Of a stretch of 64,000 nucleotides of DNA, positions 1 through 64,000 are shown piece by piece; positions within the stretch are counted from its first letter, which is position 1; every line of letters begins with the position of its first letter. The stretch is from contig JAUZTB010000087.1 of the NCBI GenBank assembly GCA_034780895.1, positions 30,095,374-30,159,373 on the forward strand, given 5' to 3'. Under the pieces are notes generated by a model. The model saw nothing but the letters and a program-made list of their open reading frames with translations. It ran no database searches and was not told the origin of the DNA. The position numbers and the translations under genes were made by a program. Source of the stretch: Rhynchobatus australiae. Its lineage: Eukaryota.

Positions 1-19
1 TATTTAACTTCTCAGTGAG

Positions 20-270
20 TCAGAAAACAGGGCAGATAGATTTCAGGTAATCGAAAGAAGGATTGGAGGGAGATCAGGAAAATGTTTACAGCAAGGGTGT
101 GGCACTTACTGCCTGAAAAGGTGGTAAGAGATAAAAATCCTATCTAATTTTAGACACTTTTGGATGTGCATTTGAAGGACCAAAACCCACAAGGCTGCGG
201 ATCTGGAAAATGTGATGAGCTTGGATAGCTGGGTGGCTGGGTGGCTGGCTTTTTGACTGAATGGCCTTTA
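20..270 (+). mobile_element. Decayed CR1-type LINE 3' fragment
   Basis: 'ctgcctgaaaaggtggtaag...ttttggatgtgcatttga...actgaatggcctt' resembles the CR1 ORF2 C-terminus and 3' UTR seen in better-preserved copies in this window. Confidence 0.6.
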
Positions 271-272
271 AC

Positions 273-495
273 CATAAGTCCATAAGATATAGGAACAAGA
301 GTAGGCCTGTCATCCTTGTGAGCTTCCCCGCCATTCAATAGGATCATGGCTGAACTTACATTCTTTAAGTTCATTTTACTGCCCTTTCCCCATAACACTT
401 GATTGCCTTAGTGATAGGAGAGCTTTCTCAGCCTTTAATACACCCAAGGGCATGGCCCCCACAGCTCTGTGTGGCAAGTAATCCCAAAGAATCTT
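273..495 (-). mobile_element. CR1-type LINE 3' end
   Basis: 'cataagatataggaacaagagtaggcc...ccattcaataggatcatggctga' matches the 3' tail at 62166 and 9923. Confidence 0.75.
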
Positions 496-785
496 CTGTA
501 TTTCTCATTGCTTATGGTTCTATGATTCAATTTGATACCCAGAGTCACCAGCTCAGGTAATCCACTGTTCCAAACTGTTGGTGTTGAGACAGGACAGTTC
601 AAAGACAAGTTCCAGATCACAGCACTGATCAAGATTTTCCTTTACACTCATCTGCAGGTTCTTCCATTGCATGGAAATAGCCTTCNNNNNNNNNNNNNNN
701 NNNNNNNNNNNNNNNNNNNNNNNNNNNNNNNNNNNNNNNNNNNNNNNNNNNNNNNNNNNNNNNNNNNNNNNNNNNNNNNNNNNNN

Positions 786-852
786 GACCAGAGGTCAGGA
801 TTGAACCTGGGTCAAGGATTTATGAGGCAACAAATCTACTAGCTGCACCCCA
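786..852 (-). mobile_element. tRNA-derived SINE head (V-SINE/HE1-like), truncated by a gap
   Basis: The reverse complement contains a B-box-like 'gacccaggttcaatcc'. Confidence 0.6.
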
Positions 853-2099
853 CTGTTATATTATAGTGTTTTGTTATATAATGAGTTGTGCTTTATATTA
901 TAAAAGTTGTGCTGTTTACTTACTTCTAATAATATTTTAAAAGAGCAAAAGTTCCAGGTTTTGTGCTCTAAGAATCTTAACTAATTTTTTTACCGCAGCT
1001 GGACAGGTTAAGGCCAAACTCAGAAAAGAGCTAAAGGATATTTAAATAGCTCCTTCAGCAATGTTGTCTCAGAAAGCCTCCAGATAAGCTAGTACTAACC
1101 ATAATGCAATCCATAGCTATTGCCTTACACCCCAAGATATGCTTCCAGGTGTGACTAATTACATATCATTAATTTCTACACCGCAGTAAGCCAAGGATAA
1201 AATCTGTTTTTGGCCTCCTGGCACTTTAAAGACCTTCCTGAAAATTGAATTAAACAAATAGGTATGAAGGTTTCCATCTCATAATTCATTGCTGGAAGTT
1301 CAGTTTTCTGTGCTAGAAATGGGGAGATGGCACCTGAAAATTCCTTTCAAAAATACCATGAACTACCACTACATTTCCTAATTATATAAGATATAACTAA
1401 GCCCCCTGAAGGAAATAAAAAGGGTCAGAAATTTGCAATTTTTGGCATACTAAATATTGTGTAAAATGAGTCAGAAAAGTACTGAATACTGTGGGAGTTT
1501 CTGCTCATTTAAATTTGTGTCTTCCAGAGAGCTGTAGAAAACAATAAATATGAATGTTAGAAATTCTAAGATACAAGATTAAGAACTAAAGGTTAGATTG
1601 TACTTTTTTTAGCCATCTCCCAATTTCTTCCCATTAATAAGTTACATAAATTTTGTTCTACACAATAATTTAAATGCTAGTGCTCCCAGATCCCTGATAC
1701 AAACAGCCAAATTAGTCAAATATTGATTTATTGATCTGAGCAAAACAATCAGGATGACACATGGAAATAAGGATGAAAAGGGTTCATTCATTAGAATCAC
1801 TCAAACACAATCAAAATTGTTCTTCATAAATGATAAATCCAGAAGTAGATGTACTGATTCAGGTAGACATTTTACCTTTGAACGATTGTTTAGTTAATTT
1901 TTTTTTATTGAGGGGGAGTTTACATTTTGCCCTCATCAGCTTGCATCTAAGATGCATTTGCAGTGACTAATTAAACTACCATGGAACATTTCAATAGCAT
2001 TTTCCCTGGTAATAGAAGTTAAATTATTTGTATTGACAGGTATAAGTAATAAAATACTTGCTGTGGTACAGTGTTGATTGTGGTTTGACCAATAGTTCA

Positions 2100-2245
2100 A
2101 GTTCATTGGCATTTAGATAGATGCATGAACAGGCAGGGAACTGAGGGATATCAACCATGTGCAGGCTATGTACATGTCCATTATGGTCGGCATGGACATT
2201 GTGGGCCAAAGGGCTTGTTCCGTGCAGCATTATTCAATGTTCTAT
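2100..2245 (+). mobile_element. CR1/HER1-like LINE 3' tail
   Basis: 'gcatttagatagatgcatgaacagg...ggcatggacattgtgggccaaagggcttgttcc...ttctat' is the same tail family as 31430-31705. Confidence 0.75.
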
Positions 2246-2477
2246 CTAATGCAGCAAAAATGTCCACAAGTGCTTCCTCTAAATGGGTTTGAACAAAATT
2301 TGATGCTAGGAAATGTAACGATCAGTTCAGTCAGATAGTCAATTGGATGGTTTCAATATTGACTGGATGTACTAGTTTGGCTGGTTGACTGCTCTATTCA
2401 TGATTTACTGAAGTAGATCTGCAATAGAGATGAGGTAACATATAAATTGTTTTGCCTTGAAAATTAATCATATTCAG

Positions 2478-3000
2478 TCATGGGATATGTCCATCACTGT
2501 CAGATTCATAATTAATGATCACCCCACATCACCCTTGAGAATGAGGTGAGGAACGAGACTTGTGACTGACTGCAGTGTTTGTGATGAAGGAATTCCCATA
2601 GTACAATTAGGTGAACTGTTCTAGACTGAGAGCTAATGACCATAGATTTATTTCCTTGCAACTTTTGTTATACTTGGGGGCCACCTTGCAAGTGTAAGGA
2701 ATCAAAATGGTTGTTGCCCTGATATGATGGAAATGTTTTGTGGTCAGCAATAGAGGCTCTCTGTCCAGAAAACCTTGTTTCTAACATGCTCTTGTGACCA
2801 CAATGAAATGTTTGGCCAATGGCAGTTTCTAATCAAAGGCGCTCTTTAGGATGATTGGGGATTGGGTAATGGCAATTCCATTGCTTGCCAAAGGCAATAG
2901 TCAGGAGACTATTGTAGATGGTGATCACCTGGCACTTGTGCCAAAGTCCAAATGGTGTCAATGTCTTGCTGCACATGACACAGCCTGTCTCTTTTTCTAG
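2478..3000 (-). mobile_element. Old LINE 3' fragment, same family as 20130-21530
   Basis: 'tcatgggatatg...cacccttgagaatgaggtgagg' is a decayed reverse complement of the tail at 21440-21525. Confidence 0.5.
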
Positions 3001-3069
3001 TTCTTATTCAATAGAACAGGGTCCACAGTTGAACTAGTGATCACATTCAGAGGGTCTCCCATCTTGTCC

Positions 3070-3095
3070 TCCTTCTTCTTCTTCTTCTTCTTCTT
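3070..3095. repeat. (CTT)n microsatellite
   Basis: About 8 perfect CTT units are directly visible. Confidence 0.95.
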
Positions 3096-5541
3096 GTTAC
3101 TCTTCTCCTTGTCTTTAGTTGTTGTAGGCCTGCAGGTAAATGATATGCTTGCATAATCACCAAACTATGGTGGAGGGTGCAACAGGCAATGATGAAGTAT
3201 GAGATTCATTATTGGACCAGTTCAGATATCTGCTAGAGTACCGCTGTAATTGTCTTCATTACGTTCTGGTTCCATTGTTCTCCATGTTGTATATGGGCTC
3301 AGCAGCACTTGCAAGGAAGGAACCAGGAGTAAGAAGATCAGGCACGATGGACCACTTTGAAGAGAAGGAATCCTGAGTGTTCTGGATATCTGATTTTGAC
3401 CAACATGATTTTCTGTTGTTACGTATAAATTGCACCTTTAGGTAGCCCTTTCTACTATAAATCAGATCTGGTTTCCTTTACGATATAATGCTCCATGTGT
3501 GCTATCTACTGTTGCTCAAAACATGGAAGGATCCATGAACAAATCAACATGCTTGCACTCTCTGTTGAACTCTACTGAAAGTGAAGGAAATGAATTTTTT
3601 GCTTCTTATTAAGGACCTACCATGAAGTTTCATATGCAGCAATGAGCTGCAAACAGAGACGTGGTAGATGTTGCCAGCACTGCCTAAAATGATGCAGATG
3701 CTATGGTTCAGGGCCCCTGTGCCTTTCACTAGCAGGTCGTGTTCTTTCCTGAGAGGCATGTCTTGGTTTGAATCAGAACCGTTAGATTCAGAGTTGAGAA
3801 TGCAACTTTGAGACTTAAAACAGCAAATGGGAGAGTACATCAGTGATTTTTTTTATTCATGTTGTATTTTGTTCTGAGGTTTTCCAAGTGTTGTCCATCA
3901 AGTTATGTAATTATATTTCTCAGCCTGATAACCTATAAAAAGATTACCCATATCATTCGCATCATATGTCAGGATGACATTTATTGTAAACAATGCATTG
4001 CAGAAGTTTAAAAAGGAAGGTACATTTGAAGTACATTTCATATTCTCAGCATGTCTCAACATGCTTTATAGATAATTAAAACCACTGTTGTAATATAGAG
4101 AACTATACTTTTGTCATCATGTAATAGGTCAACTTTATGAGAAGTAATGCTTAGTACCAGAATTATCACTGCCAGACGTTGTGGGGAGAATTTTACTTCT
4201 GTCTACAAGAAACAATTCAAATCAAACAGCTTCATATCTCCTCTAATCTCACCAATACTCATTTTAATGTCATTGGTTTTGATGGCAGATTAGCTTTCCA
4301 CTAAACCCATAATGAATGCAAATTGTTGTCTGATGACATACACGAGACCTTGATGTAATTCATTTTAGTTCAACTTGACAACTCCATGAGACAAATCTGT
4401 TAGGAATTTTCCAAATCACTCAAGGGCAAGTAAAAAGCAATCTAATATAATGAGGATGAGGGTGGTCCTTCAAGCACCAAAAGGATTGTCCAGACCTCTG
4501 CTGTCCTGGCTTCCTCCCACTGTCACAATGTTGAGCAAACTCACGGAGAACCCAAACGCAGCACACCGATACCAGACTGGAGTCAGGATACTTCCTCAGG
4601 ACAAACACAGGCAGCAACTGGAAGGAATCTTGCCTCAGNNNNNNNNNNNNNNNNNNNNNNNNNNNNNNNNNNNNNNNNNNNNNNNNNNNNNNNNNNNNNN
4701 NNNNNNNNNNNNNNNNNNNNNNNNNNNNNNNNNNNNNNNNNNNNNNNNNNNNNNNNNNNNNNNNNNNNNNNNNNNNNNNNNNNNNNNNNNNNNNNNNNNN
4801 NNNNNNNNNNNNNNNNNNNNNNNNNNNNNNNNNNNNNNNNNNNNNNNNNNNNNNNNNNNNNNNNNNNNNNNNNNNNNNNNNNNNNNATTTTTCTGACAGC
4901 TGCAGAACCGTGCACTTAACTTAATGTTTTAAAATTAAAGCAAACAATCTAGGATTTGGACACACGGGTATTTGGCAATACTGGAATGAAGACACTCCAT
5001 TATTGACTAATAATGTTCCTTTTTTGCATTAATATTGTGCTGTGCCTTTTGCAATAATAAAATAACTCATTATTTGGCTAAAATATGTAACAAGAAACAC
5101 TGAGGTTTGATGATTTTGTGTTTGTAGTTTATATAGCATTTCCATTTTAGGTAAAGTATGTCATATTTATTCATCAGAACTGGAAATAGATCCGTGTCTT
5201 CATAAAGACCTGTTTAGTTTTTTTTAATGAAAATATGTGACTTTTTGGCTGACCCTCTTGAACACATTATAACTCTTATGTTATGGGAATTAAATTACAC
5301 AAAATACTTAAGTCTAAAGAAAGATGAACTAATCTCTGCATGACCAGACTGTGGGAAGCTATGTCCTTCCCACAATTTTCCCAGAGCTATTATTGCTGCA
5401 TGCTAATTGGAAACAGGAAAAAAAAAGATTCCTGGAAACTGCCTGTGCTTAGTTTTTACCCATGTGATATTTAGAATGTGCATTCTTCTACATTCTCAAT
5501 GTTTTAATTTCTGTCAACAACTAATCAGCATACTAAGAAAT

Positions 5542-5721
5542 AAATTAGCAACAAACAAGATGATGGAGGAGCTCAGGGGGTCAGGCAGCATCTGTGGAGG
5601 GAAATGGAAGTCAACATTTTGTCATTTTGGGTCAAGACCCTTCATCTGGATCTGGATTGAGCTCAGCTCCTCCATCATCTGTTTGTTGTTCCATATTCCA
5701 GCATCTGCACTCTCGTGTCTC
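5542..5721. mobile_element. Foldback mini-element made of Penelope-like terminal sequence, with a hammerhead remnant
   Basis: Inverted arms at 5549-5573 and 5665-5688; flanking 11-bp direct repeat TACTAAGAAAT at 5531-5541 and 5722-5732; interior resembles the terminus at 56139-56240. Confidence 0.7.
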
Positions 5722-8132
5722 TACTAAGAAATGAAACCAACTACAAATGCTATCCCTGACTGAATCTATGCCCGGTTGAATATTATGCTCAATTTTATTT
5801 TTAAAGAAAAGAATCTCAATTATATAAACAATTCAATACGTCAGTGAATATTATGATTATTAGAGATTCCATTCACTTTCTGGTCAACCTCTGTGTATGC
5901 CTATGTGATATGTAAATTACGCCATTTATCAAGTAGAGTTTAACTGGCCAAATATCTAAATTCACAGGATCCTTTATTTCAAATTTCACTTCAAAATCTT
6001 GTAAGAATTCAGTTCTATTTTATATAGTTTCATGTAGAATTTTTATATCAGATTATATATATTTCAAGTATTAGTCTATTAAGTATTGCAATTTTAATTG
6101 GATCTCACAGGCTTTGATGTCAGGTTGAACTATTCAGTGTTTCTAACTGCATTGGCTCCATCTTTCAATGAAATAATATGAGTCAGCTGTGGCATTTAAA
6201 CCAACTTTTTATCCTAATGGTTGCAAATCAAACATGGTTCACAAGTATATACAAAAGATTCTCAGAGCAACTATGATAATAGATCATATTGCACATGATT
6301 TTTTTAAACTACATAATGATCATGCTTTTCCATATTAAAAAAGTTATTTGAACATGAATGTGCCAAGTACAACTTAAAAATAAATGTTACTTACATTAGT
6401 TGTAGGAAAATAGTGGTTCTCAAAAGTTCCAGGGAAGACATGTACACTAATTACAAAGTGAATCAGACAAATTTTCAAATTGCTCTTTCAACTGCAAGTA
6501 CCAGTGATACTGGGAGTTCATTACAGTCTGAGCAAAAAAATCATTGACTGGGGTTTTAATTCATTAAGCACCAAAATGCTATCCAGAGGGAAATGAAATT
6601 CTAAAACAATTAAAATTATATTGTCATTTACAGAGTCCAGCTATAAATACAAGCCTGTTGATATTTCTAAACAAAGGGCTGGTATTTGGAAACCACAGAT
6701 CTGAATCTGCATGTACTTTTCAGGACCAAGCATTGTGCAGCTCTTACCTTGTTGTACATTGTATTTTAAGTGAAAAAATGCTCACAATTTGCTATTGATG
6801 TGTGCGCTGAAATGTTGGACAAGTCAGCTGCAAAAAGTAAACAAACCTTCCACCCAGCTACATCTAGAAGAGTGCAACATCTCAGAACACATCAAACTAT
6901 AAACAGCTGAATGTTTTTAAAATTAGGTGAACCTAATGATTCACAGTGTTTATGGTTTATGTGTGGCATTTATGGAAAGGTGATTTGCAAGACTTTTTTT
7001 AGTGCAGGTACTTTTACAATTGCTGATGCATATTTTTCACCAGATGATTACTTGCCGTTGGTGGGTTTGAGCTGGTCTAACTGTAGATCCTTTAACTGGT
7101 GAAGCTACTTCAATGATGGGGAAATATTTAGGATATAGTCAAAGAATTCTTTCAAATTCACTTGATGCAACAGTTTTCTTTCTCAGGAAGGTCTTAACAG
7201 CTAAAGACATGGTACCTATCTTCATAAAACCTTGAAAGCTGCCGTCAAAATTATATAAAAAAGCCAAAAAAAATGTTGATTGAATTGTCTGTCAGTAAGT
7301 GGGCAGTGTGCATGTACAATTTCCATTCATAAAATGGAAACTCATTGCATATTCTGAAACAAAGTATTGTCTTGTTAATGTGAAATTAAATGCAAGTTGG
7401 CAAATTTTACTGAAGAAATACAGTTTCACCTGGCAGAAAATTCAATCACAACATTTGGCTTATTTTACATATCGCACAGATATATTTGATTAGTTAAACT
7501 AGTTTAACGTCCTTCACACTGAGTATTAAAAAGGCAGCTTTTTCTATGGACTACGTTTCAAATGACGGGATGACATTTTCATAATGTGCCTCTGCAAGGA
7601 AAAAGGAAGAAAGATTCCCCTAGTCAAGAAACATTGAAATAAAAACAGCTATCATTTAACTAGATTATACACAAGGTTCTGAAAAGACTTTCCAGACAAG
7701 AAACTGAAGCATCTCAAAGGCAAAAGATGACTGCAGGATTCATTTGGGGTCACACTGGANNNNNNNNNNNNNNNNNNNNNNNNNNNNNNNNNNNNNNNNN
7801 NNNNNNNNNNNNNNNNNNNNNNNNNNNNNNNNNNNNNNNNNNNNNNNNNNNNNNNNNNNCACACTGGAACATAATCATTTTTACAAAGATGACCATCACT
7901 TGGAGGGAATGGAGAACTAAATGTTGACAATGTTGCTAATGATTTTCTTTTGAAGTTGATTTTCTATCTTTACAATTTTTCCAAGCATTTCCTTTAACTG
8001 GTAGTATGTATTTTGTATACTGTGCCCAAAACCTATGTGGCTTCTCCTTAAAATATTTATTGGGCTTGGGCTGATCAACATTTTCAAATGGTTTCTGGTA
8101 TGAAACAAGTTGAGTGCCATTAAAGTAGGTCA

Positions 8133-8578
8133 TGGAGTCAGAATAATACAGCATGGAAACAGGTACTTTGGCCCAACTCGTCCATGGTGTCCACCCAGCT
8201 AGTCCCATTTGCCTGTGTTTGGCCCATATTCCTTGAAACCCCTCCTATATATTTATCCAAATGTCTTTTAAATGTTATTGTACCTGCCTCAACTACTTGC
8301 CCTGGCAGTTCATTCCATATACCCACCGTCCTCTGCATAAAGTTGCCCCTCAGGTCCCTTTTAAATCTTTCATCTCTCACCTTAAACCTGTGCCCTCTAG
8401 TTTTTAAGTGCCCTACCCTGGGAAAAAAGACCATGTGGAGTTGCCTTATCTATATTCCTCATGATTTTAAACACAGCTATAAGGTCACCCATCAATCTCC
8501 GACATTCCAAGGAATAAAGTCCAAGCCTGCTCAACCTCTGCCTATGACTCAAGTCCTTGAGTTCTGGCAGCATCCTCT
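8133..8578 (-). mobile_element. CR1/HER1-like LINE, 5'-truncated (ORF2 C-terminus plus 3' UTR)
   Basis: ORF 8138-8434 reads TRGHRFKV...FKRDLRGNFMQRTVGIWNELPGQVVEAGTITFKRHLDKY, the typical CR1 ORF2 end. Confidence 0.92.
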
Positions 8579-9922
8579 TAAATCCAAGTCTAAATCACCT
8601 TCAATAGGCTGGCAGCTTAAACAATCAATTCAGTTGATGTGAGTTACATTCATTCTGGCTAACATTTTATGTATTAATCATTGTTAATATTATTTTGTAG
8701 TAAGTCCTTTGTATTTGGAATTATTGTAAGATTTTACTCCTCTCTATTGAACTGTAACTTTTTCATTTTCTTTTACAAAGATCCTTACATTTGCACTCAT
8801 TGTCTTCAAACTTAATTTTGATTTTGTCCTCATTTCTACCAAGTGATTGTTACTTTTGAACTAATTACTTTTTAAAATTGATTGATCAGACATTAGTTTT
8901 CCTAAGAACAATCGTACTGTAGTCCACTTCATGTATGCTAAGGCAGTCATACCTCTATTTATTGCATCTATTCAGTCTTTTTTCTGTATCTCTAATAACC
9001 CTTTGCTTCCTCAATACTGAATATTGGAAACAAAAGCTTTAGCTAATCTGAGAGAGTCGAATTAAAACTAGAATTCCAATTGCATTCACATAGATCCAAC
9101 AATACATCTGGTTTTCCATAACTTATTTCTAAAACTTAAGTGAAATAACTTCCAGAAAAATTCTTAATCATTCATTGTTAATACTGTAGCAAATTTGCCC
9201 AGGTCCATAAATATTAATATCGCTCCATAAATTTTGACCTTTTTGAAAAAAATCTCTAAAATTGGTTTGAAATATTTACTTCAACCATCATTGAACAATT
9301 AATGTCTTTATAAGAAGGTAAATTTATTAAAATATTCTGTTGTCTGGTACTTGTTCTTGATTGGCATATCAAGACAGGTACAAGAGTGTTTCAAGTTGTT
9401 CTAACCTGACCTCCTCTACGTCAATGGCATTCTAAAACTAGGTTAGCTTCATCTTATCAAAGTTGACAAGGCCCATTTAAGCTGTATCACATTCCACTGC
9501 TGTTATTATATGACAGGACAACCCCTCTCTGTACAGTGTGCTCAACCAGCTCAAAATAACCACCTGGCACTTAATTAACTATTTATGATGAAATGTATAT
9601 TTATGCTTCTTGCTTAGCTAATGGATCTGACGATGAAGTAATTTCAGTCAGTGGCCGATTACCATCACCGTATAGTTGCTAGCCCTGAGCTCTGCTGTTT
9701 AACTGACCTTGTTGGAGAGGGGGAAGCAGTGACAGCAGTATCTGCACACGTGTCTAACTGCACATCTACATATTGCAGAACTTAATGCCAATTTCATGCT
9801 GCAATGACAGCAAATGCTGAGAGTTTTGTCATTATTGCTGTTGCAAAATCTGGGCCAAAGAAGCCCTGTTCTGAGCTGCTTTGCAGCAGTCGTTGAGGAA
9901 TCCAACATACAAACATATGAAT

Positions 9923-10550
9923 GCATAAATCAGGAACAGGAGTAGGCACTCAGCCCCTCAAGTCTGCCCTGCAATTCACTAAGGCCATAGCTGATCACAC
10001 TGTGATCTCAACTCAACATTTCTGTGTACCCCTCGGTAACATTTCACCACTCTGTCAAAAAAAATTGTACATTCTGCTTCCACCATCCTTTAAGGAAAAA
10101 GCATCAAAAGATTAACAACCCTCTGAGAGAAAAAAGATAATCTCATCTCTGTTTTAAGTGGACAACCCCTTATTTTAAAACAGTGACTCTTAGTTCTTTA
10201 TTCTCCCATGAGAGAGTCCACCCCACCCCTCAGAATCTTGTACGTTTAAATCAAGATACCTCTCACTTTTCTAAACTCCAGCAGATACAAACCTTGCCTG
10301 TCCAATCTTACCTCATAAATGAACCTGCCCATTCCAGGAATTGGTCTAGTAAACCTTTTCTGAATTGCTTCCAATGCCTTAGCAAACATGAAATGGACTT
10401 CCTTAAATAAGACCAAAGAGTTCACAGTTCTCCAGATGTAGTTTCACCAATGCCTTATATAACTGAAGCATAATTTCCCTGGTTTCAATTCAATTTCTCT
10501 AGCAATAGACTTGTACTGTTAACTTTTCTAAATCCTTACAGTACCTGCAC
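9923..10550 (-). mobile_element. Decayed CR1-type LINE 3' part
   Basis: Tail 'aggaacaggagtaggcactcagcccctcaagtctgccc' followed by an antisense ORF2-like body. Confidence 0.8.
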
Positions 10551-13500
10551 GCCTACATCAACAGCCATCCATATTTACAAAAGCTTTGAATGTATCCCTA
10601 TCATATTTTTGACAGGTATTTGCTACATCATAGAATCAGCAACAAATTAAAAAGTATACTTAAGATCAGCCAGACAATGCCCACAGACCTAGACTTTACC
10701 AATGACCTGGGAGCTTTGGCTGAAACTGGGCATTTTAAGAAAACCCCTACAAATCTTTGACTGAGAGGAAGCTGGCCTAAATCTTCAGATCAGCTGCAGC
10801 AAAAAAGATACATTTAATTGGAAACAATATAATTTCAGCTATCTTCACAATGGGCAACAATTCATCTGAGATACATCAGTCAGGTTGCATGATTTTTTCC
10901 CCCTCGGGTTTTTTTTCTGACNNNNNNNNNNNNNNNNNNNNNNNNNNNNNNNNNNNNNNNNNNNNNNNNNNNNNNNNNNNNNNNNNNNNNNNNNNNNNNN
11001 NNNNNNNNNNNNNNNNNNNNNCATGATTTTTTAACCCTCTGGTTTTTTTTCTGACTGTCATAGACACATCACACTTGCGAGTTCTGCATTGAATTCCTTA
11101 CTTTACATATGGATATCTTGCATAACTTGCAATCTCAATGTACCCCATGGTATTGCATTAGCAGTGTAATTATTAGAATATGGTTCAGATATGCAAATAT
11201 AAATAGGCAAATATATAGATAGAATTCTAATTGCTTTACATACTACTAAAGATTAAGTCTCAGTTCAAAATTCTAAATAAGACCTACACAAAATGGTTGG
11301 TCAATCAGCCTGGCCAACTGACCGTCACCAGTCACATCATTTCTCCAGAATAGATACATCATGCATCTCCCCGAGTATAACCCTGCTAGAGTACTCAACA
11401 CTAAACTATCATCAACTTGGGCAAGGCCTTGAGGCTGATCTGGACAACATTAAAGTGCTCCTTAACAGTGCAGAATTTGTGCTAATGAGGCATGTGGGAA
11501 CACTGAACTACAAATGATTGGAAGATGCTTGTAGTGTTAATACTATCTTACAGATAATTCCCAAATTACTAAAATAGCCTGTAAGGATAAAGAACACATG
11601 TGATAAAACATACTGAAGAATCCCTCTTGATCTGACCTGACCAGTAAAAACAATATAGGTGTTCTTGTGAATCACTGGTGGTCTTCGATAACCTCTTTGG
11701 TTGTGGCACTGTGCTTCATTGCAACTTCATTATTGTAGGGGCAGCACTTCATAAGGATCATTACTTATGCCTGGATATGATCTTTCCCTTGGACGAAAGA
11801 ATTCTGTGAGATGAAAACATTGTGAGCGCTTGTGATTCTCACATTGATGTACAAGATCTGGGGTCTTGCCACACTTAAATGAAGCAGGTTAAAGACCATG
11901 TTTAGTTTTGGTGGAAGCTCACTGAGTAAAATGTGCCTGTGTGATACGAACTATGAGGAACACAATGGCTGAACACCACTGCTAATCTTCCCAAGTGGCT
12001 TAAGGAAGGAAAGCATCTCAGATTTGAGTCAAGACCTGCCTTATGGTGGGACAATGCTTCTCTATTATTTGTGTTGCATCTGAATCATACCCAGCTGTTA
12101 GCTAAGCAATTTATTTACCTGGGTGCAGTTCTGAATGATAACATTAACTGATGTGATGTAAATTCTTCATTTCCATATGGATGAAATAAAACTGACTCAT
12201 ATGTTAATGTAGCCTGAACATTACTGTATCTGATTGGCATTTACTGGCATATTGTCCTATTTAAACAATTCAAAGGCATACTCTCCAAGTGACTGGCTTG
12301 ATGGCAAATATTAAGTACCAATTCATACACTTTTAGCAGGATTTATTACATGAAATCCAACATAGCATGTTGCAAATAAGAGCAGAAGAAGTACAAGTCT
12401 GAGATGTATTTGCATATAATTACCACAGCTGTAGCTGCCTAAGAAGCTCACCAATATATTGTCAAAACAGACTGCCTATAGCCAAAACAAGATAATCTGA
12501 TTGCCTGTAATTGCCATCACCTTGATGCAGATCTTAATTGCCACACTTACTGTGAATATGTAAGATAGACTTTGACGCATCTAACTTTTGTTTGACATTG
12601 TATATATTTAACCAATCAATTTTCAATAATGCCAAATAATTTGCACTTGAGCAGTCATGATTATATCAGAACTAGCATATGAAATGTGCAAAACAAAGAA
12701 AATTCCTTAGATCTCTGACATGAGAGGATAATGTATTCACAGTGTCCCAGAAATTCACCACTTTCTTACATTACAATTTTGCCACAGCCTTGTGTTGAAT
12801 TCTCAATAGCTACTTCCTTGATCTTGTCCAATCCTATCAGTGAGGGCAACTCATAGAAATCCTACTACATGAGGTTATGCTGAGGCAGAATAACTCCAGC
12901 TGGGAAGATTTTGACAGCCAACTAAACTGCACCCATCTCCTTGGCTTAGCTGGCTGTCAAAGCTGTCAGAAACAATAACCAAACTCTTTTAAAAAAAAGT
13001 ATGTTAAAATACGTAAAACAATTAAAACATTTACGTAAAGCCAATTTAAAAAAATCTTTATCCTTCATTACCATTCCTTGTGCAGGTTCTGTTGGCAGAT
13101 TTCCCCTTGCTTACGTGCTGGGAAATCGTCAGAAGTTTGTGTACCCTCACTGTTCTCTCTGAGAAGTCTGGCAGCACAGTACAGTCACCGACCCATCAGC
13201 AAACAGCATCAGGGAGTGTGGGACTTACATTTTTATACACCTTCAAGGGTACCCATATGAGATCCAACCATATTTGCACACACTTACATTCAAGTCCTGA
13301 TGCATATGTGAAGAAATGCTGCACTAAACTGCCAGCTTTCTCCAGAAAATCCTGGCCATTATTAAGGCAGGTGACCTTTCAATGACACTATTACTTGTTA
13401 ATTGCAAAATTGTGCTCAGACTCCTGAAACTGAGTCTGTCATTTCCTCATCTAGAATGTCCATTCATGTCAAACAATGCCTACTCACTTTGACATTGATC

Positions 13501-16229
13501 TTTTTCTATTGTTCATCTTTTTAAAAAAACAACTAGGCAAAGAGTCAAGGATAGAATTAAACCAAAACTTTCCTTTTCTTGGCTGTTTTGTGTGGACAAC
13601 AATATCTAGGGATGACTCAACAAATGTAAGTTTTGAAAGGGTATTGGGCTGTTTCTGAGTTAGATGGAGAGGACATTACTCAGACCATTTTCCTTGTGGG
13701 ACTTAAGGGTCTAATTTTTTTTAAATGTATTTAATAGACTTCATATTCATCCTTGCCAGGTTTTGATGATCTATGCTGGACTTTGGCTCCAGGCAGCAAA
13801 AACTGGCTTGCTAATTTGGATACTCTCCACAATCCAAATTACAAATTAGTGAAATTAGTGTTTGTCCATATTAATGTAGCGATGTCCAATGTCTGGTAAT
13901 GTTTGATTGGTAATATTTCTGAGGGGCCATATAGACTTGTGGGGTTTTGCCATGCCTGCCTTCAGTGCTGAATTAAATCTGGAAAGTTTGGAGATATCCT
14001 GAGAACCATGTTAAATAAATGGAACTTCTTCAGCCAATAATATTTTGATTTATAATATTTTGGAATATTTTTACCAATTTAGGTTTAATTTATTTATTAT
14101 GTTACACTGACATTAAATTCATTTCACAAAGGGTTAACTCAGGATCATTTTCTGGGGTATTGATTTGGATCATTAGTTGAAATACCAAACAAAACAGCTT
14201 TGAAAGATTTTGCATGCTCATATCAGGTCTGAGACAAATTCTGAAGTTTTTTTGCAATATTAAGAGCAGAACAGTCCCAATCATGTTAAAAGTGCCTTGG
14301 CAGACAATGCTGTAGACAAATCTGCCTCACCAAGAGGACGGTTTTGCATTCAAGGTCATAGCATTGTTTGATAAGGCAATTTCAATCATTAATACAGAGT
14401 GTTTAAGCAATATTATTTGGGGAATTAATCAGTAACAATATCAGTACTTAATGTATTAGGGGACTGAAACAATCTTGTACCCAACATTTTTATATTAAAA
14501 TGCATGAAATGAATGCATTGCAACAAATAGAAGGACACACAGTACTTCCATTCAATTGGGGCAGAGCTGAACTGCACATGCATGCACAGCATTCCTCAAT
14601 CACTTCAGATGGCTGCAGTGTCATTTGAAGATGGAATCAATGNNNNNNNNNNTTGTTTCATAACAACAAGCAAGCTGGAGAAGAAAAACAAAAAAGCAAA
14701 TTAAGTCTTACCATGTCTAAAAATAAACTCAAAGGATAACTATCAGAAATTAGCATGGAGCAAATACTGTAGGTTCAGTCGACAGGTTCTGATAAACCCA
14801 TGTTAACAGCTGAGGACAGATTTAGAATGACATCCTGCAAGTGTAACAGCCTTACTGATAGTTGTGAAGGTTATTGCAACCAATATATCTACACAATTGC
14901 ACTGTTCATGTGAGTAACCTTGCCGTACTTTAGCTTATTACTTTCATGAAAACTAATGAAAAGTTGAGATGTTTCAAATAAGGAAGCTTGTTGACTGCTA
15001 AACATTTAACATTTAATTTGCAATTTTCACTTATAATAACATGATGAGCAAATAACATTTTAATCCTGAATTATAAAGACATTTTTCAATTAACAGATTT
15101 GGGTAATATTTCATGGTTGTCAAGGTACAGAATGTCAATGTTGTAGAATAAAACTATTTTATACTTCTGCAGTCAGTGCCAGCATCAGATATATACACTA
15201 TCAATTATGGTAGATGCTTTCCTCAGCTCCATAATCACCACTAACCTATAACCTTATATAATTCCACCCATTTCACCAAAGTGCTCATTCAGACTCCACA
15301 ACATCACTATGGGGTACCACTGGTCTCCACTCCCATCTCTCCAACTGAAATCCCAGAATCAATCTGAAAGGTGTTTTGGGAATCAAACCCAGCCAAAACT
15401 ATCCTGAGAAAATTAATGAGTTGCCTCTGAAGATTCAACAGGCACCTGCAGCTCACTAAAATTCTTCAGATAAAGCCTAAGCTGTGGTTCCAGTCTCCTA
15501 CTAGCAGATGTGTTAACCATTTTTGGACCAGAGCAGGAATTAAAACCAATTTCATCATCATTCTGACTTTTATCAATGCTATGTGTAGGCACTGCTAATG
15601 CTGAATCTTGTACCAGAAATGCATGCAGTTTCAATTGCCGCCAGACAGCTAACACACACTCAGTCAGGACATTGTCATACTTAAATGAACCAATATTATC
15701 TGTGTGAAATCTGCCTCCTCTCACTGACTTCTTCCAACTAAATAAAGCACTTGCTTTCAACTGCCAGCCATCACGCGGATCTCAAGCCTCAGGATCTGCA
15801 AATAACTTATTTCTCAGGGTCATGCAAGAGAACCAACATCAAGCAAACTCCTGCATCAAATATTCTACATTTCAGAACTGCTCCTTGTTTATCGTGCACA
15901 CACATGCCTTACACCCACGTAGGATTTTCTCCACTCTAGCCTATGTACCAACTGAGGATTATTTTTGACTGAAATGTCAGCAGCAGCTGCAAAATATTAT
16001 GAGACTCTTGGGATGAAAATGGGAATTCTCTCTTGTTTCAGTCCTTGGATAAAACGGGACAGCCTGACTCTGTCATGGGCCTATGCATAGATGGTTCCAC
16101 AATGCTGAATGTTTTTTTTTCAGGGAGCTAATATAGTGCAAAACAATGTGGCTGCCATAAGGGGAAGGTGTGCATACCAGCTCTTCCACTGGGAATAACA
16201 TTCCAGTTACAGTGATGACCAATAAAGGG

Positions 16230-16605
16230 TCCTCACAAAAATCAAGTCATCACCATATCCCTCAGTGTCTCTGTGCAGGGTTCATGTGGTGTGATTTCTA
16301 TACATAAAGAAGGATGATGCTTGCCCCAGAAATGGTGGAATATAAATTCACTAGATTGATTTATGAATGTCCTACAAGGACAAGATTACCCACACTCAAA
16401 GTCTGGAAGAATATAAGGTGACCTAATTGAATCATCCAAACTTCAGAAAGGGATTGACATTTAGACACTGAGAACCAGTTTCCTCAGTTTGGAGAATGTG
16501 GGCAGAGCACAATCTCAGGATAATACATCAGCCAATTAAGGTTGAAATGGGGAGAATTCTCTTTACTCAGAGGACTGTAAATCTTTGGAATTTTCTACTC
16601 CGCAG
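16230..16605 (+). mobile_element. Decayed CR1 fragment
   Basis: Translation contains 'HNLRI...LFTQRTVNLWNFL', similar to the CR1 FTQRVVNLWNSL motif. Confidence 0.75.
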
Positions 16606-17094
16606 GCCTGACTTGAAATCCTGGAAGAAAAACAATATCATTAACCTTGGTTTGCTGGAGCAATATTTTGGCTTAATAAGCAGTGTTTTCTATTATTGTG
16701 TTAGATTTGGCCAATTAGTACTGTTTCTCCTCCGGTGCTCTGTAACCCCTGGCATCAAGCATTGTTTTCCCCTGCAGGAGACATACATTAGGTTCATTGG
16801 CTACTACAGCTGTAGAGATCTTGCAGTTACAGTCTGTTGGGATTTGTAGAATAGAAGGCATAATCAGAACTGACTGAAGCAGTAAATCTATGATGAAAAA
16901 TTTCAATAAATAAATGTGCTTCACAGGATACTAAACAATTAATATTCCTCCCTAGATGCATTGATTTTGGAGCAAGTAACAAGGTGCCACAAACATCCTG
17001 ATTATCTGTAACTTTCTATATTTTGAGAGGTTGCTCTTTGATTCAGCTGACTGTATTCCTATCCTTGCTGATCCTGCAAAGTCATTAAAGTTAT

Positions 17095-17195
17095 TAAGTT
17101 CCACCCTGATAAAGGTATCAGCATGAACTATTAACTTTGTTTGTCTCTCCACAAATCTGGCCTGACCCACTCAGTGTTTCCAGCATTGTTTTTAT
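17095..17195 (+). mobile_element. Penelope-like terminal repeat remnant
   Basis: 'ctgataaagg...ctctccacaaatctggcctgacccactcagtgtttccagcatt' resembles 52980-53085. Confidence 0.55.
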
Positions 17196-20129
17196 CTAAC
17201 AATTTATTTTTGCTCTTCTTTTTGTCATATTTGACTACGGCATTACTTCCAATGAAGAACTTTAAATAAGTTTTGAATTGCAGGTATTATTCTGCTAGTA
17301 TCATATAAACAAGTGCACAATTATAGTTTCAAACACAAGAAGGCTTTTATACTGTCAATCTACTTATTCACAGCGGATTGTGCAACTCTAATAATTTATT
17401 TACTAGCAAGAGATTGTCTAATTCCTTCTAGAACACCCTTTCCATAAAATAGTTTCTCCTGCATTTCTTGATTTTGTTTTGATGTAATTAATTCATAAAT
17501 ATGTTATGTTTAAATGCTGTACATTTAGAAAAGACTAGGNNNNNNNNNNNNNNNNNNNNNNNNNNNNNNNNNNNNNNNNNNNNNNNNNNNNNNNNNNNNN
17601 NNNNNNNNNNNNNNNNNNNNNNNNNNNNNNNNNNNNNNNCTAGGATCCAATTGGTCTAAAACTTTCAGAATTTTAAACATTTGTATCACTTTTCTCAACC
17701 TTCCAGTTTTTAAAAGTAAAAAAAATTCAGGATAGTCAATCATTTTCATAGATCACTCCTTTACATTTTGGAATCAACAATTAAGTTCCTCCTTCAACAA
17801 TAATTGATTTTTTTTGAAGTACAGAGATGAAGGATGGACACAATATTTTCAATGTGGTCTCACTCAGAACAAATAGTTTTAAAACATCTCTTTGAACTTG
17901 TATTTTTTATCCCTTGCTATTCATTCCGAAATATTGTATTTTTAACAACACAGAAGTATTTTGCTGAAGATTCTCAGAATCTGCCTGTCATGCACTACAT
18001 TTTGATAAACAAATAGTATGCTTCCTTAATGGAATTAAACTGGATTTACTCCAAGATTAATGAGAACTGTTCAAGAAAACCTTGAGGGGTTTCCAAGAAA
18101 ATACTATGAATTTAACCCAAGGTTTACCACGGATATTCTGGCAAGAAATCAAAAAGGCATTTCTATTGAAATAATGACAGATGCCAACTTCCTCTTTGTA
18201 AATACTGGCAAGATATCAATGTATTGAAATTACTTCCAAGGAAAAAAATAACTTCCTAATTTAATTGCAGCAACTGCCACTTCATTAGTATGAGATTTTT
18301 TTTAATTGCAGTGGTTAAAAACTAGTTAAAACTTTAATTCTGATGTTACTTCCAAAGCATGAAACTTGTACTATTATTGTGTCAAATTATTTACTCAAGC
18401 TGTGTTATGAACTTGAACTAACAAGCTTCTGACTCAGGAGATTCTACCAATTAAACCTAGTTGTTCGAAATGTACATAATGCAAAACAATTTCAAAGAAA
18501 ATTAAATAATCTGGAAGTGCATAGAAGTTTGTTCAGTGCTTGTGAAGGGGAAAGATGCTTAACCTGGTATTATTGGTTAGATGAGCATTCTTTTGGAGTT
18601 AGGTTGGGTTGGGCTCAAGGAAAGGAAACAAAAAATAACCTGGATCCCAACCACAGGAAAGATGTAGATGCCTATTAATATACTTGATTAAAAGCAAAGT
18701 GTTAGTTTAAGTAAATAATTATGTAGTTGAGCTCAGAGGAAAACATCATTAAATAAAAACATGTATAGACAAATTGCTAAGATGGTGAAAAGGAACAGAA
18801 CATTCCAGAAAGTTAAACAGACAAGAACATGTAGAATATTGAAAGAAGAAAAATAGCCAAAATGTGATGTTTGAAATTAATCAAAATGCTTGAAATTTTT
18901 TAGGTCTGCTAATCTTGGGGGGAAAAATCTTAAACCGGACAACTGCAATTGTCTTCATTCGGACAAAGGATCTCTACTTGAACCACAATCCCTGTTCCTG
19001 ATCCATAAAAATGAAGAGACTGTATATATCAGGGAAATATTTCTCTCTGTTGAGTCTAGGGAATGCTCATTTTCCAGGATCAGTGAAGAGTAAATGAGAA
19101 TAGACCCATCAAGTTAAATCTGCTCAATGCTGCCATGGAAAACCCCAAGTTCCTATGAACAAACTAATTTGAAAGATTTTCTGCTCCTCTAGTCATCTGA
19201 AAATCACCAACAATCACCTCATACAAAGTTTGGGACTTCAGTACATGTATGCTCCTAAAGGGAATTGCACGCTTCCCAACACTTACAAGATGTTGACTGT
19301 GGAAGGGAAAGTAGGTTCCAATAAACTAACACATGCTGACATAGGATTTTTCAAGATTCTATCATGCTTTGCTGGTCTGCTGCTATTTTCTTTCCTCTGG
19401 ACACATCTTTTGATTTTATAATTTGTTTCACTTCTCTTTCCTCATCATTACATTATCAATTAATCATACCTGGCTACCCACACAATCACAGATCTCTCAT
19501 TTCTTTTCCTTTCTCCTCTTTCCCTGGTACCTGTTTGTAAGCTGTTCATCTGTCTCATTGTTCAGTTTTGACAAAAGGTCAATAACCTGAAATGGTTTCA
19601 CAATGGGACTAACTTCACATCAAATCACCTAATGAAGAACTGATAAGATCAGATGCAGAGGTGATTTTATGCCTAATCCAATTTTAATCTCCACTGAAGT
19701 CATTCAAGAATCATATTGGGCAACATGCAAAATAAATCCACCCAGCTTCTGGAATTCCCCTGGCAAGTTTGGCTAAACTTACTTGAAACATTCCCCTCTC
19801 CATAGATTTTGCCTGACTTGTTTGTTGTTTTTAGAATTTTCTGTTTCTATCATAGCTATATTCTGTAGATTACAAATGGATAATATTACCAACCTCCACT
19901 GTGTTCCCCAGTAACTTTGGGCACCATTACTAATTCCCAATATTTTTGCTATGCACATGTCCAAGTGGATGATCCATCTCAGCTTCCTCCTGAGATTGGT
20001 TTCTGTGATGGTGGCATTCTTTAACCAACTCCATCACATGATTTCGAGAGATGCCTGTGAGCACTGGATGTAGTGAAGATGAAGGGTCCAGACAACATTC
20101 TAGATGTAATATTGAAACCTGTGCTCCAA

Positions 20130-21530
20130 ATGAAACATACACTCTAGTAAGCTGTTCCTTTACAGTTATAACACTGGCATCTACATGGTGACAGACAAAT
20201 TGCCTAGGCATATCCTGTCCATAAAGAAGAGGACAAATCAAATATGGGTAACCACTGCCCTATCAGTCTATTCTCAATCATTACCTAGGTGATGGAAGGT
20301 GTCATTGAAATTGCTATTAAGCAGCACTTACTTGCCAATAACCAGCTCCCCAATGTCCAGTGTGGGTTTCACCAGGACCACTTGGCTTCAGACTTCAACA
20401 CGATCTTGGTTGAAATGTGGATCAAAGAGCTGAATTCTAACAGTGAGTTGAGAGTGACTAACCTTAGCTAGACTAAACTTAAGGTAGCACTTGACTGCAC
20501 ATGGCATCAAGTAGTTCTGGTAAACCTGAAGTCAACAGAAAACAAGGGAAAAATACTCCAATGGTTGGAGTCATACTTTGCACAAAGGAAGATTGTTGTG
20601 GTTGTTGGAAGTCAATCACCCTAGTCCCTCATGGTAGTGTCCTGGATGCAACCATTTCCAGCTGCCTCAATGATTCTCCTTCCTTTAGAAAATCAGAAAT
20701 TGGGATGCTTGCTGAGAATTGCACCACATTCATTTCCAATCACAGCTCTTCAGAACATGAAGCAGTCTTGTACATGAACCAATGCCTAGACATCTTTTAG
20801 AGGGAGGTGCTCACAAGTGACAAATAATACTTACAATGCCTTTAGTGCCAAGCAATGGTCAATCAAATCCAAGAAGAGAGTCTAATCACCTACCCTTACA
20901 TTCAATGACATTACCATTCTGGGAGATACCAAGTGACCAGAAACTCAGCTAGACCAGCCACATATGAGAGCAGGTCAGAGGCTAGGTATCACGCAGAAAG
21001 TGATTCATCTGATATCCTAAAACCTTGTCACTGTAGCCAAGGCATGAAGTAGGAGCACAATGAAGTACTCTCCACTTATTCTAACAAATGAAGCTACAAG
21101 AACTCAAAAAGGTTGACACATCTGAGACAAAGCAGCCTATTTGATTGGTACCTCAATGACCAGCCTAAACATTCACCCTCTCTACTACCAGTGCACTGAG
21201 TCTATAGTGTAAACCATCTACAAAAGGCACTGCTGTTACCCTTTGCGCTTTTCTGACAGCAGCTCTGAAACTATAACCTTCACTATTAAGAAAGACAAAA
21301 GCCACTGCATATTCCCTCCAAGTTACCCACAATCCTGACTTGGGCATATATTACTATTCCTTCATCATTGCTGGATATAGGTCCTGGAATTCCCTTCCCA
21401 TTTGCGCTGTGGGAGTACATTCATCAGAAGGATTACAGTTACTCACCATCACTTTTTCAAGGTCAATTATGGATGGACAATAAATGCTGACCCTACCAGC
21501 AATGCCTACATCCTGAAAAATGAATAAATA
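20130..21530 (+). mobile_element. Decayed non-LTR LINE (CR1/L2 group): RT region through 3' tail
   Basis: Fragments 'PISLFSI...MEGVIEIAIKQHLLANNQLPNVQCGFHQDH' and 'VPHGSVLDATISSCLND' (VPQGSVLGP-like); tail 'ggatggacaataaatgctgacc...cctacatcctgaaaaatgaataaa'. Confidence 0.85.
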
Positions 21531-22369
21531 TATAAACAAAAAAAAAACTTGCCTTACATCAATTTCTGTGACCTTCATGGTATATTGTGAGTTTTACTAG
21601 ATAATGTTACTACAAGTTATGAACACTGCTCTTTACCTATGGTTAAGAAATCTCTAGAAGTTAAAACCCCAACTCTCTGTGGGTTCCTTTCAGCCACAAT
21701 TCTCAGAGGCCGCTTTATTTGTAGTAATATTAGACTTGGATCCACTCTTCCTAAATACTTCTCATTGTAACCATTACTGACACACACCTATGATAGTTCA
21801 AACAATGTTCTCAGAAACAATGAGGCTCAAATTAATTTCAAACACTTTTTAATTCAGGCAGTGGATTTGTAATCTAAGTGCATTTTGGGTTTCTATCTAC
21901 TCAAAAGACTGTCAGCTTCAAAAAGGCTACATTAACTTTTTCAACTGCTTCCATCCCAATTCATAAAAATGCTATCGTTGTTAGTTCCCAGGGGCAGTGC
22001 TGGCAAACACAGGCCACATCTATGAACGTCCTTTGATCTGAAGCACTGTATTTCCCTTTCCTTAGAGATATGCCAGTATTTTGTATCAAATGTCAACTCC
22101 TGGATTGCTTCTAATCTCCTTCTATCTTTCTACCTGACTCGGCTATCATGCCTTGGGTTTGAACTCAGTGCCAGTTCTAGACTTTTGATGAATTCAGCTT
22201 TTGTCATTAGCAAATCAGAGTTCAAACTGGAACCAAGTGGCATCAGGGAAAGGAGCCTTGGTCATTACAGATAGCAAATCAATAGTGAATGGAATGTATA
22301 ATTTCCTGATTAGGACACCAACTCAACTTCATGCCAAATCCACACTTTAATGGCCAGAACAGTTTTTCT

Positions 22370-22595
22370 TTTCAAGTCATTCACCATTCTGATTTGGAAA
22401 TACATTGTTATTCCTTCATCACCACCACCATGTCAAAATCTTGAGAACTTTCTTCCCAACAGTGCAGTGGGAGTACTGATAAAGACACGAGAAGTTCAAG
22501 GAGGAAACATACCACCACTTCCTCATGGGCAATTACTAATGGGTATTACATGCTAATATGACCATCCATGATCACATCCAACAAATTAATAAAAG
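22370..22595 (+). mobile_element. LINE 3' tail fragment, same family as 20130-21530
   Basis: 'ccattctgatttggaaatacattgttattccttcatc...cccaacagtgcagtgggagtac...gggcaatta' parallels 21330-21520. Confidence 0.7.
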
Positions 22596-22899
22596 AAAGA
22601 ACATTCTTTTCACCTGACTATAGCATTAATTGTTTTGGGAGTTACATCTTGGTGGAGCTAGGAAGAGCAGCTCTTCTCCTGGACCCATGAAAACATCAAA
22701 TGCATCATTGCTCTGCTGGCCTCCTTTCCATCTAGATTTTTCAGGTAATGTCTGGATACAATAGGCTGTGTGCTAACTGCATTGCAGATCACTCCTATTC
22801 AAATTAGGTCCCATACCGTACTTGGTTAAGGCATGTAAGGAGCAAATTGTTTCACTGACATGCTACTTGTTTTGTGGATGAGTCATGTTTCTATCCTTA

Positions 22900-22992
22900 C
22901 CCGGAACTGAAGAGAAGGTTATCAACCCGAAAGAGCAGCTTCGTTTTTCTCTCTCCTCTGATGCAGTTTGACCTGCTGAGCATTTGCAGTAC
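22900..22992 (+). mobile_element. Penelope-like terminal repeat remnant retaining the CUGANGA and GAAA boxes
   Basis: 'ctgaagagaaggttatcaacccgaaa' followed by 'ctctcctctgatgcagtttgacctgctgagcattt'. Confidence 0.6.
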
Positions 22993-23439
22993 AGTCCTCC
23001 TTTATGGATAATTAACCTAACCCACCTGAAGGAAAACCTTGAATGGAAAGTACACTTACACCAACCTGTAAGTGCTAACAATCAGGCTCCTTCCTGTGCT
23101 GAGTTTCCCTTGCAGATGATTGGTTAAAATAATCTCTGAGGTAAACACTTGTAAAACTAAAGAGAAAGGTGATTCTTGAGATCAGTTCTTACTCATGGGT
23201 TTCAGTATCTAATACTTTCACTTCTTTTCAGCTGGATATTTTGGGGTTTTGCTGCTTCACAAATTCAACCCTATGGTCTGCTCAGTGGTAGAGAGCAAGT
23301 ATTCAAGCCAGATTATTGTAATATTTACACAAGTGTTACTACTTTACTGTGCTCGCAAGTTGATATTCACATTTATTATCCAATTTGGTTCATATTTTAA
23401 CAATTGAACAGAGAACAGTTCAACTGAACTAGATATGAA

Positions 23440-24436
23440 GGCATACACCTACATCAATGGTGCTGAGGTCGAGAGTTGAAAAGCTTCAAGTTCCTGGGAG
23501 TGAACATCATCAATAGTCTGTCCTGGTCCATCCAATTAAGACGCCACGGCCAAGGAAGTTCAGCAGCACCTCTACTTCCTCAGGAGGTTAAAGAAATTTG
23601 GCATGTCCCCTTTGACACTCACCAACTTTTATCGATGCACCATAGAAAGCATCCTATCTGGATGCNNNNNNNNNNNNNNNNNNNNNNNNNNNNNNNNNNN
23701 NNNNNNNNNNNNNNNNNNNNNNNNNNNNNNNNNNNNNNNNNNNNNNNNNNNNNNNNNNNNNNNNNCCTGTCCTGGTCCAACTACATAGATGCCACGGCCA
23801 AGAAAGCTCACCAGCACCTCTACTTCCTCAGGAGGCTAAAGACATTGGCATGTTCCCTTTGACACTCATCAACTTTTCATCAATGCACCATAAAAAGCAT
23901 CTTATCTGGATGCAACACGGCTTGGTATGGCGACTGCTCTGCCTGGGACTGCAAGAAATTGTAGAGAGTTGTGGACACAGCTCAGCACATCATGGAAACC
24001 AGCCTCCCCTCCATGAGCTCTGTCTATACTTCTCACTGCCTTGGCAAAGCAGCCAGCATAATCAAAGACCCCACCCACCCCAGACATTCTCTCTTCTCTC
24101 CTCTTCCATCAGGCAGAAGATACAAAAGCCTGAAAGCATGTACCACCAGGCTCAAGAACATCTTCTATCTTGCTATTATAAGACTATTGAACAGTTCCCT
24201 GGTATGATAAGATGGATTCTTGATCTCACAATCTACCTCATTATGACCTTGCACCTTATTGTCTACCTGCACTGCACTTTCCTCTGCAGCTGTAACACTT
24301 TACTCTGCATTCTGTATTGTTTTAACCTATACTACCTCAATGCACTTTGTAATGAATTGATCTGTATGAACAGTATGCAAGACAAGTTTTTTTTTACTGT
24401 ACCTCAGTACAAGTGACAAAAATAAACCAATTCCAA
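23440..24436 (+). mobile_element. Rex-Babar-type LINE, 5'-truncated and relatively young
   Basis: 'SFKFLGVNI..SLSWS.YIDATAKKAHQHLYFLRRLK...LTNFYRCTIESILSGC...IIKDPTHPRHSLFSPLPSGRRYKSL' are hallmark motifs; it ends at 'aataaaccaattcca'. Confidence 0.9.
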
Positions 24437-24830
24437 TAATAAAGGTTAAACTAAAATGTATCTTTTTTTAAGGAATGCAAATACAAAGTAAAAGTAAATA
24501 AAAGAAAGAAACTGCAATGTTCAGATGGACTGATCTCATAAAACATCTTTATAGCAGAACCTTTGTCGAATCTTAACAACTACAGTGTTTAACCATTTTT
24601 ACCTTATGAATTGTCAAAATGTTTGAATTTCTTTTACATTGGTAACATTACAGCAGCAAGAGTTGATATGAATAAATTGGAAGAGTATGTAATTGTGGTC
24701 TTATTTAGGAAACTGAAATAACCATTTCACTAAAACCAGTTCCCAACATGTACAGCAGTTGCAGAAATTCTTGCTTATGCATTATGTTCTAGGCATATAA
24801 TAAAAAGGGGTGGACTTATAAAGACTGAAT

Positions 24831-24850
24831 TTCTGCCACCTGGTGGCTAA
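24831..24850 (-). promoter_or_regulatory. CTCF-like motif
   Basis: Minus strand reads AGCCACCAGGTGGCAG, a close match to the CTCF core CCASYAGRKGGCR. Confidence 0.6.
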
Positions 24851-25429
24851 CAGGAGCACAGTGCCTAACAGTCAAAAGACAGGATTGCCTTGCCATTAAA
24901 AGGACACAAGTTTAGGGCAATTATTTACAGAAAATAAATCCAAGTGCCACCAACCACACAATTCATGGCTAATATAGCCATTGATTAGCTCCACAAGCAA
25001 TGTACACATTAATTATTAACATGTTAAATAAATGGCAGCTATTGAATTAGTTTCTGCATGGCTAGGAATAAGATCCACATGTTGGTGGCCTCATTCATGT
25101 TTCCTGTGCTTTGTTGAGATACACTATGTTTTAAAGTAAAGAAATGCCCGTGTCTCATTTCGTTCCTTTCTCTGGTGGGACAAAATAAACAAATGATTGT
25201 AAAGTAACTTGAAGGAATGACGTCATGATATGCTGAAGAAATGCCTGTTTCCAGGTAATCTTGACAATACTTTTAATTGCACTTGATGACCTTGAAGTAC
25301 ATTATTCAAATAAATGCAGCAAATTACCATGACTCTATAAACAACCACAGTATATTTGAATCATACCTAACAACTCTGTGATTTCGAACACAAAGAGCAA
25401 CTCTCTTCCCTCCCACCCCCTCCTTGTGT

Positions 25430-25630
25430 GTTCCAGCTTGTGACTTGGACATAATTTATTATCTCTGTTGTTATTGAGCTAAAGATCAATCAATTCCCTA
25501 CTTGACAAAAGTGTTGAGAGTTATCATTACAAAGACTGCAGCAGTTTAAGAATGCCCACCAATGCCTTCTTCGAGGACCTAGGAAAGGGCAATAAATATG
25601 ACCATGGCAGTGATTCCCCCATCCAGAGAA
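25430..25630 (+). mobile_element. LINE 3' tail fragment, same family as 20130-21530
   Basis: 'tgacttggacata...gactgcagcagtttaagaa...aggaaagggcaataaat'. Confidence 0.6.
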
Positions 25631-25725
25631 AAAAGAAATCTTCTAGAAATCAAAACACAATCTTTGATATTTTCAACTGTACCTACTAATATTTAATGTA
25701 GCTTCCCTTAATCCTAAAGGAGCAT

Positions 25726-25743
25726 GGTGCCATCTGTTGGTGA
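25726..25743 (-). promoter_or_regulatory. CTCF-like motif
   Basis: Minus strand reads TCACCAACAGATGGCACC, one mismatch from the CTCF core and in the same orientation as the 24.8 kb site. Confidence 0.45.
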
Positions 25744-26429
25744 AAATATCCACAGACCAAATTCATGTCTTGGTTTGCTGAGGAGATTTTAGAAATAATT
25801 GAGCTTAAGCAAGCTGGTCATTAGTTCCCTTTAGTCTTATTAGGTTACAGATACCACTGTATCTGCCACTTCGCTGAGTGCCACATGGAGTCCAGTGACA
25901 GAGACAGGTCTTGCTGGAGTACCACTGAACTAAGTTGGAAGATCTGCCTTTCAGATCCTATATCACATTAGTCCTGGTGTAGAATCAGACCCCACTCACG
26001 TGAGTGAGATTCTCAGCCTGCAGAATAGGTGAAGTAAATGTTTCTTTTAAAGTAATTTTATTTTTATGTTTGTAATGATCTTTAACTGGTTATCTGTTTC
26101 TGATTCATTTCTTCTTAGGAAATTTTAATTACTTATAGTAATTTTAATAGATTTTAAGTGTCTTTGAATGTCAGTGACATATAAAAATTAAGTTCCTTGA
26201 TAGCTTTCACACAAAGCAATGGTCCTCCCCCAGCCTTGCCTTCCATCAAAGGCTGTCAGAGGTGTTCTGGGAGCAAGGTCTCAACCATATACTGCCTGAA
26301 ACTCAGTTTTGCAACCTTGCAGAAGTTTCCAGGAACTGGAGGTCCAGCAAGATCCCACTTAGCAAGTGTGATAGGTTCCTATGGGTGAGTGGAGATGAGG
26401 GGCGATCACTCCAGACAACTGTAATATCA

Positions 26430-26790
26430 AGGCGCAATTGTTAAATTACTGAACTAGTAATAAAAAGACTTGGATGGACAATCCAGAGTTCAGAGTCCAA
26501 ATCCCATCACATCAGTTACGGAATTTAAATACAGATTTATAATCTGGTATTAATCAAAAACTACTCAGTACATCACAAAACTAAAGGATTGCCATTAAAA
26601 TCCATCAGTTTCACTAATGTCCTTCTGGGAAGGATGTCTTCGCTCAGGGTTATATTTGATTCCAGACCACACAAGTATGATTGACTCTTAAATACTCACT
26701 GAAATGGCCTTGCAAGCCACTCAGTTCATGTGTAAATAAGGATGAGTTAAAAATGCTGGCCTTGACAATGATGCCCAAATCTTGAAAAAT
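26430..26790 (+). mobile_element. tRNA-derived SINE, same family as 39601-39992
   Basis: Colinear blocks with the 39.6 kb copy (ttactg, aatccagag, aatctgg, ttcactaatgtcctt, ggaagga, ccagacc) and tail 'aaatgctggccttgacaatgatgccc'. Confidence 0.75.
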
Positions 26791-27899
26791 TGGTGAGGAT
26801 AAAAAGATCAGATCCAGCATGATTCGGCACCAAATAACATAGAATAACCTGCCGTGCACTATAATGAGATCATGACTAATATGTCACCCAACCCAATTTA
26901 CTTGATTTGACTAATGAAAATATATCATTCTAAATTTTAAAATTAACAAATAGCTTGGCATCAATTGCAATAGAAGTGTTTCCTGACTTCATTGTTGAGA
27001 CTAATTTTTATTCTATGCCTAAGTCCTAAATATCAAACAGTTAAAATAATTTGTAGTTATCACATTATTTCCTTTAATATCCTGAAAACATCAAACCACC
27101 TCCCTCAGCCATCTAAAATCCATGGAATCTAAGCAATGTTATCGGCTCATAAGGTCCAAGTATCATACCGATAAAGAGAGAAACCGCTGGAAGTACTGCT
27201 CTCCAAGGACAATTTACCCTTCCTAAGGTATAGTGCCAAGAATTGTGCGGCATAACTTCAGTCCATTGTATCTGGAGAATGAGAATACAATGACCAGAAT
27301 TCCATTGGCTTCTTTAATTATTTGCAGAACCTGTGGCATTTAGACCCCTGAATTTATTCAGATTTCCACTGTTTGTAGCTTTTCATTATTTAGAGAGTAT
27401 TATATTCTGTGTCCAAATAGATGACTACGTATACATTGTGAACTCTATTTGCCTAGTTGTTTAACCTTCTATCTCTTTGCTTTTTTATCCTTCAATCTAC
27501 CCCCATAATGACATCTGATCTTTGACATGCAGTTTTCTATTCCAACATGGTAGTCATTAATAAATTTAGAGAATAGACAAGATTCATGTATTCACCAAGT
27601 GTTCAAGTACACATATTCAAAAGCTTCATTCACCCCCACCACTAACAGTCTCTTAAGAGGGTTCTGGAAGTCGATCTGAAATAACATCCACTACTTGAGT
27701 CTTCATGTGTCATAAAGCATGATCTAAAGGTCACTGATCAACCGAAAACTTTCAGATCCCTTTCATTTCCAGGTTAACAAATCTGTAATACAAATGTAGA
27801 TTTGCTTCTGAATAGTTATTACTATGCTTCCGATATTTATTCCTCTCTCCATAACTGTGGTTAACTATGCACCATGGCTGATAGTGCTCTCAATCACAT

Positions 27900-29390
27900 T
27901 TGTTCTATTTCTCACACAGTCCTTCTCCTCCCACGGGAACAAGGGTAGGGTTCCCCTTATCCTCCACCACACCAGCCTCCAATTCAACAGACCATCCTCC
28001 AACTTGACGCCACCTCCAGACAGCTCTTCACTGAACTCTCATTTCAACATTCAGAAGGGCTGTTCCCTTCTAGACGATGCTTCCATTCCATCGTATCTAC
28101 TCTCCTGCACAGAGCGCCTTCCCATGCAACTGCAGTAGATGTAAACAACAATATTTTAAATTTCATTCCTTGATCTTTCCTGATTCAGTGGCAAGAGGTA
28201 TTCACAAACAAAGGAGGAACTATACAAGTGTTGAAGGTTATAAAAATACTACTTTATTAGGGTTATATAAAAGACTATTAACTACTTCACTAAAATACAG
28301 GAGGAAAGAATACTTATCAACTGATGAACCAATCTAATACAATCTTAGAGCAGGATAAAATGTCGGCACAACATTGTGGGCTGAAGGGCCTGTGCTGTGC
28401 TGTAGTGTTCTACGTAATACTGGAGGGAACCCCAGGTGTCCAACAGCCTGTATAATTTTTTTTCTTTCTCTGTGCCTTGTATCAATCTGTCTCTTAGCAC
28501 TAGTCACAACTCCAACCTAAATTTTCACAAAGAAATATCCCCTTTTTTATCCCCTACCCTAGTACTTTTCCATCTCTCGTGACCTTCAGCCTAGGCACAT
28601 AACTTAAAGACAGAGACAGCAGGTTTTGCAGAGAAACATGTTTTTCACTGTTAACTGCTTTCAAGGCTGTGTACCAGGACTCTGGTACATTCTCAAAACA
28701 TTCCCACATTCCAAGCTGACACCATTTTGTCTTATAACCACCATTTGATGCTGCACAATTTTGCACATACTAAGGAGGAATCGAATACGACTTCTGGAAC
28801 ATTTAATTCTCTTCTTACAAGATGCAAGATCTGCTCTATCACCTTTTCCCTTTTTGTCATCCAGGGACCAAAATATTCCATCCAGTTGAAGATTCAATTG
28901 TACTTCTACCAATTTAGTATATTGCATTCAGTGCTCACAATGTGGTCTCTCATGGGAAAAAACAGACATAGATTGGATGAACACTTTGTAAAATACTGCC
29001 CCTTCAAACCTCAGCATCAAATTCAACAGTTTTCTGACAATCAGCCATTCTAGTTTTGTATTTCACATTTTTGACATTCAGTTTTTTCCTTCCCTCTACG
29101 TCTGGCATTTTCGATTTCATACATCTCCTCCTATTTGCATCCCCTCCGGATAACCTTTGCTATCTTCTTTAAGCCAGTTCCACCAACATGTCATCCAATC
29201 ACACCTTCCCTATCATTCTCACCACACTCCCCCCATTCTTCTGGAACGTTCAACTTATTTCTAACTACTCTCAATTCTAATGAAAGATCTTTGTCCTGAT
29301 CTGGCTTCTCTCTGCAGATGCTGTATGATCTGCTGGTATTTCCAACATTTTGTGTTTTAAATTCAGATTTGCAGGATTTTGCTTTTTATA
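27900..29390 (+). mobile_element. Fragmented Penelope-like element (GIY-YIG remnant and terminus)
   Basis: 'aacaagggtagggttcccctt' at 27.94 kb; 28860-28990 resembles CTSTNLVYCIQCSQCGL...HRLDEHF; terminus at 29270-29370. Confidence 0.65.
28350..28415 (+). mobile_element. Short CR1/HER1-like 3' tail
   Basis: 'ggcacaacattgtgggctgaagggcctgtgctgtgctgtagtgttcta'. Confidence 0.7.
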
Positions 29391-30743
29391 TTTTATGATA
29401 CTCTGGTTTCCATCCTACATCTTTCTTAGAGAAGTGACCTGTTCAATTTTCTAAATTAAAAAAAACGGCTCCCTAATCAAGAGGTGTTGGATAGTGAGGG
29501 CTTCAGTACTTGGGTTGGATCTTGCATATAAAGTAATTGCAAATTCAGGAAATTAAGAGATATGCTGTAAATTGCAAATCTCTAGACTGTATCTTAATTT
29601 ACATCACTCGACATTTACCTTACTCTCTTTATTACATTTAAGAACTTGCCGAGAATTGCACATTATTTGCCCATTAATTGTACCAAAAATAATTAAATCA
29701 GCTAATTAAAATTAAGTACCATTTTAACAATGTGATAATTGCTAATGACTGCCAATCAACCTTCCTCATCCAGAAACTGAATAATTTAAATCTAGAATTT
29801 TATTCTTTCAACTGAAATTGCTCTTGGAGAAAGTTTAAAAATGTTTAACCTCACATGTGATTTTTTTTCTTGTTTTTCCTTTCTCTCTCTTATTATTGAT
29901 CTTTGTTTCTTCCTGGACATTCAAATCCACACTCCTCTTTTGGAGATACACTGCTGAGCCTATTGTTCTTCTCCCTCTGTTCTGCAATCCATTAGGATCA
30001 TGGATTACTGGCTTCTACTCCAGTTCTGAGGCAGCAAATGTAGCCAATGTGGGACCTGCTAACTCTGCCACAAGTCGGGCAAAAGGTGTGTGATGGGATG
30101 GGACAGGTACATGGGTGGGTATTTTAGAAGGAGGTGCACTCCTTCTACCACTTATGCTGGGATTTTGTGTGTTCCCAATGAATGGACTCAAAATTTTCAA
30201 TGGCATCCTGATTGCTTCTTGTCTGTTTTGAGAAGTTATGGGCCAGGGATTCCCATGAGGTGATGAGATGCTATACATTTTTAAGGAGGCTTTAAGAACA
30301 TCTTTTAATCTTTTCTTCCATCCACCTGGTTACCTCTTTCTGTGATGGAGCTCTNNNNNNNNNNNNNNNNNNNNNNNNNNNNNNNNNNNNNNNNNNNNNN
30401 NNNNNNNNNNNNNNNNNNNNNNNNNNNNNNNNNNNNNNNNNNNNNNNNNNNNNNTACCTCTTTCTGTGATGGAGCTCTAGGTGTCAACGATAAGGCTTGC
30501 CCAATGGTACAGACAGAGTATAATGAGGGCATCAGTGCTGGGGATGTTGGCTTTGGACGGGACGCTGAATTTGGTTCATTACCCTGCTGATGAAATATGA
30601 TGATTTTGGGGAAACAATATTGGTGCCATCCCTCCAATGCTTTGAGTTGTTTGCTATAGGATGTCCATTCTCAGAAGCACAGGGTTGCTGCTGCCTAATA
30701 CACCAAGAGATCGGGCGGAGTTTGAAGTGTTGATGTTCAGATA

Positions 30744-31243
30744 TAGGGGGTCCTTGGGTTAAGGAGGTCCTGACTTAAAAAAATCCAATTTTACACAAAT
30801 TCTCCCTGACTCTGGCCTCAGATATAATACTGTAATCTTTTTCACCAGGACAAAGTGCAGAGATCACCCAAAGAAAAAGCTAATGCCTGGTCCAAACTCT
30901 CCTTCGGGTAAGATTAAACATTACAAACCACAAGCCACCTCTCCTTAGTGCATACTTTTATTAAACTCCCCAGTTTTCTCACTGATGAGCAGATCAGCTC
31001 CCCCATCACTCCACCTGAGCTGCATTTCAGACAAACATCAGTCATAGTTCACTTGCTGATAACTCCTATCACCTATGCTGATCTTCCCCAGTCTACTCTC
31101 TGCAAGTCAGTCCCCAAGGGCTCTCAAGGCTGAAGATTTCACATTATGATTTTGGGGGAAATTCTTTGTTTCTAACTTACAGAAAGTTCAGTTTACAGAC
31201 AGTTCTCAGGAACGGAACCCTTGCGTAACCTGGGGACACCCTG
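30744..31243. mobile_element. Tigger/pogo-like non-autonomous DNA transposon (MITE) with a TA target duplication
   Basis: Left end TAGGGGGTCCTTGGGTTAAG versus reverse complement of the right end CAGGGTGTCCCCAGGTTACG; TA at 30742-30743 and 31244-31245. Confidence 0.75.
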
Positions 31244-31429
31244 TAATCTTTTTCTTAAACAGCCAAAAGCTGTGTTTGCACACAGAAGGCAATGGTGAAT
31301 TTCATACCAATGTCGAAATTCATCATAAGTGTTGAATTGTATTCTCGATGCAGACCATGTGCTGAGAGGTGCGAGATGTCGAAAGTGGTCCATGTATTCC
31401 ATGCTCTTTACTTAACAGAAGGTGAAGTT

Positions 31430-31705
31430 GTACAGCAGGAGCGGGGCAGATTTAAAAAGGACCCAAGGGGCAACTCCTTCACACAGACGGTGGCGTGTAT
31501 ACGGAATGAGCCGCTAGAGAAAGTGGTTGAGGCAGGTATAATAACACCATTTAAAAGATATTTGGATAAGTACATGGATAGAAGGGGCTTATAGGGATAT
31601 GAGCCAAATACAGGCAAATGGGACTAGCTTGGTCGGCACCATGGTCAGCATGAACCAGTTGGGCCGAAGGGCCTGTTTCCATACTATACAACTCTATGAC
31701 TCTAT
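31430..31705 (+). mobile_element. CR1/HER1-like LINE 3' end inserted in the RTE element
   Basis: 'RFKKDPRGNSFTQTVACIRNEPLEKVVEAGIITPFKRYLDKYM'; ends in a 'actctatg' tandem tail. Confidence 0.9.
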
Positions 31706-32511
31706 GGCAGACCCATTGTTTTGCAGAGGTCAAAGCCAATTTTCTCATTTGCTTCAATGAACGAGTTGATGATATCCTAAAGCTTGGCCTCTGAATGCGA
31801 GCATCTGCAAGCATCATCCATGTACCAGAGCTTAATGTCGATTGTTGGGGTGACTTTGGTTTTGGAATGGAGGCAATGTAGATTAACCAGTTTCCCATTT
31901 TTCCAGCAGGTTAGTGCAATGAATTTTGTGCAATAATCTACAGTTTCTTTATCCTTCACTTTACACAACCATGACATTTAACATAAAGGTCACAAAACAA
32001 TTTACTCAGTTCCATGCTTCTTGTCTGCCCAAATCTGATCAAACTCTTTCCAGAACATTATGCTTCCGGTCACAATCGTGACCATTTGTCCTTCCTCCAG
32101 CTCTGGAGAACATTTGGCAAATTGACTTCACTTGAATCCCTCTATAATGCAGCTGCATAGAGTGCCTTCAGGAGAAAAGGGAATCACAGGAGCAAATCTG
32201 AAATTTTGGAGGAGGTGTCATGAAAATTGTGAGTAGAGATAGAAATACAAATAGAGATAGAAATACAATTTAAGATCAGAGAGAATAATAGAGATTCAAA
32301 AATTTGAGTTTGGGAGAAAAGGGAGACTTGGTAACAAGGTGGGTGGGATACGAGGCTTTAAATCTCCTGCAAAGCCAAGAGCAACATCAGCAATGAGCTG
32401 AGTGGAAAGAATATCAGTACTGGAATGGGCATTTGAGGTGAGAAAATCTTTGCAACCTTACTCTGGATAAATAGTGAAATGTTTCCTCAGGACAGCATAG
32501 TAGCATAAAGG

Positions 32512-32638
32512 GCAGCAGCACGGTCACATAACGGTTAGCGCAACGCTATTTCAACGCCATTTTTGATTCCCGTTGCTGTCTGTAAGGAGTTTGTACGTTC
32601 TCCTGTGTCTGCGTGGGTTTCCTCCGGGTGCTCCGGTT
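32512..32638 (+). mobile_element. V-SINE (HE1-like) 5' half, cut by a gap
   Basis: tRNA-like head followed by the V-domain 'gagtttgtacgttctcctgtgtctgcgtgggtttcctccgggtgctccggtt'. Confidence 0.85.
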
Positions 32639-32984
32639 NNNNNNNNNNNNNNNNNNNNNNNNNNNNNNNNNNNNNNNNNNNNNNNNNNNNNNNNNNNNNN
32701 NNNNNNNNNNNNNNNNNNNNNNNNNNNNNNNNNNNNNNTTAAATCATGTAATTCTTCCCATATATGATTACTGAGGTAAAGGTAATTAGAAAAGAAATGT
32801 ATTAAATGTTCAAAAAGGAAAGATTTAAAGTGTTTAGAGGTAGCACCACCACTGAAGGTTGAAGCTTCTCACCTCCTCCCTCATTGGTGCAAATCAATGA
32901 AAATGTCCCCTTGACTCTGCTTTCAGTGACAATTTAGAAATGTTGCTGCTATATTGAGTTCAGGATGCTCTGAATGCCCTGAAG

Positions 32985-33240
32985 TACTGAAATCAAAACA
33001 GAAATGCTGGAAAGATTCAGCAGGTCAAAAAATATCTCAACAAGGAGAAACTAAATAAATCTTCTTTGAAATTGAAAATAGGTGGAGATGAAACATTTTA
33101 AACAAGTAAAGAGAGGGGAAAGTTGGGGGGGTGTAATAAAGTACAAAAGGGGCTATTACAGTGTATAAAACTGATCATATTAAATGATAAAAGAAGTGAT
33201 GTCTTTCAGCCAAAGGGATGCTAAAAATGGTAAGAAATAA
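32985..33240 (-). mobile_element. Penelope-like terminus remnant
   Basis: 'aaaacagaaatgctggaaagattcagcaggtca' is the reverse complement of the terminus at 53040-53085. Confidence 0.55.
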
Positions 33241-33249
33241 GAGTGCTCT

Positions 33250-36200
33250 TATCACTTTCACACGGAACGGAAACCCTAAACATTATCCAAAAGGGAATTA
33301 GTTTGGATCATTTAAAAGTGATACCTTTTACGATGCAGGTTTCCAGCTAAAACAATATGAACGGATTAAAGGCTTACTACTAATCGTAGGTACTAGAATA
33401 TTGATTCATTAGACTCTTTATTGGTTGTTAAATGACTGCCTATAACCGATGTTANNNNNNNNNNNNNNNNNNNNNNNNNNNNNNNNNNNNNNNNNNNNNN
33501 NNNNNNNNNNNNNNNNNNNNNNNNNNNNNNNNNNNNNNNNNNNNNNNNNNNNNNATAACCGATGTTATTCTCAGTTACAAAGAAAATCTAAATACTTTGT
33601 TACCAGTGCAAGTTCAAAGAGCTGCCGTTATCTCATGCATTCTACGTCTCCCCACCACACCCCTCCCTTCATTTGGTTCCCTCTCTGTTCGGGGCAGTCA
33701 TGTCGTCCTTGAAAGTTCTCGAACAAACGTTAATGCAGAATCAGTACAAATATATCAACTGCAGTGAAATCAAACTTTATAATGTAAACGCAATTACGTG
33801 CGGACAATTCACGTGTCAGATTGGAGTGTTGAAGGTTCCAGGACNNNNNNNNNNCTGTCCCCAGGTTGAGCTGACATCTCCAATTCAAAGTAATTGGCGA
33901 AGTATCTCCAGTTTTCTCGCAACGGTAACACATCAACCCGAGAACAGTGCTGCATAACACGAGTGTCAAAATGAACGGAAAGGAACTCTTACCGAAGCGC
34001 ATTGCTCTCTCGCTTCTGACTATCATAGATTGAGCATACGTTATTTTGCTACAGTCAACGTGTATCCCTCCTATGCTTGCAGAAATTATTAAGGCATTCC
34101 ACCTCTGTCACCGTTTATGATTAGTCTTCCCGTTTTTTGTTTAAGGCCGTTAGCGAGTTTTTTTTTTGTACCTTACACTTGTAGCGAGCTTTGCATACTA
34201 TTGGTTGCGGAGAGTCCGATCTGCTTTTGGATGGGAGGCATGGACTGGTCATAAATGTTGCAATCTTCTCCAGCAGGAAGGGCGCTAAACTAAGTGAACC
34301 AGTGCACATGGAGTGGTATAATGGAGAAAAAGTAGATAATACAAATTAGCTAACGAAACAAAACATTCAAATCTTGCAACGATGAGTAAAATAATGCAAT
34401 ACATAAAATATATATTCTAACATTTACCAAATCAAGTTAACATTCAAAAGTGGAAGGACGTAGGAAAGCAAAATTACACTGTGAATTAGACTTTATACGT
34501 GCATTTTATATTCCTGTAAAGTTGTATTATAATTATCAACAATAATAATTCTGCTATACAAGAACATTTTGGTATTCGAGGTTAGCAAACGTTTTTAATA
34601 GTAATCACTGATGGTTAATCTTTAAAACTGCTGACAAGGATTCTTGCTCTTCACTAGATTAACAATGCCAGCTAAAGTGATAGCTCAGATATTTGAGAAA
34701 TAAACAGTTTGTAGATGTTCAGCACCATCAATTTTGATTCATCCTTCGCATTTTAGTGTCCTATTGATACCGCCGGAGGTCCTCAAAAGTGACCGGTAAC
34801 TGAACATGTACATCATTAGTTATTGATTTCAATCAAAAGCTAATTCTTTTACATAGCCGACTGCAAGTAATGCAATATATAAAGGTAAATATGTCTACGG
34901 TGGTTGATTACGGGTGATAATAAATTCAAACCTTCAGGAGACCCTACAGCTGAACCCGAAGTGCCCGCCAGTTTTACAGAACAGACCGAATTCGGTGTGT
35001 GGGTCAGCTCCCGACTCCCCAAGAATCGCTGCAGTCCTCGTTAGCTCTGAGCAGGTTTTGGATGACGGGTTGAAAAGGCTTGGTCCGGATATATTTAGTT
35101 TATCATTGAGTAGTCTGGAGAAGAGGGTGCTCCTCCGAATCCCTCAAAAAAAAATCTGGGCTACCACCAATGCCTTCATTTCCATCCTTAACTATCTTTA
35201 CGGCGACAAAAAAAGCCACTGTTATAATCCTTGATTCACCAAAACGTCAGAGCTCCCCGTCAGAAGTAAATGAGACCGAGCAGCAAAATTATGGCCATCT
35301 CTGCCGCGACAGAAAGCGGCCGGAAAATAATTGTGCGTTCCGATGATTCACTATCGCCAATTTAGTAGGAATACAGCTTGTTATACTTGCACCGAACGAT
35401 TTCTTTATGCAAAACACACGGGTTAAAGCAACCCGGTTCCCATTTTGGGGTGAATGTCCATGTTATATATTAATTTTAGAACAACAAATCCCTGGCGGAC
35501 CCCAATTTAGTGAACAGTTTAGATAACCTAATAGAAATCCCACGATGCTGCCTGATGCAATGTTAAATGCAGCTCCTTTCTCTTAAATACAGATGAAATG
35601 TATGAAAGTACACGTTTCCTTTGGTGAGGGGGAAACCCTTTGGCAAACTGGTTACTTTAATAGATTTTCTAGTTATCGCCCAGTTACATATACCATTCCG
35701 AAATCTGCGAATAATTTAACCTTTTTTTGATGGATGAGATAAACAACAGCGTGTTCATTCAGAATACCCGCTCATGTGTGACTCTTTCACTACCAAGTAT
35801 TTTCCTGCGCTGGCGTTTTATTTGTATCTCCTCCCACCCCACCCCGCTATCCCCAATTTCAATTTAACATACTGCAGCATTCCTGACGAGCCATCTATCC
35901 CTTGACACAGTAACAAAAAAAATATGTTATACCTTCTACGGTATTTAATGTGCCTTGGTATACATAGACAAATAATTAAAGTTGAGGTTGTGTTGTTCCC
36001 ATTGATTTGTACTGCATAGGAATTTTATAGTTATTCCTTACTAAAGCATTTACCGTAAGATCACAAGTCATTGTAACGCTGCAAGCTTCTTGTTCATGGG
36101 GCATAAAATAACCGATATTGTTTGAATCGAAAGTAGCAAAATAAACTCTAAAATCGACATTAACAGCCTGTCTTGGATCAAAATCACGCTCAATTACATC

Positions 36201-38000
36201 ATATTTAAATGGAACAGAATTAAAATGATACCGAGGTTGAAGACCAAACAGACATTTAAAATAAAAATCCGTTTTTTGTTTTCCCCGGCTTATCGACATG
36301 GTTCTTTGAAGCTGCGGTCCAGCTTCGTCTAATTTCAGGACGTTATGCAATTCCCAGCGGCCGAATGTATGGCCGCTCACAGGTGCCGAGGCCGGAGCCG
36401 CTGCCGCCCCCGCTGCCCTGCTCTCGGGGGCCGGGCTCTCTGTCCGAGCCGCAATGTGACCAGGCTCGGCTAGCGCCCGCTCATTACCACTATTGCACTG
36501 AGTGAAAAACAAAAAATATCCACAAGATGGAGTCAAGCGAGGAAAAGAGATTCAAAATGGACAAAAATTGGCTGAAAAAAATGATCGTAAGCACTTGGGC
36601 CAGTCTGGGTTTACAGCTCAGCACGGGTCTACCTCCTTCCTTGTGTTGTAGGATTGTGACCTAAAATGACCAGGAATACTGTTCCTCGCGGGATGGACAG
36701 ATTTTGTGAACACCGATTTCATTTATAGTTGTCATTTTATTTGTCCGAAACCGTACGTAATCNNNNNNNNNNNNNNNNNNNNNNNNNNNNNNNNNNNNNN
36801 NNNNNNNNNNNNNNNNNNNNNNNNNNNNNNNNNNNNNNNNNNNNNNNNNNNNNNNNNNNNNNCCAGCACCGCTGGACTTGAAAGATTAGTGGCACCAGCA
36901 ACAGCGGGTTGAAAGGATATTCACAGTCACTTTAAAAGCGGATTTACCTGCAAAACAAACGTTTATGCTACGTTGAAAACATCGCGCAATTCTGTAAACC
37001 ACAGTCTGCATAAAACTTACGTCTGTTACTTTTGTTCTCGAATGCATTCGAGCAACGTCGATTGACAAGAGCGGTTTTCAGATCCGTTTAAATTCCCAGT
37101 CAGGTCTAACGTTAATTTTGGAGCAGCGTCATAATATCGTTGTTGCGAAAGGAACATCCTGGGTTGCAAATGGTTAAAGTGTAACCTTCATTGGTAAATT
37201 ATTTTCATTTCATTCCGGGTTCTTCATTTTAAGGAGAGTTTAGAAACCTTGGCTACGATTCAGTCGATGCTCATATCGTATGGATTTGGTTGTAAACAAA
37301 GTCTTTCGCACGTCAGATTTGTAATGAATGATTGGGCAACATCTGATTGAAAAGGTAGAAATACAAAGGATAAAAATAAACTCTGGCACATAAAACCCCA
37401 GGTATATTTTGCAGCGTAGTGCGAATCAGAGAGCTTGGACGTTTAAAAGGTGGTATTCTCCAACGGAAACATCCTTGGAAGTACATGACATGTCAAATAT
37501 GCGTCTTTGGGTCACATGGCATGTGTAGATGCTCCANNNNNNNNNNNNNNNNNNNNNNNNNNNNNNNNNNNNNNNNNNNNNNNNNNNNNNNNNNNNNNNN
37601 NNNNNNNNNNNNNNNNNNNNNNNNNNNNNNNNNNNNAGATGCTCCAGCTTTCATGAAACTTTGGTCTTAGTTCAGTACCTCTATTTGCGATTTCGCGTCA
37701 GGAGCTACTCGATAAGAAATTCCAAGAAGCAGCCCAAAGAAAACCAACGACCGAACGGCGCGCCAGGTGTTAACAGCGGGAACCGGAGGCGAAAGGAACT
37801 AATTTTTACATTGAAATCGCATTGATTAGTAACAGTAATTCTGGCGATTCTCAAATTTCGGCTGCTAGAACTTCACTTGTCAAGATCAGTTCACAAACTG
37901 AGCTGAACTAAACTGAGAAATCACATAAAGAGCAATGGGTTCAGTCTATAGGCTACTTTTCACAGGGCGCATCAGACGCAGCGCATATATTCCTAAACAG
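33250..38000. promoter_or_regulatory. CpG-retaining, repeat-poor domain (likely germline-hypomethylated)
   Basis: CG dinucleotides are visibly frequent despite AT-rich composition, unlike the flanks; no recognisable transposon inside. Confidence 0.6.
36345..36490. promoter_or_regulatory. Small GC-rich CpG-island core
   Basis: 'gccgaggccggagccgctgccgcccccgctgccctgctctcgggggccggg' is the most GC-rich stretch in the window. Confidence 0.65.
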
Positions 38001-38244
38001 TCTCCTGGCTTGGGCTCAAAGGTCACAATGATCACAAGATGATAGAAATGACAAGACTCTGGGGAGGTCTTGTGGATGTGCTGTGATCTCTACTTTGCCA
38101 TCTCATTCTTCTTAGACAACTTTGTTTAAAACATCGAAAAAGAGATATTTTGTATTTTAAATTATGTTATCAACATTACCTTAATAACTGTGGCAGTAAA
38201 GCATACCATAACATAATGACGTTCAGTCCAAGAATGTAATTCTG

Positions 38245-38930
38245 TCTAGAAAAGTGTGAAGTAATGCACCTTGTGAAGGCAAGAAATTGCGTGTAAAATA
38301 GATTCTTTAAAGCACAGAGAAAACTTTTACATTTCTATAGATCCCTGAAGGCACAAGATAGATTAGATAAGGCGGTTAAGAAGGTACATAACATACTTGC
38401 CTTTTGTGAACAAGGTTTAGAATACAAATTAGGGGAGGCCATGTTAGAACTGTATTAAACACTAAGTAGGCCACAGCCACAGTGCTGTGAACAGTCTAGT
38501 TAGCACACCACAGGAAGTATGTGAAAGCACCAGAGAGGGTGCAGAGAAGATCTGAAGATGTTGCTAGGATTTGAGATTTATATTTAGATGAGGGAGATTG
38601 CAAAGCTGAACTTATTTTCTTTAGAACAAAGGAAAGAATTTAAAATAAATGGTAGAATTTTGAGAGGTCTGGACAGTGAACAGAAATGATCTGTTTTACT
38701 TAGCAGAAAAGACAATAACTAGGGAGCTTAGAGTTAAATTAAATGGTAGAAGAATGCAAGGGGGATTTAAAAAAACTCAATCAGTAGTGGGGTCTGAACT
38801 TACTCCTTGAAAAAAGTGGTGAGACAGAAACCCTCACTGCGTGGATGAGCATTTGCTATGGAACAAGAGATGGGAGGTGGTATTAACCTAAAGTCCATAT
38901 TGATCAGAATGGTCTCTGTGCTATGAATCT
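38245..38930 (+). mobile_element. Decayed CR1 LINE 3' part
   Basis: 'aagtgtgaagtaatgcac' (KCEVMH) and 'gagagggtgcagagaaga' (ERVQRR) motifs. Confidence 0.8.
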
Positions 38931-39600
38931 CTCGGAAGAACATTCCTTCTCTCTTCCCCTTTGATTCTTCTAGCTCAACTCCTTTGTTATATGTTCCTCA
39001 TTCCATCACAATTAAGTCCTCACATTTCACTCACCCCTTTGTTCTTGTGCTCCTCTCTTGCTTCCATTGGGAATGCTTCCATTTATCCCTTTGCTCTGTT
39101 GTTGTGCCTGGATCTTCAGGAAATACTGCTCACAAGCACCCAACCCCATTCTCCTGTCTTCCTTTTTCTATTGGATCTATTTATGGGGAATGAACCAGAG
39201 CAGGTAAGAGCAGTAAAGTAAAACATCTAGCTAAGTGTGTATAATACAGTTCTTTGAGAATAATTGATAAGGACATAAGTATGACAAAGACCAGATTGGA
39301 AAAAGTTTCATTTGAAGAGTTTAGAATAGATTATGTAAAATAAACAAAAATATTGACAAACAATGTAAAACAGCAATGGGAAACTTTTCAAATAGTGTTC
39401 ATAGATTTTTTAAAAAATTCTGTTGATAAACAAGAACAAACCAGTGGGAGACAAAGAATGAAGAAAAGCACAAGGGTTAAACAATGTAAATTAAAGATCA
39501 AACACCAAGTAGATGGACAACATGGATCAGTATGGCAAGAGAGAAGTGATAAAAAAAAGGTATCAACAGGAACTATAAAATTAAAATATTAAGGAACATA

Positions 39601-39992
39601 AGGGAACAGTAACATAATAGTTAAGTTACTGGTCTAACAGCCAGAATTCTGGACTGTTGATCCAGTGACACGAGTTCAAACCCCACCGCAACAGCTGGGG
39701 CATTTAAATTCACGTAAATAAATAAAATCTGGAATTTAGATAAGTTAGTTCAGTAATAGTAACCATAAAACTATTGGATTGTCATAAAACAAAGCCACCT
39801 GGTTCACTCATGTTCTTCAGGAAGGAAATCCGCTGTTCTTTTTCACCTTTATGAGACCAGACCCACCCACATGGTTGGCTTCTGTCTCTTCATTTTAGGG
39901 GGCACTAAGGGGTGGACAATAAATGCCACAAGGACTGTGTGTGTGGCTCAAACATTTTCAACTGTCAGTGATATCCACAACCCATGAATAAA
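39601..39992 (+). mobile_element. tRNA-derived SINE with a probable target-site duplication
   Basis: B-box-like 'gagttcaaaccc'; tail 'ggtggacaataaatgcc...cccatgaataaa'; TAAGGAACA repeated at 39590 and 39993. Confidence 0.8.
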
Positions 39993-41380
39993 TAAGGAAC
40001 AAAAAAATTAAAGTATTTTATAGCATCAAAAGAAAAAGAGCCACAAAGAGGCAGTCAGGATAAAATCAAGCAGTGATGGAGAAAAGACAAAAATATTAAA
40101 TTATTCCTTTAGTATTTACCAGGGAGTTAAGTCAGATGGATATGATGCAAAGCACATATAAAATAATGAGAAGAAATATTAAACAACTAATCAAATTCAG
40201 AGGATAAACCCTGAGTCTGGGTGGATTATTTACTTTAATTTTAAAAGAATACAGGGATGAATGGACATTAATTCATCAGAAAATAGGAAGTACCAGGGGA
40301 CCTTACTTCTCCATTACATTTGATGGCATGAATATTGCCAGATACACATTGCAAGGGAGTCAATATATACCAGAGACTTAATTGGACCAGTCACATAAAA
40401 TAGATAGCTACGGGAATAGATCAGAGGCTGCTTATTCTGTACCAAGTCACTCACCTCCAAATTTCTCTCAGCTTTTCCATTATGTACAAAGCAAAGACAG
40501 GAGTATGATAGAATACTCTCCAATAGCTTTGGTGAAAAGATTAAAGAGCAAACTTCAGACAGGATCTTGTAAGGGCTCTGTCTAATTGAAACAATATTTT
40601 ATCCTTTTTGTATTTTTTAAATGACGACCATCCTTGTAGTCTTTGGATTATTTTATATCCATGCCCTAGATTTTAGTAATTTATATACCTAGATATTTAA
40701 ATTCCATTGCTCTCCCTAATGTGTCAGAATCTTTTTAACTCATGCTCCAGCTTAATGCTTTTGAGCTGTAGTGACTCAAGATATAAAAGTTTCTCAAGTT
40801 TAATCAAGATCAGTCCACAAATCCTCATATTCTACAGTCCTAACACACTACCCAGGCTGCCATTATCTGCTCTATACTTATTTTATGGTCGTTATTTACC
40901 TCAATTTTTATCAGAGTAATATAATCTCGCTTTCATTTGTTATGACATTTTAGTACACTTACCTGTTGTATTTACATAAAACTGAACTTTCTTTTGGGCT
41001 TGCACTTTGTACTCAGTTTAAAAAAATTAGTCACCTCAATCTCTTATTCCTCAGATTTGACCAATGCAGAGAAAGGAGCAGATATGGTATAACTTTTCAG
41101 ATTCTTCACTATATTTGTTTCAGTTCTGCCATCACTTTGATATGCTGTGATCTTTTTAAGTAGCCTTACAGGGTATGTTCAGACCTGTCATGCATTTGCT
41201 GAATTTTGCAGTTATTATGTCCAGGATAAAATATGGCAATAGAGGAGATTGAGATGATAAAACCATTATAGTTATAATAGTAATTGTCTGCACTAAAGAT
41301 GATTTTTAAAAAAAAGTCACAACGTGAAATTAATATTATGGAGACTTAAATAGAAGGCAGAATCAGCATCAGGTACTTAC

Positions 41381-41438
41381 CTGTAGTGCCAGAACCAGGG
41401 CGAAGAGCCCCCACTTTTTGACAAAGAAATTATTTTTG
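41381..41438 (-). ncRNA. Candidate 58-nt exon of a minus-strand spliced transcript (lncRNA or micropeptide)
   Basis: Acceptor 'gcattttcctgtag|' and consensus donor 'CAG|gtaagt'; open in frame with the 44918-45020 exon. Confidence 0.6.
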
Positions 41439-44239
41439 CTACAGGAAAATGCAATCACATTTAAATCATTTGTTAAATATAACTTTATTATTTTTAGCAG
41501 TTATCATTTGCAATATATTTTAATAATCTTTCTCAGTACTGTCCACTGTTTTGTGGATTTTCCACCCCCGCACCACCCCTCCCAATAATGATCCCAACTC
41601 TCCCCATCCAACTTTTAGATCCTGCCACTTTTGGTGCTTGCAAATCAGATTAGATTGGTGATATAGCTGTTTTTAATGTGCATACATTTAGTATATGCCT
41701 GATTATCATGTAAAATATTAAAAATGCACAGCATATTTTTATAAAACTGTGCTAAATGCTTTGAGGTCACATACCTTAGGAAGTATTCATCTCTCAAGAT
41801 CATTCCTTCTAACACGTAGACCCCATGTCAGGTGGTGTCTGAATGAATCTGAGAGAGTCTGGTTCAAAAAAAACTAGATGCAGATGTGACTAGTAAACCC
41901 TTTCAACCACACGCATTACTTTTACTACAAAATGCTTTATATGTAAGTATAGGTATACCATGTAAATATTTAGTTAAGAAATGACTACCACTGTTCTGTA
42001 GGAAATTCGAGTCTCTCTTTTTAAATGAGATTTGGAACTTGGCATGAAATCAGTCAAACACATTCCAGTGATATTTGTAAACTTTTGTCCAGCAGCTGTA
42101 GGCAATACTTTCGACATCATCAATGATTTGTGCAAGATGTGCTAGACTGGCCACTAACATCCATCTAAACAGTGGTTGGATGCTGCTTGCACTGTAAAGC
42201 TAGTTGTTGGGAGTTGGGTTTCCAGGCTTGAGCAATTATTCTGTTCATCAGCCTCCTAGTGTTCTAGAGTGCCAAAGTTAGACATTTCTACTCTTGTTAC
42301 ACATCAAGGAAGGGAAGGGCACAAAACAGTCAAACAACAAACAAGCTTTTCATTAGCAAACAAACAAAATAGCCCAAAATGCACAATCCACACAAATAGG
42401 AGTACTAAGTGCCAAAGTTGTAAGATTTAAGGCAGAGAGCAACAGATTTTTAGATATTGAGGGAATCAAGGGGTATGAGGTGAGTGAACGAAAGTGATGT
42501 TGAGCAGGAACAGTGAAAAAATTGCAGCTAATCAATTCAAGAACACACATTTAATACACAAAAAAGAATTNNNNNNNNNNNNNNNNNNNNNNNNNNNNNN
42601 NNNNNNNNNNNNNNNNNNNNNNNNNNNNNNNNNNNNNNNNNNNNNNNNNNNNNNNNNNNNNNNNNNNNNNCAAAATTATATTTAGTTCTATGAAAATTTA
42701 ATGGATTCAGCTACATTAATCATGTAGGATATTTTCTAAGTACAGTGAGGTTTCTAGGCTGTAAGTTTAATTTTTGTTAAAACAATCAATCTGTTTTTCC
42801 TCATACAAAGAACGAACATTTTTTTTCTTATTGCACTATATATCAAATGAAAAGTTTCTGAAAATGTTCCACAAATCTAAATTGTAGCAGTGACAAAAAT
42901 AAAAGCAGGAATAATAAGTCATTTAGTCTGCATTTTTTCCCAAAGACTTTGATTCAAGAACACTAAGCAATCTTTTGAGTCTTTCACATACAATTATCGA
43001 GTTAAACATCCTCCTCCAGAGTATAGACTGAAACAGCTGCTTCACTGTAAGCTTAATGTAAGTTACTGCAGTAACATAAACTTATGGCAGGAAGTGCTGA
43101 CCCATGTATTTGCCAGGATAGTCAAACAGAAACATTTATTTTTTTCCGAGAAGAGGAAAAGAAATAAGAGTATTGATGCTACAAGCAAAAGGATTAACCT
43201 TTTGAGTACTGAATTTCATGCCACTTTTCATTTGGCTCTGCTTCCCATCACCCAATATCTATAAGGCCATCAGTCGCTTGAACAGTCAGAAATCTGAAGA
43301 CTAACAACAATGAAAGAAAGGCTATAAAACTTCCTACAATAGGACAATTAAATGACAGATTGGGCGCACCGCCAAATCATACTTTTTTTCCAAGATTTAG
43401 AAGAAACTTAAATCTGGCCTAGAACACGCAAATGCTCCTAACAAAGTCTCACACATTTGGCTTACTTTAAACAAAACTGCCCCATTGCTTGACTGTCACT
43501 GAACCATGCTGTAATGCACAGTTCTTAAAAAAAGATATTGCACCTGCAAACAGAAACAAACAAATCTATTGCACAGTGGTAAATGACCTCACCAAGGTAC
43601 TTGGAATATGCCTTAAAAATCCCTATACATTACCATCATTGTATAACATTGTACAGACATTTACACTCAATAAACAAAATAAGCATAATTTGGCCTGTGA
43701 TTCAGTCTAAGGAATTTTATAATAAGCAATGCACTTAATACATAATCAATAGAAAGCTGTCCTAAATTTTCAAAATGCTGAATTTATAATTGTACTTTAA
43801 ATTTTAATTTGAAAATACATGATTCTTAATAAACAAAAGAGAAAAATATGAGAGCCAACAGTGTGGTGCAAAGTGTTGTTTCAATGAACATTTCTTCAAA
43901 AGTGTCCCTAATTTACTGGCTGGGGTCTAACTTTGCACACACTTAACAAAAAGTAATAACTTCTCTTCAAAAAAAAATCAGAATTGTAACTTTTAAGACT
44001 GCAGTATCCCTCTTTGCTGCCCTGCATCTGTTCAATTTCAATATCATTAAATGTCACCTTTGCTCTACAAAGAGCTTAATTTTGCTTTCTTGAACTTGCA
44101 ATAAGTACTTGGTTTTGCACACTCTATTACAAGTACCTGGACATTTAGAATACACCCACTTGTTTCACTATTTCAAACACACAGGCAATATTCTGAGAAT
44201 TTATAATTTCCCATCTTTTGCTCTCTTCTATAAAATTCA

Positions 44240-44480
44240 CTAAGTCACCTGGGTCATACACTGGCCCTATCTGAGGTCAATGCATGGTTTGCTCCAGGAA
44301 CCACTGCTTTGCCATTGGCTAAGTCCTGGGATATACATGGCCTTACTTGCCTTTCCTCTCTATCCGGAAACCCCAGGTCTCTGCTGCCCTCCTTGCTATA
44401 GGGCAGCTGAGATAAGAGGTTCAGCCAGATGGGACTGGAACCTTTGAGTCACAAATGTGAAGATACAAATACTGGTGCAC
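44240..44480 (-). mobile_element. Possible ancient tRNA-derived SINE remnant
   Basis: Minus strand 'aaggttccagtccc...tatctcagctgccc' resembles a B-box and LF-SINE-like body; higher GC than the flanks. Confidence 0.3.
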
Positions 44481-44917
44481 CAGTGTACTGTGCTACTTCA
44501 CTGCAGAGCAAACTAATTATTAAACAAAAAGTTGTTTTTTTCATATAAAAAATAAATTATAAATGTAAATGAAATAAAGAATATCCTGAGTACCAAACAT
44601 TAAGGGGTTAAAATTTCTTCTGTGAAAACTTTCCTTTAACAGAAATCCAGTCTTCTTACAGTACTCTGAACAGATGTTTTACATTTAATTCTCTGAAGAG
44701 GATGGCAGCCATGTTTATATCGAGCAGTGTGGGAAAATACAAGTAGTTTAACATTTCCAAATCCACTGTACTCAAAGTACTAGAAAATACTGAGGTGGGA
44801 ACTGACTCTTTTGATTTATACCAAATAGTAAAGTCTTGATGCTGGACAACAAGAAGAGATAATGCAGCTTCACTTTTGATATGCATGTGTAGATTTTAGA
44901 AATATTTAAAGTATTAC

Positions 44918-45020
44918 CTTTGCCAAGCAATTCCCAATGTATCGTCACTGGCACTGGGGTATAAATGCCTGCCGTTTTGATTCATGGTCCAGTCACAAAT
45001 CCTCAGCTGTCAATTGAAAC
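44918..45020 (-). ncRNA. Candidate 103-nt exon of the same transcript; contains ACC-ATG at 44985
   Basis: Acceptor 'ctcactgatag|' (weak pyrimidine tract), donor 'AAG|gtaata'; ATG opens MNQNGRHLYPSASDDTLGIAWQ. Confidence 0.6.
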
Positions 45021-46247
45021 CTATCAGTGAGATTGGGTGTCGAGCAGAACTAGACTCCAAGAATACATGCAAAAAATTCACTTCCATTAAGAAAGGCATT
45101 AGTCTGATTAAGATGCAACACAGATTTCAATCAAGAAATATTAGAAAGTCAACCACATTGGTTCAACATTCCAGACAGACAGACAGAGTAAAGGTTAACA
45201 AGAGAAAATGTTCATTTAGTTTGCTTTAAGGAACCATTTAAGTAGCTGGAACTGGCAATTCATTTCTTCCAGTCCAGAAACCCTTTGTGTGGAGCTGTGA
45301 AGTACTGACGTAGGAACCTACACTGATCTTGGATGGCTTTACAGCAGATCCCTCCAGAAATTCTGCTTAGGAGAAATATTTGGGATCATTAATATTCTTG
45401 TGATTAAAATTCATGATTTTTCTGTGAAAGCAGAATCTTCATCAGAATTTTAAGGAAACTTGATTCACTATGAAGTTCTCTACTGAAAATTCAAGTATAT
45501 TTCGATACACAGAGCACATTAAGTGATTCATTTTAGTGTTGTATACGTTTTCAANNNNNNNNNNGTAGATCAACAAAGGAGAGAGTACTTTTATCCAAAT
45601 TTATTTGGAGATAAAGAGCTAAAATTAAACATTCAGTGGTAATTATACATCTAAACACTATGATTTAATATTGATTTGTTTGTATTTTTTAAAATAATAA
45701 TTTCACAATGAAAGATTACAACCAAATCAGCACGATATGCTTATTTTTTTGGATAACATCATTCGTAAAATCTTCCACACATTTGTAAGGGAGTTGATTT
45801 GGTTCAATGATTTTTTGTATCTACTTTCAGTAATATTGCCATGTATAATAATTTGGTGCAAGATGCCAATCAATTTTGAAACATTTATAGATTGATCATA
45901 TCTTTTATTAAACTTAGCTGCAAGTCAAAAAGGTTAAAATATGATTTTTCATCAAATTTACTTTCATTTTGATTCTCATCTCTCAGAGCTGCCCTATAGA
46001 TCCTGAGTCAGGTTGGTAAAATTATATTATATATAAATTTTACTCCTATGGCAGTATCTGTGGGCACATATGTACAAATCTGTTTTTAAATTATACATAA
46101 TTTTTAAATGTTTGACAATCATATTTGTATATTAAAAATCTTGTGCATAGGGATATTCATTTTGTGTGTCACATTTACATTAGAATTGTTTGCATAACAT
46201 TTTGCAATGAGAGCTGTAATGGATTTCATTAAGATCTCAATACTTAC

Positions 46248-46370
46248 CTGCAACACTAAATTGTAATTATCTGGTATGTCACCAGGAGACACTACCTTTT
46301 CCCTACTTTCTTGGGAAACTGAAGAATTTGTCCATTGCTTTCTATTCTCAGTAACTCAAACCTATAATGT
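46248..46370 (-). ncRNA. Candidate 123-nt non-coding exon
   Basis: Acceptor 'ttttattttgcatatttcag|' and consensus donor 'CAG|gtaagt'; stop codons in all three frames. Confidence 0.4.
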
Positions 46371-48839
46371 CTGAAATATGCAAAATAAAATTATTTACTT
46401 ACATGTTTTCTAATAATGAGCAAGTATTCAACTTAAATTTTCTTTAAATAAAAACATTTATTAAAGATATTCAAAAGCATTAGCTCTCCTAAAATCCTGC
46501 AGTTTAACAAATTTTATTTCCAGAACCATGACTCTGTCATTAAAGACATACCAGGCTGTCTGATAGTATGTCCAATTTTCCAGGTTGCACTGGCAGCATT
46601 TAAGTCAGGTGAGCCACTGAGACATCCTTCAACATCTACCAACGTCTTGTCAATTGTTTTTCAACATCATTTCAAGAAACATTGGATGATGGAGTGACTT
46701 TTTTTAATTGACAAGAAATGTGCTTCTATGGGAGAGAAATAATAACAAACTATTGTTTACACGACAGTTACAGATTCTTCCTTGCATGTTCAGAAAGTAG
46801 ATCAGCCACCTGGGCTCAAAATTGTTGTTTGCCAAATTTGGTTTTACACAGCAGCAGGTTGAACATCTACCCATATTATCTTTCCTCATCCTAATATGAA
46901 TTGATTTTAAAATAGCTAAATATTAATGCAAATGGAATTACCAATATTATCACTTGACTTTNNNNNNNNNNAGAAACTGCAAACACAATAAGCATTAAAT
47001 GCTGTCATGTAAGGAGGAGATTTTCTCAATTAAATTTGAGTTCTATCAAATGAAAAACATTAAAACTTTAAAATACCAATAGTTATCACCAAAATTTGAT
47101 GAATGATTTGAACATTTACATTTTCTAACAGCAATTAATTAGAAACATAATTAAAAGTTTAGAAACATAATTATAAGTTAAACAGGCACAGAGACACACT
47201 TGTAAAAGATTCATAAAACACTACATTTTATGTCTGCATTAATCTTTTAAAATTTGAAAAATAGTGCTATTACATAAAGCATTCAATAGTACTGTCAGGT
47301 GGACACCAAGAATGACTTCCAAAACTTGTATCCACCTCAAGACGTGCCAGATATTAGGTTAGCCTTCCACAGTTCTACAAACTTGGCTGTCCTGTATATT
47401 TACCCTGGTCCCACCAAACACAAAGCCCCATTTTAATAATAACAATTTTCAGTATCTCCAACTAAGCTTCACCAAACACCACGCCACTTCCTAATACTAC
47501 ATTCTCCAATACTTTCAAAGTGCATTAAATTAATCACATTCTGAAATAAAAATGAAAATGATGAAATCACTGAACCAAGTCATGAAGCATCAGTGGAAAA
47601 AGGAAATAATATTGGATGCTAATTCAGCCTCAGGCCTGAAATATTAACCTTTTTTCTTCTTTTCTGTTCTGAGCATGCACAGCATTTGCTAAATGCAGAA
47701 ACGTCCAAGAAATATAACTCAACAATTGGGTGTTTCCAAATGTCCAATATCAACCTACAACTGGTGCCATTGTGAGCTGTGTATTCTCAAGTTTGAAACA
47801 TTTAAAGATATAAATTAAATGCTATTATAATAAAGGAAATCCATTTATGATTTTCATAGAATAGTGAACAATGTTCCGGAGAGCTTTGGAGTTTAATCAT
47901 CAATACACGAGTAAAGATCGCTATCAATAATGTTTTAAAGATATCATTTGTTTCAGTCACTTGTCAGCTTTGATGGGTTTATTCCCATTACCAATTAAAG
48001 CAGAATATAAAGGAAACACACATCTTAGTACATTTTATAAGAGTATACCTAATGATATAAACTGATTGTAAAAATCAAACCTCATCTCTATCTCTTTTAA
48101 ATTGGCATTCAAATTGTTTTTGATATTACTAGTTTTTTAAAGCAAGTCCTATACAGTCCTCATTTTGCTCAATTATATTGAATTGCGGTATTGCTACAAC
48201 ATGTAATCTTTAACCCATTTTGTAGTTTTTCATTTTTTTGAATAATGTATTTTAAAATGGCCAAACTTGTATTCAGGGCCAAGTTTAGTATTACTTTCCC
48301 CTTAAGAGTATAAGGCGCTTTAGACATCTTAATCATACAATAAAGGTTGTGCAAAATTGGAGATTAAAATCTGAAATTATGTAAGTATTCACCATTGGTC
48401 ATATATTACTTCTCACCACTCTTATAATAAGGTTATATGTAAATCAAGGGCCAGGGCAATGTGCATTAAAGATTGTTTAAATTATCTGACCTTACAAATA
48501 GGTACAAAATCATAAAAATTCAGATGTCAGCACTTAAAGGTATCATTCAATACGTCTACACAAGCCAAATGTGAAACTAATTGCACTATCCCACTTTCTC
48601 CCTATAGCCTTACACATTCCTCCATCTCAAATATTTACTTAATTTCCCTTAAAAACAAAGGTTTCTGTCTCAGTGACTTGCTTTACCAAAGTGCGGTCAC
48701 TCCTAAAACCCTTAGAACAAAGACATTTCTCCTCTCTACTCTCATAGTGGTAACAAAATTGGCAATTGCTCAGCACTAGATCCTTACAAGTAAGTGACCT
48801 TAATCCTTTTGTTCAATCAATNNNNNNNNNNNNNNNGAG

Positions 48840-49030
48840 AACTATCAAGTAAAATCTGACAATGAGCTACATTAGGGGATATTAGACGCATAACCAATAA
48901 TTTGTCAAAGAGGCAGGTTTTAGGTGGTACCTTGAAAGCAGGAGAGAGTTGAGAGGCTGCAAACTTTTGGGGTGATACTTCAGTGGAGAGATTAAACTGG
49001 AGGATCAAGTGGCCAGAAACTGACACAGTA
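48840..49030 (-). mobile_element. L2-type LINE 3' fragment
   Basis: 'PAFKVPPKTCLFDK' resembles the L2 C-terminal FK.LLKT.LF motif. Confidence 0.6.
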
Positions 49031-50304
49031 CAACATCATAATTTTTAAAAGCTTGATCAACTTTCAACATACTTTGCTCCAACTGTATTTCACAGTTCTT
49101 ATGTCGTAACTATGTTTCTGAAGAATTAATGCTGAATTGATACTCAAAGTTTAATAACTTTCTATAATTAGGTCGAACAAAACTGCACCTGGCATTCTGT
49201 GGCCTAAACCGGTATTGTCCAATACATGAATCACTCCTCACCTGTGGCTAATTGGGAATCCCACATGCGACTGCACTTTTGATTGTATGCTTTCCTTCAC
49301 TGGTTACTATTTATTTGTTACCTGCCGAAATAAGGTTTAACACAGGTAAACATACCAGACTTCAGAATCATGGAACTAGCAGCAACTTTATACGAGAACC
49401 AAACTATGATTACAGTCAGCTCAGGAGATCGGAATTATCGGCAGAACTCAGTAAAAGCTAAGGTCAACCAAAAGGCAAGTGGCATATAACAGCGTGCATG
49501 GGCGAGTCATCACGTTTAGCAACATAACCGAGGGCATCAAAGCACCGCTTTAAAGCGCAGTGCAAACGTCTCGAAGCCGCTACGAAAAAAGGCTTTAAGC
49601 AAACGAGTTCGCGTCAGAATTCCTGACTTGGTGTAAAAAAAACTGTCAAGTTTTGTTGGATGGCTGTCTATTTGTAAATATAGACACGTAGTATGTGTTA
49701 TTGATAAGTCATTTTCTTGCACAACTAGAGCACGCGCTAAACTAATGTAGCTGTTATTACCGATTTAAATCGGACAACACCGACCCTATCGATGCCTCCG
49801 AAAATACTCAGCGCAGTAACATGTGAATGTTCATTAACGATGTAAAATCAACTAATTTGCGGCATTAGAACTATCTGTCCGTTGCTTCACTGGATCGTGC
49901 ATTCAGGAGGGAACACGAACAGAAGGAATCACAGGCGCCAAACAGTTACAGCCAATCGGCAACTCAACGATCTTGTATTTCCATAAATACGTTATTTATA
50001 ATCAAAAGATGATTATCTTTTATAGCTTTTTCTATTAGCACCCGGACTCCAGGGGAGCTATAGATTTGATTCCCTAAATTTCTTCATCCATCTCTTTTCT
50101 TTGGATGCATCTTTTCATTGTATCGTTGCTCCAAAAACACATTTACCACCCGACTGCCCACTCTTGAGTTTCCACATTCCAGGCGACTCTAACATTCGTC
50201 ATCGGTGCTGCCAAGCCTGGGTCATCACATTTCAAGGTTGTGCTCCTTGTACCAAAGCAAGAGTGAGACACGCACCCGAAATATTTTGAACAGGCCTGAT
50301 CTCA

Positions 50305-50745
50305 CTACCTTTAGGAGATTATACTCGGAATAGAGCGGGTACAGCGAAGGTTCACCAAATTGTTTCTCGGGATGGCGGGATTAATGGTTTGAAAAGAGAG
50401 ATTAAGTAAGCTGGGTCTGTACTATCTGGAGTTTAGAAATATGAGAGACCTTATGAAAATGCACAAAGACTTGTGGGGCTTGAGACGACAGATGCAGAGT
50501 TGATATTTCCCTGGGCTAGAATCAGGGGTGGGTTGTGGAAACGGCGATTCAGGACAAATATGGGAAGAAAATTCTTTACCCAGAGAACAATGACTTTAAA
50601 ATTTACTCTCCAAAAAGGCTGCCAGGTCTCAATCATTCAGCATATTGATACAAATTTCGTTACAAATAGAATCATAGGTTGGATGCAGGAAGCAGTGCTG
50701 AATTAAAACATCAGCCATGAATGGCGTACACCTACTTTTATTTTT
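50305..50745 (+). mobile_element. Decayed CR1 3' fragment
   Basis: 'gagcgggtacagcgaaggttcacc' (ERVQRRFT) and 'RFRTNMGRKFFTQR'. Confidence 0.8.
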
Positions 50746-51659
50746 TTCTGCTCTTCTCCATCAATTAAACTAGACCGGGCACTGATCCTTTCGGGCAGAA
50801 CTTCGGTCAGAACTTACGCCATTTTCAAACTGCGGTTGTATTCACGTTAATACACACCGACAGGAGCGCCATCCATAAAGCTGCATTGCCAATACACAAT
50901 TTTTCTGAATCACTAAGAAATCCCACATTTCGTCTGCCTTATTTGCTGAATTTCCTTTTAGAATCCACACCGTAATTTTTCTAACCAACATTTCACGAGA
51001 CGCCTTTCTAAAAATCCGTCTACTAGATTTCGTTTACTTATTCATAAAATCTAAATAGCACCTTTTCCTATTAGCATGAATTTACATTATGCAATTTTAA
51101 GTTCAGATTCATAATATTTTATTCCCTCAAATTCGATAATTTGTGCATCTTTGTCGTGTATATATGTTTTGCTCTCTGAATTATGTTTGGCGAGTTTCCC
51201 ACTGATGTTTCAATTAACTTGGGTCGGACAGATCCCCTCTTCCCAAAGAATTTTTCCTCTTTCTTGTCCCCATTATATGAATCATGATCTGACTCGTAGT
51301 CGCTTTTTTTTCGGTAGTAGCTTTTTCTCACCATCCCGTTCAATTTACTCCCGGAGAGTTAAAAATAATTCCAAAACCTGCTATTGATGACGAAATTATT
51401 TTCTTTTTACCACTACTTTAGTTCGAAACCTACTTCAGCTAGAGGCGGTTCATGGTTTTATGAAATAATCCATTGCTTTCTCAGCGGTGAAACGAAAAGC
51501 CGCCATAAATTCAAACAGCATAAACAAAAAGACACACTGAAGATGTCAAAATAATATGGTTAAGGACAATAGTTGGGGGAGAGCTGTACAGTAATCAGAT
51601 ATAGCCCAGACATGAAGAATGATCCTTGCTCGCTTCTGAGAGGGCATTTCCGTCTAACC

Positions 51660-53087
51660 AGTGAATGAAAATAAAAAAATCCTTGCTAACTGCCGGCTTA
51701 ACATCGACCGTCTTGACTTTTCCACTCCCCTCTCGTGCTCTAACCTACCCTCTTCTGAACTTGCAGCTCTCCATTCACTAAGAATCAACCTTGCAATAGC
51801 CATCAAACCCACTAACATGGTCTGGCAAACTGACCTCTATCTCACAAAGGGCAGGCGTAAGCTCTCAGACACCTCCTCATACATCCTTTTGGATCTGGAC
51901 CTCTCAAATGGAAGATCAGGCCATGGTCTTCCAGACAGTCACTGACCTCAGGAAACCTTCGCTTCACAGCTTGCAGACTTGTGGTGTCCCAATCCTGCAC
52001 AGCCCGCTTCTATCTCCTGTCCAAATTCCACAAGCAAGACTGCCCTGGCAGATTCGTTGTCTCCGTTGTATTTGCTCTAATAAAGACACTTTCCGTACAG
52101 GTGCCACTGAAATGTCTTCCCTCTTCCTGAGCCATGGCTTCGCCTCTACCATTGTTAACAAAGCCCTTGATCATATTCTCGTCCATTTCCTGTGCCTCTG
52201 CTCTCCTCCAAAACAAGGTTAGAATTCCCTGGTCATCTCTTTCCACCCCGCCAGCCTCCACATTCAACAGATCAATCTCCACAATGTCTATCACCTTCAA
52301 AGAGCCTCTTATCATCGGACACATCTTTCCTCTCCTCTCAGCATTTCACAGCAACTGTTCCCTTTATGACTCCCTGGTCCATTCTCCCATTCCCATTAAC
52401 AATCCCCTCCCCCACCTTCTTACAGCACTTTCTCTTATAACCACGGGCGATGAAACACTTGCCCTTTCACCTTTTCCCTTCCCACCACCCAGGGATCCAA
52501 ACAGTCTTTCCAGGTGAAGAAGCGATTCACTTGCACTTCTTCAATCTAGTGTACAACATCTGGTGTTCACGGTATGGTCTCCTCTACGTTGGAGAAACCA
52601 AATGAAGATTGGGTGACCATTTTGCATCTGGTTAAGTCCTGAGCTTCCGCTTGTCTATCAAGTTAATTCTCCATCTCACTTCCACTCTGCCTGTTGGTCT
52701 GTGTCCACCTACATTGTTACAGCGGCCAAAAGCAAGCTTGAGGAATGACACCCCACCTTCCATCTGCACATGTGGCAACCTCTGAACTCAGTTCTACAAC
52801 TTCAGTTAACTTGATTTTTTTTCTGTCTGTGTCAGTCGTCTATCTGTGTTATTAATTCAGCTGGTTTGTTTGTTTATTTCTTTTTCTCTCCGGGGGTGGA
52901 GGACATGCCCATCCTGACCTGCTGGATATGTCTTCCTGCTCGGCATTTCACAACTCCTAACTTCTTTCGTCGGCTCCTTCCCAGTTCTAACCAAATGTCT
53001 TCCACCTGAAATGTTAACTCTGTTTCTCTTCCCACAGATGTGGTCTGACCTACTGTGTATTTCCAGCATTTTCTGTTTTTATTTCAG
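51660..53087 (+). mobile_element. Penelope-like retroelement, internally deleted
   Basis: 'IDRLDFSTPLSCSNL.SSELAALHSLR..IAIKP..VWQTDLY'; GIY-YIG remnant FQVKKRFTCTS..VYNIWCSRYGLLYVGETK at 52508-52625; terminus at 52980-53087. Confidence 0.85.
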
Positions 53088-54699
53088 TTTAACAACAACG
53101 TTGATGAAAAGTTGCGCGCTGAGCATCAGTTTCCCCCACACACACTTAAGGGTCCAGTAATGGTTACGGAGGCTGTTGAGAGCCCTTCATTAAAAAAAAA
53201 ACAACTTTCTTAAAAACTCAATGAATCCGTCCCCACATCGCAGCAATACTTTGCAGTAAATACTGTTTCAAACGATAGTCGGAATTTAGCACGCTCTTTT
53301 TTAAAAGGCGGAGGGTGAAGAAATAAATAAACTTTACTGGGCATCATCCCTGTTTCCCTTCCAATCCCTGACTAAAAGTCACGGGGAATAGTTGTTCCTT
53401 TACAAATGATCAGCACCGAGAGAATAGTCGCAGAGCAGCCTGATCTTCCCTTCAGTCAAACGAAGACCCAGAAATCAGTTCTCTGAAATCCGTTGTTCAA
53501 CATTCTTGTATCAACTGCTAAACTCCGTGCGTATCACTGCAGCGGGGGAAACGTCNNNNNNNNNNGTCAGGGTAGGTTACAGAGTTAGCCAAACATCGCA
53601 ACGACTCCGTGTAACACTGGAGGATTCTGGAGATCTATGGGTTGCCAACCAAGTTGTAGGGTTGTATTCGGACAGTCGCTGCCAGCCGGTGAATCATTTT
53701 AGATTGCTTGTGCATTTTAGTTATAAGCAACGGAATTAGAAGCAGGATTTTCCCCATCACATTTAGTTCCTTGAATTGAACGATTGCAGGTTATATTCTT
53801 ATATTCTGTTTACTTTTGATCGGCGCGTACAGAGGTTACCCAACTTGGTGATTACGTTTAAAACCACGATCTACAGAAATAAACTATAGTAGATGATTGT
53901 GATTTGTAGCTCGTAAGAAGATGTGCACAGTCCCAGACAAATTGAATTTCTCGTTGGTTTCCACCCGTTCATAATACAGTTGGGGAGCTCGGACATTCGT
54001 TCTGTGCGGGCCAATCATGGCTCTTCCGATTGTTCTCAAACCGACCGCTCGGCTTCTTTCTGTGTCCTGAATTTCTCCTCACAAGCGATCAGACGAAGTG
54101 CAGATTTTATCGACTACTCTGTTCGCAAAATAACCTGATTTCCTCACGTTTTTTGATTCTCAAACATGTAATTAAAAAACGTGGCTGTTCAGTTTGAAAG
54201 AGAGCGCCCGGCACGACCCCCGGGAGCCCACCAGTGCTCTGATCACTACCATCCTGTCGCTCTGAAGGCATCGGCAACTTTTTCTGAATCCATGTCAAAA
54301 GGCAGAAAGCAAAGAGCAGTAATGATCGGATCCAAGAAACTAGCTACTCAAACCGGTGTGCATGATGTACAATTCCTTCAAACTTTCGAACACAACGTAT
54401 TCAATTGCTGTTGATTTTTTCTTACACGATACGTTAAATGATCATAAACGTCCCCCCAAAACTCTAGAAATTGAAAAGAAAAACTGCTAAACTTTGTACT
54501 TTCCAGTAACATCCACGTTAAAGCAAGATTTAGAGGAGAAACATTATCGGTTATCGCCAGAAGTTACCGAATCCATAAAGAGTTACCAGCCCCGTCTGTT
54601 TACATTAGCGTGCTTTCAACAGAAACATGCGTTGGGCTGCCACTACCGTCCCCATCCCCCATTAGGAAGCCTTGAAGCTCTGCGCTTCTTTCTGCAACA

Positions 54700-56240
54700 A
54701 AGATCCAATTAGTTCCCCTCCAGCAACACTCTCATCTGCCTGGCAGAACTCGTTCTTATCCAGAACAACTCTTTTATTCCTCGCACTTCCAACAATTCAA
54801 AGATGCCTGTCTCTTTCCTGGTACCACTCCCCAATGCAGCGACAACTGTACTGGTACCGTGGAACTCGCCAATTTTTATCATCTTTGCTACTAACTTCCA
54901 CCCCTCTCTCGTATTCACAGACCATTCTGGACGCGTCTTCCTTTTCTGGATCTCTCTGTCTTCTTCTCAGGTGAGCTACATTGACTACAATGCCATCCCT
55001 TTCTCCAGGTTTCTCTGTCTCTGCCACATCTGAAAATGTGGCTTCCCTTCCACTGCAGTTGATAGAGCCTGCTCTCCTATTTCCTCAGTTCCCCGTACTT
55101 CTGCCCCCACCCCACTCCCTCCAAAAGACAGTTCCCCAGTCCTCGTCTTTCACTCTACCCAGTACATCATTTTCGCTAGCTGCAACAGGATCCCGCTACT
55201 AGCCACAAGTTCCTCTCTTCAACTCTTTCTACGTTCCACAGGGACCACTCTCTCTGTTACGCCCTTGTCCACTAATCCCTCCCCACCAACCTTTACTTGA
55301 CCCCTGGAAATTTCCCCTGCAACCTTAGATGTTCCTACATCTCCTCTCTCACCACCATCCAGGGATCGAAACAGCCTTCCAGATGAGGCAAAGATGCATG
55401 TGCACCTCCTCTACTGCATTTGGTGCTCCTGATGTGACAGCCTCTACATCAGCAAGACCAAGTGCAGACTAGGCAACTGGTGTGCAGAGAACCAGCTCTC
55501 TGTCCACAATGGTCATGCTGAGCTCCCAGTTGCATGCCATTTCAACTCCCCATTCCCACACCAACCTGCCCATCCTCAATCTTCTCCACTGCCAAAGTGA
55601 GGCCAAATGCAAACTAAAAGAATAATGCATCATATTCTGCCTAGGTAGTCCACAACCCAATGGTATGAACATTTGAATTTTCCAATTTCAGGTGACTCTT
55701 ACGTCCTTGTGTTTTTTCTCAACCCCCCCCCCCTTGCAATCTAGCTTTGTTCCTCCCATTTTTGCTCCCTCTACGTACTACCCATACACTTCACCCACCG
55801 GACCCCCCCCCCCACCAAATCTGGTTCCACCTGCCCTTCATCTCTCCCTNNNNNNNNNNNNNNNNNNNNNNNNNNNNNNNNNNNNNNNNNTATCACCCTC
55901 CAGCCTTTGTCTTCACCTTCCCCTTCCCCACCTGGTTCTATCTGTTTCCTTTTTGTTTTTTTTTCCTCGTCTGCTTCCACCTATCACCCACCTGTCTTCC
56001 AACCTCACCCCTCCCCCTCCTTCACTTGGCTCCTTCTACCTATCATCCTTCACCCCATCTCAGTCCACCTCAGTTATCTCTGCCTTGGTCCCACCCCTCC
56101 CCCTCTCCTCTTTAAAGCAGCTATCTTCCCTCTACACTCAGTCCCGATGCAAGGTCTCGAATCAAAGTTGACAATTCCTTTTCCCCACCACAGATGCTGC
56201 TGGAGCCAGAGAGTTCCTCCAGCAGTTTGTTTTTGCTGTC
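54700..56240 (+). mobile_element. Penelope-like retroelement (RT and GIY-YIG remnants, pyrimidine-rich spacer, terminus)
   Basis: 'FIIFATNFHPSLVFT' RT motif; GIY-YIG remnant at 55377-55480; terminus 'cagtcccgatgcaaggtctcga...cacagatgctgct...gagttcctccagcag'. Confidence 0.85.
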
Positions 56241-57014
56241 ACTACCATCAATGTCTCACAAACTGCAACCGAGCTTGTGACAGGGTAGTTCAATGTTCAT
56301 TTAGAAGCAAACTTGGTAAAACCCAGACCTTTCTTGGAAAAAGAGCCATGGGATAATTTTTATATACAACTTCCATTTGAGCAAGTGGATGGACCCTGAA
56401 CAATGAATTACTTCCTTTTCAATGCATTGCCAGTTTGTATTGTGTAAAATACTCAAATAATGGACTGGATCCTAAAATCACATTTTCACTCAGAAGGTTG
56501 AACCTACCTACAGAGACTGATTAACATAGTAAATAACTTTGTTGCTCATACACATTCAATTATTTGTCAGGAAAATGGTGGAAGCAAAGTTTGCTGGGGG
56601 AAAAAAAACTGCTGAGAGCCAATTTACCTTAGATTTTGGATTGGGGTTGTTGGGAGTTTCCTGAAGGCTGACAGTGAGAAGGATGAAGGATGCTTCACAT
56701 GAGATCCTGACTGGGCTGGCTCTTTGAAAGAGCAATCTATTTAATGACNNNNNNNNNNNNNNNNNNNNNNNNNNNNNNNNNNNNNNNNNNNNNNNNNNNN
56801 NNNNNNNNNNNNNNNNNNNNNNNNNNNNNNNNNNNNNNNNNNNNNNNNNNNNNNNNNNNNNNNNNNNNNNNNNNNNNNNNNNNNNNNATCCATCAAAACT
56901 CTGCTGCTTATTTTTAAAATCCCTCAAAGTCCTGTTCGGCCTACACAAGTTCGCATTTCAGTACCTCAAATCTTAAAATCTCATTGTTTTAATTCCTCCT
57001 TTCTTGACAACCTC

Positions 57015-57225
57015 TCGTGCAATTCTCTGCCAAGGGAAACAGTAGAGGCTATCTCATTAAATATATTTAAGACACACTTAGAGATTTTTGCATAGTGGGG
57101 GAATTAAGGGTTATGGGGAAAAGGCAGATAGGTGGATCTGAGTCCATGGCCAGTTCAGCCACGATTTTATTAAATAGCAGAGCAGGCTCGACAGGCCTAC
57201 TCCTGCTCCTATTTCTTTTATTCTT
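57015..57225 (+). mobile_element. CR1-type LINE 3' end, within a probable older L2 remnant
   Basis: 'aattctctgccaagggaaacagtagaggct...aagggttatggggaaaaggcag...ggcctactcctgctcctatttct'. Confidence 0.85.
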
Positions 57226-58194
57226 TCACCTCTCCAGGCATGTGTTTCTCTAATTTTGACACTTTCCTGCTCTTATTCACTCCAACATCAGTCATCGTGC
57301 TTTTGGCTATTTCTGTCCTACACTTTAGAATACCCACACTATATTTCTTGCTTTTCTCCTCAGGATAGTGATTTTACTTTGATCATTTTCTTCATTATTG
57401 GTGGGAATTTGAAGAGTAACTGATCTGCTAATTTCAAAACTGAGTTAAAAGAACACAAAGACTAGTAGAAACAAAAAATGAAATGACTTTATCAAAACCT
57501 TCAACCACCCAAAGCTCTCATGCCTTTTTTTATTTAAAGACAGAAAAAATAGTATTAAACAATCATTTCTCCAAAAAGAATAAAATGAAAGTCACAGAAG
57601 TGTATTTTGCAAGATAATATTGCCAACCACCAAATGCCTGCCACCAAAAAAATGGTCATCATTTTGCATCAAGAAATATTGTTAAGAGCTTAAATTTGGT
57701 ACATTAATCAAGTTAATTTACATACTTTTATAGTGTTGAACAAGTGAATAGCTTTAAATGTATGGGTCAAATTCACACCCAAAATTATTCAAAAAATGTT
57801 TCTAGGCTTGAAATGAAATTTATCACTTTAAAAACATTAATTTTCACTTAATGAGTAAATTGTCAAGCAAATTGTAAAGACAAAATAAAAATTATACACT
57901 GCAAGGGCAATCAGCATATGCCAGTTCAAACTTGGAGAAACCAGATCAGAATCAAATTTTGTCTCTGCACAATGTATTCTTTATATTATTGGTCAACAAG
58001 TGCATGCAAATTCTCTATTATATTCTATCAACTTTTAAAATCAACAGCAATCACTTTACATCCAACTACTCCTGTTACTTGACATTTTTTTAAAAAAAAA
58101 GGTTACAATGAATAGAAGTCTAAACTTCTTTAAGCTGGCTATACGTAAGTTTCTTTTCAAAACTCCATTCTCTGTACAAGTGTAAAACTCACAA

Positions 58195-58700
58195 AGAAAG
58201 AGGAGTTCATCTAGCCCCACAAACCTGTTCAACCACTCAATTAGTTCATGATTGATCTGGAACTCAAATTCATTTTGGTTTGTTCCACAATCGATTGGTA
58301 TTCTTTACCTACAATAAATATATTAGCTTTAATCCCAAAACTTCCAAAATGACTCCCTTCTCACAAACGTACAAATGGGAGAGCAATTTCCAACACCCTT
58401 TATTTGAAAACTGCACTTTCTGACACCTTTCCTAAATGTCCTAACCTCCAATTTTAAGATAATACCTCCTTGTTCTGGATTCCCTCATAAGAGGAAGTCA
58501 GTTCTCTATATTGATTCTGTTAATCACATTAAATAGCTAATTTTGATCACCTCTCAATCTTCCGGATTCCAGGGAATAAAACTCAAATGTAATGTCTTCA
58601 TAATTTAACCTTGTATTCTATGGAATCAATTTGATGAACCTGTACTGCTCTCAAGTCAATACATCTTTCTTGAGGTTTGCCGACGAAAATGAACAGTAGA
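58195..58700 (-). mobile_element. Old CR1 3' fragment
   Basis: Colinear with 9923-10550 (ccccacaaacctgttcaaccactcaattagttcatg...cctccttgttctggattcc). Confidence 0.6.
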
Positions 58701-59829
58701 GATGCATGTAATAAGGATACTCCAAAGTAATCATGAATGACTTTAGTCTACATATAGACAGGTCAAACCAAATTCATAATAATACTATGAAGGATGAATT
58801 TCTAATGTGTGTATAGGATGATCTTTATTTAAAATCAGTACATCGAGGAGCCAACTAGAGAAGAGACTGGGTACTGCACAACGAGAAGGGGTTAGTTAAT
58901 CCTGTTTTGCGGGATCTTTTAGGGAAGAGTGATATAATCCTTCTTAATATGGAAAGTGCAGTAGTTCAATCCAGGGTCCTAAATTTAAACAAAGGAAACA
59001 ACTAAGGTAGGAAGTAAGCTGCCTAATCAGAGCTGATTTTTTAAAAAAATATGTAAAGTGGACATTACTAGGCACTGAACTCAAGAAATGGAAAGTAAAG
59101 TTCCATGCAACTTTCTTTAAAATAATTAGGAACATCTAACTTGCCTTAAGTTAATATTTCAAACATTTTAAAATTAAAATCACTGCATTCAGTTTTATGG
59201 ATACTCAAATATTTAGTATATGTTTGAAATGCTGCTTTTTGTGAATTTTGTATTTCAATAAATTGAGCAATGATTTACCCTAAATAATAAAAATTTCATT
59301 TTGAGGATCCAGCAGTTTCAGTTAAGTAATTGCATATTAAATTGGACCATATTTTTCATATCCAAACTGCCTTGTCTGTAGCTAGAAATTGGGTTATAAC
59401 CATTCAAATTTATTTCACATCAGATCTTTACAGACAAACTGAGGGAGTGTTCATTTAGCCTGGAATGAAATACACACCTTATACGTGCAATTTTGGTACA
59501 CTTACATGGAACCAACATTTTTCCAAGCTATAAAATAACCAAAGTTCTGGGAATTCCATGGATCAGGGGAGCAACAGAAGCACATTGTCTTTGCCCTAAA
59601 TTTGTCCAAAATGTATTTATTTCAATTTGGGATCTTTGGCAACACGATAAAACATTTCAGACCATTTTCTGAAAGGATATATTGTGGAAGTAATCAAGAA
59701 ATTTTAGATCTTGACTTGTACTATGAAAGAGAGTAGTCTTATAATAAAGAACCCTTTAGTACTATGATCTTATTTGACAGAAAATAATTGGTATTAAGAG
59801 TGATGTACTTGCATTAAAAATATAATAAT

Positions 59830-61620
59830 AGTATTTAAACTTACAGCCAATTGTCTAACTCTAAAGAAACAGTTGGCTAAGACAAATTAGGAAAGTAGAT
59901 TTAAAGGTTTGACAATAGATAAGAAATGACAAACTTTTAAAGTAATATTTCATTCTGTTCAATGAATATACTTTACAATGAGAAATAAAAGCCCTAATGA
60001 AAAATTATCTATCTGTAGCCATCTATGAAGATTGTAAATCTCTTTTTAATCTAATGCAACATCAAGAGTAGTAAAACTGAGGATTAGGAGGTACAGGTCA
60101 TGCTTTGTTGGATTCTGAAAAAACCCGATAAAAAGAAAGAAAATACAATGAAGGTAGAGCAGCATGAAATAATAAAACCAAGCTGTAAGAAAGGATATAT
60201 AAAGGAAAAGTATCAAAAGAAAATGTGGGTACTTTGGGGGATAAGATAAAGCAGAGTAGAGTTGTGACTGAGACATTAAGCAAACATTCAGTACGTCTTC
60301 AAAAAAACACAATTAATGTACCAGAAATGCTAGAGGAAACAATGGTCTAATGGAAGTGAGTAACTAAAAGCAATTAATGTTATTAAGAGAAAGTACCAGA
60401 GCATTCATTAGACTTAATACATCCCCTGGAGTTTAGATCCAAGGGTTTGAAATGAGGTGGTTGCAGAGATAGTGGATTAAAAGGCAACAAATGTAACATT
60501 GCTATTCAAGGAAGGGGAAGGAAGAAAGAAAATAGGATTGGTTAGCCTGATGATTGTCAGGAAATCAGAAGGTGCCTTTTTGTTTTAAAGAGTCGGAATA
60601 GGGTACTTCCAAATTCACAATTCATTTGCCTCAACATGGTTTCAAAGGGGAATTGAAAAATGTTACTTTGTGATTTAACTAACAGGATAGATAAAAAGAA
60701 ATTAGTGGAGGTAGCAAAATTGTGTTTTCAAAGAGTGGCCACAGAAAAGCTACACTCAAAATAAGAGCTTATGAGACTGGGAAATTATACTGGTGTTGAT
60801 GGAGGAATAGTTAACAGACAGATTTAGAGTAAATTTGTCATCTTCAGTTTGGTTAATTGTTAAGTGGCATGGCATAACAATTACTGCTGGGCCCCAGCTA
60901 TTTACACACTAAATTAATGACATAGTTGAAGAAACCAAGAGTAATGTATCCAAATTTTCAAACATGATGAAGATTAGTGGGAAAGCAAGTTTTGAGGAGG
61001 ATGCAGTGGTAGAGGGGCTGTAACTTTGGAAAATTTACAGTTGTTCACATGGTAAGAAGTGCATTTTTTTTTAGGTAGTGAAAAGCCATCAAATGTTGGT
61101 GTTCTGCAAGATTGAATTTTTCTATGGAGCACTAATAGGCAGAAATAGCGAGCTATTAGGAAGCCAAATGATATAGTGAGGTTTATAGGAAGGGAGCTGG
61201 ATTACAAAAATTAGGAAGTTTTGTTGCAAATACATGGGGCTTTGATCACTCTATATCTGTGTGCAGATTTGCTCTTTGTACTCAAGAAAGCCTAAGAGAA
61301 AATGCAACAGTTTCAACTGATTGATTGGATAAGTGCTTTGTAAATGAGATGAGATCAAGGTGAATTTAGCTATACTTTCTAGCGTTTAGAAGAGCAGCAG
61401 CTGAAAAAGATCCTGCGAAGGACTGACAGGATAAAGTCTGAGAGGTTGTTTCATTAGGCTAGTGACCACAGAACCAGGAGCATCATCGGGATAAAGCATC
61501 AGCCATTTTTGACTGAGTTGAAGTGGGATTTCTTCACTGAAGTTTGAGTTTTCTGCTCCAAGGATGATTGATGTGAATGCTCAGTTGCTAAACGTATTCA
61601 GTACTGAGGTATATCATCGT
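59830..61620 (+). mobile_element. Highly decayed CR1 LINE (ORF2 through 3' part)
   Basis: Scattered motifs: 'aaatgtaacattgctattcaagga', 'caacatggtttc', 'gctgggccccagctatttacac', 'agaaccaggagcat'. Confidence 0.65.
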
Positions 61621-62034
61621 GGTTAAAATCAACTGCTATTCCTACTCTTCACAGACATTATCCTTTATTGAAACAGCAACATATGCGATGTTAGGTGCTA
61701 ACAACTGGGCCCAGCAATGATGACCACTGCATTTGAATAGAATATTGTAAATAGTATCAAAACTTACACATAAATCTTGAGAGCGAGTTTAGAGAAAATG
61801 AGAATAGCTGGCAGTGATTGTAGCACACTTCAGCAAGGAGCCAACATCCATAGGAGGAGCAAATGAAAAGAAATACCAAAAGTTTGATAATCCTACAAGC
61901 TTGCAATATGCCTTTTAAACACTCCGCTGCCGATGCTCACATACAGTATGTCTAGCAATACATCAAACTAAAGTTGGTCAGATTCTAAATCTAGAAGTTG
62001 TACCAATTTGGTTAACCTTTAATAAAACATCATC

Positions 62035-62165
62035 AAGTCCACAGAAACAAGCTCTTTGGTCCAACTTGATATGCTGACCAAGGTGCTGATTGGAGCTAGT
62101 CCTATTTGCCTGTGTTTGATCCATATCCCACTAATCGTTTCCCATCCATGTATCTGACTAAATAA
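62035..62165 (-). mobile_element. CR1/HER1-like 3' tail
   Basis: Same tail as 8150-8265 ('gctagtcctatttgcctgtgtttgatccatatcc'). Confidence 0.8.
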
Positions 62166-64000
62166 GACCATAAGATATAGGAGCAGGATTGGGTCGTTTG
62201 GCTAATTGTGTCTGCTCTGTCATTCAATCAAGGCTGACTTTTTATTTTCTCAACCTCATTCTCCCACCTCCTCCTCATAACCCTTCACCCTCTTACCAAT
62301 CAAGAACCTATCAATCTCTGCCTTAAATACACCCAATGACTTGGCCTCCACGCCCTCTGTGGCAATGAATTCTGCAGATTCACCACTCACTGGCTGAAGA
62401 AATCCCCCCTCATCTCTGTTCCAAAGGGACATCCCTTTATTCTGAGGCAGTACCGTTTGATCCTACTAATAGAAACATCCTCTGCATCCACTCTATCCAG
62501 GCCTTTCAGTATTCAGTAGGTTGCAGTGAGATTCTCCTCCATTCAGCACCCTCCCCACTTCCTTCTGAACTCCATAGAGTACAGGTCCAGAGCTATCAAA
62601 CACTCCTCATACGTTAAGCTTTTCATTCCCAGGATCATTCTTGTGAACCTCCTATAGACCCTCTCCGGGGCCAGCACATCTTTCCTTAGATTCAGAGTCC
62701 AAAATTGCTCACAATATTCCAAATCATGTCTGACCAATGCCTTAAAGCCTCAGCACCACATCCTTGCTTTTATATTCTAGTCCTGTCAAAATGAATGCTA
62801 ACATTGCATTTGCCTCCCTTACTACCGACTCAACCTGCAAGTTAACCTTGAGGGAATCCTGAACTAGGACTCCCAAGTCATGTTGCAGCTCTGATTTCCA
62901 AATTCTCTCCCCATTTAGAAAATAGTCTACACCTTTATTCTTCCTACCAAAGTGTCTAACCTGCTTATAACCTCCTCAAAGAATTCTAACTGATTTGTCA
63001 GGCAAAATCTCCCCTTAACGAAACTGTGCATGCTTTGCCCTATTTTATCATTTATTTCCAAGTACTCCAAAATTTCATCCTTAATAATGGACTCTAAAAT
63101 CTTAACAACCATTGAGGTCAGGCCAATTGGTCTATAATTTCCTGTATTTTGCCTCCCTCCTTACTTATACAGGGTTGTTATATCTGTGATTTTTTTCCAG
63201 TCCTCTGGGACCCTCCCTCACCCCAGTGATTTTTGATAGATCACTACTACTGCCTCTACAATCTATTCAGCTATTTATTCCAGAACTCTGGGGTGTGGTC
63301 CACCTGGCCCAGATGACTTATCCATCTTTAGGTCTTTCAGATTCCCCAGCACCTTCTCCTTAGTAATGGCCACTACACTCACCTCTGCCCCCTGACTCTC
63401 GAATTTCTGGCATGTTGCTGGTGTCTTTCACTGTGAAGACTGATGCAAAGTACCTGTTCAGTTCCTCCACCATTTCTTTGTTCTCCATTGCTCCTTCTCC
63501 AGCATCATTTTCCATAGTCCAATGTCCACTCTTGCCTCTCTCTTACTGCTTGTGTATCTAAAAAAAACCTTCTGCAATCTTCTTTTATATTATTGGCTAG
63601 TTTACCCTCATATTTTGTCTTTTCCCCCTTTTTGCTTTTAGTTGTCCTGTTGGGTTTTAAAGGCTTCCCAGTCCTCTAGCTTCCCACTAATCTTCACCAT
63701 ATTGTCTGCCTTCTCTTTGGCTTTTATGTTGTCCCTGACTTCCCTTGTCAGATGGTTGCCTCATCTTCCCCTTCTTCTTTGGGATGGAATTTTGCTGTGT
63801 CTCCTGAATTACTCCCAGAAACTCTTGCCATTACTGCTCCATTGACTTTCCTGGTAAGGTTCCCTTCCAATCAACTCTGGCCAGCTCCTCCCTCATGTCT
63901 CAATAGTACCATTATATGATTTCAGCTTCTTCCTCTCAAACTGCAAGGTAAATTATATCTCATATTTTGGTCACTACTCTTAAGGGTTTATTCACTTTAA
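62166..64000 (-). mobile_element. CR1-type LINE with internal deletions, running off the window end
   Basis: 'VRHDLEYCEQFW..LRKDVLAPERVYRRFTRMI' and 'KILESIIKDEI...HSFVKGRFCLTNQLEFFEEV'; 3' tail at 62166. Confidence 0.92.

Follow-up and report, generated by a model that had tools for sequence, protein, structure and literature searches.

Three described systems bear on the locus reported here. pTUNAR is encoded by a 48-codon ORF conserved across vertebrates, is backed by PhyloCSF and by ribosome footprints, and is predicted to contain a transmembrane domain (PMC8758570). DANCR-type positionally conserved lncRNAs combine small exons, a CpG-island start, the lack of a long ORF and fixed neighbours; DANCR itself hosts small RNAs, and both its expression and its function have been shown (PMC12694859). 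In human 5q31 the gene order is NRG2-PURA-IGIP-CYSTM1-PFDN1, and IGIP alone is placed between PURA and CYSTM1 (PMC4650292).

The locus lies in 64,000 nucleotides of Rhynchobatus australiae DNA (contig JAUZTB010000087.1, positions 30,095,374 to 30,159,373 of the forward strand), called the window below and numbered from its first letter. A preliminary description had noticed two minus-strand exons that join into an open frame, and had proposed a small-exon lncRNA that may encode a secreted or membrane micropeptide. The locus resembles pTUNAR (PMC8758570) in that its ORF is shorter than 100 codons, is hydrophobic toward its 3' end and would belong to a spliced transcript that escapes ORF callers, and it resembles the DANCR type (PMC12694859) in its small exons, its predicted CpG-island start, the lack of a long ORF in the modelled exons and its fixed neighbours. 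It differs from pTUNAR in that the hydrophobic run has roughly half the length of a helix and from DANCR in that Rfam finds no hosted RNA, and both the transcript and the ORF are predicted here from the sequence. A search of mainly openly accessible literature found no description of the transcript.

The locus probably produces a real but ordinary unannotated spliced RNA. We put at roughly even the chance that this is an unannotated multi-exon minus-strand lncRNA which starts in a CpG island at 49-55 kb, contains exons 1 and 2 of the pair as internal exons and carries the 42-codon frame as a passenger. Such a lncRNA would be one more unannotated spliced transcript adjoining the dosage-sensitive neurodevelopmental gene PURA, of modest value and mainly a candidate cis-regulatory locus; should the ORF turn out to be conserved and also translated, this well-studied vertebrate interval would gain a new microprotein that has no known relatives.

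The genes around the locus are arranged as in human 5q31 (PMC4650292), in the order NRG2, PURA, the exon cluster described below, a PARM1-like gene, CYSTM1 and PFDN1. The single-exon PURA gene (PurA family, E 5e-107) lies 44 kb upstream of the locus on the same strand, with neuregulin beyond it, and the plus-strand PARM1-like gene, CYSTM1 and prefoldin follow downstream. When 101 of 169 flank ORFs were compared with Pfam, PurA was the sole family past the cut-off. The PURA-CYSTM1 interval holds the PARM1-like gene and the exon cluster here, whereas for the human interval only IGIP is listed. No IGIP-like frame was found downstream of PURA (window-equivalent 64-88 kb) with short motifs or with Pfam on ORFs of at least 50 residues, both of them weak tests.

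The PARM1-like gene would encode a type I membrane mucin and is situated on the same contig at about 30055700-30087904 (+), 7-40 kb to the left of the window. One of its exons is rich in Ser/Thr, another codes for the transmembrane part, and the tail is of the PARM1 type; PARM is matched more strongly on a second contig (C64). The gene is missing from the human PURA-CYSTM1 gene list given in PMC4650292.

The exon pair, its proposed junction and a conserved block

The two proposed exons are as follows.

Exon 1, 44918..45020, minus strand: 103 nt; ATG at 44985; ORF codons 1-22; acceptor 5.1, donor 6.3.
Exon 2, 41381..41438, minus strand: 58 nt; acceptor 7.9, donor CAG/GTAAGT 13.0; carries the hydrophobic run.

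Exon 1 (45020-44918) has AG/GT ends, contains ACC-ATG at 44985 and ends in phase 2; exon 2 (41438-41381), also with canonical splice dinucleotides, completes the interrupted codon and ends in phase 0. The joined frame measures 42 codons and is still open, and a second frame lacking an ATG is likewise open across the junction. The coordinates, splice dinucleotides, phases and 42-codon frame of the preliminary description were thereby reproduced, but the junction itself keeps the standing of a candidate. Without splicing, the ORF frame of exon 1 stops after 23 codons. Each of the three frames contains a stop within exon 1, before or at the ATG, as had been stated in order to set the ORF apart from any larger protein. 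That reason is incomplete, since exon 1 also contains a weak in-frame inner acceptor (2.0 vs 5.1) whose use would leave the frame open at its 5' end.

Splice sites were scored with a simple matrix built from generic vertebrate frequencies. Among the sites on the minus strand of the window, exon 2 ranks 3 of 3470 GT for its donor and 74 of 4233 AG for its acceptor, and it is the best exon candidate at the locus, better than chance. Exon 1 has moderate sites (donor 178 of 3470, acceptor 300 of 4233). GC content is 46% in exon 1 and 35/32% in its flanks, a 12-point step, and 45% in exon 2 against 32/29%. At the DNA level, exon 1 and its flanks are single-copy in the genome. When both exons were shuffled 5000 times with dinucleotides preserved, an ATG frame of at least 42 codons open to the end was obtained in 15.5% of the shuffles, so the length of the ORF is not remarkable; two open frames in exon 2 arose in 62%.

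The 44918/41438 junction was looked for in three sequencing runs, none known as RNA, compared over 34501-44944, an interval that contains exon 2 and, of exon 1, only its 3' end; no spliced record was found among the 15 of 20 joints listed. Among the runs listed, six contain sequence of 41200-45300, none of them recorded as RNA, which has no bearing on whether the locus is expressed. The same runs delimit a conserved block within the proposed intron, which also includes a gap and another candidate exon.

Conserved non-coding block, at least 42671..44944, no strand: seen in runs X4 and X1; inside the proposed intron.
Assembly gap of 100 N, 42571..42670, no strand: inside the proposed intron; may hide exons.
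Further candidate exon in the proposed intron, 43466..43543, minus strand: 78 nt; acceptor 12.3, donor 7.4; stops in all three frames.

Run X4 differs from the window at 2.7% of 42671-43532 vs 5.4% of 37668-42472 (Fisher p 0.0003). Run X1, the most distant of the three, differs at 33 of 538 bases over 44407-44944; one of its contigs crosses the exon 1 donor unbroken and extends 511 bases into the intron at 94% identity, a second aligns from 44678, and four pieces over 42981-43833 match at 88-95%. Taken together, X1 and X4 show that what is conserved extends over 2.3 kb or more and is not exon 1 alone. Such a block (42.7-45 kb) would fit an enhancer or a long untranslated exon. X1 coverage is absent over exon 2, which is uninformative because neutral divergence there probably falls under the 85% limit. 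The depth of X1 is 3-6 here from 241 million letters assembled vs 1685 million for X3 at similar depth, suggesting that X1 may be an enriched library.

These data bear on the reading, which we regard as unlikely, that exon 1 is not spliced to exon 2 at all, either because it is one portion of conserved non-coding sequence (that of an enhancer, or of a long terminal exon beginning here and reaching to about 42.7 kb) or because other exons intervene, so that the 42-codon frame would exist on paper only. The moderate sites of exon 1 are consistent with it, as are the acceptor-donor pairs that reach the thresholds of exon 1 between exon c (see below) and exon 2: there are eight, exon 1 counted, and the other seven are as good. 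The continuation of conservation past the donor points the same way and would demonstrate read-through of the donor if X1 were RNA; however, X1 as RNA is only a guess, and as DNA it is silent on splicing. X4 contigs continue past the edges of the gap by 1.6 kb and 3.3 kb, so the gap hides at least 1.6 kb in the X4 organism and more exons may lie between exons 1 and 2, in addition to the candidate with the 12.3 acceptor. Poly(A) hexamers occur at 43140, 42771, 42702 and 42555, but such hexamers are found everywhere in the AT-rich DNA here. In favour of a spliced exon 1 are its GC step and its position between exons with consensus donors.

Further candidate minus-strand exons and two CpG islands

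The proposal of a small-exon lncRNA gained support and can be broadened, as at least five further candidate exons were recognised on the same strand.

Candidate CpG-island promoter of the minus-strand transcript, 49000..55000, no strand: promoter role predicted.
Candidate exon a, 49242..49321, minus strand: 80 nt, if not just the 3' part of a longer first exon; acceptor 6.9, donor CAG/GTGAGG 12.3.
Candidate exon b, 46552..46725, minus strand: 174 nt; acceptor 9.5, donor 8.0; stops 3/4/2 by frame.
Candidate exon c, 46248..46370, minus strand: 123 nt; donor CAG/GTAAGT 13.0; stops 2/2/5 by frame.
Candidate exon f, 40963..41011, minus strand: about 49 nt; donor CAG/GTAAGT 13.0; acceptor uncertain; polar in the ORF frame.
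Candidate exon g, 40455..40577, minus strand: about 123 nt; donor GAG/GTGAGT 12.0; acceptor weak, 3.5.

The exact donor CAG/GTAAGT occurs four times on the minus strand of 264 kb and not once on the plus strand, and three of the four copies lie within 5.3 kb (46248, 41381 and 40963). From base composition, the probability of two more such donors within 10 kb of exon 2 is 6e-4; a looser permutation test on matrix-scored donors gave p 0.042 only. Other strong donors are located at 49242 and 40455. GC content reaches 37% in exon c vs 21/26% in its flanks, and exons c, 1 and 2 exceed their flanks by 11-16 points. Only exons c and 2 are individually firm. Exon-like pairs at the level of exon 1 are found at 11-14 per 10 kb on either strand, and since pairs as good as exon 1 are so frequent, none of exons a, b, 1, f and g is certain by itself. 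The cluster as a whole presents one mark of a multi-exon intergenic lncRNA, a group of exons that share a strand and are bounded by canonical splice sites, with uncertain boundaries for a, f and g.

The exon cluster begins at the edge of the 49-55 kb island, where the CpG observed/expected ratio is 0.66-0.97 in five of six 1-kb bins and 0.41 in the sixth, compared with about 0.15 elsewhere. From this arrangement we infer that RNA polymerase II would start in the island on the minus strand, that about seven small exons (a, b, c, 1, 2, f and g) would be spliced, and that the transcript would head toward a second island at 33-38 kb. Its function, if any, would most likely be exerted in cis, through transcription and splicing across the conserved 42.7-45 kb block, which may act as an enhancer of PURA or of genes nearby.

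No coding exon could be recognised in the second CpG island (window 33000-38000). At about 36570-36380 it has a GC-rich stretch with a plausible minus-strand donor at its end, and an X1 contig matches part of that stretch (36478-36573). The stretch is possibly a further promoter or first exon. A 191-codon stop-free frame (35976-36551, minus strand) spans this island; it gave no Pfam match and is probably non-coding. Within the upper CpG island, the stretch 53456-54970 has two plus-strand donors, one at 53571 and one at 54970, a hint of divergent transcription toward the 3' end of PURA.

Coding potential of the 42-codon frame

The claim that the ORF is not a piece of a larger protein holds in substance, since every upstream exon is interrupted by stops whichever frame is read, with at least two stops per frame in exons a, b and c. 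Exon a also contains an upstream ATG, which is in frame with ATG 44985 (model positions 56 and 413), and the lengths of exon b (174 nt) and exon c (123 nt) are divisible by three, which keeps the frame of exon a. Together with the weak in-frame inner acceptor of exon 1, this regularity would suit a unitary pseudogene, in which the exons are the remains of a longer protein-coding gene and ATG 44985 was once an internal methionine. Such an origin is very unlikely. Stop codons are not depleted in the exon cluster: the frame from the exon a ATG to the exon 1 ATG has eight stops in 119 codons vs 7.3 in shuffles, and the minimum number of stops, summed over the best frames of the seven exons, is 7 vs 6.4. 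Exon b showed no credible homologue, no paralogue and no Pfam family below E 0.15, and a C2 domain read over exons c-1-2-f scored -0.6 to -1.6 bits vs 17-29 for four of four held-out half domains. Neither protein homology nor residual stop depletion, the two marks of a unitary pseudogene, was found, the protein searches covering the frames of exons 2 and b.

With the lncRNA reading, translation of the frame would be poor. The a-b-c-1 model places eight upstream ATGs ahead of 44985, so little peptide would be made by scanning ribosomes that meet up to eight of them first; in the form with exon a joined straight to exon 1, one upstream ATG and ORF is left. If exon f follows exon 2, the ORF runs through polar residues to a stop in exon g at 65 codons; if exon f is skipped, it is open to 83 codons through exon g, which contributes 41 open codons in the ORF frame (p 0.04 for exon g). 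These 65-83 codons are modelled from the predicted next exons only, and the 3' end lies beyond the model. As a rule, a stop upstream of a further donor triggers nonsense-mediated decay, and with exon f included the stop in exon g would occupy such a position, making decay of the transcript likely.

The ORF is ATG-initiated and below 100 codons, the size of a microprotein, provided the junction is real. That it represents a genuine gene for a small protein, with a 5' UTR spread over several exons, a start at 44985, a product of 65-83 or more residues and a hydrophobic patch serving as a late signal peptide or membrane-binding segment, seems improbable to us. In favour of it, the start reads ACC-ATG and so has a purine at -3, and the leader could be as simple as the a-1 form with its single upstream ORF. 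The open codons of exon g argue for a protein when exon f is skipped, but the codon model scores exon g as non-coding, and an open frame of 42 codons is common among the shuffles.

The hydrophobic patch was examined against the same shuffles. Among those having an ORF of at least 30 codons, 2% contained a 10-mer as hydrophobic (p ~0.02), and 0.4% did so jointly with the length, a post hoc figure. The run comprises only 10-11 residues and begins at residue 32, which is late for a signal peptide. The best 19-residue Kyte-Doolittle mean is 1.16 when exon f is next and 1.38 when exon g is next, below the value of 1.6 that is usual for a membrane helix; a full transmembrane segment was therefore not found with either predicted next exon, a result that an unseen exon could alter. 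The proposed secreted or membrane micropeptide did not gain support from these features, as the run is short and late, does not reach a membrane helix with either predicted next exon and lies in an exon whose frame gave no homologue in the databases searched.

A codon model was trained on 43 ORFs of the same genome (18,935 codons, GPCR and cadherin only). At orders 2 and 3 the ORF frame outscored 91-92% of non-coding open frames, and at order 4 it outscored 70%, so that 30% score higher in the last case; the model fails to split short true exons from background. The score of the ORF frame falls within the range of true neighbouring exons, the true NRG2 exons being no better, and two of the three codon models rank it over the alternative frame.

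A micropeptide is possible, its support not extending past an open reading frame of a kind that chance often gives. It appears decidedly doubtful that the PURA-CYSTM1 interval of cartilaginous fishes contains an overlooked small-protein gene whose leader, spread over several exons and rich in upstream ORFs, gates a secreted or membrane-binding peptide of 65-83 or more residues that has no known relative.

Homology searches and rejected candidates

Protein-database queries of the ORF consisted of the exon 2 half in its genomic frame. No match was obtained among annotated proteins of 23-76 or 77-2000 residues, both weak negatives, or in PDB, and no paralogue was found in the own genome, where the best non-self match had E 0.1 and three stops. 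Exon b, read through its stops with X, yielded two candidates and no credible homologue; five HMMER matches were rejected as repeat-summed artefacts involving unrelated proteins. The stop-free part of exon b had no metagenome relative among 598 pattern matches. Pfam was applied to 328 of the 607 window ORFs of at least 40 residues, namely the longer ones and those near the locus, and none passed the cut-off.

Rfam gave no hit at gathering score in the window; when E values up to 1 were allowed, 33000-44940 and 45035-56000 together produced a single match, put down to chance. A snoRNA or miRNA host gene was rejected, as Rfam finds no intronic small RNA. Selenocysteine read-through was discarded because one exon has TAG/TAA stops too in the frame. 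The reading of candidate exon 43543-43466 as a duplicate of exon 2 was rejected, because 26% of 29587 decoys scored equally well.

A CD59-like match at 33856-34107 (minus strand, E 0.0055) stayed below the cut-off and is about what chance gives in 140 tries. The frame there starts like a signal peptide and goes on to a Ly6/CD59-like first motif with no more of the cysteine pattern, and it adjoins a 10-N gap. A 33-base exact copy of the exon b donor region is present on another contig (C76, 1500-1533 of a piece) beside an assembly gap and is likely an assembly artefact.

Follow-up and report, generated by a model that had tools for sequence, protein, structure and literature searches.

The closest described systems include PANTR1, MA-linc1 and CHASERR. 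PANTR1 (linc-POU3F3, LINC01158) maps to human 2q12.1, where it lies upstream of POU3F3 at a distance of 4 kb (PMC7281347); a passage of a further paper on this transcript (PMC12205996) gives no conservation data. MA-linc1 (MALINC1), a noncoding RNA encoded upstream of PURA on the other strand and in head-to-head arrangement with it, is reported to act in cis as a repressor of PURA (PMC4695032). CHASERR is a compact multi-exon lncRNA which lies less than 2 kb from the start of CHD2, the neighbour it tunes in cis, and its human sequence can be aligned by BLAST within amniotes only (PMC7798263). An overlap of lncRNA and DNA control element is common: in mouse-human comparisons promoters coincide with 53.9% of the lncRNA regions that are conserved and with 21.8% of those that are not (PMC7671363). 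Loss of one PURA allele leads to a neurodevelopmental syndrome, and the minimal deletion at 5q31.3, of about 101 kb, covers PURA, IGIP and CYSTM1 (PMC4650292, PMC7990775). The literature searched, mostly non-subscription papers, describes neither an RNA nor an enhancer of conserved sequence in the PURA-CYSTM1 interval; supplementary catalogues of conserved elements or lincRNAs may list the locus.

The window, that is the whole stretch of 64,000 nucleotides analysed here, corresponds to C87:30,095,374-30,159,373 of the Rhynchobatus australiae genome, and 100 kb was fetched on either side of it. The initial annotation had quoted a 57-nt segment and suggested that its exon, at 44918-45020, may belong to PANTR1, in which case exon and splice sites would be conserved from cartilaginous fish to mammals. 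The segment maps to 45009-44953 on the minus strand and is single-copy, with one match in the 2.23-Gb genome. A PurA gene, which we take to be PURA from its N-terminal signature and from its neighbours, is encoded on the minus strand at window-equivalent positions 88,074-88,943, 24 kb past the right end. The candidate exon is on the same strand as PURA and 43 kb downstream of it; the gaps that separate the element from the PURA coding exon are of 7-154 N each and none is a 100-N join. Two PURA paralogues, PURB-like and PURG-like, sit on C75 and C64. About 650 kb beyond PURA, on the opposite strand, is a neuregulin gene (4 of 8 matches). To the left of the window lie a PARM1-like gene and CYSTM1. 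The CYSTM1 coding sequence has exons at -73.7 and -90.2 kb, and the gene has a CpG island of its own. IGIP was not recognised among the listed ATG frames of at least 40 codons between the window and PURA (L002-L004). The ray gene order agrees with NRG2-PURA-IGIP-CYSTM1-PFDN1, the order given for human 5q31.2-31.3 (PMC4650292), and the locus is the counterpart of that block.

The PARM1-like gene is a plus-strand gene that spans -39.1 to -7.5 kb (L015:850-2227 and L012:1667-2531) and comprises a signal-like first exon, a mucin exon, a membrane exon and a tail. Its Pfam match in this genome is weak (E 0.64), PF17061 is found on two of three of its relatives, and a better PARM match is present elsewhere in the genome (C64 at 139.0 Mb). 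A search with the protein returned 3 of 2750 candidates; these are ray proteins, the nearest being that of Pristis pectinata (89% identical), and the relatives in Pristis and Rhinoraja are labelled 'uncharacterized'. The genes given for the human interval in PMC4650292 include no PARM1-like gene, and the ray gene may therefore be a paralogue lost in mammals.

The candidate exon lies in a repeat-poor block at 40001-52000 (0.5% repeat cover), the block that holds the exon candidates and the CpG-island pair. Repeats were taken to be sequences that resemble others within 664 kb of this genome; on that definition cover is 0.5% in the 11-kb windows that begin at 40001 and 41001, the lowest of 253 sliding windows (264 kb; median 16.3%). 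CpG-rich domains are found at 33301-38100, 49201-51800 and 52901-55000, and the islands flank the block. The pair at 49201-55000 is the likely promoter of a minus-strand transcript; it contains a putative YY1-like motif, after which comes a donor at 50818. In the island at 33301-38100 a GC-rich candidate first exon ends at a minus-strand donor at 36381; no gene was identified there. Among 320 windows scanned for folding in 38-49 kb, the segment 39561-39755 ranks first in stability (z -4.1 and -3.3, with 25 shuffles each); it adjoins a short repeat-like match and is possibly an old inverted-repeat element.

Splice sites were scored with our own position weights, using consensus frequencies. The window has three perfect donors, at 46248, 41381 and 40963; they belong to the minus strand and fall within 5.3 kb around the element, and the plus strand has no perfect donor. 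The background is 1 in 351,522 and 6 in 682,520 strand-bases, which gives the cluster a simulated P of 0.00003-0.001, or of 0.01 under a looser background rate. On the minus strand the candidates are an upstream exon end at 46248-46270, where the donor at 46248 is perfect and the 5' limit may be anywhere from 46270 to 46370, an exon at 43466-43543 with a top-scoring acceptor, a downstream exon at 41381-41438, already named in the initial annotation, whose donor is perfect (3 of 3475) and whose acceptor is fair (250 of 4239), and an exon end at 40963-41011 with a perfect donor at 40963 and a weak acceptor picked by eye. The plus strand also has three strong donors within 38-51 kb. Strong plus-strand splice signals in the repeat-poor block, at 38974-39203, 42479, 46503-46608 and 48748-48789, possibly belong to antisense transcription out of the island at 33-38 kb.

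At the candidate exon (44918-45020, minus strand), GT follows 44918 and AG precedes both 45020 and 45006. The donor at 44918 scores 6.4, equalled or bettered by 164 of the 3475 minus-strand GT sites of the window, and the acceptors at 45020 (score 3.3) and 45006 (score 0.5) are reached by 474 and 1076, respectively, of the 4239 AG sites. Scores of this size are common in the window, so that the borders of a 44918-45020 exon are by themselves not above chance. The 5' end is uncertain, with acceptors at 45006, 45020 or 45103; branch-point spacing prefers 45006 or 45103 to 45020, and 45103 has the cleanest architecture (score 4.5, no AG in the 40 nt upstream, a branch-like A at -28). Its use would give a longer alternative exon of 186 nt at 44918-45103, in which a 29-codon upstream frame (45099-45013, minus strand) would, as read by eye, end at one stop that is in frame with the ATG of the exon and eight codons ahead of it. 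The proposal of an exon with splice sites at 44918-45020 thus holds as regards the presence of the segment, its single copy and the GT and AG dinucleotides, but the donor is of moderate strength and the acceptors are weak. The 5' limit lies perhaps past 45060.

Public sequencing runs were compared with the region 44880-45060 by means of 15 sampled words. Among 24 rows, 23 have some of the words and 16 have half or more. With a possible source run left out, the share of the 15 words is 0.80-0.87 in runs guessed to be DNA, from four other organisms, and 0.73-0.80, or 11-12 of 15, in five runs that are RNA by the program's guess only (three organisms, three studies). Under random sampling the probability of at least 11 of 15 words is 0.005 for an 89-nt exon and 0.04 for a 103-nt exon; it is 0.69 for an RNA that ends at the donor but passes 45060, and 0.64 for one that runs past the donor instead. 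The 186-nt exon from the 45103 acceptor, with an expected share of 0.75 against the observed 0.73-0.80, fits best. The share in the RNA-guess runs is above the expectation for the 89- and 103-nt exons, and it is therefore likely either that the exon extends further than 44918-45020 or that these runs represent unspliced RNA or DNA. Six other rows, five of them metagenome RNA runs from bird, chicken gut and mammal, have 4 of 15 words; this would agree with the impression of conservation in bony vertebrates given in the initial annotation, but it is under the five-word level and was not counted as evidence. A high share would say little on constraint if, as may be so, the organisms that share words are all closely related. 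Contigs of four of the five RNA-guess runs, compared with 40000-44930, covered no candidate exon and contained no joints, and in this interval one run gave two pieces of 38-41 nt with loose ends; the filter removes some contigs, so the hole in coverage proves nothing.

A structured small RNA (snoRNA, scaRNA, miRNA or tRNA) was considered and rejected, there being no family match and no unusually stable fold. Rfam gave no match at gathering score in the whole window and, at a loose threshold, one chance match each (E 0.73) in 30000-44900 and 45040-58000. No tRNA was found, and the element folds no better than its shuffles (z -0.8 to +1.5, 14 folds).

The reading we favour, tentatively and at somewhat less than an even chance, is that the stretch is an exon of an unannotated spliced noncoding RNA co-oriented with PURA, the sequence of which is probably kept mainly as a DNA control element. 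Polymerase would start in the CpG island near 50.8 kb and run in the direction of PURA, and the transcript would be spliced from exons ending at 46248, 44918, 41381 and 40963. The dense transcription-factor and core-promoter motifs of the exon would act in cis, as an enhancer or as an antisense start site, and the activity of the element would be adjusted by transcription across it. The most likely target would be PURA, 43 kb away, which is proposed for its proximity and its role in PURA syndrome, the suggested link of the element to the gene being one of proximity alone. If this is true, a conserved control element or RNA in the PURA-CYSTM1 interval would be a candidate for noncoding variants and for the tuning of PURA dosage.

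The motifs in question form a promoter-like array on the plus strand at 44921-44993. Motifs of the NFI, CCAAT and CRE types are joined there by a TATA box (44960) and, 31 nt downstream of it, an initiator, with a predicted start at 44991; the pattern was noticed after the fact. TATA matches number 347 in 1,158,856 strand-bases, 7 of them with an initiator and 2 with both an initiator and an upstream CCAAT, the element being one of the two. The element has 8 of 20 motif classes, a level found in 0 of 1825 GC-matched tiles and in 0.3% of 584 window tiles, a rarity that is inflated because the motif list was drawn up after the element had been seen. The array would suit a pure DNA element, either a conserved enhancer or a TATA promoter on the plus strand, intronic to or outside any minus-strand transcript and with exon-like ends due to chance, and so would the weak acceptors, the common donor strength and the shared words that reach beyond the proposed exon. 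We regard this as somewhat unlikely. If the five runs are RNA, a plus-strand RNA starting at 44991 predicts about 4 of 15 words and not the 11-12 observed (P of at least 11 words, 0.0001). In addition, no plus-strand donor scoring at least 4 is found downstream of the predicted start before 45638, and a minus-strand donor stands at the edge of the element.

The exon has a single ATG (44983-44985, minus strand), which is in an RCC Kozak context and opens a frame that continues to the donor for 22 codons and 2 nt; both properties are combined in 22 of the 2439 ATGs of the window. Joined directly to the exon at 41438-41381 the frame is prolonged. Eight exon chains were tested, and all six that include this exon have an open frame of 45-75 codons, in which hydropathy averaged over 11 residues peaks at 1.9-2.7. 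On a further reading, which we consider unlikely, the stretch would supply the start codon of a microprotein, unannotated and about 45-75 residues long, with a short hydrophobic part encoded by 41438-41381. The 41438-41381 exon is open in two of three frames, so an in-frame join is cheap, and inclusion of 43543-43466, in which no frame is open throughout, would end the frame at 28 codons. Three protein searches left the second-exon frame unmatched, although the collection returns ray proteins for the PARM1-like gene: the 43-residue frame holding this exon had no match among 1.84 billion representatives, and in the further searches none of 8 candidates matched at 77-2000 aa and no candidate was returned at 23-76 aa. 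Short proteins are often missed by annotation pipelines, and these blank searches are therefore weak. A Pfam scan of 200 frames (199 of at least 55 aa outside repeats and outside the element, and the second-exon frame) found none over the curated cut-off, with weak sub-threshold matches in 2 of 109 and 2 of 91.

Quite improbable, in our estimate, is a more far-reaching reading in which an undescribed jawed-vertebrate gene downstream of PURA is conserved from rays to mammals. Its key exon would combine an antisense TATA promoter with the start of either a membrane-touching microprotein of 45-75 residues or a cis RNA that sets PURA dosage, and its human counterpart would fall within the 101-kb minimal 5q31.3 deletion region.

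It seems very doubtful that the stretch is under no deep constraint, being ordinary intergenic or intronic sequence common to close relatives only, with its patterns picked afterwards. No distant homologue was seen, no copy of the element was present in 400 kb near the PURB-like and PURG-like genes, and all motif statistics are post hoc; the repeat depletion, the donor cluster and the RNA-guess runs that hold the words are, however, independent of the motif choices. The stretch is real and probably functional, of an ordinary kind, and misnamed.

Membership of PANTR1, as suggested in the initial annotation, is highly improbable and can be rejected: the gene beyond position 64000 is PURA and not, as had been expected, a divergent POU3F3, the other neighbours are the PARM1-like gene, CYSTM1 and the neuregulin gene, the closest POU match is 17 Mb from the element, and the genome holds no second copy of the stretch. 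The genome has 19 POU-domain matches. C87 carries three of them, at 13.1 and 92.6 Mb, and the four best full-length ones, which we assume to be class III, are on C127, C2, C11 and C68. Four uninterrupted POU matches of 109-111 bits (C11:73.4 Mb, C87:13.1 Mb, C127:65.4 Mb and C64:107.5 Mb) are consistent with four class IV genes. MRPS9, presumably to be expected on the far side of POU3F3, gave no sign of that synteny, none of three ribosomal S9 matches being on C87, a weak test as MRPS9 itself was not located. A full-length uninterrupted ribosomal S9 match on a separate scaffold (C3499:77609-77983) possibly comes from a bacterial contig in the assembly. The setting had been described as gene-free and rich in CpG domains: the CpG domains are real and the window has no Pfam-recognised coding frame, but it is not a gene desert, with PURA 24 kb and the PARM1-like gene 7.5 kb outside its ends. 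The looser idea of an exon of a spliced noncoding minus-strand transcript in a cartilaginous fish keeps circumstantial support; its PANTR1 identity does not survive. The result is mainly corrective, in that the stretch is not PANTR1, and such elements are common in vertebrate genomes.

The human noncoding annotations LOC101929719 and AC011379.2 (the latter by a confirmed pairing of name and identifier ENSG00000254363) presumably lie between IGIP and CYSTM1, the matching interval; the interval in the ray differs in that the PARM1-like gene is between the element and CYSTM1. Like PANTR1, the candidate unit is a putative multi-exon noncoding transcript from a CpG-rich region near a nervous-system gene, but it is located downstream of PURA, on the strand of PURA and in the 5q31-equivalent block, not at the position of PANTR1 beside POU3F3 (PMC7281347). 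With MA-linc1 it would share the property of being a noncoding RNA at the PURA locus; identity with MALINC1 was rejected, as the element is downstream and co-oriented and not head-to-head upstream (PMC4695032). CHASERR, as a compact lncRNA acting on its neighbour in cis, serves as a model for the candidate unit, which, unlike CHASERR, is downstream of the gene in question and ends near an island without an identified gene (PMC7798263). In being short, single-copy, motif-dense and set in a repeat-poor block, the element resembles the vertebrate conserved noncoding elements that overlap lncRNA exons.
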